A stretch of 51,356 nt of DNA from the NCBI GenBank assembly GCA_031394595.1, contig JANNTZ010000325.1:1-51356 (forward strand), in the 5' to 3' direction. Below the pieces are notes generated by a model, which was not told the origin of the DNA, ran no database searches, and saw only the letters and a list, made by a program, of their open reading frames with translations. This DNA is from Acidobacteriota bacterium (GTDB taxonomy: Bacteria > Acidobacteriota > Polarisedimenticolia > Gp22-AA2). The number at the start of each line of letters is the position of its first letter. Position 1 is the first letter of the stretch. This document shows positions 1-51,356 of the stretch, piece by piece. A program made the position numbers and the translations under genes.

Positions 1-1
1 G

Positions 2-244
2 CGGCGTCGCGCCTCGTTGGCGATGGATCCCCATCGCCGCCTCGGCGCTCCTTGCATCCACCTCGCAAGCCCCAGGCGAGCGACCCAACGGAATACCCGG
101 ACAGGCTCCTAGGCCCGGTGTGGGAACCTGGGCCGGAACCGAGGCCCGGCCCGGCGCGGCTATCGCGGGCATGTCCCCCTGCAGTGACCAGGCGGCGAAC
201 AGGACCGCCGCCGCGGCCAGTCTGCGCCCTCGACGTTTTCTCAT
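2..244 (-). CDS. Partial exported hypothetical protein, running off the 5' edge of the window
   Basis: ATG at 244 opens MRKRRGRRLAAAAVLFAAWSLQGDMPAIAAPG..., a basic N-terminus plus hydrophobic stretch typical of a signal peptide. No stop before position 1. Not in the ORF track. Confidence 0.5.
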   Translation of the reverse strand, partial: MRKRRGRRLAAAAVLFAAWSLQGDMPAIAAPGRASVPAQVPTPGLGACPGIPLGRSPGACEVDARSAEAAMGIHRQRGATP

Positions 245-428
245 GAATGACAGGGCTGGGCCCCCCCGCGCATCGCACTTGCCAGTCAAGTAACCGAAGA
301 GCACGCTCTTGCCGACGTTCGGGTTGCCAACCAGGACCAGCGGTTCTCCAGCGCGGGTCCCTGCAGGTTCCGGTCGCGCCGCCGTGGCCGCTCCACCCGG
401 TGTCGTCATCGAGCTCCCGACCGGCCGG

Positions 429-821
429 TCACGCGCACCGGCTGCGATACCCCATGATCTGGTGCGTGTGGCGCACCGGCCGGAAATGGTGTCGATCGCA
501 GATTGCATCCTGCAGGCGCTCGATCTCCTCGAACGCCATCTTCTATCCGGTCTCGAGGCTTGTCTTCCAGACCAGGCCGCTGCCGATCAGGTGGTCGAGG
601 GTGCGGTAGATCGTGGCCCGGGAAACCCGGATCCCGCGCCGTCGCAGGTGGGTTTGCAGGATCTCGGGATCGAAGTGGCGGCTGATCTCCAGGGAGGCCA
701 CCGCCACCGCCCTCCGACCGGGGGTGTTCTTGAGACCACGGCCCCTGAGGTAGACGCCAAAGCGGCCGATCTCTTCTCCGTGCGATCCGCCCACCTTTGC
801 CTGTCGTGCGTTCTGGCGCAT
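429..821 (-). pseudogene. fur: Fur-family transcriptional regulator, disrupted by an in-frame TAG and an internal deletion
   Basis: 821-543 encodes the Fur winged helix (GLKNTPGRRAV...VSRATIYRTLDHL..GLVWK), then TAG at 545-543. The same frame continues KMAFEEIERLQDAICDRHHFRPVRHTHQIMGYRSRCA to TGA at 431-429, matching a Fur C-terminus. The YEH..HHDHLxCxxC segment is absent. RBS GGAAGG precedes the ATG. Confidence 0.8.
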
Positions 822-834
822 GGACCTTCCTGGT

Positions 835-853
835 ATTGCGACTCAGTCTCAAT
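835..853. promoter_or_regulatory. 19-bp 9-1-9 palindrome, probable Fur-family operator
   Basis: ATTGCGACT-C-AGTCTCAAT, one mismatch between arms, lying between the fur -10 box and the start codon. Confidence 0.65.
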
Positions 854-863
854 TACGCTGGAA

Positions 864-892
864 ATCATAACCCCCTCCCCTCCCCCTGTCAA
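864..892 (-). promoter_or_regulatory. sigma70 promoter for fur
   Basis: TTGACA (892-887), 17 bp spacer, TATGAT (869-864). Confidence 0.75.
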
Positions 893-946
893 GCCGGCCG
901 GCTGTGCTAGTCTGCGGCGTGCCGGGAACTTGCGGCGGGAGGTTCG

Positions 947-1420
947 ATGGTGGAACGTGCCGGCGGCAAACGAGCCGATGCCTCGCGCGTCGAGATGACC
1001 GAGATCATCCTGCCCGAAGACACCAACCAGTACGGCCACGCCTGGGGCGGCCGGGTGATGGCGCTCATCGACAAGGCCGCCGCCATCGCAGCCACGCGGC
1101 ACGGCCGCAGCAATGTCGTGACCGCCTCGGTCGACTCGCTGACTTTCCGAGCCCCCGTCCGGCAGGGCCACATCCTCCGACTGCTCGCCTCGGTCAACGC
1201 AGCCTTTCACACGTCGATGGAGGTGGGGGTCAAGGTGCTGTCGGAGGATCCGCTGTCCGGGCGCCAGGCCCACTGCTGCACCGCCTATGTCACGATGGTG
1301 GCGCTCGACGCGGGGGGCCGCCCGACCCCGGTCCCCCTGCTGCTGCCGAACACACGCGAAGACCGGCGCCGTCGCCGGGAGGCCCTGCGTCGCCGCCGGA
1401 CACGGTTGGCGGCGCTGTAG
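947..1420 (+). CDS. Acyl-CoA thioesterase, hotdog fold (YciA-like)
   Basis: EIILPEDTNQYGHAWGGRVMALIDKAAAIAA..H....VVTASVDSLTF..PV..G motif. Start may be slightly downstream (ATG near 995). Confidence 0.9.
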   Translation: MVERAGGKRADASRVEMTEIILPEDTNQYGHAWGGRVMALIDKAAAIAATRHGRSNVVTASVDSLTFRAPVRQGHILRLLASVNAAFHTSMEVGVKVLSEDPLSGRQAHCCTAYVTMVALDAGGRPTPVPLLLPNTREDRRRRREALRRRRTRLAAL

Positions 1421-1552
1421 ACGACCGCATCCCCGCGCGCCGCCGGCCGATCCTTCGCCCCGCGTGGCGTCGCGCGGCTTGTGGCACGACCGGTGGAAGC
1501 TCCGCGCGACCCTGTGCTACGATTCACGCTTCCGCGCAGGAGGAACCAGTTC

Positions 1553-2671
1553 ATGAAGGTCACTCTGTCCATCATCAAGGCTGACGTCGGCAGCATCGGC
1601 GGCCACATCCGGCCCAGCGCCACCATGATGCAGTGCGTCCGTGAGTTCATCGCGGCTGAAGGGAAGGGGCTGCTGATCGACTGGTTCATCTGTCATACGG
1701 GCGACGACATCTCGATCCTGTCGTCGCACAGGCACGGCGTGGACAACAGCAAGGTCCACAAGCTCTGCTGGGATGCCTTCAAGGCCGCGACCGAGGTCGC
1801 GAAGCGGGAAGGACTCTACGGTGCCGGCCAGGACCTCCTCAAGGATGCCTTCTCGGGGAATGTGCGCGGGCTCGGGCCCGCCTCCGCCGAGATGGAGTTC
1901 GAGGAACGGGAGGCCGAACCCTTCCTCCTTTTCATGGCCGACAAGACGGAGCCGGGGGCCTACAACCTGCCGCTCTACCTGGCCTTCTGCGACCCGATGT
2001 ACGCGCCGGGGCTGATACTCAGCGCGAAGATCAAGCAGGGGTTCCGCTTCACGATCATGGATGTCAACCACACCGAGGGCGATCGGGTGGTCGAGCTCGA
2101 CACCCCTGAATCGATCTATGACGTCGCGGCGCTGCTGCGCGACAATCATCGCTTCGTCGTCGAGTCGATCCGCACCCGCAGCACCGACGAGATCGCCGCC
2201 GTGGTCTCGACGTCGCGTCTGCACAACATCTCGGGCAAGTATTCCGGCAAGGACGACCCGGTCATGCTGGTGCGGGTGCAGAGCCAGTTCCCGGCCACCG
2301 GCGAGATGCTCGCTCCATTCCGCGTGGCGCATTACGTCTCCGGGTTCAGCCGCGGCAGCCACCACGGCCCCCTCATGCCGGTGAAGATCAACTCGTCGAT
2401 CTCATTCTTCGACGGGCCGCCCATCGTGTCCTGCATCGCCTTTTCCATGCGGAACGGGAAGTTCGCCGAGCCGGCCGACGCCTTCGACCACCCCTTCTGG
2501 GACGAGATCCGGCAGATCGCGTCACGCAAGGCGCTGGCGATCCGTGACCAGGGGTTCTTCGGACCGGCAATGGTCGGTTACGAGGAACTCGAGTACGGCG
2601 GCATCGTCGACACCCTGAAGGCCCTCGACCGGCGGTTCAAGGTCCGCACGGAGCCCCGTAGCAAGGCCTGA
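1553..2671 (+). CDS. fbp: Bifunctional fructose-1,6-bisphosphate aldolase/phosphatase (class V FBPase)
   Basis: MKVTLSIIKADVGSIGGH, HTGDD, YGAGQDLL, MADKTEPGAYNLP, GKYSGKDDP (Tyr and Schiff-base Lys present), GSH. RBS AGGAGG before ATG 1553. Confidence 0.95.
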   Translation: MKVTLSIIKADVGSIGGHIRPSATMMQCVREFIAAEGKGLLIDWFICHTGDDISILSSHRHGVDNSKVHKLCWDAFKAATEVAKREGLYGAGQDLLKDAFSGNVRGLGPASAEMEFEEREAEPFLLFMADKTEPGAYNLPLYLAFCDPMYAPGLILSAKIKQGFRFTIMDVNHTEGDRVVELDTPESIYDVAALLRDNHRFVVESIRTRSTDEIAAVVSTSRLHNISGKYSGKDDPVMLVRVQSQFPATGEMLAPFRVAHYVSGFSRGSHHGPLMPVKINSSISFFDGPPIVSCIAFSMRNGKFAEPADAFDHPFWDEIRQIASRKALAIRDQGFFGPAMVGYEELEYGGIVDTLKALDRRFKVRTEPRSKA

Positions 2672-2760
2672 CGGGCCTCGTCGACCCGCTCCTCCCCCGG
2701 TTTGCTTACCCGCACTCCAAGCCCCATATTCCGGGGTGGCGCCCAGCGCCTGGGGGAATC

Positions 2761-4323
2761 GTGCGACCAGCCGGAGCGTGCCTGGAGATCTTCAGCGCCC
2801 ATCAGCCGCCCCGCCGGGTGGCCATTGACCGGACACCGTTCGCCATCGGTGCCGGACCCGGCGTCGACCTCGCCCTTCCCCAGGAGGGGCTGGCCCCGAT
2901 CCACGCCCGTATCGTGCTCCTGGCCGGGGTTCATCACGTGTTGCCGGTTTCCCCGCAGGCGACACTCCTGTGCGAAGGACAGCCCGTCCCCGAGGGAGGG
3001 ACGCCGCTGACGCACGGCGCCCGCATCCAGGCCGGCTCCAAAGCCGTGCCGATGCTGCGTTACCTGGTCCCCACCGCCCCGACCACCGAGGGCGAGGACC
3101 GGCTGGTCGCCCTGATGGAAATTGCCCGCACCATCACCTCCTCGCTCGCGGTCCACGAGGTCCTCGACCGGATCCTGGAGGGGGCCGTCCGGTTCTCCGG
3201 GGCGGAGCGCGGTTACCTGTTCCTGAAGGAAGGGGAACGGCTGGTCCCCTGGACCCGCGGCACCGAGGACGCGGCGCGGGTCGAGGTAAGCCGATCCGTG
3301 GCGGAGGAAGTGGCGCGGAACGGCCGACCCGTCTACCGTGACGTGGCAGCGGACGATTCCGGGCGACCCATCACGGAAAGCTTTGTCCGCCTGCGGCTGC
3401 AGGCCGTCCTGTGTGTCCCCCTGGCGGTGCGCGGCGAGGTCATCGGGGTCGTTTACCTCGACAGCCGGCGGCACCTCCCCCACCACCGTCCCGATCTCCC
3501 GCTGCTCGAGGCGCTAGCCGGTCTGGCAGCGGTGGCCATCCTCAATTCACGGCTGGTCGAGGACCGGGTTCGCACGGAGCGGACGCTCCTGATGGGTCAG
3601 ATGGCCCGGGTGATCGTCCACGACCTGCGCAGCCCGATGTCGGCCGTCCGCGGTCTCGCCCAGCTGCTGCGCGACCGCGCGCCGGAGGGCGATCCCTCGC
3701 GCCCCCATCTCGAGACCATCATGACCGAGGTGGACCGTCTCACGCGGTTGACGGGCGATCTCCTGCAATTCTCCCGCGAAGCCCCTCCCCTTCAGCGCCA
3801 GCCATCCGGTCTCGCCGACCTGATCCGCCAGACGCTGAAGACGCTCGAGGCAGCTTTGCAGCGATCGAAGATCGTGCCCACGCTCGATCTGGACGAGAAG
3901 GCGATCGCCTCCGTGGACGCGGCGCGCATCGTCCGGGTCCTGCACAACCTGATCGCCAATGCCATGGACGCCATGCCCTCAGGCGGGCGCCTGACTCTGC
4001 GGTGCGCTCTCGAGGGGCGCACGGCGCTCCTGCAGGTCCGCGACGCCGGCCGGGGGATGCCCCCCGAGGTCCTGCGGCGAGTGTGCGAGCCGTTCTTCAC
4101 CCACGGCAAGGCCAACGGTACCGGTCTCGGGATGGCGATTGTCCGCAAGATCGTCGACGAGCACCACGGAGAGATCCGGATCGAGAGCGCCCCGGATCGG
4201 GGGACCTGCGTGACGCTGCGACTCCCCGACCCGTCTTTGGCCGCCGCACCGGCCCAGCCGGGTCCCGGAGCTCAACCGGGCAGCGGTCCGGCGGGCGGCC
4301 CTCCATCCCCGACGTTGAACTGA
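2761..4323 (+). CDS. Sensor histidine kinase: FHA-like + GAF + HisKA + HATPase
   Basis: H-box IVHDLRSPM, N-box NLIANAMDAM, G1 DAGRGM, F-box PFFT, G2 GTGLGM. GAF segment SLAVHEVLDRILE..GAERGYLFL..AVLCVPL..GVVYLDS. GTG start. Confidence 0.9.
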   Translation: MRPAGACLEIFSAHQPPRRVAIDRTPFAIGAGPGVDLALPQEGLAPIHARIVLLAGVHHVLPVSPQATLLCEGQPVPEGGTPLTHGARIQAGSKAVPMLRYLVPTAPTTEGEDRLVALMEIARTITSSLAVHEVLDRILEGAVRFSGAERGYLFLKEGERLVPWTRGTEDAARVEVSRSVAEEVARNGRPVYRDVAADDSGRPITESFVRLRLQAVLCVPLAVRGEVIGVVYLDSRRHLPHHRPDLPLLEALAGLAAVAILNSRLVEDRVRTERTLLMGQMARVIVHDLRSPMSAVRGLAQLLRDRAPEGDPSRPHLETIMTEVDRLTRLTGDLLQFSREAPPLQRQPSGLADLIRQTLKTLEAALQRSKIVPTLDLDEKAIASVDAARIVRVLHNLIANAMDAMPSGGRLTLRCALEGRTALLQVRDAGRGMPPEVLRRVCEPFFTHGKANGTGLGMAIVRKIVDEHHGEIRIESAPDRGTCVTLRLPDPSLAAAPAQPGPGAQPGSGPAGGPPSPTLN

Positions 4324-5822
4324 TCCGGCTGCATCCCCGAGTCGGACTGAACGCGAATCGCCCCGGCCCGCACGTGGGTCCACGACTCGATCTGCGCGAT
4401 GCGGTCCTCGACGTGGGCAGCGAGACGCGGGTGGGCACGGACGATGACCGGCTCCCCGGGTAGCCCCGACGCCCGCCGGACAGCGCGCGCCACATCCAGG
4501 AGAAGCGTCTCGAGCGAGCGTACCCGTCCGCTTCCCTGGCAGGCCGCGCACGGCTCCATCAGGATGCGGTCCAGGCTCCTCTTGGTGCGCTGTCGCGTGA
4601 TCTCCACGAGCCCGAACTCGCTGATCTGGAGCATCCGGGATCGCGACCGGTCGCGACGCAGATCGGCCTCGAGCGCCGCCGCCACACGCGTGCGACTCTC
4701 GGGCTGCTCCATGTCGATGAAATCGATCACGATGATCCCGCCGAGATCGCGCAGCCGGATCTGGCGCACGATTTCATGCACCGCCTCGAGGTTGGTCTTC
4801 AGGATGGTCTCCTCGGGATGGCGCGAGCCGACATACTTGCCGGTGTTGACATCGATTGCGACCAACGCCTCGGTCTGATGGACCACGATCGATCCGCCCG
4901 ACTTCAGCCAGACCCGTGGTCGGAGGGCTTTTTCGATCTGGGGATCGATACGCCGCGCCACGAACAGGGGCGGCCCCTCATGGAGACGCAGCCGGGACAG
5001 CAGATCCGGCTGGACCTCTTTGACGTAGGCGGTGGCCTGCCGGAAGGCCGGCTCCCCTTCGACCAGGACCTGCCCGGCGTCGTTCTGAAGGAGGTCCCTC
5101 AGGACCTTCTCCAGCACGCCGGACTCCTGGTGCAGCAGCGCCGGCGCGGCCCGGGTCTCCGCCTGTTGGCGAATCGCCCGCCACCGGTTCGCGAGTTCCC
5201 GCGCATCCCGTTCGAAGACTCCGGCTTCCAGCCCTTCACCGGCGGTGCGGATGATGTAGCCGCCACCGTCTCCCACGGCCGCCGACAGATCGCGTGCGAT
5301 GCCCCGCAGGCGCTCGCGTTCCCCTTCGGCCGCGATGCGCCGCGAGACGCCGCAGTGCGCCACGGTCGGCAGAAACACCAGGAGCCGCCCGGGCAGCGAG
5401 ACATGGGCGGTGATCCGGACCCCCTTCTGCCCGACCGGATCCTTGGTGATCTGCACCACCAGGTCCTGCCCGGGACGCAGGAGGTCTTCGATCCGGGGGC
5501 GCGGTGCCTGCGGCGGGGGAAGCGCCCCTTCGAACTCGGCCTCGACCAGGCCCTCCCAGGCCGGGCCGACGACGAGGTCATCGACGTACAGGAAAGCGTC
5601 CCGTTCGAGCCCGATGTCGACGAATGCCGCCTGCATCCCCGGCAAGACGTTGCTGACACGACCCCGGCAGACGTTGCCCGCCACGCCCCGGTCGGCGACC
5701 CGTTCGACGAATAACTCGACGAGCAGGTCATCCTCGAGGACGGCAATGCGGGTCTCACCCGGCGATCCCTCGACCAGGATCTCGCGGCGGGTGGTGTCGC
5801 GGTCAGTGTCGGATGCCGCCAT
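4272..5822 (-). CDS. rng: Rne/Rng family ribonuclease (RNase G-like)
   Basis: S1 region GRVSNVLPGMQAAFVDIG, TEALVAIDVNTG, RLRDLGGIIVIDFIDM, C-terminal CxxCxG. Last gene of the mre-mrd operon. Confidence 0.93.
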   Translation of the reverse strand: MAASDTDRDTTRREILVEGSPGETRIAVLEDDLLVELFVERVADRGVAGNVCRGRVSNVLPGMQAAFVDIGLERDAFLYVDDLVVGPAWEGLVEAEFEGALPPPQAPRPRIEDLLRPGQDLVVQITKDPVGQKGVRITAHVSLPGRLLVFLPTVAHCGVSRRIAAEGERERLRGIARDLSAAVGDGGGYIIRTAGEGLEAGVFERDARELANRWRAIRQQAETRAAPALLHQESGVLEKVLRDLLQNDAGQVLVEGEPAFRQATAYVKEVQPDLLSRLRLHEGPPLFVARRIDPQIEKALRPRVWLKSGGSIVVHQTEALVAIDVNTGKYVGSRHPEETILKTNLEAVHEIVRQIRLRDLGGIIVIDFIDMEQPESRTRVAAALEADLRRDRSRSRMLQISEFGLVEITRQRTKRSLDRILMEPCAACQGSGRVRSLETLLLDVARAVRRASGLPGEPVIVRAHPRLAAHVEDRIAQIESWTHVRAGAIRVQSDSGMQPDQFNVGDGGPPAGPLPG

Positions 5823-5829
5823 CGCCGCC

Positions 5830-6957
5830 TCAATTCACCAAGCGGCGCGTCCAGACGTTGAGCACCAGGCCAAGGCCCAGCAGCGTGCTCACCAGGCTGG
5901 AACCGCCGTAGCTCATGAGCGGCAGCGGGACCCCGGTCGTCGGCAGCAGCCCGACGACGACGCCGATGTTGAGGATGGCCTGGCCCCCGAGCAGGCAGAC
6001 GACACCGAGGGCGAGGAACACGCCCAGCCGGTCGCGCGCCGCGCGGGCGGTGGCCAGGCACCGGTAGAGGATGACGAAATAGAGTCCGAGCAGGAGGAGC
6101 GACCCGAGAAAACCGCGCTCCTCCGCCAGCACCGCAAAAATGAAGTCGGTGTGCTGTTCGGGGAGGAACTGCAGCTGACCCTGGGTCCCGGAGAGGAACC
6201 CCTTGCCGAGGATGCCCCCCGATCCGACGGCGATGAGCGACTGGATGAGCTGGTAGCCCGCCCCCTTCGGATCGTTCGTGGGGTCGAGAAAAGTCCTGAC
6301 CCGCTCCTTCTGATAGGGCTTCAGGTGCGACCAGACCAGCGGCAGCGCCAGGATCACGATCAACCCGAGAATCACCAGGGTGCGGATGCGGATCCCTGCG
6401 ACGAAGGTCGTCCCGGCGAGGAGCGGCGCGAAGGTCACGGCGGTCCCGAGATCCGGCTGCTTCATGATCAGCAGCACCGGGAGGCCGACGATCCCGGCGA
6501 GCGCGGCGAAGTTGAATGCTCCCAGGCCGCGCACTCTCTCGCGCCCCAGGTAGGCGGCCAGCAGCATCACGGTGGCCATCTTGGCCATCTCGGACGGCTG
6601 GAATTGGAGCCCGCCGATCCCGATCCACGATTGACTGGCGTTCACGGTCCGCCCGACGATCAAGGTGAGGACCAGAAGGACCGCGGACAGGACGTAAAAC
6701 ACCGGGGCGAACGCGGCGAGCGTGTGGTAGTCGATGATCAAGGCGAGGAGCATGAGCGCCAGACCCACGCCCAGCCACATCAGCTGCCGGCGGAAGGCCC
6801 CGGCCACGGGCGTGCCGACAGTGGAGGAGTAAATGACGAGCAACCCCACCCCCGCCACGGCGAGGACGGCCGAGAACAGGATCCAGTCGAAGCTACCGAG
6901 ATAACGTCGCGCTTGCAACCCGGGCCTCCGGCGGCCGCCGATCGGGGCTGCCGCCAT
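5830..6957 (-). CDS. rodA: Rod shape-determining protein RodA (SEDS glycosyltransferase)
   Basis: Multi-TM protein with QPSEMAK, KQPDLGTA, LPEQHTDFIFAVLAEE, TGVPLPLMSYGGSS. Start chosen at ATG 6957. Confidence 0.95.
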   Translation of the reverse strand: MAAAPIGGRRRPGLQARRYLGSFDWILFSAVLAVAGVGLLVIYSSTVGTPVAGAFRRQLMWLGVGLALMLLALIIDYHTLAAFAPVFYVLSAVLLVLTLIVGRTVNASQSWIGIGGLQFQPSEMAKMATVMLLAAYLGRERVRGLGAFNFAALAGIVGLPVLLIMKQPDLGTAVTFAPLLAGTTFVAGIRIRTLVILGLIVILALPLVWSHLKPYQKERVRTFLDPTNDPKGAGYQLIQSLIAVGSGGILGKGFLSGTQGQLQFLPEQHTDFIFAVLAEERGFLGSLLLLGLYFVILYRCLATARAARDRLGVFLALGVVCLLGGQAILNIGVVVGLLPTTGVPLPLMSYGGSSLVSTLLGLGLVLNVWTRRLVN

Positions 6958-8800
6958 CCTTTTTCGCGAAGAACTTCTCCAGCACCGCGCGGGCGATCGG
7001 GGCGGCCGTCGTGCCGCCGTGCCCGCCATTCTGCACGAAGACCGCCCAGGCGATCTGGGGGTGGTCCCGGGGGGCGAAACCGATGAACCATGCGTGATCG
7101 CGCTTCTCTTTCGTCAGCTTGTCGGCGTCGACGTCACGCGAGGCCTTGAACACCTGCGCCGTCCCGGTCTTGGCGCACACGTCCCGGCCGGCGATCAGGG
7201 CGCGCGATCCGGTGCCGAGCTCATTCACCACGCCCCACATGGCGTCCTTGATCACCTCCAGCGTGCGTGCCTGCAGCGGGACCGTCCGCACTCGTGCGTC
7301 GGTGTTCTCGGCCTCCTGCACACCTTCCCGGATCTCGCGCGCCCGGATCAGGTGCGGGCGCCAGATGGTTCCTCCATTCCCCACGGTCGCCGCGAACACC
7401 GCCATCTGCAGCGGGGTGACCTCGAGCGCGCCCTGGCCGATCGAGACGCTGATGGTCTCCCCGGGGTGCCACACCGGATCGCGCGGCATGACCCGCTGCT
7501 TCCATTCCGGATCGGGCACCGTGCCGGCCTCCTCCCTGGGCAGGTCGATTCCTGTCGGCTCGCCGAACCCGAGGAGGTGCGCCCAGCGCGAGATCCGCTC
7601 GATCCCCATCTCGTGGCCGAGGCGGTAGAAATACACGTTGCACGAGTGGACGATCGCTTCGCGCATCTTCACGTAGCCGTGACCGCCCTTGCGGACAGCC
7701 CAGCACTGGTAGGTGCGGTCGCCGAAACGCCAGCCCCCCGTGCACATGTCGCCCCGGCCGGGTCCCGCGATCCCGTCCTCGAGGGCTGCGATCGCCATGA
7801 CGATCTTGAAGACTGAACCGGGTGCGAACTTCGAGAGCGAGGCGCGGTTCTGCAGCGGGTGCTTCGCATCCCGCACCAGACCGTCCCAGGTATCCTGGGA
7901 GAACCGGGTCGCGAAGACGTTCGGGTCGAACGCCGGCCGCGAGATCATCGCCAGAACCTCGCCCGAATCAGGGTCGAGGAACACCGCCGAACCCGCCTCG
8001 TCGGCGAACGCCTCTTCCAGGGTGCGCTGCAGATCGAGATCGAGAGTCAGGCTCAGGGCCCGACCCGGGGTCGGCCGGTGCCCTTCCTGCACCTCCTCGA
8101 TCTCCCGCCCGTGGCTGTTGACCACAACCTGCTTCCACCCTGGCGCGCCGCGCAGTTTGCCGTCGTAGCTTTTCTCGACTCCGGCTTTGCCGACGATCTC
8201 TCCCAGTTCATACGTGCCGTCGTTTTCCTGCTTGATCTGCTCCTCGCTCACCTCGCCCACGTAACCGAGGGCGTGGGCCGCCATGGTCCCGTGGAGATAA
8301 TGCCGCCGCGACTCAACCTCGACCGACAGCATCGGCAGTTCCAGCCGGCGGGACTCGATAAACGCGGCCTCGGCGAGACTCACGTCTTCCTTGAGGATGA
8401 CCGGCTCGAACGCCGGCCGCGTCCTGGCCCGATCGAGCCGCTGACGCAGCGTCGGGACATCGGTCCCGAGCATCCGGGACAGATCGGGGAGGAACCCCTC
8501 CAGGTCGGCCACCTTGTCGCGGTTGAGACGGATGTTGAAAGCGATGCGGTTGTCTGCCAGGGGATGCTGCTCGCGGTCGGTGATGACGCCGCGCAACGGC
8601 GCCATCGTGACCCGGCGCAGCCGGTTGCTGTCGGAGAGGCGGCGATAGTGGTCGCTCTTGATGACTTGGAGGTACCAGAACGACATCAGGTAGACGATGA
8701 GGGTGGCGGCGAACACCACATGGATCACCGTCAGACGCGTGCCCAGCCGGTTGGCTTCGGTGTAGTCCTGCGCGCCGCGGAACGAGGGGGGATTCGCCAT
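6893..8800 (-). CDS. mrdA: Penicillin-binding protein 2
   Basis: N-terminal TM, PBP dimerisation domain, PGSVFK (SxxK), SCN (SxN), KTGTAQ (KTG). Confidence 0.95.
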   Translation of the reverse strand: MANPPSFRGAQDYTEANRLGTRLTVIHVVFAATLIVYLMSFWYLQVIKSDHYRRLSDSNRLRRVTMAPLRGVITDREQHPLADNRIAFNIRLNRDKVADLEGFLPDLSRMLGTDVPTLRQRLDRARTRPAFEPVILKEDVSLAEAAFIESRRLELPMLSVEVESRRHYLHGTMAAHALGYVGEVSEEQIKQENDGTYELGEIVGKAGVEKSYDGKLRGAPGWKQVVVNSHGREIEEVQEGHRPTPGRALSLTLDLDLQRTLEEAFADEAGSAVFLDPDSGEVLAMISRPAFDPNVFATRFSQDTWDGLVRDAKHPLQNRASLSKFAPGSVFKIVMAIAALEDGIAGPGRGDMCTGGWRFGDRTYQCWAVRKGGHGYVKMREAIVHSCNVYFYRLGHEMGIERISRWAHLLGFGEPTGIDLPREEAGTVPDPEWKQRVMPRDPVWHPGETISVSIGQGALEVTPLQMAVFAATVGNGGTIWRPHLIRAREIREGVQEAENTDARVRTVPLQARTLEVIKDAMWGVVNELGTGSRALIAGRDVCAKTGTAQVFKASRDVDADKLTKEKRDHAWFIGFAPRDHPQIAWAVFVQNGGHGGTTAAPIARAVLEKFFAKKDGGSPDRRPPEARVASATLSR

Positions 8801-8803
8801 GGT

Positions 8804-9268
8804 CTACGGAAGCCGCGCCGCCACCCAGAAAAACAGCAACCCGAAGACACCGTTCCCGAGGCCCCTCCACACCAGGTCGAGGGCCCCGGGAATATCGAAC
8901 GCCCTCCCGAGCGCCAGCGACAGGCCGAGTTCCACGAACGGGTCGAGGACGGTGGCCAGGAACAGGATCCCGAACCGTGGCACGGTCTGATTGAGCATGA
9001 ACAGGGCGCCGAACGACGCCACCAGGTACCCGAGGAGGGTCTTCTTGAAACCGTTGAGCCCCAGGATCGATCCGATCAGCGCGTCCTCGACCAGCCCGGC
9101 CCCCGCGCCGGTGGTCATGGCGGTGGCCGGGGGTCGCGTCAGACCGAAGTACACGACGACGATCAGGAACAGGTCGCAGTAACGTGCCAGCGCCGGCAGG
9201 TGGCCGACCAGCAGCACCTGGGCCAGGGCCGCGGCCCCGATCGCAAGAAGCGCCCGAAGCGACTTCAC
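8804..9268 (-). CDS. mreD: Rod shape-determining protein MreD
   Basis: Hydrophobic 154-aa protein between mreC and mrdA; DLFLIVVVYFGL...GLVEDAL pattern. Confidence 0.88.
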   Translation of the reverse strand: MKSLRALLAIGAAALAQVLLVGHLPALARYCDLFLIVVVYFGLTRPPATAMTTGAGAGLVEDALIGSILGLNGFKKTLLGYLVASFGALFMLNQTVPRFGILFLATVLDPFVELGLSLALGRAFDIPGALDLVWRGLGNGVFGLLFFWVAARLP

Positions 9269-10104
9269 TGCGCGGCCTCTCCCGGGTCACCCTCCGGTTT
9301 CAACACGACGAGGATCTCCTCGACCCTCCGGAAGTCGACCTCCGGCCTGATCTCGATGACCTGCGTGAGTCCGTCTCCCTGACCGACGGCGACGACGATC
9401 CCGAGGATCCCGCCCTTCGGGTGGATTTGATCCAGACCGGATGTGACCACGACGTCGCCGACCTCGATCGGGACGAGGTCGCTGACGTACTCCATCCGCA
9501 GCCCGTTCTCGCCCGCTCCCACGACGATTCCCTGGACCCGGGTGCGCTGCACGATCGCGGCAACGGCCGAGTTCGGGTCAAGGATTGTCTGCACCTTGCT
9601 GGCGGAGGCCGAGACGTCGATCACGCGGCCCACGACACCCCGCGGGGTGACCACCGGCTGGTTCGGCCGGATCTTGTCGGCGCGCCCGCGGTCGATCAGG
9701 AAGACACGCGCCCCCTCGGCGCTCTCCTTGCCGATGACCCGGGCCGCCACCGTCTCAAAGGGGGTGCCGGCCTTGAGTCCCAGCAGGTCGCGCAGACGGG
9801 CCAGTTCCTGGCGCGTCTCCTCGCCGGCATTGGCCTGCTCCGCCAGCACCGTGAGGCGCTGGTGCAGGCGCGCGTTCTCCTGCGCCGCTCCGCGCAGATC
9901 CACGTAGGAGCTCCAGGTGCCGCCAACCCCCCCGGCGACCCAGGACGCGGCGCCGAGGAAGGGCGCTCCAATGGCGAGCACCGAGTCCTGCAGGAGGCTC
10001 CCGCGGCCGCCACCGCGAAGACGCGAGGACATGAGTACCAAGTTGCCGGCGAGCAATGCCAGCAGCAGGAGGGATGGTTTGCGCTCGGCGATGAGGAGGG
10101 CCAT
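9265..10104 (-). CDS. mreC: Rod shape-determining protein MreC
   Basis: TM + coiled coil + GVVGRV...GDVVVTSGLDQIHPKG. 4-bp overlap with mreD. Confidence 0.93.
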   Translation of the reverse strand: MALLIAERKPSLLLLALLAGNLVLMSSRLRGGGRGSLLQDSVLAIGAPFLGAASWVAGGVGGTWSSYVDLRGAAQENARLHQRLTVLAEQANAGEETRQELARLRDLLGLKAGTPFETVAARVIGKESAEGARVFLIDRGRADKIRPNQPVVTPRGVVGRVIDVSASASKVQTILDPNSAVAAIVQRTRVQGIVVGAGENGLRMEYVSDLVPIEVGDVVVTSGLDQIHPKGGILGIVVAVGQGDGLTQVIEIRPEVDFRRVEEILVVLKPEGDPGEAAQ

Positions 10105-10147
10105 GGACGCAGCGTCTCACCACCGGCTGCAGGCCGGGGGCCGGATT

Positions 10148-11179
10148 TCAGTCGATGGCGATCTTGCGCAGGAGATTGAAGTCATCCAGCATCTTTCCCG
10201 TGCCCAGCACGACGGACGCCTGGGGGTCGTCCGCCATCGAGACGGGAAGGCCGGTCTCCTCGCGGAGGCGCTTGTCCAGGTTCTTGAGCTGCGATCCGCC
10301 TCCGGTCAGGACGATCCCCTTGTCCACAATGTCGGCGGACAGCTCCGGCGGGGTCTGCTCCAGCGCCACCCGCACCGCTTCGATGATATTGGACACCGTC
10401 TCGGAGAGGGCCTCGCGGATCTCCTCGTCGGAAACCACCAGGGTCTTGGGGATCCCTTCGACGAGGTCGCGGCCCTTGATTTCCATGGTCAGCTCCTCGT
10501 CGAGCGGGAAGGCGGAGCCGATGTTGATCTTGATCTCCTCGGCCGTGCGCTCGCCGACCAGCAGATTGTACTTGCGCTTGATGTACTGGATGATGTCCTC
10601 ATCCATGCGGTTGCCGGCGATGCGCACCGAACGCGAGTAGACGATCCCCGCCATGGAGATCACGGCGACGTCGGTTGTCCCCCCGCCGATGTCGACGATC
10701 ATGTTCCCGGTCGGCTCGGTGACCGGCAGACCGGCCCCGATCGCCGCCGCCATCGCCTCCTCGACCAGGTAGACCTCCGAAGCCTTGGCACGGTAGGCGG
10801 AATCCTTCACGGCCCGTTTCTCCACCTGGGTGATGTCCGAGGGAACGCAGATTACGATGCGCGGGCGGACGCCCAGCGAGCGGTTGTGGACCTTTTTGAT
10901 GAAATAGTCCAGCATCTTCTCGGTATGCTCGAAATCGGCAATGACGCCGTCCTTCATCGGCCGGATGGCAATAATGTTGGCCGGGGTGCGGCCGAGCATC
11001 TCCTTGGCTTCCTTACCGACCGCCTCGATCTTGCCGGTCCGCTGGTTGACCGCGATGATCGAGGGCTCGCACAGCACGATCCCCTTCCCCTTGACGTACA
11101 CCAAGGTGGTCGCCGTCCCGAGGTCGATGGCAAGGTCGTTGGAGAACAGACTGAGGATCGACCGCGGATTCCACGCCAT
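10148..11179 (-). CDS. mreB: Rod shape-determining actin homolog MreB
   Basis: [41 protein letters not shown]. Start chosen at ATG 11179. Confidence 0.97.
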
Positions 11180-11283
11180 AGTCGCGCCCACCTGCGCCTC
11201 CTCCTAACTGTTGATCACGAGCCGGGGCGTCGTCCGCGCAAAAGACCGTGCGACAACGCTTTACGGACCACCGGCGGCGTCAA

Positions 11284-11312
11284 ATCTTAGTGCCCGGTTC
11301 TCCCGAAGTCAA
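11284..11312 (-). promoter_or_regulatory. sigma70 promoter for the mre-mrd operon
   Basis: TTGACT (11312-11307), 17 bp spacer, TAAGAT (11289-11284). Confidence 0.65.
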
Positions 11313-11335
11313 ATGCCCGACTTGACCGGCCCGCA

Positions 11336-12394
11336 CTATCCGGCCGCAGCGGCGGCCGACAGGACCGCGTCCCCGGTTCCCGCCACCGTCACGCTGTTCT
11401 TGCCGCGCCCCTTGGCGGCGTACATCGCCTGGTCAGCGCGCGCGATCAGGTCGTCCTTGGTCCGGCCATGATCGGGAAAGGTCGCGATCCCGAGGCTCGC
11501 CGTGATCCGCACGCGCCGGCCGTGCGACTCCAGGAACGGCGTCTCCTCGATCCGCTGCCGGATCCGGTCCGCGATGGTGTACGCCCCTTCCGGACCGGTC
11601 TGCGGCAGGATCACGGTGAACTCGTCGCCTCCGTAGCGCGACACCACGTCGATCTCGCGCACCGTGCTGCGGATCACCTCGCCGACCTCGACCAGCGTCC
11701 GGCTCCCCCACAGGTGTCCGTGTCGATCATTGACCTCCTTGAAGCCGTCGAGATCCAAAAAGATCAGCGACACCGGCGTCCGATAGCGGCGGCTGCGCTC
11801 CACCTCGCGACGGAGCATGGCGTTCAGGTACCGCGAGTTGTAAAGCTTGGTCAGATCATCGGTCACCGAGAGGTCTTCGGATCGGCGCAGCAGCACCGCA
11901 TTGTCGAGCGCCACGGCGGCAGGTTCCAGAAGCAGCGCCAGAAGGTCCTGCGACCGCGGCCGCAGGCGTCGGGAACCGGCCGGCAGGATCGCCTCGGCGA
12001 CGGCAACCAGTCGGCCGCGGCTGAAGAGCGGTACCGCCAGCACCGCGCTGGTGCGGAACGCCGGCGGGAGTTCCGTGGCGGCGATGGCGTTCCCCGCTCC
12101 AGGCCGCGGCACCCAGAGGACGGATCGCGTCTGCACCGCGCGCCCGGCGATGCCGTCCTGGATCGGCATCGTCCGTCCGCGCAGCGATCCCAGCCCTTCG
12201 CCGAGCGTGCGCTCCACCCGCAGGACCCCCTGCTCGGGATCGGCGTACAGGAACAGGAGCGCGCGCAGGCGGAACCTGGTGCGGGCCCTCTCCATCGCCA
12301 GGTCGATGATCTTCAAGGGATCGAGGTCGCTGGCGGTGGCCCGCACCACGTCGGCCAGCGCACGAAGCAGGGGATGCGAGTCGGGAACGGGCAT
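11336..12394 (-). CDS. GAF + GGDEF diguanylate cyclase
   Basis: DDLTKLYN, DLDGFKEVND.HGHLWG, RYGGDEF active site preceded by REID (RxxD I-site). Confidence 0.93.
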   Translation of the reverse strand: MPVPDSHPLLRALADVVRATASDLDPLKIIDLAMERARTRFRLRALLFLYADPEQGVLRVERTLGEGLGSLRGRTMPIQDGIAGRAVQTRSVLWVPRPGAGNAIAATELPPAFRTSAVLAVPLFSRGRLVAVAEAILPAGSRRLRPRSQDLLALLLEPAAVALDNAVLLRRSEDLSVTDDLTKLYNSRYLNAMLRREVERSRRYRTPVSLIFLDLDGFKEVNDRHGHLWGSRTLVEVGEVIRSTVREIDVVSRYGGDEFTVILPQTGPEGAYTIADRIRQRIEETPFLESHGRRVRITASLGIATFPDHGRTKDDLIARADQAMYAAKGRGKNSVTVAGTGDAVLSAAAAAG

Positions 12395-12405
12395 CGGCGG
12401 CGCGC

Positions 12406-13854
12406 TCAGAAGGACTCGACGTAGACCTGGCGGCGCAGCCGCGCCTGGTTGCCGGCTGGATCCTGCGCCACGATGTCCAGGTCGTTCACGCCGTCCCGCT
12501 TCAGGCGGATCACGGCGGTGAATCCCCCATCCTCGTAGACATCCACGTTCTGGCCGTCGATCGACAGGACCGCCCCCGGCTCGGTCCGGCCGCTGATGAT
12601 CAGCATGTGACCGCTGGGCAGGAAATCGACGACCTCCAGCGGAGGCGGCACCCGGTCGTCGGCGCGGATTTCGGCGGCGTCACCGATCTTGAATTTCCGG
12701 GTCTCGGAAAAGGGACTCTCCACCTGGGAGGCGTCGACGCTCGAGACGCGCCAGTAGTAATGCCCCGGCTTCAGACCGGGGATCTGGACGCTGCTCGACT
12801 TGATATCAGACTTGTCCAGCATCAGGTCCCCGAACAGTCCCGTCCGGGCAATCTGGAGACGATAGCGGGTGGCACCAGTCTGGCCGCTCCAGCGCAGGAC
12901 GGTCGGGGGCGCGCTGCCGCTTTCGTGCACGAACACCCGCTGGTCGGCCGGCTCCAGGAGCCGTGGCGCCGGAAGAATCGTGTGGCGGCTGACGATGGTG
13001 TCCCCCGCCACTTCGATCCGCTCCAGCGGTTTCAGCGTGACGCGTGTGGTGCCGGTCGTCACCTCGGTATTGCCGCTATGAACCTCGGTGCGTGTGCGTC
13101 GGGTCTCCGCATCGATGGCCACGTCGATCTGCGACCGGCTCACGGATCGCGCCGTGGACGAGTCGGTGGCAACTTCGTGGAACGAGCCGGCGACGTTCGC
13201 CTCCGGAGTGGTCGCCGAAACGCCGCCGCGGGCCAGCTTCTCGCGGACCTTGCGGACCTTCGTGGTCGGGTCCTCGAACAGTTCGCGAATCTCGAGGAGC
13301 GACCCCGGCTTGAGCGTGGTGATCGTGCCGTCGAAGTAGATGATCTGGGCCGACCCGTTGCTCGCCGTCTTGATCTGGTCGCCGACCCGCAGGGCGGTGT
13401 TGCTGCCGATCCCGTCCCAGACGAACTGGCGGGCCCGTTTAACCTTGACGTCGCCCTCATGTTTGTAGATGCGCGCGGTGAACGCCTCCCCCTCGGCGCC
13501 CTCGAGCGCCTTGTGGGAAAACGACTGGGACTGCTGGGCGGATGCGCGGGCCTCGACAAAATCCCCGCGATTGTAGGAGAGGCGAGCGGCACCAAGTAGC
13601 TTTCCCGCGCTCTCGACCACCCGGGCCATGTCGGGTTTGGCGTTGGCCTGTGCCTCCCGCAGCAACCGCTCCGCGCGACCGATCTCCTGGAGGGCGACCT
13701 CCTCGGGGGTGGTCGCGCGGGCGGCCTGGAGGTACCAGACCGTCCCCCCGGCCGCCAGCAGCAGGACCAGGTAAACCATCCCCCGCATGATGCTCTTGTA
13801 GGAGATGGTCGCCCAATCGAGAAGGACCTGGGGTTTCTGATTTCCTGCCGGCAT
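12406..13854 (-). CDS. Membrane-anchored FecR-like domain protein with Fn3/Ig-like C-terminal domains
   Basis: One TM near the N-terminus, a helical linker, FecR-like GDVKVKR...LRVGDQIKTASNGSAQIIYFDG, Fn3-like LRWS..YRLQIA..YYWRVSS, and a C-terminal Ig-like domain. Start uncertain (13854 or 13902). Confidence 0.7.
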   Translation of the reverse strand: MPAGNQKPQVLLDWATISYKSIMRGMVYLVLLLAAGGTVWYLQAARATTPEEVALQEIGRAERLLREAQANAKPDMARVVESAGKLLGAARLSYNRGDFVEARASAQQSQSFSHKALEGAEGEAFTARIYKHEGDVKVKRARQFVWDGIGSNTALRVGDQIKTASNGSAQIIYFDGTITTLKPGSLLEIRELFEDPTTKVRKVREKLARGGVSATTPEANVAGSFHEVATDSSTARSVSRSQIDVAIDAETRRTRTEVHSGNTEVTTGTTRVTLKPLERIEVAGDTIVSRHTILPAPRLLEPADQRVFVHESGSAPPTVLRWSGQTGATRYRLQIARTGLFGDLMLDKSDIKSSSVQIPGLKPGHYYWRVSSVDASQVESPFSETRKFKIGDAAEIRADDRVPPPLEVVDFLPSGHMLIISGRTEPGAVLSIDGQNVDVYEDGGFTAVIRLKRDGVNDLDIVAQDPAGNQARLRRQVYVESF

Positions 13855-14030
13855 CTTCGTCTGTAACCCCGGAGCGCGCTGTCCCCGATCCGCCGTCATC
13901 ATACGCAACTCGCTGATCTGAAGCAGGTTGCGTCTTCCGACGGCACCGCCGCCCTGATCCTCCGACCCGGTGCCGGCGCTATCAATATAGGAGCGGAGAA
14001 AGTCGAGGCAAGGGATGCGGACAAAATGAC

Positions 14031-14059
14031 TTGCGCGCGATCCACCCACCCGCTAGACT
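14031..14059 (+). promoter_or_regulatory. sigma70 promoter for the PpiD-like gene
   Basis: TTGCGC, 17 bp spacer, TAGACT. Confidence 0.5.
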
Positions 14060-14088
14060 TGTCATTCCCGTTTCCTGGAGCCGTGCCA

Positions 14089-15984
14089 ATGCTGCAGCAG
14101 ATGCGCGATGGGTTTCGCTACCTGAAGTGGGTCCTTCTTGTCATCGTGGCGATGTTCGTCTGGTGGTCGTTCGACCCCAGCGGCCGGAGTGCGCCTCGAA
14201 CGGATGGGGTCTGGGCTGCCCGCATCAATGGCGAGGAGGTCTCCGCCGCGGCGTTCCAGAACCAGGCGCGCCGGCTCGACAGCACGTATCAGAACCTCCT
14301 CGGTGCGCAATACGCCCAGCAGCGCGGCTTCCTGCGGGTCGGCCGGCAGGCCATCGACAGCCTCATCGAGATGGAACTTCTCTACCAGGAGGCGATCCGG
14401 CAGGGAGTGGCGGTGTCCGCGGACGAGGTCGCCGAGGCGATCACCCGCGATCCCAATCTCCAGGAAAACGGCCGGTTCGTCGGCCTCGACCGGTACCGCG
14501 ATCTGTTCGGCGGCAACCGCAGCATGATCGAGAACTACGAGACCCAGGTGCGGCGTGGCCTGATCATCGACAAATTCCGCAGTCTGATCCAGGACGGCAT
14601 CGGCGCCTCCGACAAGGAGGTGCTCGACGAGTTTGTCCGGCGGAATGAGAAGGCCACCGTCGACTACGTGGTCCTCGACCCCGCGAACATGGGCATCCCG
14701 AAGCCGAACGAGGCGGCGGTCGCATCCCATTACGAAGCCCACCGGGATCGTTACTCCCGCGGCGAAGGCCGGACCGGCCGGTACGTCATGTTCAACGCGG
14801 CCGATTTCGCCGCCGCGGTGCAGGTCACCGACGCCCACATCGAGACCGCCTACAACGGGGCGCGGGCCACACGCTTCAGCCAGCCGGAGCAGCGCCGGGC
14901 CGCGCACATCCTGTTCAAGGTCGCGTCCGACGCCTCCCCCGAAGCCAGGGCGAAGACGGAGCGCGAGGCGCGCGCGGTCCTGGCGCGTGCCAAGGGCGGA
15001 GAGGATTTCGCGGCGCTGGCGAGGAAGCATTCCCAGGACACCTCGGCGGCGAACGGCGGCGACCTCGGCTTTTTCGGCCGCGGACAGATGGTCCCCGAGT
15101 TCGAAACCGCAGCCTTCGGTCTCGCAGTCGGGCAGGTCAGCGACCTCGTCGAGTCACCCTTCGGGTTCCACATCATCAAGGTCACCGAGACGCGCGCCGC
15201 CCGTGAGATCCCCCTCGACGAAGTCCGGCAGTCGCTGCGTGATGAGATCCAGCGCACCCGCGCCCGGGAGGAGATCGCCACCCGCAGCGCCGAAATGGCC
15301 GGTGCCGCCGCGGGCGGGCGGTTGGAAGAGGCGGCCCGGGCCCGGTCGCTCGAAGTCCGCGACACGGGAACGGTGCGTCCGGGCGAGGCCCTGGCCGGCG
15401 TCGCAGCGTCGCAGGCGGTTACGGCCCGGATGATGACCCTCGCGGCCGGAGAAATCAGCGACCCGGTTGCCACGCCGTCCGGGATGGTGATCGTCCAGGT
15501 GACCGGGACGGTCCCGCCCGAACCGCGTCCGCTCGACGAGGTGCGCGCCCAGGTCCGCAAGGATCTCGAGGATGAACTGGCCCGCGCCGCGGCCGCGGAG
15601 TCGGTCCGCGCGGCGCGTGGATCGAAGGAGGCGTTGCGCGCCATCGCACGCCGCTTCCGCGCCGAGATCAAGACGCAGGCCGACGTGACGCGGGGAACCT
15701 CTCTTTCCGGACTTCCCCCGACGCCCGCCCTCGAGACGCAGATCTTCTCCCTGGATCCCGCATCACCGGGCGATCCGGTCACCACGCCGTCGGGGATCGT
15801 CGTGATCAGCGTCAAGGAACGCCACGATCCGCGGGCCGAGTTCGAGGCGCAGAAGGCAGGAGTTCGCGAGGGGCTGGTTCGCCAGCGCCAGGACCGGTTC
15901 TACCGCTCGGTGGTCCGCCGGTTGCGCGAGCAGGGCGACGTCGAGGTCAACGAAGCGCTCGTCCGGTCTGTCGACCAGGCCTGA
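14089..15984 (+). CDS. ppiD: PpiD-like periplasmic chaperone / parvulin peptidyl-prolyl isomerase with SurA-type N-terminal domain
   Basis: N-terminal TM (MLQQMR...[10 protein letters not shown]), SurA_N region, rotamase motifs [48 protein letters not shown]. Confidence 0.88.
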
Positions 15985-16035
15985 GGGTAAGGGTCGCCGC
16001 AGGATCCCGACCGGCGTCCAACTCCGGGGCTCCGA

Positions 16036-19000
16036 TCAGATGGGGGTGGTCGGCGAGGTGGCCGACCCGCCGGCCGTGGACGAAACCGCCACGCTTGCAG
16101 GGTTCGGGATCCCCGACACCACCAGCCGATATATCCCGGACGCCTCGACATAGCTCATCGTTCCAAACCCGACCACCGTGAGGGTCACCGACCCGGGCGG
16201 GTAGTTCGTCGTTGCCTCGACCGTCAGACGGCCATTCGTCGACTGCCAGGTGGCGCGGGTGATCGCCACGACCTCGACCACGTTGTCGATGATGTTGTCA
16301 CAGTTGTCGTCGACGCCGTTGAATACTTCCGTCGCCCCGGGGCGCACCGCCGCGACCGTGTCGTTGCAGTCGCCGCCGCACGACGTGAACCCATCGCCAT
16401 CCTGGTCGAAACCCTCGTCCCGCAGCCCGTCGCAGTCGTTGTCCAGGCCATCGCACAACTCCGGCGCACCCGGGCGGACCGACGCCCGGGTATCGTCACA
16501 GTCGGTGTCGGCCATGACCCCGTCTCCGTCCAGGTCCTGGCAGACGTCACCGATGCCGTTGGCGTCCAGATCGCGCTGGTCCGGGTTCACCAGCACGAGA
16601 CAGTTGTCGCAGGCATCGCCGCGGCCGTCACGGTCGACGTCCTGCTGGAGACCGTTGATCGACAGCGGGCAGTTGTCGACCAGGTCGAGGACCTGATCCA
16701 GGTCGGTGTCCCGCCCCTGGGGATTGCAGGGCTGGGGGATCGGGCGGACGCTCCCTGAGGTGCCGGCCCCGACGGTCCCTTCGCCACACAGGTTGGTCCC
16801 CGCAGGCATGTAGTAGAAAATCGTCCCCGGCGCCGGTGTCTGCGTGTCCTCGAACGCGGCGGTGGTCGTCTCCGGCAGCAGGCAGAGTGTGTCGAACGCC
16901 CAGGGCCGGGTGACCAGCACGACACCGCGATAAATGTTGTACACGTTGGCCTGGGGCACGGGATCCCATGCGACCCGCGTCCTGCCGGCTGCGTGCGTCA
17001 ATCTTTCGCCAACCACCTCGACGGGGCGGGTGCTCATCGAGTACAGGGCGGGGGCGCAGTCGAGCGCGTCGGGCACTCCGTCGTTGTCGTCGTCCGGATC
17101 GATGCAATCGGACAGCCCGTCACCATCGGTGTCCGGGAACCCCTCATCGACGGACAGATCGCAGTCATCATCCATGCCATTGCAGACCTCGACGCGACCC
17201 GGGTAAACCAGCGGTTCGGCGTCGTTGCAGTCGCCGGCGCACGTCGTCCAGGTGTCACCATCAAGGTCGAAGCCGTCATCGACCAGGAGATCGCAGTCAT
17301 CATCGAGGCCGTTGCAGGCCTCCGCCCGGCCCGGATAGATCAGCGGGTTGGCGTCGTTGCAGTCGCCGCCGCATGGGGTGTGCCCGTCTCCGTCGGCATC
17401 GAAGCCTTCATCCACCGCGGCATCGCAATCGTCATCGATGTTGTTGCAGATTTCGATCACCCCGGGATGGATCCCGGCATTGACGTCGTTACAGTCGCCG
17501 CCGCAGGTCGTGTAGCCATCGGCATCCCGATCGAACCCCTCGTCCACGGCGAGATCGCAGTCGTCGTCGAGCCCGTTGCAGATCTCGGTCGCTCCCGGAT
17601 GAACCGCCGGATTGGCGTCATCGCAGTCGGTGCCCGACGGGTAACCGTCCAGGTCGGCATCGGTCCCCGCATCGGTGGACGACACCCTCAGGTCGTAGGA
17701 CCCATAGATGCCCAGACCGAGGGCGTGCGTGGCGCGCACATACAGGGAGCCGCTCTGGGTCGCGGTATACAGGATGAGCGACGAGAGGTCGGTGGCGCTG
17801 CGGTCGTCGTTGCTCGCGATCACGGTCGTCCCGTTGGCGGCCAACAGGTCCAGGATCGTGTCGGACGCGCCGACGAGATTCAGCGTCTCGATCGTGTACG
17901 ACCCGCCGGCAACCGCATCGAAGACGAACAGGTCGGTGTCGGGCTCCCCGAGAAGATCGTTATTGCCGTCGGCAAAAAATGTCGCATGACGGAGCGCCGG
18001 GCCGACGCCGATCCGGGCGGCGGACGCCACCTGGCCGTTGGGCTCGAACGCGTCCAGGAAATACTCCGCTCCGAGTTCCCGGAAGACCGAGACCATCTCG
18101 GGATGCCGCCGGTTCGGGTTCGGAATGGCGGGGCTGAACCAGCCGTCCCAGAAGTCCTCCAGGCTGATGTACGCCGCCGCCGGGGTCGGCAGGTAGTCGG
18201 TCATGACACGCCAGTAGTCGCGATCGAGATCCTGGAGGAGGTCCCACGCCTCGTCCACCCCATCCGGTCCTCCGCCCGGCCCGTCGTCGGGGGATGCGGG
18301 GCCATCGACGAGATCCCAGAGGGCCGCCAGGACCGTCATCTCACTGGTGGCGCCGCGGCAGACGAATGGCTGCTGCGTCTCGGTGTTGAACGAGAACTGC
18401 AGGTTTCCGGCGCCCGCCAGCCCTGTGGTCCGCACGTACCAGGCACTCCAGGGCAGACCATGATACCGGCGCGCGGAGTTGCCCCAGTACGACGCATGTC
18501 CCTCATCGAACGCCAGCGACATGTTCTGGTTGCAGTCGCTCAGGCGGTGGGTCCCGTAGGGGCTGTTGGTCTTGGAAAAATTCTCGATGATGTAGTGCCC
18601 CATCTCGTGCAGGACCACCGTGTCGTCATAGCCCGCGTTGCGCGCCTGGACGATGGTGTTGTTGCTGTAACTGGACAGGTTGGAGTTGGCGGCATTGAAG
18701 ATCACCAGCAGCGTCGGCGCCGACGCCGGGCCGCCGCGCAGAAAATCGAAGTATTGCGCGCCGTACATGACGGAGTCATACAGATTGAACGCCTCGCCGC
18801 CCACGTTGGGGACCGCGGCCAGCGTCCCGATGTAGAGATCCTGCGTGGAGATGTGGTTGGTGAAGGTCTGCGAGCGGATCGACCAGACATCGCCCGACTG
18901 GTTGCCGGCCCGGACCTCGATTGGCACACCTGAACCCTGCTGCCGCCGCGCCAGACAGCGGACGTAGATGTCCTGGGTCCGATCGGCCACCACGCTCAGG

Positions 19001-19227
19001 ATGAAAAATCCATTGGTGTCGGTGACCCCGGCGCCAATGATCTTCGCGCCGGCGAGAACCTGCACATCGGCCTGGCGGACCGGGGTCGGCACCTCGGTCC
19101 CGAGGAAGCCGTTGGGACCGAAGGGCCGGTCGATGTAGACGAACCGCCCGGTCACGGTGTAGTTGGCCCACACCGGCAGGACCGCGCCGGCCAGCCACAC
19201 GACCGCGAGCGCCATCAGACGCTTCAT
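16036..19227 (-). CDS. Large secreted protein: gluzincin-type zinc metalloprotease domain + PPC domain + Asp/Cys-rich Ca/metal-binding repeats + Fn3-like + TSP3-like repeats
   Basis: Signal peptide MKRLMALAVVWLAGAVLPVWA. VVLHEMGH followed by AFDEGHA. PPC-like DTDLFVF..SYTIET..DTILDL...SNDD. Six DxDxDG..DCxD...PG..E.CNG.DD.CD repeats. DNCP/DACDNC TSP3-like motifs. Confidence 0.8.
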   Translation of the reverse strand: MKRLMALAVVWLAGAVLPVWANYTVTGRFVYIDRPFGPNGFLGTEVPTPVRQADVQVLAGAKIIGAGVTDTNGFFILSVVADRTQDIYVRCLARRQQGSGVPIEVRAGNQSGDVWSIRSQTFTNHISTQDLYIGTLAAVPNVGGEAFNLYDSVMYGAQYFDFLRGGPASAPTLLVIFNAANSNLSSYSNNTIVQARNAGYDDTVVLHEMGHYIIENFSKTNSPYGTHRLSDCNQNMSLAFDEGHASYWGNSARRYHGLPWSAWYVRTTGLAGAGNLQFSFNTETQQPFVCRGATSEMTVLAALWDLVDGPASPDDGPGGGPDGVDEAWDLLQDLDRDYWRVMTDYLPTPAAAYISLEDFWDGWFSPAIPNPNRRHPEMVSVFRELGAEYFLDAFEPNGQVASAARIGVGPALRHATFFADGNNDLLGEPDTDLFVFDAVAGGSYTIETLNLVGASDTILDLLAANGTTVIASNDDRSATDLSSLILYTATQSGSLYVRATHALGLGIYGSYDLRVSSTDAGTDADLDGYPSGTDCDDANPAVHPGATEICNGLDDDCDLAVDEGFDRDADGYTTCGGDCNDVNAGIHPGVIEICNNIDDDCDAAVDEGFDADGDGHTPCGGDCNDANPLIYPGRAEACNGLDDDCDLLVDDGFDLDGDTWTTCAGDCNDAEPLVYPGRVEVCNGMDDDCDLSVDEGFPDTDGDGLSDCIDPDDDNDGVPDALDCAPALYSMSTRPVEVVGERLTHAAGRTRVAWDPVPQANVYNIYRGVVLVTRPWAFDTLCLLPETTTAAFEDTQTPAPGTIFYYMPAGTNLCGEGTVGAGTSGSVRPIPQPCNPQGRDTDLDQVLDLVDNCPLSINGLQQDVDRDGRGDACDNCLVLVNPDQRDLDANGIGDVCQDLDGDGVMADTDCDDTRASVRPGAPELCDGLDNDCDGLRDEGFDQDGDGFTSCGGDCNDTVAAVRPGATEVFNGVDDNCDNIIDNVVEVVAITRATWQSTNGRLTVEATTNYPPGSVTLTVVGFGTMSYVEASGIYRLVVSGIPNPASVAVSSTAGGSATSPTTPI
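16282..16536 (-). repeat. Two further MopE-like repeats near the C-terminus
   Basis: DLDGDG..DCDD..RPGAPELCDGLDNDCD..DEGF and DQDGDGF..DCND..RPGATEVFNGVDDNCD. Confidence 0.8.
17137..17661 (-). repeat. Four tandem ~44-codon MopE-like (putative metal-binding motif) repeats inside the large secreted protein
   Basis: DADLDGY..DCDD..HPGATEICNGLDDDCD..DEGF and three similar units. Confidence 0.85.
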
Positions 19228-19763
19228 CGCGGGCCGTCCTCGATCGGCACCGCCATGACTTCCCAGGCCCCGACGTGGTGCCTTCCCTCCGCCATGCCGC
19301 CGGCGCGCAGCAGGGTCGCCTGGCGCGTCTGGATGATGTCCCCGTCGCCGATCCGGTAGGTCGCCTCCACCTGCACGGCGTGGGTTCCCGTCTGGCGGGC
19401 GTAGAGCATCGTCCCCCACTGTCGGCGCGCGCCGCCCGGCAGGGCGAAGGGCCGGACCGGCAGTGGGTCATCGGAGGTCTGCACACCCTCGGGGAGGACC
19501 AGCTTGAGGGTCACATCCCGCACTTCGGGGCCGGCGTCGATCTCGATCGTCAGGCGCGCCGCGACCCCGCTGTTCCGGACGCGCGAGGGTATCGTCTCAA
19601 GGCGAAGATCGATGCCGAGGGGTGGCATCGGCTCGACAGTGGCACGACCGGAGGGTCCGGCGGGTTGGTCAGCGGCCGGACGGAGCCCAGCGACGGGGGC
19701 AGGCTGGATGACAGCCCCCACCAGCAAGATGCCCAAGATCGCGAGCCGTGGTGCCATGTGCAT
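19224..19763 (-). CDS. Exported hypothetical protein translationally coupled to the metalloprotease gene
   Basis: Signal-peptide-like N-terminus and a beta-rich body. Its TGA overlaps the downstream ATG (ATGA at 19227-19224). Confidence 0.75.
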   Translation of the reverse strand: MHMAPRLAILGILLVGAVIQPAPVAGLRPAADQPAGPSGRATVEPMPPLGIDLRLETIPSRVRNSGVAARLTIEIDAGPEVRDVTLKLVLPEGVQTSDDPLPVRPFALPGGARRQWGTMLYARQTGTHAVQVEATYRIGDGDIIQTRQATLLRAGGMAEGRHHVGAWEVMAVPIEDGPR

Positions 19764-19895
19764 CAGGCGGCATCGCCTCGGAGAACCGGATCGATGGCTC
19801 AGGACTGCCCTGACTCCAGCGCGAAGTCAAATCCCTTAGTACGATGCGCCCCCCTTAAAGTCAAGTAGAATTGACCCTTGCTGCCATCGTGCCCC

Positions 19896-19923
19896 TTGAC
19901 CAGGGCCGGTTTCACCGTACACT
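19896..19923 (+). promoter_or_regulatory. sigma70 promoter for the small ORF plus IscS-like gene
   Basis: TTGACC, 16 bp spacer, TACACT. Confidence 0.55.
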
Positions 19924-19954
19924 TCCGGGTGCGATCGCTCGTGAGGCTAAAGGG

Positions 19955-20206
19955 ATGAGGGTTCTTCAGTTTCCGCGTCGGCAAGGCCACGCCGCCACGG
20001 CCCTCGGCACCCTCCGTACGATCCTGGAAGACTGCCGGTCAGAACAGCACCGCATCCGGGACGAAGGGGTTCGCCTGAGGACGGCGGTGGCCCGGCTCCG
20101 CCGGCAGGCCCAACAGGTCAGCCGGACACAGGCGGAACTGACACGGGAAGTCGGCCGGCTGCGTCGCTGCGCACGCACCTTCCTCCTCCCTTCCACCGAC
20201 CGCTGA
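19955..20206 (+). CDS. Small coiled-coil hypothetical protein (83 aa)
   Basis: ATG 19955 after AAAGGG. MRVLQFPRR... then a heptad-like helix. Ends 11 bp before the IscS-like gene, downstream of a clear promoter. Confidence 0.55.
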   Translation: MRVLQFPRRQGHAATALGTLRTILEDCRSEQHRIRDEGVRLRTAVARLRRQAQQVSRTQAELTREVGRLRRCARTFLLPSTDR

Positions 20207-20217
20207 TCCACCACAAC

Positions 20218-21498
20218 ATGCGCCGGATCAATGCCGATCACGCCTCCACCACGCCGATCGACCGGCGGGTGCGTGAGGCGATGCTCCCCCACCTCGGAGC
20301 GGACCAGGGAAATCCCTCCAGCCTGCACGGCCGGGGCGCCGCGGCGCGGGTTGCGGTCGACGAGGCGCGACACGCGGTGGCGTCCCTGCTCGGCTGTCCC
20401 GACGACGAGATCCTGTTCACCGGCTCGGCCACCGAGGCCAACAACCTGGCGGTGAAGGGGGTCGCGCTGGCCTGCCCGCAGGGCGGTCGGCTGGTGGCGG
20501 CCTCGACCGAACACCTGTCAATCCTGCACCCGCTTCGGAGTCTTGCCGGCGCGGGATACGAGGTCGTCCTCCTGCCGGTGGATCGCCATGGCCTTCTCGA
20601 CCCGGCGGTCGTTGACCAGGCCCTGGCGCCGGGGGCCGCTCTGATCTCGGTCGCCCATGCCAGCGCCGAGATCGGGACGCTGCAGCCAATCGCGGCGATC
20701 TCCCGGGTGGCACGGGCCCGGGCTGTCCCGCTCCATGTCGATGCGACCGCCTCCGCCTGCCATGTGGCACTGCCGGCGGACGCGGCGGATCTCCTGACCA
20801 TCGCGCCGCATTTGTTCTATGGTCCGCTCGGCACGGCTGCCCTTCGGGTGCGTTCCGGGGTCTCCATCCGGCCGCTCATCGAAGGCGGGACCCAGGAAGC
20901 GGGCCTGCGCCCTGGATCCGAGGCCGTCGGATTGCTGGCCGGTTTCGGAGTGGCGGCGGGGTTGCTGCTCGCGGAGCGGGGCCGGCGAGCGGCCCGCGCC
21001 TCCCGGCTCGCGCGGCGGTTCCGTCGCGCCCTCGCCGGTCGCCTCGACCGCCTGACCTTCACCGGGCACCCACGGCAACGAATCCCGGGCCACGTCAGTC
21101 TCTGCGCCGCCGGCGTCGAGGCCGAGGCGGTCCTCGTCGCCCTCGACGTCGAGGGGATCGAGGCAGCGAGCGGTTCGCCGTGCACGACCCTGGCGCGTCG
21201 TACCTCGCACGTCCTGGAGGCGATCGGGACGGATCCGGTCCTGGCACGCGGAGCGCTGACGTTCATGTTCGGGGAAGACAGCGACGAGAGTGACCCGGCC
21301 ATTCTCGCCCGGGCGCTCACTGCCATTGTCCAGCGGCTGCGCCGCATGGCTCCGGACGTGGATCGTCCCGATGGACCGTCGCGTCCCAGGAAGGCGGTCA
21401 GGCCTGCGGTTCGTCGAGCGAGTCGAGGACGACGCCGGTCGGGATCTTCGGGTGAAAGTAGGTCGTCTTCTGCGGCAGGCGCAGGCCGCCGCGCGTGA
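20218..21498 (+). CDS. IscS/NifS-like class V PLP-fold protein lacking the Schiff-base Lys (degenerate cysteine desulfurase)
   Basis: DHASTTP, GNPSS.HG.G, FTGSATEANN, EH, EIGTLQPI, SGSPCT (Cys kept). APHLFYGPLG stands where SxHKxYGPKG is expected. Confidence 0.85.
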   Translation: MRRINADHASTTPIDRRVREAMLPHLGADQGNPSSLHGRGAAARVAVDEARHAVASLLGCPDDEILFTGSATEANNLAVKGVALACPQGGRLVAASTEHLSILHPLRSLAGAGYEVVLLPVDRHGLLDPAVVDQALAPGAALISVAHASAEIGTLQPIAAISRVARARAVPLHVDATASACHVALPADAADLLTIAPHLFYGPLGTAALRVRSGVSIRPLIEGGTQEAGLRPGSEAVGLLAGFGVAAGLLLAERGRRAARASRLARRFRRALAGRLDRLTFTGHPRQRIPGHVSLCAAGVEAEAVLVALDVEGIEAASGSPCTTLARRTSHVLEAIGTDPVLARGALTFMFGEDSDESDPAILARALTAIVQRLRRMAPDVDRPDGPSRPRKAVRPAVRRASRGRRRSGSSGESRSSSAAGAGRRA

Positions 21499-22693
21499 CC
21501 TCGATCACGCGGGCGATCGGGGTGGGATTCATCAGGATCGCGACGTCGGTTCCGGGAAGGGTGGCGCGGACCGACCACTCCTGATCGTCCTTGACGTACT
21601 CCAGGTGATCCTGCCGGGCCTGTGACTCGAGGCTGATCCCGAGGATCCGCTCGAGCACGATCCGGTGCAGCAGGACGACGTCCAGCCGGCGGAGCGGTGC
21701 CGGGACTGCCTGGAGGCGCGGGTCGTCGAGCCCGGCCCCTTCCTTCCAGGACGCCAGGTGAAACCCGCCCACGCCGCGGACCGCCAGACCGAACACTCCG
21801 ACCCTCTCCCCGCGGTTACCGACCCGATCGCGCAGATCGGCGGCGCTGGCGACCGGTTCCAGTTCGAACAGATCCCCCAGCGCGCGCAGGAACCGCCCGC
21901 CGTCAAACTCCGGCAGTCCCTTCACGAGACGGTGAATCGGCAGGATTCGCAGCCCGGGATCCTCGAGGCTGCAGAAGTACCCCAGCACATGTTCGGCGTC
22001 GTTCCGCCCGGCGGCCCGCCGCTCATCGCGGTAGGCCAGCGCCGATTCGTAACGGTGATGGCCGTCGGCGATGAGCGCCCACTCCGGCCCCAGCCGGCGG
22101 ACCATCGCCTCGATCGTGTCCTTTGCCTCGACGCGGACCACACGCAGACCACCGCCCTGCACCTCGGCCTCGGCCCAGAGGGGCGCGGTCCGGCAGGCTT
22201 CCGCCACCAGCCGCGCCACGGTCCCACCGGGGTCCGGGTGGAGGAAGAAAACCGGGCTGAGGTGGGTGCGGGTCGCGGCCAGAAGCCGCCGTCGATCCTC
22301 ACGCGGGCGATCGAGCGTGCGCTCGTGCGGGAGGACAAGCCCGGTCCCGAAGTCCTCGAGGCGCAGTCGGGCAAAAAAGCCCCGGCGCACGACGGTGCCG
22401 CCGCCCGTCCCGCCAAAGGTCTGCTCGCAGGCATAGAGCGCGGGGCTGCCATCCCGGACGAGCGTGCCTTCGCGGATCCACTCCTGCAGCCCCTGCCGGG
22501 CAGCCACGTACGGATCGCCGCCGGCCGCAGCACGCGGCAGATCGAGGTGGACAATGTTGCGAGGGTGCAGCGCCCCGAGGGCGGTCCGGCCGGCTTCGTC
22601 CAGCACATCGTACGGCGGAGCGATCAGACGGTCTATCCGGGACCTGAGATCGGGCCGCCAGGCCAGGGCTCGGAAGGGCGAGAGCGCCGGCAC
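21398..22693 (-). CDS. DUF1015 family protein
   Basis: PFRAL..APPYDV, LPHERT, LIADGHHRYE, LPQKTTYFHPK are characteristic of DUF1015. Confidence 0.88.
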   Translation of the reverse strand: MPALSPFRALAWRPDLRSRIDRLIAPPYDVLDEAGRTALGALHPRNIVHLDLPRAAAGGDPYVAARQGLQEWIREGTLVRDGSPALYACEQTFGGTGGGTVVRRGFFARLRLEDFGTGLVLPHERTLDRPREDRRRLLAATRTHLSPVFFLHPDPGGTVARLVAEACRTAPLWAEAEVQGGGLRVVRVEAKDTIEAMVRRLGPEWALIADGHHRYESALAYRDERRAAGRNDAEHVLGYFCSLEDPGLRILPIHRLVKGLPEFDGGRFLRALGDLFELEPVASAADLRDRVGNRGERVGVFGLAVRGVGGFHLASWKEGAGLDDPRLQAVPAPLRRLDVVLLHRIVLERILGISLESQARQDHLEYVKDDQEWSVRATLPGTDVAILMNPTPIARVIEVTRGGLRLPQKTTYFHPKIPTGVVLDSLDEPQA

Positions 22694-22697
22694 CGTT

Positions 22698-23345
22698 TCA
22701 GTCCTGGAGTCGTTTGAGCCCCTGGTGGCTCTCCAAGCGGGCCAGGAACTCCCCCTCGATCACCCCGGCGGAGCGCCGGTCGGTCAGCACGCGGATGCCG
22801 CGCTTCCGATCGAGCCCCTGCACGAGCAGACGGGCCCGCAGCTGCAGTTCCGACCCGCCCTCGATCGGTTTGACGATCCCCTCGATCGAGACCTTACCCA
22901 GCTTGACCTTCACCATCTGGAGGATGGTGTAGCCCCCCCCGAAGCGCGGCGGCATTTCGGCAACTGGCTGGGCATAGTTCTCCTGATCGAAGTCCACGAA
23001 GGAGGTTTTGACGGTTCGTCGCGCCTCATCCACCTCCTCCGGGGGATAACCGGCCGACGGCAGTTCCCCGACGAGAGCCTTCCACAGTTTCTTCGGCCTG
23101 GCTGCATAGGTCCGTTTCAGGAACACCGACACGGCGTCCGGGTGGATCGCCCCGCTCTCGGTCTCACCCGGGGTCTCGGTCTCCCCCGGGCCCTCGCCCT
23201 CCGGACCCTCCGGGGGGGGCGCCGGATTGTCGAAGCCGGCGGCGGGGATCACCGCCACCATCACCGCCAGAATGATTGCCGTGGGCAGGATCGCGGACCA
23301 GGAAGCGCGGGGCGGACCGATCTGAAACATGAGTGCCTTCTCCAT
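22698..23345 (-). CDS. Exported hypothetical protein
   Basis: Hydrophobic N-terminal segment, Pro/Glu-rich linker, alpha/beta body. Start 23345 or 23330. Confidence 0.7.
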   Translation of the reverse strand: MEKALMFQIGPPRASWSAILPTAIILAVMVAVIPAAGFDNPAPPPEGPEGEGPGETETPGETESGAIHPDAVSVFLKRTYAARPKKLWKALVGELPSAGYPPEEVDEARRTVKTSFVDFDQENYAQPVAEMPPRFGGGYTILQMVKVKLGKVSIEGIVKPIEGGSELQLRARLLVQGLDRKRGIRVLTDRRSAGVIEGEFLARLESHQGLKRLQD

Positions 23346-23414
23346 CGTCGTTCGGGATGCAGGCGAGTATAGCACGCAGATCGGGCTGCGCCCGGGCGGG
23401 CGCCACGGCCTTCC

Positions 23415-23442
23415 TTGACTTTTGAGGTTCGCCGCGTAGAAT
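23415..23442 (+). promoter_or_regulatory. sigma70 promoter giving a near-leaderless DsbA-like transcript
   Basis: TTGACT, 16 bp spacer, TAGAAT, with the ATG only 8 bp after the -10 box. Confidence 0.6.
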
Positions 23443-23450
23443 CGTTCGTC

Positions 23451-24422
23451 ATGCGGCCCTTGCGCGTCCTCGGGATCATTGCGCTCTCAACCCTTGGCGG
23501 ACTCACGTTCCCGACCGAGGGACAAGCCGCCACGCATCCCGTCATCACCGATCCAGCCGACGTGAAAGAGGTCGATTTCACCGGCATGTCGGAGACGCAG
23601 AAGAAACTGGCGCTCAAGGTCATGAACGCGCAGATGTGCAACTGCGGGTGCGACATGAAGGTGGCGGAGTGCCGGCTGCGGGATTCCTCCTGCCGCCGCA
23701 GCCTGATCTTCGCCCGCACCATCATGGACGCCATCCGCGAGGGCGGAAGCGAGGCCAAGGTCGTCGAAGCCTACCAGGCAAAGGCCTCCACTTTTGTCGA
23801 GGCGAAGATGCCCGACGATCGCGGCGTCGTCTACGCCATCCAGACTTCCGGAAGCCCGGTGCGCGGGCGGACCGAGGCGTCGGTGACCATCGTCGAGTTC
23901 TCCGATTTCCAGTGCCCGTACTGCAAGGAACTCCAGGAGACGCTGGACCAGGTCCTCAAGGCCTTCCCCCAGGATGTGCGGCTGGTGTTCAAGCAATACC
24001 CCCTCAACATCCACCAGTACGCGCATCAGGCCTCGGTTGCGGCCCTGGCGGCCCACGCGCAGGGGAAGTTCTGGCCGCTTCACGACAAGCTGTTCCAGAA
24101 CTTCAGCGCCATCAACGAGGAGAACATCAAGCGCTGGGCCCGCGAAACCGGCTTGAACATGGGCCAGTTCGAGAAGGACATGCAATCGGGCAAGTTCGAG
24201 ACCGCCGTCCAGAAGGACATGGCCGACGGTGCCGGCGCCAAGGTGCTCGGCACGCCGACAATCTTCGTGAATGGCCGCCGGTTGCAGGAGCGTTCGTTCG
24301 AGGCCTTCAAGAAAGCGATCCAGGAAGAGCTGGCCGCGATCAAACCCGGCAGCACCGCCCCCAAGCCGGCCCCTTCAGCCCCGACCAAGCCGGGATCCGC
24401 GAAACCCTCCGGATCGCGCTGA
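23451..24422 (+). CDS. Exported DsbA/Com1-like thioredoxin-fold protein with a Cys-rich N-terminal module
   Basis: Signal peptide, CNCGC..C....C module, VTIVEFSDFQCPYC (CxxC), GTPTIFVNG (cis-Pro). Confidence 0.88.
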   Translation: MRPLRVLGIIALSTLGGLTFPTEGQAATHPVITDPADVKEVDFTGMSETQKKLALKVMNAQMCNCGCDMKVAECRLRDSSCRRSLIFARTIMDAIREGGSEAKVVEAYQAKASTFVEAKMPDDRGVVYAIQTSGSPVRGRTEASVTIVEFSDFQCPYCKELQETLDQVLKAFPQDVRLVFKQYPLNIHQYAHQASVAALAAHAQGKFWPLHDKLFQNFSAINEENIKRWARETGLNMGQFEKDMQSGKFETAVQKDMADGAGAKVLGTPTIFVNGRRLQERSFEAFKKAIQEELAAIKPGSTAPKPAPSAPTKPGSAKPSGSR

Positions 24423-24423
24423 C

Positions 24424-26577
24424 TCAGTCCCGCCCCGGAAGACGGCGACGCAGACGATCGAGAACCCCGCGTATCTCCTGCGCTCCCGGCTGGCCGGGAT
24501 CCAGCCGCAGCGACTCCTCCAGATGCCGCACTGCCCGTTCGAGATCGCCGCCGGGGTCCGCATACAGGAGGCCGAGGCTCCGGTGGGCGTCCGCGAGCGT
24601 CGGATCGATCCGCAGCGCTCCGATGTACTGCTTCATCGCCGCCGTCCGCTCGCCGCGGGCGGCCAGCAGGTAACCGAGAAAATTGGCCGCCCGCGCCGAC
24701 GGCGGAGACCCACCCGCCGCGGCGCGGAACTCGATCTCGGCCGTCGCACGATCCCCGCGCCGGAAGGCGACTTCTCCGATCCCGCGACGCACTTCGGGGT
24801 GGACCGGATCGATTCGGGCCGCCTCGAGGAATCGGCGGTCGGCATCCTCGCCCCGGCCGGCCGCCAGCAGGGCGTCCGCGAGGTTGACGCGATAGATCGC
24901 GGTCCGTGGATCGAGATCGACGGCCCGCTCAAGGGTGGTGACGGCCGCGCCCACTTCTCCGCGCGCCAGATGGACCGAGCCGAGGTCGTTCCACGCCAGT
25001 GGCAGATCGGGATCGATCGCCAGAGCCCGGCGGAACTCCGCCTCCGCCCGGACCAGATCGCCCGCTGCCCGGTGCGCCGTACCAAGGTTGACGGCAAGGA
25101 GTGCGTTCCGCGGTTGATCGACCACCGCCGCCGTCAGCAGGTCGCGTCCCTCCACCGCCCGGCCCTGCTGCACCAGCGCCATCCCCAGGTTGACCCGCGC
25201 GTCGGCGAACTGCGGGTAAATGGCCAGGGCCGCCCGGTAGTGGGCCTCCGCCTCGTCGTAGGTCGCCTCCCGGAGATACGCGTTCCCCAGGTTGTAGCGG
25301 ATCCGGGCGCTGCGTGGTGAAACCTGCGCGGCGCTGCTGTACAGGGAGAAATCGTCCTTCCACTCCGGGATACGGACCCAGGCCCGGGCCGCGGCCACCC
25401 CGACGATCAGGCTCCCGGCGGTGAGGCACACGGACGCGGTCCGCCCGCGGCCCGCCCCGACCAGCACGCCGAACAGCAGACAGACGCCCACACTCGGGAG
25501 ATACATCAGCCGCTCCGCCAGCAGCGTGCCGATGAAGACGACAAGATTGCTCGCCAGCGCCGCGCTGATGGCGATCCAGAGAAGCGCGAACGCGGCGGCG
25601 GGTCGGCGCCGGATCAGCAACGCCCCGCCCCCGACCGTGAGCAGGACGACCGCCAGACCGATCGTCGCCAGTGGGTCGCCTGGCCATCGGATCACCGGGA
25701 TCTGATCGAACGAGTAGTCGGCCGACAGGCGCGCGGGCCAGACCAGGAGACCCGCGTAACGGGCCACGGCGCCCAGGGCCGTCAATCGTCCCTCCACCGG
25801 CCCCGCGGATGCCGCCGGGTTGTCCACGAACGGCACCGCCCCTCCGACCCCGAGGGACCCGAGGGCGGCGACACGCAGGCCGAGATAGACCAGGAGGACC
25901 ACGCCATAGCCGGCGTACAGCAGGGTCCGGCGGCGGCCGGTGGGTGCTGAGCGCGGAAACGCGAGGCCGTCAAGAACGCTGAGGATCGGGGCGACGATCG
26001 CCGACTCCTTCGCCATCACACCGATGAGGTACGCAACCCAGGCCGCCGCAGTCAGACCGGTTGCTCGACGGCCCGTGGCGCGCGCCGCCAGCCGGTGACA
26101 GATCAGCGTGCCGAGGACGCCGCAGGCGGCAAGGAGTTCCGCCCGGCCGACAATCCCGGCGACCGCCTCCACATGGATCGGGTGCGCCGCGAACAGCAAC
26201 CCGGCGAACAGCGGCGCCGCCGTGCCGCCCAGAAGGCCAGCGGCGAGACGGACGACCAGCCAGGTGGCCAGGCCATGGAGAACCACGTTGACCAGATGGA
26301 ACGTCCGTGGACGCAGGCCACCTGCCACGGCGTGGTCGAGACCGAAGGTCGCACTGGTCAGGGGTCGGTACAGCGTCCGGTCGCGCACCGCGGTGTTCCA
26401 ATACGGCGTGACGAAAACGCGCTGCAGCTGCCCCGGGTCCCGGACCAACGGGTTCAGGCCGATGGCTGCATGATCGTCGAATACAAAGTCATGGCCGAGG
26501 GTCGGCAGGTAAAGCAGGAGGGCCAGAACAGGACCGGCGAAGAGCAGGACCCGCCGGACCGCGGCCCGGTCCGTCAA
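24424..26577 (-). CDS. TMTC-like GT-C membrane glycosyltransferase (DUF1736-like) with C-terminal TPR repeats
   Basis: FVFDDH loop, LYRPL, HLVNVVLH, HPIHVEAVAGIVGRAELLA, KESAI, SADYSF, AERLMYLPS, then TPRs. TTG start overlaps the upstream stop by 4 bp. Confidence 0.85.
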   Translation of the reverse strand: MTDRAAVRRVLLFAGPVLALLLYLPTLGHDFVFDDHAAIGLNPLVRDPGQLQRVFVTPYWNTAVRDRTLYRPLTSATFGLDHAVAGGLRPRTFHLVNVVLHGLATWLVVRLAAGLLGGTAAPLFAGLLFAAHPIHVEAVAGIVGRAELLAACGVLGTLICHRLAARATGRRATGLTAAAWVAYLIGVMAKESAIVAPILSVLDGLAFPRSAPTGRRRTLLYAGYGVVLLVYLGLRVAALGSLGVGGAVPFVDNPAASAGPVEGRLTALGAVARYAGLLVWPARLSADYSFDQIPVIRWPGDPLATIGLAVVLLTVGGGALLIRRRPAAAFALLWIAISAALASNLVVFIGTLLAERLMYLPSVGVCLLFGVLVGAGRGRTASVCLTAGSLIVGVAAARAWVRIPEWKDDFSLYSSAAQVSPRSARIRYNLGNAYLREATYDEAEAHYRAALAIYPQFADARVNLGMALVQQGRAVEGRDLLTAAVVDQPRNALLAVNLGTAHRAAGDLVRAEAEFRRALAIDPDLPLAWNDLGSVHLARGEVGAAVTTLERAVDLDPRTAIYRVNLADALLAAGRGEDADRRFLEAARIDPVHPEVRRGIGEVAFRRGDRATAEIEFRAAAGGSPPSARAANFLGYLLAARGERTAAMKQYIGALRIDPTLADAHRSLGLLYADPGGDLERAVRHLEESLRLDPGQPGAQEIRGVLDRLRRRLPGRD

Positions 26578-27428
26578 GGGTCGCGGGTCGCGGTGCCGCC
26601 CGTCCCCTCCGGGGCGGCGGCGCCCGCGGGTCCAGCCGCACCGGGGGGGGACGCCGCCAGCAGTTTCACGTCACGGAGCCCGCCGCCGCGCATGTCGACA
26701 CGCCCCTCGACCTGGGTGTGACGGCCCTCTTCCACGGCAACATCCAGCAGGAAAGTCGTGGCCCGGTGGATGTAGACGCCGCTCCGGGTCAGCAGATCGA
26801 TGGCGAGGTAGAGATCGTAGACACCCGGCGCAAGGTCGAAATCCATCCGTTCGGCCACCGTCGCGCAGCGGTTGATCTCGCTCCAGTACGGGACAAGATC
26901 ACCGGGAGCGATGCGCCGAGCCGGCGGTACTGTGGCACCGCTGTCGGACACCTGGGGCGAGGGTGTCGCGACATTCGGCGTGAGCCCCGCCTTCGAGGCC
27001 GGTCGCCAGGTCGCGGTGCGGATCAGCGGCGACTCGAACAGCAGGATGGCTTCGTCGGCGCTCCCCCGCTTCACCGCGGCGAGGATCATCTGGTACCCGA
27101 AGGTGACAATGGTCGTGGCGCCCCTGGCCGGTTTCCGCCCCTGCGGTGGGTTCTGCTTGACGACCCGGTCATCCTGCGCTGTACACCAGCGACGGTTGCC
27201 GTCGAAAGCGATCCGGAGGCGACCGGTCCCGGGCACGGGACTCTCGGCCAGATCCATCGCCCTGATGTGCGGCGGCCGCACCTCCGGAGCCGGGATCGAG
27301 ATGATCTCGTCCTCGATCGGCTCGGCGACATCGACCGGTTCGTCAGGATCCTGGATGGGCGGCGCCGCGCCGGTGGCAGCCACTGCAGCCAGGACCGCCC
27401 AGACGACGAGCCCGCTTCGAAGACCCAT
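26574..27428 (-). CDS. Exported hypothetical protein
   Basis: Signal peptide MGLRSGLVVWAVLAAVAATGAA. Coupled to the TMTC-like gene. Confidence 0.7.
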   Translation of the reverse strand: MGLRSGLVVWAVLAAVAATGAAPPIQDPDEPVDVAEPIEDEIISIPAPEVRPPHIRAMDLAESPVPGTGRLRIAFDGNRRWCTAQDDRVVKQNPPQGRKPARGATTIVTFGYQMILAAVKRGSADEAILLFESPLIRTATWRPASKAGLTPNVATPSPQVSDSGATVPPARRIAPGDLVPYWSEINRCATVAERMDFDLAPGVYDLYLAIDLLTRSGVYIHRATTFLLDVAVEEGRHTQVEGRVDMRGGGLRDVKLLAASPPGAAGPAGAAAPEGTGGTATRDP

Positions 27429-27513
27429 CCTCGTTCCCCTCCCGCCCGCCGGGATCCGATGGCTGTGGTAGAGTGACGGTCAGTTCACCCGGCCGGATGA
27501 CCGGAGCAGCGGC

Positions 27514-27542
27514 ATTATAGCCTCCGCTTCAGGGACCGCCAA
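27514..27542 (-). promoter_or_regulatory. sigma70 promoter for the exported protein-TMTC operon
   Basis: TTGGCG (27542-27537), 17 bp spacer, TATAAT (27519-27514). Confidence 0.6.
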
Positions 27543-27592
27543 TCAGGATGGGTGGATTCCGGCGGACGCCCGATCGGGGATCGGGAAGGAAA

Positions 27593-27749
27593 CATGGTTT
27601 TCCCGGAACTGCCTCTGTTCCGTCGACTGAGGTTGACTTACGTGGAGCCGGAGGCCGAACCTCCGGCCATCTTGAGGGGAAAGTCGTGCGGAGGTCTCAA
27701 GGACGCGGTCAACTTCTGGAAGGCGGGCAGTTCCGGGAAATTCACCATG
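27593..27749. ncRNA. Candidate structured RNA (long closing stem with branched top), identity unknown
   Basis: Perfect 15-bp inverted repeat TTTCCCGGAACTGCC (27599-27613) / GGCAGTTCCGGGAAA (27726-27740), extended by CATGGT/ACCATG. Inner stems GAGGTTGAC/GTCAACTTC, CCGGAGG/CCTCCGG and CTTGAG/CTCAAG. Confidence 0.4.
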
Positions 27750-27849
27750 CGTCACCAGACATCCCGCGGACCCGCCACCTCGTCGGCGCCGGTCGTCCGC
27801 ATCCCGTTCGACTTGCCTCTGGATCATAGGCCTCGACTGCAACTTTCAT
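27742..27849 (-). CDS. Candidate small ORF (35 aa)
   Basis: MKVAVEAYDPEASRTGCGRPAPTRWRVRGMSGDAW. AGGA lies 5 nt before the ATG, downstream of a consensus promoter. The stop overlaps the base of the long hairpin. Confidence 0.3.
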   Translation of the reverse strand: MKVAVEAYDPEASRTGCGRPAPTRWRVRGMSGDAW

Positions 27850-27901
27850 GAGCGTCCTGTCATCCGTCTGCGCTTCAAAGGAAAATTGAACGGTGCATCG
27901 G

Positions 27902-27930
27902 ACAGTACTCAACATCTAGGGCCGTGTCAA
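27902..27930 (-). promoter_or_regulatory. Strong sigma70 promoter pointing into the 27.5-27.9 kb intergenic element
   Basis: TTGACA (27930-27925), 17 bp spacer, TACTGT (27907-27902). Confidence 0.65.
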
Positions 27931-27959
27931 GCCCCCCGACACAAAATGTTGTAGTCCCG

Positions 27960-30350
27960 ATGCCGGCGGTCGCCGACGACCACGTCCTGGAATCGCTCGA
28001 TTTCCCGCGCGTCCTGGAGCGGCTCGCGGCTGAGACCGCGACCCCGATCGGCGCCGCCCGGGCCCTCGAAGTCCGTCCCCAGGCCGACCCTGAAGCGGTC
28101 CGCCGCGACATCGCCCTCACGGCCGAAACGTTGCGTCACCTCGAGGCGCGCGGCACCCTGCCGTTCGGGACGATTCCGGACCCGCGGCCGGTCCTGGAGC
28201 GGCTCGAAATCGAAGGGAGCGTCCTCGCCCCGGCCGAGGTTCTCGACCTCGTCGTCCTGGTGAAGTCGGGGCGCGCCGTGAAGTCATTTCTCACCGAAGC
28301 CCGCTCGCTGTTCCCGGCGCTGTGGGAACTCGGGCGCGACCTTCCCGACCTCGGGAACCTGGTCCGCTACCTCGATGGCAAGATTGCGGCGACCGGCGAG
28401 ATCGAAGATGGCGCCAGTGACGAACTCCAGACCATCCGTCACGAGATCCGGCGGACCACGTCCCGCGTGCAGGTGGTCCTCGAGGAAATCCTGGCGCGGC
28501 CCGGCACCGACCGGCTGCTCCAGGACCATTTCATCTCGGTGCGCGGCGACCGGCATGTCGTGCCGGTCCGTGCCGAGGCGAGGGCCGGCCTGCCTGGCAT
28601 CGTGCACGGTGTCTCGGGGAGCGGCGCCACCGTCTTCGTCGAGCCGATGGAAACCGTCGAGCTCAACAACGAGATCGTCACGCAGCGCGACCGCGAGGCG
28701 GCCGAGGTCCACCGTCTCCTGCGCGAGTACAGCGATCTCCTGCGCGGCCGGCTGCCGGAGGTGCGCACCCTGGTGGCCGGGATCGCCCGGCTCGATCTGG
28801 TGGTGGCGCGCGCCCGGCTGGCCCACGTTCTCGGGGCCGCCCCGCCGGAAACCTTGACCGGCCCCGGTCTGAGTCTCGAGGGGGCCCGTCATCCCCTGGT
28901 TGAAAGCAGCCTGCGCGTCGAAGGCGCCCGGATCGTGCCGCTCGACCTGGCGCTGTCCGGAGAGACGCAGGTGCTGGTGATCAGCGGCCCGAACACCGGC
29001 GGGAAGACGGTCGCGCTGAAGACGCTCGGTCTGTGCGCGGTGATGCACCAGTCCGGCTTGCTGGTTCCCGCGACGCGAGCGCTGCTCCCCGTCTACCGCC
29101 GTCTGTTCATCGACATCGGCGACCGGCAGTCGATCGCCGATGGCCTCAGCACCTTCTCCGCCCGCATCCGCGGTCTGGCGGCGATCGCGGCTGACCTTGC
29201 CGTACCGTGCCTGGTGCTCCTCGACGAGATCGGGACGGGAACCGATCCGGAGGAAGGAGCGGCGCTGGCGATCGCGACGCTGGACTACCTGCGGGATCAC
29301 GGCGCCGTGGTGGTGGCGACCACGCACCTCGAAGCGCTCAAGGCGCACGCGGCGACCACCCCGGGCTGCGCCAATGCCGGCATGGAACTGGACGAGCGGA
29401 CGCTCCGGCCCACGTACCGTCTGGTGCCCGGAATTCCGTCGCGCAGCGGCGGGATCGCCATCGCCGAGCGGCTGGGTCTGCCGGCGGCCCTGCTCGATGC
29501 GGCCCGGGCCCGTTGCGGCACCGCGGGCCGGCAGGTCGCGGAATACCTGGCGCAACTGCACGACATGACCGCCGCCCTCGAGACCCGCCTGCGGGCGGTG
29601 GACGAGGCGCGGGCGACCCTCTCCCGCGAGCGCGACGCCCTGCAGGCGGACTTCGCCGGTCGCGAAGCGAGGCTGCGTGCAGCGGTCGCCCTGGAGATCG
29701 AACTGGCGCTCGGGGCGATGCGGGCCGAGGGCGAGACCTACATGAAATCGCTCCAGGACCGCCATCTCGCGGCGACGCTGCGGCGGCAGGAGTCCAAGGC
29801 GGCCGCGTCGATGAAGGATCGAGCCCGCGAACTGCTACGCCGCGCCCGACGGTCGGAGTCGGAGGGTTCGGCGCCCGCGGAATTGCGACCGGGGATGCAG
29901 GTCCTGGCCCAGGGGATGGGTCTGCGCGGGACGATCGACACCCTCAGGGGCGGCAAGGTGGTCATCCTGGTGCGCGGCCGGCGGGTCAGCGTCGCGGCCG
30001 CCGACTGCGTTCCCGATGACCAGGAGGGGCCCGTGTCCACCGGCCTTCATCTCCCTGCCGGCGTCCGGCTCTTGCGCCGTCCCGGGCCGCGGTCCGGGGG
30101 TGAGGAGGCTCCCCCACTCCACCTGGTCGGACGCACGGTGGAGGAGGCCCTGCCCCTGGTCGACAAGTATCTCGATGATGCGGTCCTCGACGGCCGGAGT
30201 CCGATTCAACTGATCCACGGCGTCGGATCGGGGCGCCTGCGGGCGGCGATCGCCCGCCTGCTTTCGCAGCATCCACAAGTGGAGAGCTTCACCGCCGCTC
30301 CGCCCGATCAGGGCGGATCCGGGGTCACCCTGGTGGTGCTGCGAACCTGA
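27960..30350 (+). CDS. mutS2: Endonuclease MutS2
   Basis: SGSGATVFVEP, Walker A ISGPNTGGKT, DIGDRQSI..LSTFS, LLDEIGTGTDPEEG, C-terminal Smr domain LIHGVGSGRLR..GG.GVT. Confidence 0.95.
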   Translation: MPAVADDHVLESLDFPRVLERLAAETATPIGAARALEVRPQADPEAVRRDIALTAETLRHLEARGTLPFGTIPDPRPVLERLEIEGSVLAPAEVLDLVVLVKSGRAVKSFLTEARSLFPALWELGRDLPDLGNLVRYLDGKIAATGEIEDGASDELQTIRHEIRRTTSRVQVVLEEILARPGTDRLLQDHFISVRGDRHVVPVRAEARAGLPGIVHGVSGSGATVFVEPMETVELNNEIVTQRDREAAEVHRLLREYSDLLRGRLPEVRTLVAGIARLDLVVARARLAHVLGAAPPETLTGPGLSLEGARHPLVESSLRVEGARIVPLDLALSGETQVLVISGPNTGGKTVALKTLGLCAVMHQSGLLVPATRALLPVYRRLFIDIGDRQSIADGLSTFSARIRGLAAIAADLAVPCLVLLDEIGTGTDPEEGAALAIATLDYLRDHGAVVVATTHLEALKAHAATTPGCANAGMELDERTLRPTYRLVPGIPSRSGGIAIAERLGLPAALLDAARARCGTAGRQVAEYLAQLHDMTAALETRLRAVDEARATLSRERDALQADFAGREARLRAAVALEIELALGAMRAEGETYMKSLQDRHLAATLRRQESKAAASMKDRARELLRRARRSESEGSAPAELRPGMQVLAQGMGLRGTIDTLRGGKVVILVRGRRVSVAAADCVPDDQEGPVSTGLHLPAGVRLLRRPGPRSGGEEAPPLHLVGRTVEEALPLVDKYLDDAVLDGRSPIQLIHGVGSGRLRAAIARLLSQHPQVESFTAAPPDQGGSGVTLVVLRT

Positions 30351-30362
30351 CGGTCGACACGG

Positions 30363-31160
30363 TCAGCGCAGGCCCCAGAACGGTTCCATCGCCGACCGGT
30401 TGGATTCGGGACTGAGGACGACCCGACCGGGCGCGGCCACCCGGCTCTCGAGGGCCGTGGCAAGGGACAGGTTGCCTCCCGGGTCGAACGCGATGACCCG
30501 ATAATCGCCCGGCGGCACGCTTTCGAACACGAACCTGCCGGAGGAATCGGCGAACCCACGCCGCACGGCGTGCTGTTGAAAGAGGTCCTCGGCGCGGATC
30601 CTGCAGGCGGTCACCCGATCCTGCTGCTCGCGCTCGGCCCGGCCCAAGGCCGCCCGGGCCTCGTTCTTCGCTTCCATCGCCTGACGGAAGTTGTCCGACG
30701 AGTTGAGGGCCTCTCCCATCTTTTTCCTGAGGTCCGCGAGTCGCGCGGCGCCCGCCTCGATCGGCGGCCGGCACTCGGATCCGAGATCCCGGTGACGGCG
30801 GTCGAGGTCCTGGAGACCCGACACCAGCAGGACGCTGCGGATTGCAGGCGCGCCGCTCTCGCCGGGCGCCGGCGCCAGCGTCCCCTCGACCGTGGCTCCT
30901 GGCGCACCCTCGTCCGGCGACGGAGTCCGCGGGGGGGGCGCCCCGGGGGCGGCGGCAATCCACCCCTCGATCCGCACCCGTCTCCACCCTTCGCGCTCCT
31001 CCAGCACTTCGACCGGCGTGTCGTGGCGCACGCTCGCCAGCCAGGCACCACGGGGCGCGTCGAACAACACCCAATCCTCAGGAGCCGCCGGCGCGGCGGC
31101 CGTCACCGCGATCGCGAGGAGGACGGCCGCCCCCACCACAAGACTGATCCCGCACTTCAT
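30363..31160 (-). CDS. Exported protein: SH3b-like domain, coiled coil and prealbumin/carboxypeptidase-regulatory-like C-terminal segment
   Basis: Signal peptide, VEVLEEREGWRRVRIEGWI (SH3b-like), a helical coiled coil, DSSGRFVFESVPPGDYRV. Confidence 0.7.
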   Translation of the reverse strand: MKCGISLVVGAAVLLAIAVTAAAPAAPEDWVLFDAPRGAWLASVRHDTPVEVLEEREGWRRVRIEGWIAAAPGAPPPRTPSPDEGAPGATVEGTLAPAPGESGAPAIRSVLLVSGLQDLDRRHRDLGSECRPPIEAGAARLADLRKKMGEALNSSDNFRQAMEAKNEARAALGRAEREQQDRVTACRIRAEDLFQQHAVRRGFADSSGRFVFESVPPGDYRVIAFDPGGNLSLATALESRVAAPGRVVLSPESNRSAMEPFWGLR

Positions 31161-31196
31161 GGCTCTCCTTTCAGAATCGTAGTCTTCCCTGCGCCC

Positions 31197-31224
31197 TTGC
31201 GGGCCGCGCGGCCGTTCCTATATT
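31197..31224 (+). promoter_or_regulatory. sigma70 promoter upstream of the HU/IHF-like relic
   Basis: TTGCGG, 16 bp spacer, TATATT. Confidence 0.5.
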
Positions 31225-31263
31225 CGGAGACGGGCCGCATCGCGCGGCGACGGGGGCGCGGAC

Positions 31264-31485
31264 ATGGTCAAGTCGGACGTGATTCAGAAAATCCTGGATA
31301 AGTGCCGTACGGCAGCCGCCGATGGTTCGCCACGCCACCGGCTCTCACGGCGATCGCCGGCCGCCGGCGGTGGCTTCACCGGACCCGCGGGCCACCCCCG
31401 ATCCAGCCACGCGGTGCCACGCGACCCACAAACCGGCAACCGCCTGCCCCGCGTTGTGCGGCCCCGCCGGGCACGCCGCGGCTGA
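31264..31485 (+). pseudogene. Degenerate HU/IHF-like gene remnant
   Basis: MVKSDVIQKILDK resembles the HU/IHF start (MxKxxLI) and RDPQTG (31420-31437) resembles RNPxTG. SHGDR in the +1 frame resembles xxGDRIEL. The intervening sequence has lost the family pattern. Confidence 0.45.
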
Positions 31486-31496
31486 CGGACAGGCTC

Positions 31497-32213
31497 CTAG
31501 TGGTCTTCGTTCCCGCGACCCCGCTCGTAGGGATCCAACCAGGCGCCATCGGCCGGCAGCGCCGCTGAGGTCGACGCGGCGCTCTCGATCCGGGCGATCG
31601 ACTCCTCTTTCTCCCGGATCTCGGCCAGAGCGCGATCCACGCCCTCGATCCGGGTCGCATCCGACGCGACCTTCTCGAGTCGCGTGATCTTCTCCTGCAG
31701 GAGCACGATCTCGATGTTGCGGTCCTCGACCTCGATCTCGGCCTGGCGGAGATGCTTCCGGAGGAACCGGATCTCCTTGCCTGCCCTGGCGCGCAGGTCC
31801 TCGAAGCGACCACGGATCCGTTGGATCTCCTGAGCTTTTTCCTCGACCGCGGCCTTGTACTCCAGCAGTTTCTGTCCACCGGCGCGGATCATCCCGTACT
31901 GCACCAGCATCTGCTCGTGTTTCATCAGCAGTTCGTTGAAGACCGAGGCCGGCACCAGAGGTTCGCCATGCAAAGACATTGGGTTCATGAGGGGGGCCGG
32001 CGCCGCAACCGGGACCATGGCGGTGGTGGAGGGCCCGGCAGGGGACGCCGTCAGGCCGAGGGCCAGGAGATCCTCCCGGCTGATGTGGTACTCCTCGCCA
32101 AACTTGCCGGGATCCTTCCGGGCGGGCAGACGACCGGCCCGGATGTAACGCCGGATCGTGGCCGACGTTCTGCCCACCAAGTGCGCGGCTTCGCGGATCG
32201 TCACGAACGGCAT
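31497..32213 (-). CDS. MerR/excisionase-like HTH fused to a long coiled coil
   Basis: TIREAAHLVGRTSATIRRYIRAGRLPA..., a Pro/Ala linker, then about 100 aa of heptad-rich helix. Confidence 0.8.
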   Translation of the reverse strand: MPFVTIREAAHLVGRTSATIRRYIRAGRLPARKDPGKFGEEYHISREDLLALGLTASPAGPSTTAMVPVAAPAPLMNPMSLHGEPLVPASVFNELLMKHEQMLVQYGMIRAGGQKLLEYKAAVEEKAQEIQRIRGRFEDLRARAGKEIRFLRKHLRQAEIEVEDRNIEIVLLQEKITRLEKVASDATRIEGVDRALAEIREKEESIARIESAASTSAALPADGAWLDPYERGRGNEDH

Positions 32214-32331
32214 CGGCGTCTCCCGCGAACCCGCGCCGCAACGGGCGTCGACGCGGGCGGGTCGAAACGGCGCGACTTATATCAGAATCATCCTGGGCTG
32301 TAAAGAATCCCGGTGCGGGCCGCCGCCGCGA

Positions 32332-33030
32332 TCAGGCCTCCAGAACCATGATCAACACGCCGACGGCCGCGACCAGCGCCCCGCTCAGAAGATCCCCGTA
32401 GCGCGTGAAGAATGTCAGGTTGAGCCGTCGCAGACTGCGGATGGCGAGGAGCGTGGCGATCGCCGCGGTGCCGATGGTGCACGCCGCGAAGCCAGCGGCC
32501 GCGGCCAGCAGCGGCCCGGAGCCCTGCACCGAGGCGGCAAACAGGATTGGCGCCAGGACGGCACAGGGGCTGATGCCGATGATTACCACCAGCGCCCCGC
32601 CGCTCACCGCGCGCCGGAACCAGCGTTCGAGCAGGTGGCCATGGGCGTGCAGGTGCCCGGCGTGATCACCGTCCCCCTGCGCCTCGCCATGAATGCGGGC
32701 TTCGCGCCGGTGCGCCCAGAGCCCGTAGCCCACGCCGAACAGCAGGAGCATGGCCCCCGCCAGGAACCCGAGCGGGCGGTCGGCGCGCGCCGCCAGATGC
32801 TCGACCGAACCGCGGCCGAAGGCGATGAACAGTCCTCCGATCAGGATCGACATCAGGACGTGCAGCAGGCCGGCCAGCGCTGCCAGCACGGCCGCCCGTG
32901 AGTCGCTCCAGCGCTGGGTCCGGGCCATGACGACGAACGGCAGCCAATGATCCGGGATGAGGGCGTGCGTGATGGCAGTGCCGCAGGAGGTCAGGAACAG
33001 CAGAATCGATGCGCTCGTCACGTGATCCAT
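32332..33030 (-). CDS. Ni/Co transporter-like membrane protein (UreH/RcnA/NiCoT-type)
   Basis: HALIPDHW (HAxxxDH motif), about 6 TM helices, His-rich loop HAGHLHAHGH, SPC motif. Confidence 0.75.
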   Translation of the reverse strand: MDHVTSASILLFLTSCGTAITHALIPDHWLPFVVMARTQRWSDSRAAVLAALAGLLHVLMSILIGGLFIAFGRGSVEHLAARADRPLGFLAGAMLLLFGVGYGLWAHRREARIHGEAQGDGDHAGHLHAHGHLLERWFRRAVSGGALVVIIGISPCAVLAPILFAASVQGSGPLLAAAAGFAACTIGTAAIATLLAIRSLRRLNLTFFTRYGDLLSGALVAAVGVLIMVLEA

Positions 33031-33170
33031 CCGTGCGGGACGACTGACGTCAGGGGCGCGGGATTATAACACCCGACCGGGAACCCACCGGGGGCAGAAG
33101 TTCGCGACATCGACGGGCGGGGTGTCGCGGTATGGACACCGCAGCACCCCCGCCGCACCCCTTGTCTGGC

Positions 33171-33199
33171 TTGACTTCCATCGGAACCACCCGTACATT
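33171..33199 (+). promoter_or_regulatory. sigma70 promoter
   Basis: TTGACT, 17 bp spacer, TACATT. Confidence 0.6.
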
Positions 33200-33335
33200 C
33201 GGCCATGACCTTTTCCCTCTTACAGCGGTTCGCCCAGCGTCTCCGTGTCCAGTCCGTGGACAGGCCTACCCGGCCGGTTTCGGACTCCGGATTCACGGCG
33301 GGAGCCTCGCGAACCGATCCGCGGCGAGGTCGAGG

Positions 33336-34163
33336 ATGAGAAACAGGTGGCTGCGATCACGGACCCTGCAGGGCGCCCGGCGAATTGCCGGGGTCTGGAC
33401 GGCTGTCGTCTGCCTGTCGGCCGCGGCCTGGGCCCAGTCGCCCACGGCCGGCCCCCTGCCGGGGGCCGCCACGATCGGTCCGGATCCGGCTTTCCTGCTG
33501 CCCGGCAGCCCCGGTCTTCATGAGATGCCGCTGTCCCTGTTGACCGACGTGCCGATCCGGGATCAGTTCGCCATCACCGCCCCGTCGATCGGCACCACCG
33601 GGACCCGGCCGTTCGGTATCCGGAACTTCGGCGATCGCCTCATGGCCCGGATGGAGCGTGAAGCGCGGCGGAGCACCCACGAGTCGCTGCTGACGATCAC
33701 CGACCAGGACGACGCTCCCGACAGCGTTCTCGAGGGAGAGCGCGCCGGCCATGCAGAACGGATCATCGGGCGGGCGATGCACCGGAGTCTCGATGATCAG
33801 ATGGAGCAGGTGGCCCGCACCGCCTGGGGCCTCGGACCGGTGATCGACTGGATGGAGGATCTCGGCCGGGGGCGGGGGTCGAGATCACAGGAATCGGCAG
33901 GGGCCCCCTTCCCGACCGCCGGCTCACCGGCGACCCGGGGATTTGACGGCAGCGTGGGCGTGCGGATCGGCGCCCATCCGCGGGTGGTCCTGCGCGGCGT
34001 GTTTGGCGGCCTGAGCGGGCGGATCGACGTGCCTCTCCTCGAGGACGAGATCCGCGTGTCGCTGGAGCGGCCCATTGGCCCCCATGGCCGGGCGGCGGTC
34101 GTCGGCACCTTCCAGCGCGGCGAGCCCGGCCAGGCCTATCTCAGCTTCAACTTCGGTTTCTAG
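33336..34163 (+). CDS. Exported hypothetical protein, possible outer-membrane beta protein
   Basis: Signal peptide ending AAAWA-Q. The C-terminal amphipathic beta strands end in YLSFNFGF. ATG 33336 follows GAGG. Confidence 0.7.
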   Translation: MRNRWLRSRTLQGARRIAGVWTAVVCLSAAAWAQSPTAGPLPGAATIGPDPAFLLPGSPGLHEMPLSLLTDVPIRDQFAITAPSIGTTGTRPFGIRNFGDRLMARMEREARRSTHESLLTITDQDDAPDSVLEGERAGHAERIIGRAMHRSLDDQMEQVARTAWGLGPVIDWMEDLGRGRGSRSQESAGAPFPTAGSPATRGFDGSVGVRIGAHPRVVLRGVFGGLSGRIDVPLLEDEIRVSLERPIGPHGRAAVVGTFQRGEPGQAYLSFNFGF

Positions 34164-34177
34164 GTCGAGTTTCCAGG

Positions 34178-35701
34178 TCAGACTCCGCTTCCTGCCGGGG
34201 GCCTGACACCCAGGACTTCGAGCAGGACGCGAGCCTTGTCGAGCGTCTCCCGCCACTCGGCCTCCGGATCGGAGTCCGCCACCACACCGCCACCGACCCT
34301 CAGGTGGGCCAGCCCGCCGCCACAGACCGCGGTCCGGATCACGATGTTCAAATCGAGCGATCCGTCGGCCGAGAGGTATCCCACGCTGCCGGAGTAGATG
34401 CCCCGCTCCTCCTGTTCCAGCTCGTCGATGATCTCCATGGCGCGGACTTTCGGCGCGCCGGTCATCGACCCGCCGGGGAACAAGGCCCGGATCAGGTCGA
34501 CGCGATCCCGGTCGGCGCGAAGGGTGCCGGAGATGGTCGAGACGAGGTGGTGGATCGTGGCGAACGACTCGAGGCCGCACAACGTCTCGACTCGGACCGA
34601 TCCCGGCCGGCAGACACGCCCGAGATCGCTCCGGACCAGGTCGGTGATCATCACGTTCTCGGCGCGGTCCTTCGCGCTGTGGCGCAGGTCCTCGCGGAGA
34701 TGCGCGTCCGCCGCCGGATCCTCGAGACGTGGCCGGGTCCCCTTGATGGGGCTGCTGACCACCCGGCCCGCGCGCAGGGCGACGAGCCGCTCCGGCGAGG
34801 TGCAGAGCACCTGGAGGTCGCCGGCGTCCAGGTAAGCGGCAAAGGGCGCCGGGTTGCGTCGTGCCAGACGCACGAACAGCGGCAGAGACGGTTCCGGGCA
34901 GAGGCAGGTGATCCGGTGGGACAGGTTCACCTGGTAGACGTCGCCCGACGCGATCTCCTCCAGCGCGCGCCGCACCTGCATCAGGTAGCGTTCACGCGGC
35001 ACGGCGAACCGCAGGCCTGGATTCGGGTCCGGTGCCGGTCGATCGACCCCGCTCGGCGCCGGTCGCCCGGAGCGATCGATCCGGCCGGCGCCGCCACCGG
35101 TCAGAGCCCGGGCCAACCGGTGGCGCCAGGCCTCCAGCCGGACCGCGGGTTCCGCCTCGTGACCGCCAGACCCGGTCGTCCCCCCGGCCGGATAAAGACC
35201 GGCCGCCACCAGGGCGACCCGCCGCTCGCGGTGATCGAAGATCACGGCGGAGTCGTAAACCCCGAACCACAGGACCGGGTGACCGAGAGGGTCGGGGGCC
35301 CGTTCCGGCAGGCGTTCCACGGCGTGCCGCAGGCCGTACCCCAACCAGCCGATCGCGCCGCCGACAAAAGGCAGGCCGGCGGCGGCCCGGGGAGCGGGTG
35401 CCACGGGCGCGAGGTCCCGGATCAACTCGAACGGATCGGCGACAGTGCGAATCTCCTCCCGCCAGGAGGCGCCATCGCGTCGCGCCAGTCGGGCGCGATC
35501 CCCGCGCAGGTCGCAGACCAGGAACGGGTCGACCGCCAGGATCGAAAAACGTGCCGCCGGATGTTCAGATGGACCACTCAGCAGCAGCGCGGGGTGCGCC
35601 CGGTCGCCGACGACGGCGAGCGCATCGAGAGGATCGACCCAGCCATCGAAATCCTCGACACGCGTCGCGGAGGGGTCGAGACGGACGATCGGCTCAGGCA
35701 C
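34178..35701 (-). CDS. pabB: Aminodeoxychorismate synthase component I (chorismate-binding family)
   Basis: GDVYQVNLS, NPAPFAAY, SPERL, SPIKGTRPR, KDRAENVMITDLVRSDLGRV, FPGGSMTGAPK.RAMEII, RGIYSGSVG. Confidence 0.9.
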   Translation of the reverse strand: MPEPIVRLDPSATRVEDFDGWVDPLDALAVVGDRAHPALLLSGPSEHPAARFSILAVDPFLVCDLRGDRARLARRDGASWREEIRTVADPFELIRDLAPVAPAPRAAAGLPFVGGAIGWLGYGLRHAVERLPERAPDPLGHPVLWFGVYDSAVIFDHRERRVALVAAGLYPAGGTTGSGGHEAEPAVRLEAWRHRLARALTGGGAGRIDRSGRPAPSGVDRPAPDPNPGLRFAVPRERYLMQVRRALEEIASGDVYQVNLSHRITCLCPEPSLPLFVRLARRNPAPFAAYLDAGDLQVLCTSPERLVALRAGRVVSSPIKGTRPRLEDPAADAHLREDLRHSAKDRAENVMITDLVRSDLGRVCRPGSVRVETLCGLESFATIHHLVSTISGTLRADRDRVDLIRALFPGGSMTGAPKVRAMEIIDELEQEERGIYSGSVGYLSADGSLDLNIVIRTAVCGGGLAHLRVGGGVVADSDPEAEWRETLDKARVLLEVLGVRPPAGSGV

Positions 35702-36560
35702 CGCCGCACTCGCGCCGCATGAGATCGCCGTAGGACTCCGCCAGCCTTCCCGTGACCGGGCCCGGATGACCCGAGCCGACAGGGTGCTCGTCCACCCGGG
35801 TCACCGGCAGGACCTCCCAGGAGGTGTTGGTCAGGAAGGCCTCGTCGGCAGTGGCCAGCGCCGTCGCCGGCAGGGGCTCGGCCGTGGTCTTCAAGCCCGC
35901 GCCGGCAGCTATCTCCAGGACCGCCTCGCGCGTCACTCCAGGCAGGCCGACTCCAGGCGCGGGCGGCGTCCTGATCCGTCCCTGGTCGACAAGGAAGAGG
36001 TTGCTGACCGTCCCCTCGGTCAGGAACCCGGCGGCGTCCAGGAGAATCGCCTCGAACGCACCCCGCGCTACCGCTTCCCGGCGGGCGAGGACGGCGCTCA
36101 GCCGGCTGATCGATTTGAGCGCCGGGTCGAGGACCGTCCCCGGGACCTGGCGCACCGAGGAGAGGGTGACCGTCACACCCCGCTGGCGCGTGGCCGCATC
36201 GAGCGGGCGAAACTCCGAGGCGGACATGACGACCGTCGGATCGCCCGCCGCCCCCGTGTAATCGCCGGGCTGACCGATCCCGCGGGTCACGGTGATCCGG
36301 ATCCGCGCCTCCGCGATCCCGTTCCGATCGAGAAGTTCCCGCAGGCCGGCGCCCAGCCGATCGGGTGCCGGCATCCGGTCCAGACCGATGCGGGCGGACG
36401 ATCGCGCCAGGCGAGCGAGATGACGATCGAGCCGGAAGATCACGCCGCCGATCGACCGCATCGTCTCGAAGATGCCGTCGCCGTAGAGGAAGCCCCGGTC
36501 GAAAACCGAGACGCGGGCCTCCGACTCATCCACCAGTCGGCCGTTGACGTGCACCCACAC
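35694..36560 (-). CDS. pabC: Class IV aminotransferase family protein, probable 4-amino-4-deoxychorismate lyase
   Basis: FDRGFLYGDGIFET, HLARL, LKSIS (PLP Lys present), EGTVSNLF, GLPGVTR, ADEAFLTNT. Overlaps pabB by 8 bp. Confidence 0.75.
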   Translation of the reverse strand: MWVHVNGRLVDESEARVSVFDRGFLYGDGIFETMRSIGGVIFRLDRHLARLARSSARIGLDRMPAPDRLGAGLRELLDRNGIAEARIRITVTRGIGQPGDYTGAAGDPTVVMSASEFRPLDAATRQRGVTVTLSSVRQVPGTVLDPALKSISRLSAVLARREAVARGAFEAILLDAAGFLTEGTVSNLFLVDQGRIRTPPAPGVGLPGVTREAVLEIAAGAGLKTTAEPLPATALATADEAFLTNTSWEVLPVTRVDEHPVGSGHPGPVTGRLAESYGDLMRRECGGA

Positions 36561-36604
36561 GGATCCCTCGTGGCGCCGGACGCTCCCCGCCCGGCGGGAA
36601 CGAT

Positions 36605-37786
36605 CTAGAGGCTCGCCTCGACCCCGATCGGCGGGGCCTGGCCGACCGTCGGCCGGCCGTCCCGCGGTTCGATCCGGGCCGGCGTGCTGGTGATGGGGTT
36701 GTAGAGCGAGTCGCGCTCAACCGGGACACGGCCGGCCTCGCGAATGAGGCCCACCAGGCGGTCCCGGGCGATCTCTTGCGGCGACGTGGATCCGGCGCGG
36801 TGGTAGATCTCCTCGGTGATCACCGTGCCGTCCAGGTCGTCGGCGCCGAAGTGCAGCGCGGTCTGCGCCACGCGTGGCGTCATCATGATCCAGTAGGCCT
36901 TGACGTGCGGGAAATTATCGAGCATCAGGCGGCCGACGGCGACCATTCGCAGCTCCTCGGCAGCGGTCGGACGGGGAATGTGCGACAGGCGGGTATTTTC
37001 GGGATGGAACGCGAGCGGGATGAAGGCCATGAATCCACCAGTCTGATCCTGCGCCTCGCGCAGCAGCAGCATGTGATCGATCCGCTCCTCGATCGACTCG
37101 ACGTGCCCGAACATCATGGTGGCGTTGCTCCGCAGACCGAGACGGTGGGCGGTTGTGGCGATGCCAATCCAGGCGCGGTGGTCAATCTTCCCCTTGAACA
37201 GCACCTGGTGGGCGTGGTCGGTCAGGATCTCCGCGCCGCCGCCGGGAATCGAACCGAGCCCCGCCTCCTTCAGGCCCAGCAGGACCGCTTCGATGGTCAT
37301 CCCAAAGTTCTCGGCCATGGCGGCAATTTCGACCATGGTGAACGCCTTGACGTGGACATCCGGACGGACCCGCTTCATGGTCCGGATGACGTCGGTGTAG
37401 TACGAGAACGGCAGCTCGGGGTTGATGCCGCCCACCATGTGAATCTCGCGGATCGGATCGTCGATGTGCTCGCGCATCCGGCGCTCCACGTCAGCGGACG
37501 AGAGCACGTAGGCATCGGGCTGCTTCGCGGTGCGGTAGAAGGCGCAGAACTTGCAGCCCGCCACGCAGACGTTGGTGTGGTTGATGTGCTGGTTGACGAT
37601 AAACCAGGTCGTGTCGCCGTGGCGGGCCTCGCGCACATGGTTGGCGAGGGCCCCGAGTGCGAGCAGATCCTGATGACGGACCAGGCGCAGTCCGTCGGCG
37701 CGATCGAGGCGTTCTCCCGCCAGGATTTTTGCGCCGATGTCGGTCAGGCCAGCCGCCTCGATCTGCCGTTTCTGCAGTGCGTTCAC
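36605..37786 (-). CDS. mqnE: Aminofutalosine synthase-type radical SAM protein (MqnE/MqnC/CofH family)
   Basis: HINHTNVCVAGCKFCAF (CxxxCxxC), HMVGG, HVKAFT..EI, PGGGAEI, SNATMMFGH.E, HVKAYW. GTG 37786 follows GGAGGT. Confidence 0.85.
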   Translation of the reverse strand: MNALQKRQIEAAGLTDIGAKILAGERLDRADGLRLVRHQDLLALGALANHVREARHGDTTWFIVNQHINHTNVCVAGCKFCAFYRTAKQPDAYVLSSADVERRMREHIDDPIREIHMVGGINPELPFSYYTDVIRTMKRVRPDVHVKAFTMVEIAAMAENFGMTIEAVLLGLKEAGLGSIPGGGAEILTDHAHQVLFKGKIDHRAWIGIATTAHRLGLRSNATMMFGHVESIEERIDHMLLLREAQDQTGGFMAFIPLAFHPENTRLSHIPRPTAAEELRMVAVGRLMLDNFPHVKAYWIMMTPRVAQTALHFGADDLDGTVITEEIYHRAGSTSPQEIARDRLVGLIREAGRVPVERDSLYNPITSTPARIEPRDGRPTVGQAPPIGVEASL

Positions 37787-37817
37787 GCCCACCTCCCTGG
37801 GACCCTGCCCGCCGCAA

Positions 37818-39179
37818 TCAATGCTGCAGTTCCCGTCCCTTGCGATATTCCGGCGATCCAACCCGGACGTGGTGATGCGTCGCGCGATCCTCGGGCGCGC
37901 CCAGGACCTCGCCGACCTTCTGACGCGTGTTCTCGAGGGCCATCGAACAGAGCGTTCCGCACATCGTGCAGACCGCCTTGTCGTAGTCCTCGCTGAGCAT
38001 GCGGATCGATCGCGCTTTTTCGGGGTCGAGCGCCAGACGGTACTGCCCTTCCCAGTCGAGCGCCTTCCGGTACACCGACATCTGGTTGTCCCGCTCCCGG
38101 GCGCCGAAGACTCCCTTCGCCAGGTCGCCGGAATGGGCCGCGATCTTGGTGGCAATGACGCCATCGCGGACGTCCTCGACGGTCGGCAGCCGCAGATGCT
38201 CGGCCGGTGTCAGGTAACAGAGGACATCGGCCCCCGCCGCCGACGCCAGCGCCCCGCCGATCGCCCCGGTGATGTGATCGTAGCCGGCCCCGATGTCGCT
38301 GGTCAGCGGTCCGAGGACGTAGAACGGCGCCCCGTTGCAGATGCGCTTTTCGAGCCGCACGTTGGCTTCGATCTGGTCGATCGGCACGTGGCCCGGACCT
38401 TCGATCATCACCTGCACCGATCGTTCATGGGCCCGCCGGGTCAGCTCGCCAAGGGTCAGCAGCTCCTGGATCTGGGCGGCGTCGGTGGCGTCGGCGGTGG
38501 CGCCCGGCCGGATGCCGTCTCCGAGCGACAGCGTCACGTCGTACTCGTAGGCGATGTCCAGCAGCCGATCGAAGCCGGTGTAGAGGGGATTCTCCTCGCC
38601 GGTGCGCGCGATCCAGGAGGCCAGCATCGACCCGCCGCGCGACACGATGCCGGCGATTCGGCCGGAGCCATCCAGCCGCCGCACGGCCTCCCGCGTGACG
38701 CCGCAGTGAACGGTCATGAAGTCCACCCCGTCGTGCGCCTGCTTCTCGATCGTGCCGAACAGGTCGTCCGCCGTCAGGGCGAATACCGATCCCCGGTCTG
38801 CCACCGCCTGGTAAATCGGCACGGTCCCGAGGATGACGGAACAGCGGGCGAGGATCGCCCGTCGCACGTCGTCGAGGGCGTCTCCGGTAGACAGGTCCAT
38901 GACCATCTCGGACCCGCACTGGATGGCGACCCGCAGCTTTTCCAACTCCTCGTGCAGTTGCTGGTGGTGGCCCGAGGTACCGATGTTGGCGTTGACTTTC
39001 GTGGACAGCCCCTGCCCGACGCCGATCGGGTTGAAGTCGTGGCGGACGTTCATCGGAATGATCGCCACGCCGGCGGCGATCCGCCGCCGCAGCTCCTCGG
39101 GTTCAGTCCCCTCGACGGCTGCCACGTAGCGCATGGCCTCGGTGATCCTGCTTCGCTTCGCGTGTTCCATCTGCGTCAT
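37818..39179 (-). CDS. thiC: Phosphomethylpyrimidine synthase ThiC (ThiC/Bza family)
   Basis: KVNANIGTS, MDLSTG, VSRGGS, SLGDGIRPG, QVMIEGPGH, FYVLGPL..DI..GYDH, TPAEHL, C-terminal CTMCGTLC. Confidence 0.85.
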   Translation of the reverse strand: MTQMEHAKRSRITEAMRYVAAVEGTEPEELRRRIAAGVAIIPMNVRHDFNPIGVGQGLSTKVNANIGTSGHHQQLHEELEKLRVAIQCGSEMVMDLSTGDALDDVRRAILARCSVILGTVPIYQAVADRGSVFALTADDLFGTIEKQAHDGVDFMTVHCGVTREAVRRLDGSGRIAGIVSRGGSMLASWIARTGEENPLYTGFDRLLDIAYEYDVTLSLGDGIRPGATADATDAAQIQELLTLGELTRRAHERSVQVMIEGPGHVPIDQIEANVRLEKRICNGAPFYVLGPLTSDIGAGYDHITGAIGGALASAAGADVLCYLTPAEHLRLPTVEDVRDGVIATKIAAHSGDLAKGVFGARERDNQMSVYRKALDWEGQYRLALDPEKARSIRMLSEDYDKAVCTMCGTLCSMALENTRQKVGEVLGAPEDRATHHHVRVGSPEYRKGRELQH

Positions 39180-39210
39180 CGCCGGTCCTCCCCGTGGCGG
39201 TCGGTGCCCC

Positions 39211-40779
39211 TCATTGCGCCGTCTCCGTAGCGCGAATTTCGCGGATGACCGTCACCTTGATGCGTCCCGGGTACTCCATCCGGGACTGGATTTTCTTCGC
39301 GAGGTCGGCCGCCAGCAGGGCCAGCTGATCGTCGCCCACCTTGTCCGACTGGGCGATGACCCGGATCTCCCGGCCGGCCTGGATGGCATAGGAGTGTTCC
39401 ACACCTTCCATCTCGTTGGCCAGCCCCTCGAGCTCCTCGATGCGTCGGACGTAATCCACGACGCTCTTGCGCCGGGCCCCCGGCCGTGACCCGGAAATGG
39501 CGTCGGCGGCCGCCACCAGGACAGAGATCGGATGGATCACCTCGACGTCTTCGTGGTGCGATCCGATGGCGTTGATGACCACCGGGTGCTCCTGGAACCG
39601 CGTGGCCACTTCCATGCCGATCTCGGGGTGCGTGCCCTCGCGCTCGAAGTCGATCGCTTTGCCGATGTCATGCAGCAGCCCGGCCCGTTTCGCCAGGGTC
39701 CCATCGAGCCCCAGCTCGGCCGCCATGATGGACGTCAGCTTGGCGACCTCGATCGAATGCATCAGGACGTTCTGTCCGTAGGAGGTCCGGAACCGGAGGC
39801 GGCCGAGGATGCGCACCAGCTCGGGGTTCATATCGGTGATCTCGAGCTCCCGCAGTGCCTCCTGTGCCCCGCGCCACATCAGCTCGTCCACGCGACGCTG
39901 GCTGCGCTCGACCAGTTCTTCGATGCGCTTCGGGTGGATGTTCCCGTCGCGGACCAGCCGTTCGAGCGTCAGGCGGGCCACTTCGCGGCGAATCGGGTTG
40001 AAGCAGGACAGGACCACCGATTCCGGCTGTTCGTCCACCAGCAGTTGCACGCCGGTCGCCTTCTCGAAGGCGCGGATGTTCTTCCCCTCGTGGCCGATGA
40101 TCCTTCCCTTGATTTTGTCGTTAGGCAGCGGGATGCTGGTGACGCTGCGTTCTGCGGTGAACTCGCTGGCGGTCCTCTCGATGGCCAGCGCGACGATCTT
40201 GCCGGCCTCCATTTCGGCCCGCTTCTGGGCCTCTTCGCGCGCCTCGCGGATCAGCGCCGCCGCCTCGAATCGGACTTCCTGTCGGAGCGTGTTCAGGAGC
40301 ATCTGGCGCGCGTCCTCGACCGTCAGCCCCGAGACCTTCGCCAGCTGGCCGGTCAGATCCTGGACCAGACGGTTGCCGCGCTCCTGATGGCGGGAGATTT
40401 GCGTTCGCTGGAGGGCCAGGTCCGCCTCGCGGGCGTCGAGATCGCGCTCCCGCCGGCGCAGGGCTCCATCGCGCTCGCCGATGGCGGCATCCTGCTCGTC
40501 GAGGGCCCGCTCGCGGCGGCCACGCTCGCGGGCCTGCTCGGCCGCGTCCTGGTCGCGTTTCGACTGGACGCGGAGCCATTCCTCGCGGGCCTGGAGAACC
40601 GCCTGCCGGACGCGGTGATCCAGATCGCGACGGGCGTGATCGATCGGCCGATCGCCGCCTCCGGACGCGGAACCGGACCCGTTACGCCCGATCGAACTCT
40701 TGAGGAACCAGCCGAGACACCCGCTGGCGGCGCCGGATGCGGCAACCGCGATCAGGATCTCCAGCCAGGAAAAAGCCAT
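39211..40779 (-). CDS. rny: Ribonuclease Y
   Basis: N-terminal TM, coiled coil, KH domain KGRIIGHEGKNIRAFE, RTSYGQNVL.H, HD domain LLHDIGKA, YAIQAGREIRV. Confidence 0.95.
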   Translation of the reverse strand: MAFSWLEILIAVAASGAASGCLGWFLKSSIGRNGSGSASGGGDRPIDHARRDLDHRVRQAVLQAREEWLRVQSKRDQDAAEQARERGRRERALDEQDAAIGERDGALRRRERDLDAREADLALQRTQISRHQERGNRLVQDLTGQLAKVSGLTVEDARQMLLNTLRQEVRFEAAALIREAREEAQKRAEMEAGKIVALAIERTASEFTAERSVTSIPLPNDKIKGRIIGHEGKNIRAFEKATGVQLLVDEQPESVVLSCFNPIRREVARLTLERLVRDGNIHPKRIEELVERSQRRVDELMWRGAQEALRELEITDMNPELVRILGRLRFRTSYGQNVLMHSIEVAKLTSIMAAELGLDGTLAKRAGLLHDIGKAIDFEREGTHPEIGMEVATRFQEHPVVINAIGSHHEDVEVIHPISVLVAAADAISGSRPGARRKSVVDYVRRIEELEGLANEMEGVEHSYAIQAGREIRVIAQSDKVGDDQLALLAADLAKKIQSRMEYPGRIKVTVIREIRATETAQ

Positions 40780-40926
40780 GACGAGCCTCCGGCGCACCTG
40801 CGGCGGAACACTCGAGGACGGCACTCTTCCCGGACCGGGAACGACGCGACGATCGGCAGCCTTCCGGGCCCGGTCCCGCGCCCTCCCGGGGATTTCCCGG
40901 TCGGTGGGGCCGTGCAGGACGGGAAC

Positions 40927-41118
40927 GGAAGCGTGGACTCTCGATGAAACATGGGTGGATCAGGGAGTGTCGGATCGTCGGAATCGTCGTCCCGGAAACG
41001 GAAGGCGGGCAGATCGTCCGGGTTGGCCGGATCCGCGAACGGACCGGCAAACGCGAACCTCGCGACATCCAGAGGGATGCCGACCCACGGGTTTCGATCG
41101 AGAGCTGCCACCCGCCCC
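40927..41118 (-). ncRNA. Candidate 6S RNA-like rod upstream of rny
   Basis: Closing stem CTCTCGAT-C-GAAAC-CC-GTGGGT (from 41104) pairs with ACCCAT-GTTTC-ATCGAGAG (to 40938). Central bubbles of about 12 and 15 nt, then GGATGTCG/CGACGATCC and a UUCG-capped top. G-U pairs favour the minus strand. Confidence 0.45.
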
Positions 41119-41202
41119 CCCTCGCCTGCCGGCGGCACGGCCGGCTCAAGCGTCGGGTGAGTGTGAACTCGCAGAACCTTAACAGGCGCAAGAACCGCCG
41201 GC

Positions 41203-41232
41203 AGTATAGCATCCGTTCTCGAACCCCAGCAA
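41203..41232 (-). promoter_or_regulatory. sigma70 promoter with extended -10 for the RNA element and rny operon
   Basis: TTGCTG (41232-41227), 18 bp spacer, TGcTATACT. Confidence 0.55.
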
Positions 41233-41286
41233 GCGACGCCGCATGACGGATGTCATCGGGGGCAGGCTGGGTGACCGGGTCCGGGA

Positions 41287-41721
41287 TCAGGGAGCGGGAT
41301 CCGCCGCGCTTCCTTCCATCCAGGCGGAACCGTCGGCGTAGTGCTCCTTTTTCCAAATCGGGGCGATCGCCTTGAGTCGCTCGATGGCGTAGGCGCAGGC
41401 CGCGAGCGCCGCGGCACGATGGGTCGCGGCCACGGCGACGAGAACGCTGGTTTCGCCGATCGCCAGGACGCCGATGCGGTGGAGGATGGCCACGTGTCCG
41501 GTGCCGAACCGATCCTGGACTTCGCGCCCGATCTGGCTCAGGACATCCTCCGCCATGGCGGGGTAGGCGTGATACTCGAGGCGGAGGACCCGGCGGCCGT
41601 CGTGGTGATCGCGGACGGTCCCGTGGAACGTGGCGATGGCGCCGCGGTCCGGACCGGCCACCGCCTCCATCGCCTGTTCGATTCGGAGCGACTCCCTGAC
41701 GACCCGGAACAATCCCGGCAT
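41287..41721 (-). CDS. moaE: Molybdopterin synthase catalytic subunit
   Basis: GAIATFHGTVRD, LEYHAYPAMAE, HRIGVL.IGE, RLKAIAPIWKKEHY. Confidence 0.95.
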   Translation of the reverse strand: MPGLFRVVRESLRIEQAMEAVAGPDRGAIATFHGTVRDHHDGRRVLRLEYHAYPAMAEDVLSQIGREVQDRFGTGHVAILHRIGVLAIGETSVLVAVAATHRAAALAACAYAIERLKAIAPIWKKEHYADGSAWMEGSAADPAP

Positions 41722-41729
41722 GCCTGATC

Positions 41730-41972
41730 CTAGCCGCCGCTGACCGGCGGGAAAACGGCGACCTCGTCGCCGGGCTGCACCACTGTCTCCGGCCGGGCGT
41801 ACGCCCGGTTGCAGGCCAGGAGTGGTCGCGCCTCCCCGCGCAGCGCTGGCACCTGTTGCCGCACGGCGTCCCACACCGCCCGCAGGGTTGCAGGGTCGGC
41901 CACCTCGATCTCGAGGATCGGCGCACCCGCCGCCTCACGGTAGCGCGCGAACAGCAGGACCGACACCCTCAC
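41730..41972 (-). CDS. moaD: Molybdopterin synthase sulfur carrier
   Basis: GTG 41972: VSVLLFARYREAAG...GDEVAVFPPVSGG with the C-terminal GG. Confidence 0.93.
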   Translation of the reverse strand: MRVSVLLFARYREAAGAPILEIEVADPATLRAVWDAVRQQVPALRGEARPLLACNRAYARPETVVQPGDEVAVFPPVSGG

Positions 41973-42619
41973 CGGCGTGCCCCTTCCGGGCCCCGGACGG
42001 CGGCGGCCCGGTCGGCCATCATCGCCAGCACCTGCCGGACCAGGGCCCGGATTCCCGCCTGCACGTCGCGCAGCCGCACCCAAGCGCTGAAACCCGGGGT
42101 ATGGACGACGGCGTGGTCGCGATCCACGCGGACCTGTTCCGGGTCGAGTGGCGACGGCTGCATCACGATCTCCTGGCCAAGAACGGTCCGTACCGGGATC
42201 TCACCAAGACTGATGCAGCCGATCGGCTTGCGCTGCTCGAGAAAGTGCCGCAGGAACATCTCGACCTCCGGAAGGATGGCGCGCTTCTCCCCGGCCTTCG
42301 CGAACCCCGTCGAGAAATTGACGACCGGGCCGTAGCCGCCGGGAATGATCAACGCCTCGAGATGGTCCGCCCGCACTTCGTCGAGCGCCTGGATGCGACC
42401 ACGCCAGAGGCGCGCCGATTCGCGCAGGACGTCCCGCTCCTCCCCTTCGACCGCGTCCCCCGTCAGGTGGTTGACGGTGCGGTCCTGCAGTCGGCGCGGC
42501 GCAATCAGGACCGGCTTCTCGCCTTCTTCCTCGAGCGCCAGCAGCGTCAGGACCGCTTCGCAGACGTCCGTCCCGTCGTAGTGCCCGCAGCCCCCCAGCA
42601 GAAGCCCGATGCGCATCAT
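41969..42619 (-). CDS. elbB: ElbB-like DJ-1/PfpI (class I glutamine amidotransferase-like) protein, nucleophile position Ser
   Basis: LGGCGHYDGTDVCEAVLTLLAL, ESARL.RG.I, LIIPGGYG...NFS, KPIGCISLG. Confidence 0.8.
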   Translation of the reverse strand: MMRIGLLLGGCGHYDGTDVCEAVLTLLALEEEGEKPVLIAPRRLQDRTVNHLTGDAVEGEERDVLRESARLWRGRIQALDEVRADHLEALIIPGGYGPVVNFSTGFAKAGEKRAILPEVEMFLRHFLEQRKPIGCISLGEIPVRTVLGQEIVMQPSPLDPEQVRVDRDHAVVHTPGFSAWVRLRDVQAGIRALVRQVLAMMADRAAAVRGPEGARR

Positions 42620-42685
42620 GCCTCTCCCGTGATGGCGGCGATTATAGGGCCGCGTCCCGTGCGGGAGGAAGCGTCGAGAAATCTG

Positions 42686-42715
42686 TTGACCGCCCCGCGC
42701 GGCGCGTGGTAACTT
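42686..42715 (+). promoter_or_regulatory. sigma70 promoter for the IclR-corrinoid operon
   Basis: TTGACC, 18 bp spacer, TGgTAACTT, about 300 bp upstream of the IclR ATG. Confidence 0.5.
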
Positions 42716-43023
42716 TAGTGCGCATTGTGCTATTGAATTTCACAGTACGGTATTTAAGGGATCGCGATCGATGAAACGGGCGCAGCGGATTCATATGCTC
42801 CACCGGCATACCTGCGGCGGTCGCAACGACGGGCAACCCGGCGATGCTGTTACGGCCTCAAGCCATCGCCGTTCGCTGCAAACCTTTGCCGTTACGTCAT
42901 TACCGGCAAGAAAAGAGTTGCGCCACGGGGGGGTGTCGGCGGAGAATTCCGGCGCTTGAGGTTCGTTCGTAACTATGCGAGGACGGCATTAAGTTTCACA
43001 GGAAGGAAGCGAGGGGTTGCAAC

Positions 43024-43896
43024 ATGGCTCAGGAAGTGGAGACACAGGGGACGAGGAAGCGCAGTGAACGGGGCGAAGGGATCGTCACCGGCAACCAGGC
43101 GGTTCGCCGGGCGATCGCCGTCCTCAAGGCATTCAGCGACGACGCGCCGGAGATGGGGGTCACCGAGGTCAGCCGCAAGGTGAATCTCCACAAGAGCACC
43201 GTCTACCGCCTGCTGTCGGCCTTCGAAGGCGAGGGACTGATCGCCAAGAGCCCGGAGACCGGCAAATACCGGCTCGGGCCCGAGCTGATTGTCCTCGGCG
43301 AGCAGGTACTGCGCCACACCGACGTGCATCGCGTCGCCCTCCCCTTCCTGCGTGACCTGGCCGAGCGCACCGGCGAGACCATCGACCTCGAAGTCCTGAG
43401 CGGCGGCAACGTCGTCACCATCGAGGAAATCGCCGGCAAGCACGTCGTCGCCGCGGCCGGAGCGATCGGCATGCCGTGGGCCGCGCACGCGACCTCGACC
43501 GGCAAGATCCTGCTGGCCTTCCAGCCGCCCGAGAAGCAGCGGCAGATTCTGGCCCGCACCCTGAAGAAGTTCACGCCGCGCACCATCACCGATCCGAAGG
43601 CGCTGGCGCGCGACCTGCTGAAAACCCGCGAGCAGGGCTACTCCGTCTCCTACGGGGAGCTCGAAGACCATCTGATCGCCATCGGCCTGCCCATCCGAAG
43701 CCGCAACGGCGACGCCATTGCCGCCGTCAGCATCTCCGGCCCGGACACCAGACTGACGCCCGACAAGCTGCCGGCCCTGATCCGGACCGGCATGGACATC
43801 TGTGCCAGAATCTCCGCCCGGCTGGGGTACCACGGCCCGGCGAGCCTGAGGATGTCTCCGGCGAAGTTCGCGCCGCCGCCCCGCGCCATGGCCTGA
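43024..43896 (+). CDS. IclR family transcriptional regulator
   Basis: RRAIAVL.AF....EMGVTEVSRKVNLHKSTVYRLL, YRLGP, HATSTGKILLA, TR..GYSVS.GE, IGLPI, AAVSISGP. Confidence 0.95.
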   Translation: MAQEVETQGTRKRSERGEGIVTGNQAVRRAIAVLKAFSDDAPEMGVTEVSRKVNLHKSTVYRLLSAFEGEGLIAKSPETGKYRLGPELIVLGEQVLRHTDVHRVALPFLRDLAERTGETIDLEVLSGGNVVTIEEIAGKHVVAAAGAIGMPWAAHATSTGKILLAFQPPEKQRQILARTLKKFTPRTITDPKALARDLLKTREQGYSVSYGELEDHLIAIGLPIRSRNGDAIAAVSISGPDTRLTPDKLPALIRTGMDICARISARLGYHGPASLRMSPAKFAPPPRAMA

Positions 43897-43956
43897 CGGC
43901 CACGACCGGACTCGAACGCGACCGCCCGGACCTGACTTCGACAAAAAGGAGGCCCT

Positions 43957-44712
43957 TTGAGCCACGCCGAACTGTTCCAGACCATGGCCGACAGCATCAT
44001 CGTCGGTGACGCGGAAACCTCCGCGCGCCTTGCCCGCCAGTCCCTCGAACTCGCGATCCCGCCCCTGGACTCGATCGACGAGGGCTTTGTGAAGGGGATC
44101 CGGATCGTCGGCGACCGGTTCGGCGCCGGCGAGCTGTTCCTCCCGGAGCTGGTGATGAGCGCCGAGGCGATGAAGGCGGCCCTCGCCATCCTCGAGCCCG
44201 AGCTGGCAAAGACCGCCACGGCCCGTGAGACCGCCGGGAGCGTGCTGGCCTGCACCGTCCAGGGGGACATCCACGACATCGGCAAGCGCATCGTCTGCAC
44301 CATGCTGTCGGCGAATGGCTTCGTCGTCGTCGATCTCGGCGTCAATGTGAAGATCGACCGGTTCGTCCAGGAGATCAAGACACGCAAGCCGGACATCGTC
44401 GCCATGTCGGCGCTGCTCACCACCACGGCTCCCAACCAGGGGAAGGTGATCAAGGCGCTCGTCAAGGAAGGAATCCGCCAGAACTATGTGGTCATGGTGG
44501 GCGGGGCTCCGACCAGCCTGCAGTGGTCGAAGGACATCGGCGCCGATGGCTATGGGGAGAACGCCACCGAGGCGGTGCGGGTCGCCAAGGAACTGATGAC
44601 GGCCCACCGCGCCCGGAAGGCCGAGGCCGCATCGCAGCCGGCCCAGGCTACGGCGCAGCCGACCGTCCTGCCATCGGTTCCCGCGGGCGGTCAGGCCGCC
44701 GTCGGGACTTAG
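43957..44712 (+). CDS. Corrinoid (B12)-binding protein, MtbC/MttC/MetH cap + B12 type
   Basis: GELFLPELVMSAEAMK, TVQGDIHDIGK (DxHxxG), SALLTTT, MVGGAP, GADGY. TTG start follows AAGGAGG. Confidence 0.93.
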   Translation: MSHAELFQTMADSIIVGDAETSARLARQSLELAIPPLDSIDEGFVKGIRIVGDRFGAGELFLPELVMSAEAMKAALAILEPELAKTATARETAGSVLACTVQGDIHDIGKRIVCTMLSANGFVVVDLGVNVKIDRFVQEIKTRKPDIVAMSALLTTTAPNQGKVIKALVKEGIRQNYVVMVGGAPTSLQWSKDIGADGYGENATEAVRVAKELMTAHRARKAEAASQPAQATAQPTVLPSVPAGGQAAVGT

Positions 44713-44745
44713 AAGACCGGGCCAGGTCCCGGTCCGGAGATTCCC

Positions 44746-45153
44746 GTGGCTATCCACATCCCCTCCCGCGTCGTGCGCTTCTTCAAGGAGCGTCCGCGGC
44801 TGACCCGTGCGCTCGATCGGACGATCGCGCCCTTCGAGGCGGTGAGCAAAAAGCTCGCCTTTGGCTGCAGGATGTGCGGCCAGTGCATCCTGCACGAAAC
44901 CGGTCTCACCTGCCCGATGGGCTGCCCCAAGACGCTGCGCAACGGGCCGTGCGGCGGGGTACGGATGAACGGCCACTGCGAAGTGGTGCCCGACATGATG
45001 TGCGTCTGGGTCAAGGCCGAGCGGCGGTCACGCCTGCTCCCCTGGCGCGGAACGCTCCTCAAGATTCAGCCGGCCCTCGACTGGAGTCTCAAGGGGAGTT
45101 CCTCCTGGGTGAACCTGCTGGCCGGTGTGCACGACAAGGGGGCGGATCGATGA
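44746..45153 (+). CDS. MetV-like Cys-rich partner of MTHFR (MTHFR C-terminal domain protein)
   Basis: FGCRMCGQCIL..TGLTCPMGCPK.LRNGPCGG....HCEV..MCVW. Confidence 0.88.
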   Translation: MAIHIPSRVVRFFKERPRLTRALDRTIAPFEAVSKKLAFGCRMCGQCILHETGLTCPMGCPKTLRNGPCGGVRMNGHCEVVPDMMCVWVKAERRSRLLPWRGTLLKIQPALDWSLKGSSSWVNLLAGVHDKGADR

Positions 45154-46196
45154 ACGACAGCGTGCCGGAAAGCATGGGGCCCGCGGACGCCCGGCCACGC
45201 GGCGCGTTCGAGAGGGCGCTGGCCTCCGGCCGGCCGGTCGTGACCTGCGAGATCTCCACCGGCGACGGCGCCGACCCCGAGGTGGTGCGCCGGCGCGGGC
45301 GCCTGGTGCGCGACCACGTGGACGCCGTCAATGTTCCCGACAATACCGCCGGCATCCCGCACATGTCCGGCGTGGCGGCCGCCGCGATCCTGGCGCAGGA
45401 CGGGATTGAGCCAATCCTTCACGTGACCTGCCGCGACCGCAACCGGCTCGCCCTGCAAAGCGATCTGCTGGGCGCGGCAGCGCTCGGCGTACGCAACGTC
45501 CTCTGTCTGACCGGAGACCACATGGTCCATGGCGATCACCCGGACGCCAAGCCGGTTTTCGACATCGACTCCATGCAGTTGGTCCGGCTGGCGCGCCGCC
45601 TGACGGACGAGGGACGCTACCTGAGCGGGCGCGAGATCAAATCGCGCCCCGCGCTGTTCGTCGGCGCCGTCGAGAACCCGTTTGCGCCGCCGTATGACTT
45701 CCGTCCGACCCGTCTGCTGAAGAAGCAGGAGGCCGGCGCCCAGTTTATCCAGACCCAGATCATCTTCAACGTCGACCGCTTCGCCGCGTTCATGACGCGG
45801 GTCCGCGATCTCGGGATCGACCGCCGCCTGCCGATCCTGGCCGGCGTCGCCCCGCTCCGCTCGGCGCGCACCGCCCGCCACATGCGCGACAATGTTCCCG
45901 GCATGGAGGTCCCGGAGGACCTGGTACGCCGGATGGACCAGGCGGGCGATGACCGCGCCCGGCGCGAAGAGGAAGGCATCCGGATCTGTGTCGAAATCAT
46001 CGAACGCCTGCGTGCGATCCCGGGGATCGCGGGGTTTCACGTCATGCCGATTCACTGGGAGGAGGCGGTGGGCGAGATCGTCCGGCGCGCCGGGCTGGTC
46101 CCCGCGCGCACCGCACAGCGCCCCGACGTCGACACCCAGCGGCTGATCCCGGCCACGGCGGCCCCCTCCTCTGCTTCCAAGGAGCACCGTTCATGA
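45150..46196 (+). CDS. metF: Methylenetetrahydrofolate reductase
   Basis: VTCEI, DAVNVPDN, HVTCRDRNRLALQSDLLGA, LCLTGDH, AQFIQTQ. ATG 45150 overlaps the metV stop (ATGA). Confidence 0.92.
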   Translation: MNDSVPESMGPADARPRGAFERALASGRPVVTCEISTGDGADPEVVRRRGRLVRDHVDAVNVPDNTAGIPHMSGVAAAAILAQDGIEPILHVTCRDRNRLALQSDLLGAAALGVRNVLCLTGDHMVHGDHPDAKPVFDIDSMQLVRLARRLTDEGRYLSGREIKSRPALFVGAVENPFAPPYDFRPTRLLKKQEAGAQFIQTQIIFNVDRFAAFMTRVRDLGIDRRLPILAGVAPLRSARTARHMRDNVPGMEVPEDLVRRMDQAGDDRARREEEGIRICVEIIERLRAIPGIAGFHVMPIHWEEAVGEIVRRAGLVPARTAQRPDVDTQRLIPATAAPSSASKEHRS

Positions 46197-47122
46197 AAAC
46201 CGTCCTGTCGTCCGCCACCAAGACCGTCATCATCGGCCCCGACGAGCCGTTCGTGATCATCGGCGAGCGGATCAACCCGACCAACCGCAAGAAACTGGCT
46301 GAAGAGCTGAAGCGCTTCGATTTCTCGCGCGTCCGGGCCGAAGCGGTGGCCCAGGTGGAGGCCGGGGCCCAGGTCCTCGACGTCAACACCGGGATCCCCG
46401 GAGCCGACGAACCCGGGATGCTCAAGGGGGCGGTCCAGGCGATGATGGAGGTCACCGACGCTCCGATCTCGATCGACTCCTCCACGCCCGAGGCGCTGGA
46501 GGCGGCCCTGCCGATCTACCGCGGCAAGGCGCTGGTCAACTCGGTGACCGGGGAGGATGAGAGCCTGGAGCGGCTCCTGCCGCTGATCAAGAAATACGGG
46601 GCGGCGGTGATCGGGATCGCCAATGACGACACCGGCATCAGCAACGAACCGGAGGTGCGCCTCGCGGTGGCCCGCAAGATCGTCCAGCGCGCGGCCGACC
46701 ACGGCATCCCGAAGGAGGACGTCCTCATCGATCCGCTCTGCATGCCGATCGGCGCCAATCACAACTTCGGCCGGATCACCTTCGAAACGATGCGGCTGAT
46801 CCGCCAGGAGCTCGGTGTCAACATGTCGATCGGAGCCGGCAACGTCGGGTTCGGTCTGCCGGACCGGCCGCCGCTCACCTCCGCTTTCATGCTGCTGGCG
46901 ATGCCGGTCGGCCTGACCGCCGCGATCACCAACGCCCTCGAACCCGAGATCTACCGTTCCATCCTGGCAGGCGACCTGATGATGGGCCGCGACCCGTTCG
47001 GCAAACGGTGGAACCGGAATTTCCGGAAGGTGAACGCCGCCAGGGCCGCCGCACTGGGGGCCGCTGCCCCCGCCTCTCCAAGCGCCACTCCGACTGCCCC
47101 CTCCACCGCCTCCGGTCGCTGA
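46193..47122 (+). CDS. Methyltetrahydrofolate:corrinoid methyltransferase (pterin-binding domain, AcsE/MetH-type)
   Basis: IIGERINPTNRK, GAQVLDVN, ISIDSS, LVNSVTGE, IDPL, G.GNVGFGLP. ATGA overlap with metF. Confidence 0.9.
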   Translation: MKTVLSSATKTVIIGPDEPFVIIGERINPTNRKKLAEELKRFDFSRVRAEAVAQVEAGAQVLDVNTGIPGADEPGMLKGAVQAMMEVTDAPISIDSSTPEALEAALPIYRGKALVNSVTGEDESLERLLPLIKKYGAAVIGIANDDTGISNEPEVRLAVARKIVQRAADHGIPKEDVLIDPLCMPIGANHNFGRITFETMRLIRQELGVNMSIGAGNVGFGLPDRPPLTSAFMLLAMPVGLTAAITNALEPEIYRSILAGDLMMGRDPFGKRWNRNFRKVNAARAAALGAAAPASPSATPTAPSTASGR

Positions 47123-47140
47123 GGATAGGAGCCCGATCCC

Positions 47141-49012
47141 GTGGACAACACGCCGGGCCGGGGCGAAAAGCACAAGGTCATCTTCCGTCCCAAGGGCGTG
47201 GAAACACGCGTTCCGTCCGGCACAACGATCTTCCACGCCGCTGCCTGGACCGGCCAGCCGGTCGAGTCGACCTGCGGCGGCCGCGGCACCTGCGGCAAAT
47301 GCCGCGTCCGGGTTGTCGAAGGCGAAGCGCCGGTCACGCCGGCCGACACCGAGCACATACCCGGCGCCGATCTCGATACCGGCTGGCGTCTTTCCTGCCA
47401 GGCCCCGGTGCGCGGTCCGATGACGGTGGAGGTGCCGCGGCTCCTGAGCCCGCCCAAAACGGCCATGTTCGGTGTCGGCCGGCAGGTGATCCTCGACCCC
47501 AATGTCCACAAGATCCATCTGAAACTCATCCCGCCCGAACTGCACGACCAGAGATCCGACATCCGGCGCCTGCGCGAGGCACTGCACGCCGCCGGCTTCG
47601 CTGTCCAGGCTGACCTCGACGTCCTGCGCGCGCTGCCCAAGGCGCTTCGCGACGCCGACTTCGACGTAACCGTCGTCCTGTGCGGCGATCACCTGGTCAC
47701 CCTCGAACCGGGGGACACGACACGCGACTGCCACGGCGCCGCCTTTGACCTGGGGACGACGACGATCGTCGGGACGATGCTGAACCTGAACGGCGGGGAG
47801 GCCCGTGGTGTCACGTCCAACCTCAACGCCCAGGCGGTGCACGGTGGCGACGTCCTGTCCCGTATTTCCCACACCATGGGGCATCCCGACGGTCTCGCCG
47901 AGCTGCAACGTCTGGCGGCGGGCACCATCAACGGCCTGATCGATCGCCTGTCCCGCGAGTCGGGTGTCCCGCGCGATCGGATCTACGAGATCACCATCGC
48001 CGGAAACCTGACCATGATTCACCTGCTGCTCGGCATCGACCCCGAGCCGATCTCGGTCACTCCCTTCGCCCCGTGCGTGAGCAGCGGGCTCGACCTGCGG
48101 GCCCGCGACCTCGGTCTCCAGATTCATCCGGAGGGACGCGTCTATCTCTTCCCGGCGATCGGGGCCTATGTCGGTGGCGACATCGTGGCGGGTCTGCTGG
48201 CGACGGCGCTGCCGCGCGGCGACCGCCTGCGCCTGTTCGTGGACGTCGGCACCAACGGCGAGATCGCTCTCGGTTCGGAAGCCCGCACCATCAGCACCGC
48301 CGCGCCGGCCGGCCCCGCGTTCGAGGGCGCCGAGATCTCATGCGGCATGCGGGCGACGGCCGGCGCCATCGAGGGGGTGCAGATCGGCGATTCCGACGTC
48401 ACCCTGCAGACCATCGGCGACGCGCGCCCGGTCGGTCTCTGCGGTTCGGGACTGATCGACGCGGTGGCCGAGCTCTACCGCCGCGGTCTGATGGACCGGA
48501 CCGGACGACTCAAGTCGGCCGAAGAGCTTGGCGCCGGCTGGCCGGCCGCGCTGATGGCGCGGCTCGTGACCCTCAACGGCGTCCGCGCCTTTATCCTCGC
48601 CACTGCCGAACAGACCGGCGCCAGCCCGGTCCTGCTCACCCAGAAGGACATCCGGCAGCTGCAGTTCGCCAAGGGATCGATCGCTGCCGGGATCCGGATC
48701 CTGATGAACGAGCTGGGGGTGAAGCCGGCCGACCTGCACGAAATCCTGCTGGCGGGGGCCTTCGGTTCCTATATCCATCCGGAAGCGGCGCGGCGGATCG
48801 GCCTGGTCCCGCCTGTGCCGGTCGACCGGATCCGCGCCATCGGGAACGCCGCCGGCGAAGGAGCCAAGATCGCCCTGCTCTCCTACCGTGAGCGCGAGGC
48901 GGCCGACGCCATGCCCACCCGTGTCGAGTACATCGAACTCTCCGGTCGCGAGGACTTCAACGACATCTTCCTGTCGGTCCTGGGGTTCCCTGCGCTCGAA
49001 GATCTGCGCTGA
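47141..49012 (+). CDS. ASKHA-domain reductive activator of corrinoid proteins (RACo/RamA-like) with an N-terminal 2Fe-2S domain
   Basis: CGGRGTCGKC...RLSCQ, FDLGTTT, GGDVLSRI, DVGTNGEI, AGPAFEG, GLCGSG, LAGAFG, GNAAGEGA. Confidence 0.92.
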   Translation: MDNTPGRGEKHKVIFRPKGVETRVPSGTTIFHAAAWTGQPVESTCGGRGTCGKCRVRVVEGEAPVTPADTEHIPGADLDTGWRLSCQAPVRGPMTVEVPRLLSPPKTAMFGVGRQVILDPNVHKIHLKLIPPELHDQRSDIRRLREALHAAGFAVQADLDVLRALPKALRDADFDVTVVLCGDHLVTLEPGDTTRDCHGAAFDLGTTTIVGTMLNLNGGEARGVTSNLNAQAVHGGDVLSRISHTMGHPDGLAELQRLAAGTINGLIDRLSRESGVPRDRIYEITIAGNLTMIHLLLGIDPEPISVTPFAPCVSSGLDLRARDLGLQIHPEGRVYLFPAIGAYVGGDIVAGLLATALPRGDRLRLFVDVGTNGEIALGSEARTISTAAPAGPAFEGAEISCGMRATAGAIEGVQIGDSDVTLQTIGDARPVGLCGSGLIDAVAELYRRGLMDRTGRLKSAEELGAGWPAALMARLVTLNGVRAFILATAEQTGASPVLLTQKDIRQLQFAKGSIAAGIRILMNELGVKPADLHEILLAGAFGSYIHPEAARRIGLVPPVPVDRIRAIGNAAGEGAKIALLSYREREAADAMPTRVEYIELSGREDFNDIFLSVLGFPALEDLR

Positions 49013-49049
49013 GTCGACCGGATCCCGGCGCCTGTTTCTCCTGATCCTG

Positions 49050-49520
49050 TCAGTCCTTCGGGAACCTCCGCTGCAGCACACCCAGCTCGAGCAGATGCGA
49101 GTCCCGATAGATCAGTGGCAGGGTCAGACGGCGGCGCTCGTCGCCATGGACGATGCGCAACAACGCCGGTCCGGCGTACGGCGGCAGACGCGCGAAATGC
49201 TCGACCCGGTGCCACTCCACTTCCTCGCGGATCAACGGTCCCGCAACCCGGAAACCGCGATCGTCCATCGTCACCCTTGCAAGGCCGTAGCGGACCACGA
49301 AGGTGGCGGCGCCGGCCCCGGCGAGGATCAGGATGATTGGCGTGGCCTGGTCGAGCCAGTCGGGATCGGGGTGACCGACCAGGGCGACCAGGGCATCGGT
49401 GCCGAGCACCAGCAAGGCGGCCGCGGCGGCCGCGTAGAGAGAAAGCCACCGCGGCCGGCAGGTCAGGACGAGGGGCGGAAGGTCCGGAGGCGCAGCGCGG
49501 GAACCGGCGCCGCCACCCAT
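49050..49520 (-). CDS. Small membrane protein (two TM helices plus a PH-like beta tail)
   Basis: Two hydrophobic segments, then RVTMDDRGFRV...EVEWHRV. TGATG overlap with the DHH gene. Confidence 0.65.
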   Translation of the reverse strand: MGGGAGSRAAPPDLPPLVLTCRPRWLSLYAAAAAALLVLGTDALVALVGHPDPDWLDQATPIILILAGAGAATFVVRYGLARVTMDDRGFRVAGPLIREEVEWHRVEHFARLPPYAGPALLRIVHGDERRRLTLPLIYRDSHLLELGVLQRRFPKD

Positions 49521-50536
49521 CAGGCGGTGGATTTCAAAAGCTGGCGGCAGGGCGCCAGCGCCATCTCGATGGCCTCGGCGAGGGCATGGTCGAGAACTGC
49601 ACCGGCCGCGTTGGTGTGGCCGCCGCCGCCGAACCCCGCGGCGATCCGGTTGACGTCGAGGCCTCCCTTACTGCGGTAAGAGAGCTTGGTGCGTCCCGGC
49701 TTCAGTTCCTTGAGCAGGACGGCGACCCGGACACCGTCGATGCGCAGCAGCTCATTGATGACGTCGGAGGTGTCCTCCCCGTCCGCTCCGCACGTCTCCA
49801 TCTGCTCCCGGTTGAGAGTGATCCAGGCGAGCCGTCCCTGCTCTTCGATCTTCAGGCCCGCGAGCGCCGTGCCGGCGAGACGGACCAGTGCGGCGCTGTC
49901 GCGCTCGAACACCTCCTCGTAGACCCGCGGCGGATGGACACCGGCCGCCAGCATCTCCGCCGCCGCCTCGTGGCAGCGGGGCGACGTCTTGGAGAAGCGG
50001 AAGTAGCCGGTGTCGGTCACCATCGAAACGTAGGCCGCCTCGGCCGCCCGGGTGTCGGACCGCCCGCCGAGCGCCTTGACGATCTGGAACACCAGCTCGC
50101 CGGTGGCGCAGGCCTCCTGGTCGATGATGTTGACCTTCCAGAACGGCTCGACCACGTTGTGATGGTCGATGCAGATGGTGGTCGCGCGCGAGGCGCGCAC
50201 CGAGGGCATGAGCGGGCCGAGCCGATCGACCGACGAGTTGTCGAGAACGAAGATCAGATCGGCCTGACGCAGGAACGGCGCGTGGTCCGGCTCGTCGAAG
50301 ACTTCGACCGTTCCGTCGGGGTCGAGAAACCGGTAACGGAGCGGCAGCGGCTCGGTGTTGATCACCCGTGTCTCGATGCCGCGGCTACGCAGGTAGGGCA
50401 GCAGACAGAGCTCGGCGCCGATGCCGTCGCCATCGGGATCGACGTGGGTACAGAGCGCGGCGGTCCGCGCCGCGGCGATCAGGGGATCGAGACGCGCGGC
50501 TGCATCGGCGATCAGCTTTCGGTCCCGCTCGGTCAT
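49520..50536 (-). CDS. nrnA: DHH/DHHA1 phosphoesterase (NrnA-like oligoribonuclease / pAp phosphatase)
   Basis: HVDPDGDGIG, VLD, IDHH, TDTGYF, SYRSK, FGGGGHTNAAG. Confidence 0.88.
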   Translation of the reverse strand: MTERDRKLIADAAARLDPLIAAARTAALCTHVDPDGDGIGAELCLLPYLRSRGIETRVINTEPLPLRYRFLDPDGTVEVFDEPDHAPFLRQADLIFVLDNSSVDRLGPLMPSVRASRATTICIDHHNVVEPFWKVNIIDQEACATGELVFQIVKALGGRSDTRAAEAAYVSMVTDTGYFRFSKTSPRCHEAAAEMLAAGVHPPRVYEEVFERDSAALVRLAGTALAGLKIEEQGRLAWITLNREQMETCGADGEDTSDVINELLRIDGVRVAVLLKELKPGRTKLSYRSKGGLDVNRIAAGFGGGGHTNAAGAVLDHALAEAIEMALAPCRQLLKSTA

Positions 50537-50590
50537 CGTCCGTTCCTCCCCCGCGTCAGCGCTCCTGAGTTCACTGCCGGGCGCCGCCAC

Positions 50591-51127
50591 TCATCGCGGC
50601 CCCCCGCCGGGCACGCGCACGATGCCGTCCCGGTAAGCGCGTGCCAGATCCACGTAGGACCGGGCGTTGGCATGGATGCGATCGATCTCCTCCGGCCGCA
50701 GCGACCGGACCGGCTTGCCCGGCACACCAAGAACCAGCGATCCCTCCGGGATCCTGGAGTTCTCGGGAACGACCGCGCCGGCCCCGATCAGCGAGTGGCG
50801 GCCAATCCGGCAGCCGCTCAGGACCACCGCGCCCATGGCGATGAGACAATCGTCCTCCACCACCGAGCCGTGGACGATGGCGCCGTGACCGAGCGTGACG
50901 CGCTCCCCGATCCGGCACGGCAAGCCGCGATCGACGTGCAGGACCGAGCCGTCCTGGACGTTCGATTCGGCCCCGATCTCGATCGGTTCGAGGTCGCCGC
51001 GCAGCGTGGCGTGGAACCAGACCGACGCCTCCCGTCCGACGCGGACCTCGCCAACCAGACGGGCATCGGGGGCGACCCAGGCGGTCGGATCGAGTTCGAT
51101 GCAAGTGGAACGCAGCGCGTCGCTCAT
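50591..51127 (-). CDS. Gamma-carbonic anhydrase family hexapeptide-repeat protein (YrdA/CaiE-like)
   Basis: LRGDLEPIEIG..SNVQDGSVLH, TLGHGAIVHG, IAMGAVVL, LVLGVPGKPVR. Confidence 0.92.
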   Translation of the reverse strand: MSDALRSTCIELDPTAWVAPDARLVGEVRVGREASVWFHATLRGDLEPIEIGAESNVQDGSVLHVDRGLPCRIGERVTLGHGAIVHGSVVEDDCLIAMGAVVLSGCRIGRHSLIGAGAVVPENSRIPEGSLVLGVPGKPVRSLRPEEIDRIHANARSYVDLARAYRDGIVRVPGGGPR

Positions 51128-51201
51128 CGGGCTCTCCGGGGCCGGAGCCGTCCCGGCACGGGCGTTGTCGCCGCGTCGGCCGGCGCGCCACGAAGCCGGC
51201 G

Positions 51202-51230
51202 ATTATCGGGCACGCCCCACCTCAAGTCAA
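51202..51230 (-). promoter_or_regulatory. sigma70 promoter for the gamma-CA/nrnA operon
   Basis: TTGACT (51230-51225), 17 bp spacer, GATAAT (51207-51202). Confidence 0.5.
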
Positions 51231-51356
51231 GGCGCATTGGGCGTGTGCGATTCCCGGCCCCGCGTGGCGGGCGGCAGCGCGGCGCCGCTCCGCGCTCGCT
51301 CGCGAGGTCCACGGGGTGCCCATTTGAGGCGCATGGCGCGGCTCGAGGTCGCGGCG

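Follow-up and report, generated by a model that had tools for sequence, protein, structure and literature searches.

The gene at positions 20218–21498 of the stretch of Acidobacteriota DNA analyzed here (51,356 nucleotides, referred to as the window) is, judged by its sequence, best read as encoding a protein of the type-I cysteine desulfurase (IscS/NifS/‘MisS’) family that is catalytically dead, and as a bacterial variant of a known archaeal oddity. The residues needed for PLP chemistry on cysteine are absent from the protein, namely the Schiff-base/general-base Lys, the carboxylate Arg, Gln183, and Asn155 (E. coli IscS numbering). The protein is probably a non-catalytic IscS-type partner in persulfide handling and Fe-S assembly, of the kind represented by Archaeoglobus fulgidus IscS, that is unlinked from its partners in this lineage. 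The gene bears on how strict anaerobes that lack cysteine desulfurase activity supply sulfur to Fe-S clusters and thio-cofactors, and a Lys-less, Arg-less, Cys-retaining design is here seen to be conserved under selection in a bacterial class. The gene and its diagnostic codons are as follows.

20218–21498, + strand: IscS-like gene, 426 aa, a Lys-less and Arg-less homolog of type-I cysteine desulfurases (IscS/NifS fold)
20512–20514, + strand: His99, the PLP ring-stacking His (IscS H104), kept, motif TEH
20662–20667, + strand: Ser149-Ala150, in place of Asn-Asn (IscS N154/N155) of the NNE(I/V)G motif, which reads ASAE
20740–20751, + strand: Asp175 through Ala178, motif DATA, with Asp175 (IscS D180) kept and Ala178 (IscS Q183) lost
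20812–20814, + strand: TTG codon of Leu199, aligned with the Lys that forms the PLP Schiff base (E. coli IscS K206), motif APHLFYGPLG
21181–21183, + strand: Cys322, the persulfide-carrying loop Cys (IscS C328), kept, motif SGSPCT
21259–21261, + strand: ACG codon of Thr348, aligned with the Arg that binds the substrate carboxylate (IscS R354), motif GALTFMFG

E. coli K-12 IscS translated from b2530 served as the reference for residue numbering, and the window codons were read directly. Alignment and codon reading bear out what the original prediction had described from the letters alone, i.e., Leu at the K206 position (codon 199), Thr at the R354 position (codon 348), DAVQ changed to DATA, NNE changed to SAE, and retention of both Cys322 and the EH motif that stacks on PLP. 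His198 (IscS H205) is retained as well. HMMER alignment to the best solved structures gave identical substitutions. The family conserves the fold, the dimer-type core, and most of the non-covalent cofactor contacts, namely His99, Asp175, Thr72, His198, and Ser/Thr234. When the family was inspected for a replacement Lys, the sole extra near-invariant Lys (position 328, in the Cys loop) turned out to be Arg in the window protein and was rejected.

The protein matches the Pfam family Aminotran_5 (E 2e-45) and has both the type-I class-V aminotransferase fold and a Cys in the mobile loop (SGSxC), but Leu199, Thr348, Ala178, and Ala150 stand where a desulfurase has K206, R354, Gln183, and Asn155. 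Its NCBIfam equivalog scores fall far under the cut-offs for NifS (304 vs. 530.75), IscS (240 vs. 643), and DndA (262 vs. 480). The AF2 model has a pLDDT of 89, with the core near 97, and the block 321–330 that holds the Cys322 loop has a pLDDT of 67, as expected of a mobile loop. Foldseek returned NFS1, A. fulgidus IscS, and E. coli IscS as the best structural matches to this model, with TM scores of 0.83–0.96, a range that also includes NifS.

Homologs were found in 120 clusters at 48–76% identity, from Acidobacteriota and chiefly from Polarisedimenticolia. The original prediction had asked whether the K-to-L and R-to-T changes are conserved at low dN/dS, and had taken close orthologs that all keep Lys and Arg as a sign of strain-specific decay or sequence error. 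The opposite was observed. Lys at 206 and Arg at 354 occur in 0/120 clusters each, while Cys328 and Asp180 are each kept in 120/120, H104 in 119/120, and H205 in 109/120. Position 206 is mostly L (105 clusters among the counts listed, next to Q in 7, T in 3, P in 2, and A and S in 1 each), position 354 is T in 86, V in 14, S in 7, M in 4, and G and L in 3 each but never R, and at position 183 the usual residues are A, L, V, and M, Q being left in five clusters only. Five pairwise comparisons gave a core dN/dS of 0.25–0.43, which indicates purifying selection at a level above that usual for housekeeping enzymes, though dS is near saturation. Contigs from two independent freshwater-sediment metagenomes run across the gene with 0 and 1 differences, and a related strain differs by 15 substitutions and 0 indels. 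Contigs of a run labeled RNA-Seq span part of the IscS-like gene together with a small ORF upstream of it. The gene product is thus folded, expressed, and under purifying selection. The surroundings of the gene include the following features.

19896–19923, + strand: candidate promoter of sigma-70-like type, TTGACC-N16-TACACT, preceding both the small ORF and the IscS-like gene
19955–20206, + strand: small Arg-rich helical ORF, 83 aa, with its ATG at 19955 (the ORF list places the start at a TTG at 19871)
21355–21498, + strand: C-terminal extension of the IscS-like protein (aa 380–426), lineage-specific and low-complexity, whose last 33 codons overlap the DUF1015 gene at its 3′ end in antisense
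21398–22693, − strand: convergent DUF1015 gene (proposed SerBK serine kinase), Pfam DUF1015 E 2e-71

The small ORF stops 11 bases before the start of the IscS-like gene and is probably co-transcribed with it. In loci L189, L001/L002, L175, L183, and L185 the IscS-like gene is directly preceded by a homolog of the small ORF, and none was detected in L003 or L006/L007. The small ORF matches no Pfam family, and its Cys is not conserved among the homologs. The promoter-like site was found once against 0.1 expected, and TTGACN-N16-TACACT also precedes the small ORF at two other loci, L189 and L185. In L003, where the small ORF was not detected, the site lies directly upstream of the IscS-like gene at −54, and in L178 this offset is occupied by a TAGACT variant. 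An Rfam scan of the whole window gave no matches, and hence no riboswitch upstream of the gene.

A Pfam scan of the 34 window ORFs (30 other likely genes) revealed a housekeeping set, with mreBCD, pbp2, rodA, RNase G and Y, MutS2, FBPase class V, PabB/PabC-like proteins, and an MqnC-like radical SAM protein among others, and no Fe-S or sulfur-relay genes. Searches of the 51-kb window with tblastn and phmmer, seeded with Aminotran_5, TusA, DsrE, IscU, ThiI, Rrf2, NuoF-like, and MogA, returned only the gene itself. None of IscU, TusA, DsrE, ThiI, and Rrf2 is encoded in the window or beside the gene in any sampled locus of the window subfamily.

The relatives in other phyla have such neighbors, in operons with intact IscU, TusA, DsrE-like, or ThiI genes. 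We examined these in a sample of 164 genes from species-representative genomes, 80 Lys-less and 84 canonical among the matches listed. R354 is found in 0/80 of the Lys-less genes and C328 and D180 in 80/80, among the matches listed. TusA, counted when within 2.5 kb on the same strand, adjoins 50/80 Lys-less and 1/84 canonical genes among the matches listed (Fisher p = 1e-19, which overstates independence, as do all Fisher p-values here, the sample being the best matches to a Lys-less query with members related to each other). Again among the matches listed, a DsrE-like gene adjoins 12/80 Lys-less and 0/84 canonical genes, and IscU adjoins 58/80 and 33/84, respectively. These neighbors look intact, as all six functional residues are present in 59/59 of the IscU proteins and the Cys-Pro motif in 52/52 of the TusA proteins beside Lys-less genes among the matches listed. 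In this genome sample, TusA and DsrE-like carriers are thus placed beside Lys-less genes almost uniquely among IscS homologs (among the matches listed). Position 206 is highly variable across the Lys-less clade (Q, D, R, S, A, P, N, and L, among others).

The Lys-less group is large and little-studied, and its design is seen in no fewer than 80 genomes at species level, spread over many phyla. Protein-pattern scans of species genomes yielded, among the matches listed, only relatives at 49% identity or less, and a motif-specific DNA pattern yielded six family members, from Polarisedimenticolia, other Acidobacteriota, and one assembly labeled ‘Cryosericum’. No TusA akin to that of the nearest outgroup (L014) turned up in species genomes. 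Of the residues by which E. coli IscS contacts TusA, the family does not conserve W45, R220, and R237, nor would NifS-like proteins be expected to do so. R55, E309, and E311, of the E. coli IscS contact set for TusA and IscU, are conserved, but likewise so in canonical enzymes. In the literature searched, which included a minority of subscription journals, there was no description of a bacterial Lys-less IscS or of an IscS-TusA-DsrE operon, and a literature search on PDB codes 9wep–9wfy gave nothing relevant.

Taken with these operons, the original prediction of a bacterial non-catalytic protein with IscS fold and loop Cys is supported by the residue pattern, which follows the A. fulgidus signature, and its proposed role as carrier or scaffold would fit the company kept by the relatives. 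The window protein would be unable to make persulfide from cysteine. Cys322 on its flexible loop may instead accept sulfane sulfur, from a carrier such as TusA or DsrE or from sulfide-derived species, and hand it on, or alternatively be supplied to IscU as a cluster ligand. Either way, the protein would act as the docking hub of a cysteine-independent route of sulfur transfer and Fe-S assembly in an anaerobic sediment bacterium. The protein probably still binds PMP or PLP, as a non-covalent structural B6 cofactor like that of A. fulgidus IscS, for which the conserved T72, H99, D175, H198, and S/T234 give indirect support. In Polarisedimenticolia the gene would have moved away from iscU/tusA and is probably transcribed with the small basic helical protein. 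The suggestion that IscU and TusA are its partners is extrapolated from other phyla.

Type-I desulfurases are obligate dimers, and both subunits contribute to the active site. The protein might therefore be a regulatory pseudoenzyme that forms heterodimers with, or titrates, a canonical IscS/NifS/SufS-type desulfurase encoded elsewhere and so modulates or redirects sulfur delivery. Lys-less and canonical paralogs do share one locus in L132 and L139, the tandem pair of L099 includes an R354-less copy, and no acceptor gene adjoins the window gene. Most Lys-less genes, however, are the sole desulfurase homolog of their iscU/tusA operon within the flanking DNA examined, and the 51-kb window holds no canonical type-I paralog. 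A. fulgidus IscS is moreover homodimeric, in (IscS-IscU)2 complexes (PMC8918507). We therefore regard a regulatory role as unlikely.

An enzyme with other chemistry is less probable still, and we consider it a poor prospect. It would bind PMP or PLP tightly without a Schiff-base Lys and act on a substrate other than an alpha-amino acid, for example by moving sulfur from a keto or thio compound to Cys322, or in the manner of ColD/E1. ColD and E1 are Lys-less PMP-dependent sugar dehydratases of the same fold class that also lack the carboxylate Arg. The conserved ring- and phosphate-binding residues (H99, D175, T72, H198, and S/T234) would suit such an enzyme, as would the PMP bound by A. fulgidus IscS. 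Against it, there is no consistent replacement base, since the residue at 206 varies across the Lys-less clade and is in this protein an inert Leu, and Q183 and N155 are gone too. The operons of the relatives hold sulfur-relay and scaffold proteins as partners rather than enzymes of metabolism.

The original prediction had itself cautioned that the long tail, which it described as overlapping the opposite gene, could mean early decay. The overlap is real (101 bases, 21398–21498). Most homologs stop at ∼385 aa, after ‘LSPL’, and the extension is common to the three closest relatives only (P0002–P0004). It has a dN/dS of 1.3, two indels relative to L189, and a pLDDT of 42–54 in the AF2 model, and the 47-residue tail is an unconstrained, disordered, neutral read-through into the DUF1015 gene. 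For the core the caution finds no support. That the losses and the odd tail together reflect a decaying gene (an incipient pseudogene with strain-level loss of function) or a sequencing or assembly artifact is very improbable, even though the gene has the lowest GC3 (0.80) and one of the highest GC2 values (0.59) among the window genes, and for the core this reading is effectively refuted. Strain decay and sequencing error are set aside because all 120 clusters share the losses, the core is constrained, the metagenomes agree, and the promoter-like site is conserved; the ORF is also intact at every locus, and the AF2 model is confident.

A function tied to DUF1015, for which a role as the serine kinase SerBK has been proposed (bioRxiv 10.1101/2024.10.14.618325), and to phosphoserine/serine metabolism rather than sulfur relay is equally improbable: DUF1015 does abut or overlap the 3′ end of the gene in 11/11 family loci with flanking sequence, and DUF1015 genes elsewhere are linked to serC, another gene of the class-V aminotransferase fold, but the two genes are convergent and hence not co-transcribed, their adjacency is explained by shared descent because ∼15 kb around the pair are collinear across the class, no sampled Lys-less lineage outside the window family has an adjacent DUF1015, and a SerC-like transaminase is impossible without the PLP Lys and the carboxylate Arg.

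We thus favor the non-catalytic persulfide and Fe-S assembly partner, and its relatives offer clonable operons, such as the Rrf2-IscS*-IscU-TusA locus L013 and the operon of the cultured Desulfobacca acetoxidans (L123), in which a sulfur feed from TusA/DsrE to an IscS-like hub can be examined. The results also carry a warning, as many ‘cysteine desulfurase’ annotations in metagenome-assembled genomes are for proteins that cannot be desulfurases.

The canonical enzymes (E. coli IscS, NifS, and human NFS1) share with the window protein the fold, the order of domains, the mobile loop with its Cys (SGSxC), the motif GGxQExGxRxGT, and the two residues, His and Asp, that hold the PLP ring. The partner set of IscU, TusA, ThiI, and an Rrf2/IscR-like regulator is common to canonical enzymes and Lys-less relatives. 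The window protein departs from the canonical enzymes by the loss of K206, R354, Q183, and N154/N155 and by its low NCBIfam scores, and the Lys-less genes depart from them by the same-strand TusA neighbor described above.

Many of the Lys-less loci sampled resemble the two-gene layout of the MIS (‘minimal ISC’) system of anaerobes, in which an IscS-like MisS and an IscU-like MisU form a unit that has neither chaperones nor carriers (Garcia et al., 2022, as presented in PMC13066941 and PMC12192291). In these reviews MisS is described as a cysteine desulfurase (PMC13066941; PMC12192291), which the Lys-less proteins cannot be. Another parallel may be IscS1 of Methanosarcina acetivorans, reported to lack the catalytic Lys and proposed to act like A. 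fulgidus IscS (PMC7585200). That protein is archaeal, is encoded with IscU1, and escaped characterization because its recombinant form was insoluble.

The system most like the window protein is A. fulgidus IscS2 (PDB 4hvk, 4eb5, and 4eb7; D199K variant 4r5f). The two share the fold, with a Foldseek TM score of 0.83 when query-normalized and 0.95 when target-normalized, an rmsd of 1.5–1.7 Å, and 38% identity. By alignment IscS2 (4eb5) has K206 replaced by D, R354 by L, Q183 by A, and H205 by N, and keeps C328, and it likewise lacks the IscS C-terminal extension. The original prediction had named an Asp in place of the Lys, as the alignment shows, and a lack of desulfurase activity. Published accounts report the protein as inactive, as binding PMP, and as providing a Cys ligand to the [2Fe-2S] cluster on IscU (PMC8918507; PMC7585200). 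The window protein has the same combined signature, with K206 and R354 lost and C328, D180, and H104 kept. The differences are that IscS2 is archaeal, with Asp at 206, Asn at 205, and a gene beside iscU, whereas the window protein is bacterial, with Leu at 206, His205 kept (motif HL), no adjacent iscU/tusA, a small upstream partner ORF, and a disordered 47-aa tail.

As IscS2 carries the same combination of changes (K to D, R to L, and Q to A), the likeness appears to be a family relationship and not a mere resemblance. In neighbor-joining trees built after removal of the diagnostic columns, the window family falls within a large bacterial Lys-less block, next to lineages with ThiI and TusA (L014), with TusA (Rokubacteria), and with Rrf2-IscU-TusA (Nitrospirae type). 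The archaeal sequences of the ‘ND’ group, the nearest to IscS2, lie apart from this block, and a single origin of the whole Lys-less class is therefore not established.

A broader proposal, which we put forward tentatively and think more apt to fail than to hold, is that Lys-less IscS-like proteins are the hub of a widespread cysteine-independent sulfur delivery in anaerobic bacteria and archaea. TusA, often with a DsrE-like protein, would load the conserved loop Cys with sulfane sulfur. IscU, joined by ThiI in some lineages, would then take over the sulfur from the loop for the synthesis of Fe-S clusters and thionucleosides, and the Polarisedimenticolia version, with an Arg-rich helical partner in place of adjacent IscU/TusA, would be a specialized offshoot. 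The A. fulgidus IscS, the one inactive IscS so far characterized and still called ‘exceptional’ in a 2024 preprint (10.1101/2024.03.20.586028), would then be no exception but the first glimpse of a major pathway.

The IscS-like protein is matched by the Pfam model Aminotran_5 (E 2e-45). The top NCBIfam models are NifS, DndA and IscS, all far under their curated cut-offs (304 vs. 531 bits for NifS and 240 vs. 643 bits for IscS). Residues were mapped by aligning E. coli K-12 IscS (b2530) with the protein and 119 homologs, and codons were also inspected directly.

IscS-like ORF and its active-site residues (E. coli IscS residue first)
20218–21498, plus strand: IscS-like ORF, ATG start, 426 aa
20812–20814, plus strand: K206 replaced by Leu199 (TTG); alignment and codon reading
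21259–21261, plus strand: R354 replaced by Thr348; alignment and codon reading
Q183 replaced by Ala178, motif DATA; alignment and codon reading
N154/N155 replaced by Ser149/Ala150, motif ASAE; alignment and codon reading
H104 kept as His99, motif TEH; alignment
D180 kept as Asp175; alignment
H205 kept as His198; alignment
T76 kept as Thr72; alignment
T243 conservatively replaced by Ser234; alignment
C328 kept as Cys322, motif SGSPCT; alignment

The alignment and the codons bear out every residue statement of the original prediction, which had read the Schiff-base Lys and the substrate Arg as lost and the loop Cys as kept. In a related strain (two public runs) the ATG at 20218 is replaced by TTG, which is still a valid start and agrees with the annotated one. 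The best PDB sequence matches (9wep, 9wer, 9wew, 9wf8, 9wfb, 9wfe, and 9wfy) form a variant series of one 406-aa cysteine desulfurase. At exactly the positions naturally altered in the window protein, 9wfy departs from 9wep: K has become L, R has become V, Q has become P and N has become R, among other changes. No publication on this series was found in our literature search.

The IscS-like sequence is no assembly accident. Contigs spanning the gene in two independent freshwater-sediment metagenomes differ at 0 and 1 positions, and the gene of a related strain has 15 substitutions and no indels. A run labeled RNA-Seq also gave contigs over a small upstream ORF and part of the IscS-like gene, but this is weak evidence for transcription because the run possibly contains DNA.

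Searching 5.8 billion protein clusters gave ∼120 cluster representatives (48–76% identity), with named homologs from Candidatus Polarisedimenticolia and Acidobacteriota and the most distant from Chloroflexota. Lys is found at position 206 in 0/120 of these (L in 105, Q in 7, T in 3, P in 2, and single others) and Arg at position 354 in 0/120 (T in 86, V in 14, S in 7, M in 4, and others). Cys328 and Asp180 are retained in 120/120 and His104 in 119/120. Had the K-to-L and R-to-T changes been strain-specific decay, orthologs with Lys and Arg would be expected; the opposite is decisively the case, since all 120 homologs lack both residues and keep Cys328 and Asp180, and pairwise dN/dS over the core (379 codons) is 0.25–0.43, at a dS (0.8–1.3) near saturation. 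An AlphaFold2 model built from the family alignment has a pLDDT of 89 overall and ∼97 over the core, and structurally it comes closest to human NFS1, A. fulgidus IscS and E. coli IscS (TM 0.83–0.96, rmsd 1.5–2.0 Å). One locus labeled Candidatus Cryosericum (L182, 822–1964) holds a member of the window subfamily with 56% identity, the HL..T signature and an adjoining DUF1015 gene. As this assembly is assigned to a different phylum, either misbinning or horizontal transfer is involved.

Homologs usually end after '...RLRxLSPL' at ∼385 aa. In the window protein and its three closest relatives (P0002–P0004, 425–443 aa), the reading frame continues for ∼45 codons; the last 33 overlap, in antisense, the 3' end of the convergent DUF1015 gene (21398–22693). 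Compared with L189, the closest relative with DNA, this tail has a dN/dS of 1.3, two indels and low dS, the pattern expected if constraint acts on the opposite-strand gene only; its pLDDT is 42–54. The tail is a neutral read-through extension with a single origin in the subclade of the window protein. The caution that it might mean early decay was right about the overlap with the opposite gene, but the tail is no sign of a dying gene.

Gene order was compared between the window, six homologous loci (L001–L003, L006, L007, and L189) and two further records without DNA, and all of these family loci proved collinear.

Gene order in the family loci
1, minus strand: large MopE-repeat protein
2, minus strand: small ORF
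3, plus strand: optional ORF of ∼85 aa
4, plus strand: IscS-like gene
5, minus strand: DUF1015
6, minus strand: ORF of ∼220 aa
7, plus strand: DsbA-like gene, separated from item 6 by a sensor kinase in some loci

Features around the IscS-like gene in the window
19896–19923, plus strand: promoter-like TTGACC-N16-TACACT, from a motif search
19955–20206, plus strand: small upstream ORF, ATG start, ∼83 aa, Arg-rich, helical, stopping 11 bases short of the IscS-like start
21398–22693, minus strand: DUF1015 gene, convergent with the IscS-like gene, 101-base overlap

The upstream MopE-repeat protein, syntenic in all family loci, has 1127 aa in the window (16036–19419, minus strand) and carries a PPC domain along with six MopE motifs of the Cu-binding kind. 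No TusA, IscU, DsrE, ThiI or Rrf2 genes were found in the whole window. The remaining genes are housekeeping genes; a class V (archaeal-type) fructose-1,6-bisphosphatase/aldolase is encoded at 1481–2671 (plus strand; Pfam FBPase_3, E 6e-159).

Six other family loci also have the conserved small upstream ORF, and some lack it. It matches no Pfam family, its Cys is not conserved, and it is probably co-transcribed with the IscS-like gene. The promoter-like motif recurs 5' of this ORF in both L189 and L185; where the ORF is missing, in L003, the motif lies directly 5' of the IscS-like gene, at −54, and L178 has a TAGACT variant at the same offset. This conservation across loci argues for a putative two-gene transcription unit. 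It is pure speculation that the small basic protein might be a binding partner of the IscS-like protein.

Homologs without K206 (Lys-less) extend beyond this family. An exhaustive HMMER search covered 1.84 billion representatives (50% clustering), and the best 150 matches were examined. K206 is missing in 26 of these, nearly all of which also lack R354, and C328 and D180 are present in all 26. A neighbor-joining tree without the diagnostic columns placed 19/26 in two adjacent subclades, one holding the window family. In a further neighbor-joining tree, the archaeal 'ND' group is not adjacent to the large bacterial Lys-less block. Named members are from Polarisedimenticolia, Nitrospirae, Chloroflexota and a vent bacterium; genome samples gave Lys-less genes from Nitrospirota, Desulfobacterota/Syntrophia, Chloroflexota, Actinomycetota, Rokubacteria, Acidobacteriota, Elusimicrobiota, WOR-3, Planctomycetota, Bathyarchaeia, Thermoplasmatota, and others. 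Three loci (L099, 8625–10996; L132, 9797–12522; L139, 9995–17053) combine a canonical desulfurase with a degenerate paralog. In L099 a tandem copy with K206 kept but V in place of R354 may represent an intermediate.

Genes around the Lys-less gene in relatives
Chloroflexota (L004, L005): TusA, Fpg
BMS3Abin14 (L009, L010): DsrE-like, TusA
Nitrospirae type (L013): Rrf2 upstream; IscU, TusA and a DsrE fragment downstream
Nearest outgroup of the window family (L014): ThiI, TusA

Neighbors were counted in two species-representative genome samples by calling ORFs, classing IscS homologs by residues and recording same-strand genes within 2.5 kb. The matches listed, the best to a Lys-less query, comprise 80 Lys-less and 84 canonical genes. 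Among them, R354 is retained in 0/80 Lys-less vs. 83/84 canonical genes, and C328 with D180 in 80/80 and 84/84. Within the same listed matches, neighbors are TusA for 50/80 Lys-less vs. 1/84 canonical genes (Fisher p 1e-19), DsrE-like for 12/80 vs. 0/84 (p 1e-4), IscU for 58/80 vs. 33/84 (p 2e-5), Rrf2 for 11/80 vs. 25/84 (p 0.015), and ThiI for 0/80 vs. 9/84 (p 0.003). These p-values overstate independence, as both samples were picked by a Lys-less query and contain related genomes. Despite this, the TusA contrast is large, and the sole canonical gene with a TusA neighbor among the matches listed adjoins a Lys-less paralog. IscU beside Lys-less genes keeps C37, D39, C63, K103, H105, and C106 in 59/59 and TusA keeps Cys-Pro in 52/52, again among the matches listed. 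In one Lys-less lineage (L011, 4190–7194, and L012) the gene overlaps the end of a NuoF-like (Complex1_51K) gene, with a MogA/MoaB-like gene upstream and a radical SAM gene downstream. This context departs from the usual IscU/TusA one and may point to a connection with Mo-cofactor or some other cofactor.

The window protein has an intact fold and has lost the four residues required for PLP-dependent C–S cleavage of cysteine. Selection acts on the loop Cys and on most of the non-covalent cofactor contacts, and Lys-less relatives sit within operons for Fe-S scaffolds and sulfur carriers. The residue signature and these operons support the original prediction of a non-catalytic bacterial IscS-fold carrier or scaffold, and we rather favor a non-catalytic IscS-type hub. 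The mobile-loop residue Cys322 would either carry persulfide sulfur from a carrier, with TusA and DsrE as candidates seen beside relatives, or ligate a nascent cluster on IscU, and a B6 vitamer is probably still held as a structural ligand. For the window lineage we infer the partners, because no partner gene is adjacent there, as we do the function of the gene itself.

A heterodimeric regulator of a canonical desulfurase is an unlikely alternative role, and PMP or PLP chemistry that needs no Lys and acts on something other than an amino acid seems improbable. DUF1015, recently proposed to be the serine kinase SerBK (bioRxiv 10.1101/2024.10.14.618325), adjoins the IscS-like gene in 11/11 family loci, but a functional tie is very doubtful: the adjacency is seen in no other Lys-less relative examined, and we read it as shared descent because the pair is convergent and the whole region collinear. 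A pseudogene or artefact can hardly be reconciled with near-identical copies in two metagenomes, family-wide substitutions and the core dN/dS.

The window gene, as a putative non-catalytic hub, is chiefly of value because it leads into a large Lys-less clade whose striking association with TusA, DsrE and IscU opens cysteine-independent sulfur delivery to Fe-S assembly to experiment. In the literature searched, which left most subscription journals outside, we found nothing on bacterial Lys-less IscS homologs or their TusA/DsrE linkage. M. acetivorans IscS1 is reported to be without the Lys (PMC7585200), and as late as 2024 a preprint described the A. fulgidus proteins as 'exceptional' (10.1101/2024.03.20.586028). 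A. fulgidus IscS is reported to be inactive as a desulfurase and to bind PMP, as its D199K variant also does, and to provide the [2Fe-2S] cluster on IscU with a Cys ligand; sulfide is the suggested sulfur source (PMC8918507). When A. fulgidus IscS2 is aligned to one archaeal Lys-less protein, D stands in place of K206, N in place of H205, A in place of Q183 and L in place of R354, and the Cys is retained. It shares the combined loss signature with the window protein. His198, Thr72, and Ser/Thr234 are retained more completely in the window protein than in A. fulgidus IscS. The window gene is a bacterial variant of the known, barely studied inactive A. fulgidus-type IscS.

Follow-up and report, generated by a model that had tools for sequence, protein, structure and literature searches.

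Orphan structured non-coding RNA motifs such as Acido-1 and Acido-Lenti-1 are among a set of 104 candidates (PMC2864571), and comparative genomics has contributed a set of 224 candidate structured RNA motifs (PMC5737381). The element analyzed here, found in a 51,356-nucleotide stretch of Acidobacteriota DNA (hereafter the window), resembles such motifs in being lineage-restricted and intergenic, in having a fold supported by covariation, and in occurring in Acidobacteriota and metagenomes. Unlike most of them, it also has direct support from metatranscriptomes. Subdivision-22 Acidobacteriota, in which the element occurs, are common in soils and sediments. To our knowledge they have no cultured representative, and we know of almost nothing that has been described on RNA-based regulation in them. 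The class Ca. Polarisedimenticolia is equivalent to this subdivision (PMC8528874). Nothing describing the element was found in the literature on candidate structured RNA motifs in Acidobacteria and on Polarisedimenticolia. Rfam 15 (4227 families) gave no match at gathering thresholds in the whole window, none at E <= 10 in 27300-28050, and none at E <= 1 in 13 homologous loci, which bears out the original prediction that no known family motif is recognizable in it.

Several well-described RNAs nevertheless invite comparison. The C-rich motifs of 6C RNA in Actinobacteria and of RsaE/RoxS in Firmicutes pair with G-rich ribosome-binding sites. Our element shares with them the stem-loop architecture and the exposure of a conserved, unpaired C-rich motif, but it is much larger, is closed by a 30-bp rod and has no Rfam homology. 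Like 6S RNA, it occurs in many RNA datasets, pairs its 5' and 3' parts into a rod and conserves its helices in sequence; unlike 6S RNA, it carries a branched apex and lacks a central bubble, and the Rfam 6S models do not match it. With hok/sok-type mRNAs it has in common a long-range 5'-3' helix that encloses a short ORF and buries the region past the start codon: a GUG/AUG start stands directly 5' of the 16-bp helix P1, and the partner strand of P1 follows the stop codon. The start-occluding fold-back helix of the hok/sok type is present as a resemblance only, and the type I toxin-antitoxin-like unit that had been proposed for this locus is left with nothing but this geometry. In contrast to hok/sok, the element is a single-copy locus fixed in the chromosome, its peptide lacks both hydrophobicity and conservation, and no antisense partner is evident from unstranded contigs and a brief by-eye look at the alignments. 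The dual-function sRNA SgrS/SgrT differs in another respect, in that the small ORF of the element is not under amino-acid purifying selection (dN/dS ~1.6). Finally, riboswitches typically combine conserved junctions and loops with covarying stems, whereas here the stems are invariant and the apex and multiloop variable. Unlike in a riboswitch or other cis-acting leader, an invariant TATAAT promoter intervenes before the gene downstream, although read-through in one RNA run (X6) means that this separation is not absolute.

We consider it very probable that the locus contains a real, conserved and expressed RNA element on the minus strand. That this is an independent, non-coding, trans-acting structured RNA is an interpretation towards which the evidence tips by a little. 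The best reading of the data is a stand-alone, stable and non-coding sRNA of a previously undescribed family.

The locus and its relatives

The element lies in a 495-nt intergenic gap (27429-27923) that separates a mutS2-type gene on the plus strand (likely start, ATG 27960) from a divergent operon on the minus strand. In this operon sec284 (26574-27428) encodes a 284-aa secreted protein, for which Pfam and NCBIfam gave no significant match, and downstream of it on the same strand lies the gene of a 717-aa TPR/TMTC-like glycosyltransferase. Across the gap the G+C content drops from ~0.70 to 0.53-0.60. A tRNA/tmRNA scan of the whole window found none. The parts of the element are listed in Table 1.

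Table 1. Parts of the element on the minus strand, in window coordinates
Feature	Position	Strand	Details and basis
Promoter 1	27902..27930	-	-35 TTGACA 27930-27925, 17-nt spacer, -10 TACTGT 27907-27902
Variable 5' leader	27750..27898	-	~145 nt in the window, only ~56 nt in most relatives
First small ORF (35 codons)	ATG 27849-27847, TGA 27744-27742	-	AGGA 27858-27855; within ORF 27742..27915
Second small ORF (MVNFPELPAFQKLTASLRPPHDFPLKMAGGSASGST)	27638..27748	-	start at 5' foot of closing helix, stop before 3' arm
P1 5' arm, UUCCCGGAACUGCCCG	27724..27739	-	inverted repeat; extension in the window's sub-lineage, CAUGGU 27749-27744
5' strands of P1b (UUC), P2 (AAGUUGAC, invariant core) and P2b (GCGU)	27703..27721	-	RNAalifold consensus, pair counts
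Apical hairpin P3 (CUUGAG/CUCAAG) with C-rich loop ACCUCCGCACGACUUUCCC	27671..27701	-	fold
Apical hairpin P4, GGCCGGAGGU-UCG-GCCUCCGGCU	27646..27668	-	most covariation of all helices
3' strands of P2b (CACG), P2 (GUCAACCU) and P1b (GGAA)	27618..27644	-	asymmetric bulge between
P1 3' arm, (A)GGCAGUUCCGGGAAA	27599..27614	-	extension in the window's sub-lineage, ACCAUG 27598-27593
GC-rich hairpin, CCCGAUC-CCC-GAUCGGG	27569..27585	-	terminator-like, without U tract
Promoter 2 (for sec284), TTGGCG-17-TATAAT	27514..27542	-	promoter scan

The features on which the original prediction was built (promoter, AGGA, small ORF, closing stem, inner stems, GC-rich hairpin and the promoter of the next gene) were all found, each at the position predicted. 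Transcription from promoter 1 is predicted to start at about 27898-27895. This promoter is of the sigma-70 type and is conserved. Its -35 box never changes, and all lineages examined keep a TAnnnT -10 box at the 17-nt spacing; the distance from promoter 1 to the core ranges from 56 to ~167 nt among lineages. In the window 222 nt separate mutS2 from the element, versus ~126 nt in most relatives, and the unit measures about 340 nt in the window versus about 230-270 nt in most relatives.

The core of the closing stem is a perfect 15-nt inverted repeat (27726-27740 with 27599-27613). Together with the CATGGT/ACCATG extensions it closes a 157-nt hairpin (27749-27593), whose inner stems are GUUGAC/GUCAAC, CUUGAG/CUCAAG and a 10-bp GGCCGGAGGU hairpin; as drawn for P1, the two innermost pairs are mismatched in the window. 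At the position of the GC-rich hairpin relatives have a hairpin of differing sequence, and a terminator scan does not call the one at 27585-27569, where the GC-rich stem is present and the U tract absent. For promoter 2 the scan found one site where 0.1 were expected. Its TATAAT is invariant in all relatives, mostly as AGTATAAT, and is preceded there by a TTGrCC-like -35 box.

On the minus strand the 157-nt hairpin folds with -71 kcal/mol (z = -5.5) and on the plus strand with -81 kcal/mol (z = -5.9), and on either strand 0 of 200 shuffles were as good. The whole 495-nt gap is unremarkable (z-scores -1.95 and -1.23), and the hairpin alone stands out. The predicted hairpin is thus beyond what chance would give, and it is conserved in distant relatives.

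Among species representatives scanned with MutS2 as a guide, the closest relatives were the uncultured Acidobacteriota 'gp22 AA2' and SCS3bin.39 (59% and 52% MutS2 identity, respectively). In both, the DNA upstream of mutS2 matches the gap (nhmmer E = 5.5e-23 and 3.9e-21), and the match is closest in the hairpin core (77% and 74% nucleotide identity). A degenerate pattern derived from the invariant 5' strand retrieved 43 metagenome loci, 39 of which are true copies, and five further copies, one of them labelled Ca. Polarisedimenticolia, were reached via sec284 homologues. Altogether ~45 copies were recovered from uncultured Acidobacteriota (Ca. Polarisedimenticolia/subdivision 22 and relatives), and MutS2 of the copy-bearing genomes is 50-65% identical to that of the window. 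Judged by sequence comparison, the element is conserved in subdivision 22 (Ca. Polarisedimenticolia) and in related soil and sediment lineages.

Gene order is constant in every locus long enough to judge: divergent mutS2, element, sec284, TMTC-like gene. The unit always stands upstream of, and co-oriented with, the same operon, as a cis-regulator also would. With a covariance model derived from the alignment, each locus gives a single copy, and nothing is found in the loci of more distant MutS2 genes or elsewhere in the window; the closing-stem arm sequence has no second occurrence in the 51-kb window. Plasmid and phage searches returned no match to the element. Eight pattern matches in viral contigs were discarded as chance hits, failing the covariance model and lacking the synteny. 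A mobile element or known dispersed repeat (REP/MITE) was consequently excluded, the element being single-copy, fixed at one syntenic site and absent from plasmids and phages.

Fold, covariation and strand

The consensus fold was obtained with RNAalifold on 27 unique sequences and subsequently from a model-based alignment of 36, with the same result both times. It describes a 150-nt core consisting of the 16-bp P1 (UUCCCGGAACUGCCCG with CGGGCAGUUCCGGGAA), the 3-bp P1b, P2 with its invariant GUUGAC/GUCAAC, and P2b, and an apex made up of a variable C-rich arm and the hairpin P4. Pairing is found in 98.0% of 1507 cells and falls to 29-48% when partners are slid by 1-3 columns. Double (compensatory) changes occur in six pairs, a count that 2 of 500 shuffles reached: one pair in P1 (C-G to U-A, in loci L063 and L064), one in P1b (U-A to C-G, in three sequences), one in a small hairpin and three in P4. 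In P4, U-A is replaced by C-G in nine sequences and G-C by A-U in five, and G-U wobbles are many. By these counts, the base pairs of the core are maintained by compensatory and wobble changes on the minus strand.

Conservation is concentrated in the helices, and the apex, junctions and multiloop are variable. P1 is 99% paired, with 12 of its 16 pairs never varying, and P1 and P2 are near-invariant in sequence, with substitution in one lineage only. With so little variation in the two main helices, the support for most of the structure comes from very few substitutions. The invariance of P1 and P2 should be interpreted with some caution, as it is partly a matter of ascertainment, 20 bases of the 5' strand having been prescribed by the search pattern. 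Yet P1 and P2 are equally conserved in the copies to which synteny alone had led (L001, L002 and L062-L067), which indicates that the constraint on these helices exceeds the needs of base pairing. In the P3 loop an unpaired UCCCC motif is kept in nearly all relatives and reads CCUCC in the window; at the alignment positions of this loop, T68, C70, C71 and C72 never vary, and conservation of C69 is 90% or higher.

The original prediction left the strand open, noting several G-U pairs that fit the plus strand better. The plus strand does fold slightly better in the window taken alone (-81 versus -71 kcal/mol), but the comparative data give the minus strand. Single-sequence folding is in fact lower on the opposite, G-rich strand in 36 of 36 copies, an advantage that we ascribe to composition. 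When the consensus pairs are considered, the minus strand has 88 G-U cells versus 17 on the opposite strand, 98.0% pairing versus 93.3%, and a consensus fold energy of -51.7 versus -45.9 kcal/mol. Because the G-U wobbles, the consensus fold and the conserved TTGACA-17-TAnnnT promoter all indicate this strand, we conclude by inference that the RNA is made from the minus strand of the window. No plus-strand promoter was noticed in a brief by-eye look at the alignments of the relatives.

Two explanations in which the minus-strand transcript is not the functional entity were also weighed, and taken together they are highly improbable. One is a paired operator that acts at the DNA level on the divergent mutS2/sec284 promoters. 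The arms are sequence-invariant and include the palindrome TTCC-C-GGAA, and two operator copies would stay identical if both arms changed in step, just as a helix would stay paired; however, P4 and P1b show covariation without being repeats of one another, and the region is transcribed well above its neighbors. The other is a functional RNA on the plus strand, which would agree with the lower single-sequence energy there in every copy and with RNA contigs that carry no strand information, but the consensus fold is better on the minus strand. Against both stand the excess of G-U wobbles on the minus strand and the conserved promoter, which faces the element on that strand.

Transcripts and small reading frames

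The RNA evidence consists of assembled contigs without strand information, and the strand and ends of the transcript are therefore inferred. Parts of the element are present in more than 40 RNA runs of a sequence index, from freshwater sediment, soil and rhizosphere. For the window, contigs from RNA runs cover 27552-27883 and none covers mutS2. One metatranscriptome provides a single 260-nt contig (27552-27811) with 93% identity to the window, and a contig of run X9 extends to 27883, missing the predicted start by 12 nt. In run X6 a contig breaks off at 27829, where Illumina adapter sequence follows, which suggests a discrete, possibly processed, RNA 5' end. The adapter was also considered as a cue to the strand and set aside, the library chemistry not being known.

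Two relatives provide a similar picture. In the soil relative L025, four metatranscriptomes give coverage of 3846-4122 only, which is the element. In L022, contigs of 199 and 205 nt from two runs are identical to the locus (4438-4636 and 4452-4656), and the second of these stops 3 nt past the equivalent of the GC-rich hairpin (4635-4653). A separate contig begins at 4703, ~11 nt past the start predicted from the TATAAT at 4680-4685. An independent ~230-nt RNA, with the next mRNA starting from its own promoter, would be expected to give this pattern. In environmental RNA the unit is covered and its neighbors are not, read-through in runs X6 and X26 excepted. The stand-alone structured RNA named in the original prediction gains support from this coverage and from the conservation of promoter, core, GC-rich hairpin and next promoter. 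Given the class-wide conservation, the strong promoter and the presence in over 40 public RNA runs, mostly environmental metatranscriptomes, the RNA is probably one of the more abundant non-ribosomal transcripts of the lineage.

The same contigs bear on a rival explanation, according to which the element is the 5' leader of the sec284/TMTC-like operon and acts in cis: transcription from promoter 1 would continue into the operon, the structured domain would control a stop at the GC-rich hairpin, and translation of the short GUG ORF would perhaps open P1. The contig of run X6 is unbroken from 27829 through promoter 2 into sec284, which means that termination is incomplete and some read-through occurs, and a contig of run X26 extends beyond both the hairpin and the TATAAT in L025. 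In L022, on the other hand, the RNA falls into two contigs with the gap exactly over promoter 2, and in every lineage a never-varying TATAAT with a TTGrCC-like -35 box lies between element and gene. Abundant short leader fragments are typical of attenuators, but the GC-rich hairpin lacks a U tract, and conservation in helices rather than junctions is the opposite of what ligand-binding leaders display. The same two genes always follow the element in the same orientation; the synteny with mutS2 on the other side is equally constant, however, so that the explanations cannot be told apart by position. Also in keeping with a leader are the initiation signals at the foot of P1, an SD-like box and a start codon, and the fact that some ORF crosses the 5' arm in every lineage. 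All considered, we regard a cis-acting leader as unlikely, though well short of negligible.

The small reading frames raise a further question, namely whether the RNA is a messenger. The first ORF, of 35 codons, is absent from most relatives, in which the ~56-nt leader is without ATG; within the sub-lineage of the window it either encodes a peptide that is ~40% identical (L062) or is fused in frame to the ORF downstream (L054). The second ORF is more widespread. In most copies a GGAG-type box is followed after 5-7 nt by GUG, UUG or AUG and then by RFPELPAFQKLTT..., the ORF comprising 33-41 codons with its start at the foot of P1 and its stop just before the P1 3' arm. Under the corresponding explanation, a small-protein or dual-function mRNA, this GUG/AUG ORF (27748-27638) would be translated, and the 5'-3' helix would silence it until the RNA is opened or processed, as in the fold-back inhibition of type I toxins.

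We consider such an mRNA quite improbable. The initiation signals are what speaks for it: box, spacing and start codon are kept in 8 of about 11 lineages, changes of GUG to UUG in L018 and L049 preserve a start codon, and the ORF begins at the foot of the 16-bp helix and in most copies ends before the 3' arm. The peptide itself, however, does not behave accordingly. Its dN/dS is ~1.6, and variable columns are distributed 11/13/8 over the codon positions, the third varying least. The C-terminal third follows one of two frames, depending on the relative, because of a 1-nt indel in P4. In L064 and L066 a 1-nt insertion after the GUG shortens the ORF to 10 codons, a nearby in-frame start is missing from the L001 group and from L067, and the stop is lost in L018, L055, L064 and L066. 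Moreover, the compensatory changes in P1 and P1b, which keep the helices paired, alter Pro to Ser and Phe to His in the peptide. Three versions of the peptide gave nothing significant in Pfam and NCBIfam, and no hydrophobic stretch was found in the peptides of either ORF. The 41-aa peptide had two matches among 5.8 billion predicted proteins, and with two matches only the protein search added no diversity.

The second ORF is thus probably not a conserved protein and, as far as the alignments tell, the embedded ORFs do not evolve like protein genes. The dual-function sRNA/peptide of the original prediction finds no support, with the 35-codon ORF missing from most relatives and the second ORF failing the coding tests. 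In most lineages an SD-like GGAG and a start codon are nonetheless found at the foot of P1, and a non-coding model leaves both unexplained. Their persistence keeps the idea of a translated leader alive, at low probability.

Proposed mode of action

For the stand-alone sRNA that we favor, the following mechanism can be proposed. Transcription would start near 27895, the variable leader would perhaps be trimmed, giving the end at 27829, and the transcript would mostly end past the GC-rich hairpin, near 27565. By joining the 5' and 3' parts, the ~30-bp rod would protect the RNA from nucleases and thereby allow it to accumulate. The invariance of the rod in sequence suggests recognition by a protein, or alternative pairings. 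In the proposed mechanism the rod would be a module for protein binding and for stability.

At the apex, the exposed C-rich loop (UCCCC, or CCUCC in the window) could pair with G-rich, SD-like sites of target mRNAs. Between the loop of the window, UUCCCCUC, and GAGGGGAA in the ribosome-binding region of sec284 the complementarity is perfect. However, any C-rich loop fits any strong SD. When the C-rich apex was compared with the translation start of the neighbor across lineages, cognate pairs averaged -28.9 kcal/mol and non-cognate pairs -29.2 kcal/mol (permutation p = 0.73), a weak negative since the start sites used were imprecise. Provided that the RNA is independent, action in trans is a tentative proposal to which we give somewhat less than even weight.

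An alternative role of the rod follows from its near-invariance and from the SD-like box and start codon exactly at its foot: a dedicated protein, or the ribosome, may dock specifically on the 30-bp rod. This is a speculative and rather unlikely idea. If true, a new ribonucleoprotein would be built around the element, or the element would be a device that senses ribosomes, in either case specific to subdivision-22 Acidobacteriota and unlike an ordinary base-pairing sRNA. On present evidence the stand-alone sRNA is one more orphan sRNA and opens no new principle. It would add a new family for RNA databases and a marker of subdivision-22 activity in metatranscriptomes, and it poses a defined problem, that is, why a 16-bp helix is held invariant in sequence.

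A pairing between the foot of the RNA (UUGUGAGAUUCC) and a conserved motif in the 5' region of the neighboring gene was rejected as a candidate, being absent in the lineage of the window. In several other lineages the UUGUGAGAUUCC pairing is suggestive, and it includes one apparent change from U-A to C-G.

Gene neighbourhood and the sec284 operon

The genes surrounding the element, the predicted minus-strand structured RNA, are of a housekeeping character (a class-V aminotransferase, DUF1015, a DsbA-like thioredoxin and anthranilate synthase component I). Scans of the whole 51-kb window (1-51356) gave no tRNA, no tmRNA and no match to any Rfam family, and its gene content includes no RNA-binding protein gene close to the element. 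In every relative, the gene pair formed by sec284 and the TPR/TMTC_DUF1736 O-mannosyltransferase-like gene, whose start sec284 overlaps by 4 nt, is conserved alongside the RNA. The sec284 product carries a signal peptide and a conserved GNRRWCT motif and has no match in Pfam or NCBIfam; only 9 homologues were scored in 5.8 billion proteins, owing to the word filter and the low complexity of the protein.

Among the soil relatives, several lineages have the promoter 2 TATAAT a mere 10-12 nt ahead of the sec284 ORF whose signal peptide scores best, which suggests that lineages such as L022, L052 and L031 have a leaderless or nearly leaderless sec284 mRNA. In the window, by contrast, sec284 is preceded by a 5' UTR of ∼80 nt that includes a strong SD.

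Conservation is also seen ∼40-50 nt 3' of the promoter 2 TATAAT, in a second motif that reads CUCUACCACAG in the window; soil relatives have AAUCUAGCACACAA or AAUGUAGCACACAAG. Some lineages include the motif in an N-terminal extension of the ORF, as N-[VL]-[AP]-H-K. The window copy, however, is out of frame and is preceded by a stop codon, and consequently it is the nucleotide sequence that is conserved. The foot of the RNA, UUGUGAGAUUCC, is partially complementary to this motif in several lineages, but not in that of the window.

Coordinates of features in the window and in homologous loci of relatives
Feature	Location	Strand	Context
sec284 + TPR/TMTC_DUF1736 gene pair	window 24424-27428	minus	
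Second conserved motif	window 27463-27473	minus	5' UTR of sec284
Second conserved motif, relatives	L022 4727-4739; L025 region downstream		
Near-leaderless sec284 candidates	L022 4680-4699; equivalents in L052, L031		
SD-like box + start codon region	window 27743-27760 and equivalent in relatives		5' foot of P1
Promoter 1 spacer	window 27908-27924		17 nt between -35 and -10

Strand and 5' end of the RNA

For all 36 copies in the element alignment (A4), wobble pairs and promoter support one strand, but single-sequence folding gives the lower energy on the other (mean -77.7 versus -66.4 kcal/mol for the supported strand). Such a result cautions against reading the transcribed strand from minimum free energy when one strand is G-rich. 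The contig from X6, an RNA run covering part of the element, ends at window position 27829 and is immediately followed by Illumina adapter sequence, which implies that many fragments ended there. This position lies ∼66 nt 3' of the predicted transcription start and may thus be a processed 5' end.

Signals at the P1 foot and around promoter 1

At the 5' foot of P1, the closing helix of the RNA, most lineages carry a GGAG SD-like box followed 5-7 nt on by GUG, UUG or AUG, and both elements are retained in L064 and L066 despite a broken downstream reading frame. The sub-lineage of the window has AUGGUG there and lacks a clear SD. The retention of this box and start codon is unaccounted for by the non-coding model.

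Conservation at promoter 1 extends to its spacer (CCCTAGATGTTGAG in the window; relatives have CCCTATATCTTGGG), and the -35 is preceded by an A/T-rich block. Just 30 nt separate the -35 from the codon at 27960 where mutS2 probably starts. The spacer and A/T-rich region may contain a site for a regulator, or the promoter of mutS2 in back-to-back arrangement.

Follow-up and report, generated by a model that had tools for sequence, protein, structure and literature searches.

Six plus-strand genes between positions 43024 and 49012 of the window, the 51,356-nucleotide stretch of DNA analysed here, form an operon whose products are probably the central parts of a split cobalamin-dependent methionine synthase, alongside enzymes that make its methyl donor and repair its cofactor, the homocysteine module being supplied in trans. 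An earlier note on this DNA had preferred an inducible funnel from CH3-X to cobalt, THF and methylene-THF, and had itself named a split methionine synthase as the alternative that would refute this; a split methionine synthase with MetVF is the reading that we judge best. The six genes are all where that note had placed them, its operon structure holds, and the two ATGA overlaps it claimed are both real.

The first gene (43024..43896) encodes an IclR-family transcription factor (PF09339 and PF01614, 8e-43) and lies on the same strand as the corrinoid protein gene, 60 bp upstream of it. The corrinoid protein gene (43957..44712) has a TTG start preceded by an aaaaggagg ribosome-binding site, and its product is a stand-alone B12-binding protein of the MetH-Cob/MtgC/MttC type (PF02607 and PF02310). 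The translation carries GDIHDIG, a His-on DxHxxG motif, as well as SALL and VGG, and has an Ala/Pro-rich, non-conserved C-terminal tail; the NCBIfam scores were about 205 bits for both TIGR02370 and MtgC and 159 bits for the MetH Cob region, and 7xcn, 3ezx and 1bmt were matched in the PDB. MetV (44746..45153; PF12225/DUF5981, 4e-26), the Cys-rich small subunit of a methylene-THF reductase with eight Cys residues in its translation, is followed by the catalytic subunit MetF (45150..46196; PF02219, 1e-41), for which the best NCBIfam match was the MTHFR half of YitJ at 226 bits. The stop of metV and the start of metF overlap as ATGA at 45150-45153, and this PF02219 MetF with an adjoining Cys-rich PF12225 MetV identifies the enzyme as a MetVF-type reductase. 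The second ATGA, at 46193-46196, joins metF to the gene of MT2 (46193..47122), a stand-alone methyl-THF:corrinoid methyltransferase with a pterin-binding TIM barrel (PF00809), which is the counterpart of the MetH folate module, MtgD or MeTr, scores 295 bits against PRK07535 (cut-off 259) and matches 2yci (5e-40) and T. maritima MetH 1q7m (4e-36). The last gene (47141..49012) encodes a RACo/RamA-type ATP-dependent reductive activator of corrinoid proteins, an ASKHA ATPase with an N-terminal [2Fe-2S] ferredoxin domain (Fer2), a RACo linker, and middle and C-terminal domains (PF00111, PF17650, PF17651, PF14574), and aligns over its full length with 3zyy (5e-107).

In the split methionine synthase that we propose, MetVF would reduce 5,10-methylene-THF to 5-methyl-THF, MT2 would use this to methylate the Co(I) of the stand-alone corrinoid protein, and a separate zinc-dependent homocysteine S-methyltransferase (HcyMT) would use the methyl group of CH3-Co(III) to make methionine. 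RACo would return oxidised cobalt, Co(II), to the reduced state at the expense of ATP, its [2Fe-2S] domain supplying the electron, in place of the SAM-dependent activation domain of classical MetH. We infer the direction of methyl flow; a Ruegeria MetF paralogue adjoining the pterin methyltransferase works oxidatively, and gene content therefore does not fix it (PMC12478193). Compared with the classical MetH of E. coli and T. maritima and human MTR, the chemistry would be the same and the corrinoid protein and MT2 have their homologues in the Cob and Fol modules, whereas the parts in the window are not one polypeptide and repair would depend on ATP rather than on SAM and flavodoxin. A canonical MetH was rejected, its modules being on separate ORFs and its Hcy and activation modules absent from the window.

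When stop-to-stop ORFs of at least 60 aa in the window were searched with HMMs, no match was found for MttB, MtmB, a PF02574-type HcyMT or the MetH activation domain, and Pfam scans of the remaining predicted proteins contained no MtaB, URO-D or ACS/CODH. The earlier note's statement that the window holds no MT1, homocysteine module or ACS/CODH is thus upheld, and no MT1 of the MttB, MtmB, MtaB, MtvB/OdmB or URO-D-like kinds is encoded there with the corrinoid protein, MT2 and activator. By Pfam, the other window proteins are housekeeping only, including mreBCD, PBP2, rodA, RNase G, FBPase and MutS2 as well as TrpE-like, ThiC, RNase Y and MoaD/E, and none of those scanned has PF07796, the DUF1638 partner of corrinoid proteins. 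The window has no PF02965 activation domain; the ferredoxin and DUF4445/ASKHA activator is present instead. This combination counts in favour of a split synthase, and split or truncated MetH without SAM-type activation has been shown genetically in Phaeobacter and Desulfovibrio (PMC5764234). Counting against it are the lack of a homocysteine module in the window and of a SAM or B12 riboswitch in the upstream region. The methyl branch of the Wood-Ljungdahl pathway was rejected, as the operon encodes a MetH/MtgC-type corrinoid protein and not CoFeSP and no ACS/CODH family occurs among the window proteins; the NCBIfam exception models AcsV and CODH_ACS_meth scored far below their cut-offs.

The cluster is a vertically inherited core locus of Acidobacteriota subdivision 22 (Ca. 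Polarisedimenticolia). Its gene order is repeated, far beyond chance, on about 50 independent contigs at 65-98% amino-acid identity, and all relatives have the same housekeeping flanks, with ThiC/RNase Y/MoaDE on one side and NrnA-like/hexapeptide genes on the other. The operon proteins are conserved to the same degree as the flanks, with the same GC3. What the earlier note had called an unusual capacity for this kind of organism is therefore a conserved, class-wide core module. This housekeeping behaviour counts for the split synthase, as does the lack of MT1 in the fetched parts of the class-level loci.

RACo and the convergent gene g156 are separated, stop to stop, by a 37-bp junction (49013..49049). 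The sister clade has an HcyMT gene of about 290 aa in this slot, and a few relatives have a gene for a DUF481 outer-membrane protein there. A PF02574 gene (2e-51) lies directly 3' of RACo in four MAG contigs (L055, L006/L081, L007, L087), and HcyMT occupies the same slot in 12 of the 36 metagenome contigs with that side visible; its start overlaps the RACo stop in L055, and in many contigs overlaps or shortly follows it. The in-operon HcyMT conserves the Zn-ligand Cys and the GCCG motif, and it is the only methyltransferase linked to the operon in the relatives examined. In the operon tree, the window falls in a clade lacking HcyMT at that slot, and three MAGs of this clade (DAISWT01, JBGPED01 and DATFVU01) carry a lone orthologue on a separate contig. 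The HcyMT tree places the class as monophyletic (100% bootstrap) and the lone genes as one nested clade (99%), with nesting beside the in-operon gene of L007 at 76.5%. The homocysteine module, with which the sister-clade operon ends, would thus have moved to another locus in the window's clade and would act in trans. The window's own genome presumably holds the lone gene as well; comparison of contigs from the source runs with a sister HcyMT gave a partial, ambiguous match at similar depth.

The class HcyMT scored higher against MmuM-type models (106-134 bits) than against MetH-type models (65-71 bits) of NCBIfam, so it is the gene context alone that suggests its dependence on the corrinoid protein. 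The wider family to which it belongs consists of lone HcyMTs found in Planctomycetota, Chloroflexota and Myxococcota, and their neighbours are not conserved. Both the MmuM-like character and this wider family count against a split synthase. The former, with the JGI labels of its relatives as SMM-dependent methylases, would suit a methyl-corrinoid made from CH3-THF for another acceptor, either a folate-independent core-MetE/Mes-type synthase or another corrinoid-dependent methylation, the sister-operon PF02574 protein then being an SMM/SAM-dependent salvage enzyme there through a shared metabolic theme. Core methionine synthases using methyl groups of corrinoid proteins are known (PMC7857596). 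We regard this explanation as highly improbable, considering that no such acceptor gene was found in any locus, that the HcyMT start is so closely joined to the RACo stop in many contigs, and that a split MetH with a PF02574 module is an established precedent (PMC5764234).

That precedent is the split methionine synthase of Phaeobacter inhibens and Ruegeria pomeroyi, consisting of MtgC, MtgD, MtgE, a RamA-like protein and MetF2 (PMC5764234, Price et al. 2018; PMC12478193, Mausz et al. 2025). Published genetics of roseobacter-type loci describe a split methionine synthase that is reactivated by the RamA-like protein and whose core also serves glycine-betaine demethylation (PMC5764234, PMC12478193). 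As in the window and its relatives, the B12-, pterin- and homocysteine-binding modules are on separate proteins, a ferredoxin and DUF4445 protein (RACo/RamA) replaces the SAM-type activation domain, the MetF gene adjoins that of the pterin methyltransferase, and the parts can be scattered in the genome. In contrast with the aerobic marine Alphaproteobacteria, the window comes from Acidobacteriota of anoxic or suboxic sediment, its core parts are all in one tight operon with iclR at the head, it has no DUF1638 partner or known MttB partner, and the class HcyMT is of another PF02574 subfamily than the BHMT-like MtgE, nearer MmuM and YitJ. Desulfovibrio has a MetH without activation domain and a RamA-like protein (PMC5764234), and two of the loci that we collected (L080 and L223) encode a fused HcyMT-pterin-B12 protein of about 800 aa without activation domain. 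Both loci also carry a RACo gene, which follows directly in L080, where MetF directly precedes, and lies several kb upstream in L223. These systems have all four catalytic functions and RACo-type reactivation in common with the one proposed here, and this recurrence of the functional set counts for the split synthase; the Hcy, pterin and B12 modules are fused there and are three proteins, one of them unlinked, here.

The roseobacter MtgBCDE system suggests a further reading, which we consider unlikely, namely that the corrinoid protein, MT2, MetVF and RACo serve methionine synthesis and also run in reverse, from CH3-X via MT1 to Co, THF and methylene-THF. MT1, of the MttB family or another type, would be encoded elsewhere, and IclR would induce the core on methylated substrates. 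Mutation of mtgC or mtgD deprives Ruegeria pomeroyi of methionine prototrophy and also of growth on glycine betaine; the protein with the strongest induction is that of metF2, which adjoins mtgD, and MtgB is encoded at unlinked sites (PMC12478193). Marine loci such as L244 and its relatives (CoP-DUF1638-...-MetV-MetF-MT2-RACo, where CoP is the corrinoid protein) contain the same MetV-MetF-MT2-RACo block; they match the MtgC/MtgD/MetF2/RamA system, their proteins are 34-54% identical to those of the window, and they count for the split synthase as well. Among the nearest corrinoid-protein homologues outside the class, MttB and HcyMT genes are neighbours with about equal frequency, and CoP-HcyMT-activation domain-MttB clusters are frequent; these MttB neighbours also count against the split synthase. 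A dedicated regulator suggests inducible use, and in L035 a CoP-MttB-MttB cluster has an IclR homologue (40% identity) in front of it. However, neither MttB nor MtmB was found in the window or the fetched part of any of the roughly 50 class-level loci, and none of the ten operon-bearing MAGs, which are incomplete, yielded an MttB of the acidobacterial subfamily in a search able to find close relatives only. In favour of this reading, MttB is encoded in a few other Polarisedimenticolia and Acidobacteriota MAGs with neither MT2 nor RACo nearby; against it, this MttB is accompanied by a corrinoid protein of its own that shares only 41-43% identity with that of the window. The core may also have a catabolic role. 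There is likewise a small chance that the IclR-controlled core is a bidirectional methyl hub in which, in the window's clade, relocation of HcyMT uncoupled methionine synthesis from inducible catabolism; unlinked MT1 enzymes would then feed methyl groups of betaines, methylamines or methoxy-aromatics via cobalt to THF, and an abundant uncultured sediment class would join the groups with corrinoid-dependent catabolism of methyl groups.

A purely catabolic core of an IclR-induced O-/N-demethylase, with no role in methionine synthesis and with the substrate-choosing methyltransferase elsewhere, was the interpretation of the earlier note and appears very unlikely. IclR regulators often control catabolic operons. 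The corrinoid protein, MT2 and RACo resemble parts of acetogen-type demethylases (4o0q, 4jgi/1y80, 3zyy), the matches to the Carboxydothermus enzymes being 5e-107 for RACo and 5e-40 for MT2 with MeTr, and MetVF is an acetogen-type MTHFR (PMC8760232). Unlike the acetogen-type systems (O-demethylases, MtgBCA and other MttB systems, MeTr/CoFeSP/RACo), neither the window nor the loci of its relatives, in their fetched parts, contain MT1, CoFeSP or ACS/CODH, and the sole operon-linked methyltransferase of the relatives binds homocysteine. The conserved core placement also differs from the patchy spread of a catabolic island. The observation of the earlier note is confirmed and its interpretation partly supported: it was right about a shared core working with methyltransferases encoded elsewhere, for which Ruegeria MtgC/MtgD are a published precedent (PMC12478193), and the catabolic funnel is not supported, given that only HcyMT is linked in relatives. 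It had held that a lone Hcy-methyltransferase module and no demethylase MT1 gene in the genome would indicate a split methionine synthase; the lone HcyMT is found in three MAGs of the clade, and the second part is only weakly tested because the MttB and MtmB searches were limited.

The split methionine synthase would explain the probable methionine route of a widespread uncultured sediment class, a B12-dependent route with a MetVF-type reductase as in anaerobic acetogens and ATP-driven cofactor repair, features that bear on MAG-based predictions of B12 dependence and auxotrophy. Automated annotation is expected to name a dimethylamine/glycine-betaine corrinoid protein, an acetyl-CoA-pathway methyltransferase and an SMM-dependent methylase, so pipelines could err twice, by finding no methionine synthase and by falsely signalling a demethylase or the Wood-Ljungdahl pathway. 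Some operons keep the homocysteine module and others lack it, a natural contrast for asking how split MetH parts meet.

The IclR-type regulator probably controls the operon, judging solely from conserved adjacency, as iclR has the same position in all class-level loci that extend far enough. IclR proteins are not known as methionine regulators, which also counts against the split synthase, and this one is below the cut-off of every NCBIfam equivalog, with PcaR/PcaU and BhcR as the best matches at about 162 bits. The divergent promoter region between iclR and g216 on the minus strand (42620..43023) has no sigma-70 consensus match. An alignment of seven orthologous upstream regions revealed the conserved footprints GCGCATTGTGC, ATGCTGTTACGGC and TTGYCGTWACGTCAT in this region.

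Six genes occupy positions 43024-49012 on the plus strand, with a high third-position GC that matches the remainder of the window. The IclR-family regulator (43024-43896) and a stand-alone corrinoid protein (CoP, 43957-44712) with B12-binding cap and Rossmann domains were both assigned by Pfam and NCBIfam. These are followed by MetV (44746-45153, PF12225), MetF (45150-46196, PF02219), the pterin-binding methyl-THF:corrinoid methyltransferase MT2 (46193-47122), which scored above the PRK07535 cut-off, and a RACo-type corrinoid activator (47141-49012) that bears a [2Fe-2S] domain at its N-terminus and aligned over its full length to the Carboxydothermus RACo structure 3zyy (5e-107). The corrinoid protein gene has a TTG start with a good ribosome-binding site 5' of it, and its product carries the DxHxxG His-on motif. 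Two ATGA start/stop overlaps are present, both genuine. No HMM match to MttB, MtmB, the PF02574 homocysteine methyltransferase (HcyMT) or the MetH activation domain was found among the window ORFs. Housekeeping genes fill the rest of the window (mreBCD, PBP2, rodA, RNase G, FBPase, MutS2, a TrpE-like gene, ThiC, RNase Y, MoaD/E, an NrnA-like DHH protein and a hexapeptide transferase). Since the gene identities and overlaps are real, the HMM searches negative and the remaining genes housekeeping, the earlier description of a B12 methyl-transfer module missing its substrate-specific enzyme was confirmed in full. Classing the cluster by similarity alone was rejected, as a role in methionine synthesis cannot be told from one in demethylation or acetogenesis by how closely CoP, MT2 and RACo resemble solved structures.

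The nearest loci in the genome collection belong to MAGs labelled Candidatus Polarisedimenticolia, which is subdivision 22 or GTDB Mor1 (PMC8528874), or Acidobacteria gp22, and a few contigs under other labels are, based on synteny, from the same kind of genome. The best GTDB-representative match to the window proteins showed 86-88% amino-acid identity. The window derives from freshwater-sediment metagenomes, and IclR, CoP and MetV were found on Logan contigs of SRR20217207 and SRR20217197, which break within MT2. The full neighbourhood is syntenic on ten MAG contigs and ~40 metagenome contigs, in the order ThiC-RNase Y-MoaDE-g216, IclR-CoP-MetV-MetF-MT2-RACo and g156-DHH-hexapeptide, where g216 is divergent from iclR and g156 is convergent with RACo. 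Because identities across these loci range from 65 to 98% with the operon proteins conserved at least as well as the flanks, and composition is uniform across the window, the operon is a core locus that the class has inherited vertically. A horizontal transfer island was ruled out, as composition, GC3 and synteny of the operon all match the flanks. The suggestion that the operon is an unusual capacity for this kind of organism was thus not borne out.

In the homologous loci L055, L006/L081, L007 and L087, a gene of ~290 aa lies immediately 3' of RACo, with its start overlapping the RACo stop in L055. Its product is a PF02574 homocysteine S-methyltransferase (2e-51) that keeps the Zn-binding Cys and the GCCG motif. 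Among the metagenome contigs showing the 3' side of RACo, the HcyMT gene follows RACo in 12, RACo directly abuts the convergent g156 as in the window in 21, including L176, the nearest relative of the window (RACo 90%, MT2 97%), and a ~1-kb insert is present in 3. The RACo 3' junction appears to be a recurrent gene-turnover site. In L001, the post-RACo insert is a DUF481 outer-membrane protein gene (5331-6236) on the minus strand, opposite to the operon, and L177, L178 and L234 have a gap of equal size. The tree of concatenated operon proteins separates one clade with the HcyMT gene from one without it, and the window lies in the latter.

When the genome collection was scanned with the in-operon HcyMT, orthologous lone copies were found on other contigs of DAISWT01, JBGPED01 and DATFVU01, which are MAGs of the window's clade, and additional copies in related MAGs. 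In the HcyMT tree, all sequences of the class form a monophyletic group apart from the outgroups (100% of 200 bootstraps), and the lone copies form a single clade (99%) beside the in-operon gene of L007 (76.5%). From this topology, the simplest history would be that HcyMT left the operon once, in the ancestor of the clade to which the window belongs. The surroundings of the lone copies are variable and unrelated (a holin-like membrane protein, porins, CorA/NUDIX), and a neighbour census of the lone family (77 loci) showed no conserved partner. Many contigs of the source runs SRR20217207 and SRR20217197 partially matched a sister lone-HcyMT locus at 80% likeness. One of them, 6.2 kb in length (3.9 kb in the second run), has depths of ~9.4 and 9.2 compared with ~11 and 10 for the window, which is suggestive only of this contig carrying the HcyMT of the window's genome. 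One candidate homologue, P0050, was derived from another sample.

Split enzymes of this kind have been described. In Phaeobacter inhibens, methionine is made by a three-part split MetH, as shown genetically, with PF02574, PF00809 and PF02607/PF02310 on separate proteins; this system, in which the PF02965 domain is missing, needs a RamA-like protein (ferredoxin + DUF4445), a type which in Desulfovibrio is co-fit with MetH lacking the activation domain (Price et al., PMC5764234). In Ruegeria pomeroyi, the corrinoid protein MtgC and the pterin methyltransferase MtgD are required both for making methionine and for demethylating glycine betaine, with MtgE as the homocysteine module, the MttB-family MtgB as the betaine-specific part and a metF paralogue adjoining mtgD that oxidises the methyl-THF formed (Mausz et al., PMC12478193). 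The metagenome scan returned marine loci (L236, L244 and others) with the roseobacter-type layout CoP-DUF1638-ExoD-PurU-like-MetV-MetF-MT2-RACo, which share the MetV-MetF-MT2-RACo block with the window. Two further loci, L080 and L223, encode a fused ~800-aa HcyMT-pterin-B12 protein without an activation domain and a RACo gene, and in L080 MetF is directly upstream and RACo directly downstream of the fused protein. On this comparison, the window cluster probably belongs to the split-MetH-plus-RamA kind.

Taken together, the comparative evidence points to the CoP/MT2/RACo/MetVF operon being a split methionine synthase, because the partner that it indicates is a homocysteine methyltransferase. 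The protein identities, the operon structure and the comparative genomics were observed; we infer which way the methyl flows and the pairing with the lone HcyMT, as follows: MetVF would reduce methylene-THF to methyl-THF, MT2 would move the methyl onto Co(I) of the corrinoid protein, the unlinked HcyMT would pass it to homocysteine, and RACo would repair Co(II) at the expense of ATP. The earlier note had proposed an IclR-induced catabolic methyl funnel. That interpretation is supported in part: its idea of a shared core working with partners encoded elsewhere holds and has published precedent, and the catabolic reading gives way to the split methionine synthase, which the note itself had named as the refuting result, given HcyMT in sister operons and its lone orthologues. 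The novelty is modest and lies in a phylum new to this kind of system, the compact IclR-headed operon including MetVF, the different HcyMT subfamily and the naturally occurring operons that have or lack the homocysteine module. CoP (44602-44712) and MT2 (47045-47122) both terminate in non-conserved tails of ~25-35 residues, rich in Ala, Pro, Ser and Thr; these tails resemble inter-domain linkers and might be left over from module docking in a split enzyme or assist it.

The same core might instead be a hub serving both methionine synthesis and catabolic demethylation, or act in catabolism alone. Bit scores of the class HcyMT are higher with models of the MmuM type (106-134) and of the YitJ N-terminal part (~135) than with those of MetH (65-71), and a Zixibacteria HcyMT next to a corrinoid protein and activation domain shows the opposite order. 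Because the class HcyMT belongs to a wider lone family in Planctomycetota, Chloroflexota and Myxococcota without conserved neighbours, its corrinoid dependence is predicted from its place in the operons of the sister clade. The nearest CoP relatives outside the class are divided between MttB-linked and HcyMT-linked loci, several clusters joining CoP, HcyMT, activation-domain protein and MttB. An IclR regulator is also unexpected for a methionine operon, and in L035 an IclR homologue lies 5' of a CoP-MttB-MttB cluster. On the other side, neither MttB nor MtmB was found in the class-level loci within the fetched part (up to 6.5-10 kb flanking the matched gene in each direction). A few further MAGs of Acidobacteriota and Polarisedimenticolia have an MttB accompanied by a corrinoid protein of its own (41-43% identical to that of the window), and two genome-collection scans (single sequence and alignment) found no acidobacterial MttB in operon-bearing MAGs. 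This negative result is weak evidence, because the scans reach only close relatives of one MttB subfamily and the MAGs are incomplete. Considering these weak points in HcyMT subfamily, wider family, corrinoid relatives and regulator, we regard the dual-use hub as unlikely but worth keeping in view, and a purely catabolic role as highly improbable.

In the MttB-bearing loci of those MAGs (L067/L160, L161, L162, L163, L172), the MttB-family gene is directly 3' of its own corrinoid protein with MT2 and RACo absent within 6 kb, so that these functions would have to come from elsewhere; JBGPLZ01, one MAG of this group, also has a class-type lone HcyMT (L084). Outside the class, many clustered CoP homologues (L013, L018, L038, L042, L069, L072, also L027; L010, L011, L029, L056) show the order CoP, PF02574 HcyMT, small PF02965-like activation-domain protein and MttB-family methyltransferase, the last missing in some. 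This layout suggests that a methyl from a quaternary amine may pass via cobalt to homocysteine directly, with repair of the SAM type in place of the RACo type, and these clusters (Chloroflexota, Zixibacteria, other MAGs) resemble the roseobacter MtgB/C/E logic.

IclR is present in each locus extending that far. The iclR gene shares its strand with the corrinoid protein gene and lies 60 bp 5' of it; neither a promoter nor a terminator was detected in between, and the iclR product scores under the cut-off of all named IclR equivalogs. Rfam searches, run at gathering thresholds on the whole window and at E<=1 on 42500-44100, gave no SAM, B12 or other riboswitch, and no signal from the consensus promoter/terminator scan or the inverted-repeat search around the operon exceeded shuffled expectation. 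In 42715-43010, seven orthologous regions upstream of iclR share three conserved blocks, GCGCATTGTGC, ATGCTGTTACGGC and TTGYCGTWACGTCAT, of which the last includes the short palindrome CGTWACG; these are candidate operator or promoter elements. A local repeat in the window, AATTTCACAG / AGTTTCACAG, lacks conservation in the relatives. In X6, a freshwater-sediment run labelled RNA-Seq, contigs of a closely related strain cover 42862-44731, with an assembler depth of ~16 over iclR and the corrinoid protein gene compared with ~1-7 over the remaining operon; the run type is guessed and DNA is possibly present, and the pattern may reflect in situ transcription with 5' bias.

Elsewhere in the window, a minus-strand gene (16036-19419) encodes a 1127-aa protein that combines a PPC domain with at least 6 putative metal-binding repeats of the MopE type (PF11617, 5e-59); it is probably a large metal-binding protein that is secreted or displayed on the cell surface. 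Taken as longest ORFs, MoaD/ThiS (41730-42083) and g216 (41969-42619) overlap by >100 nt, and a CofH/MqnC-like radical-SAM gene (36605-38164) and ThiC (37818-39179) by >300 nt; the actual starts are probably further downstream. MoaD is 80 aa in the Logan gene calls.
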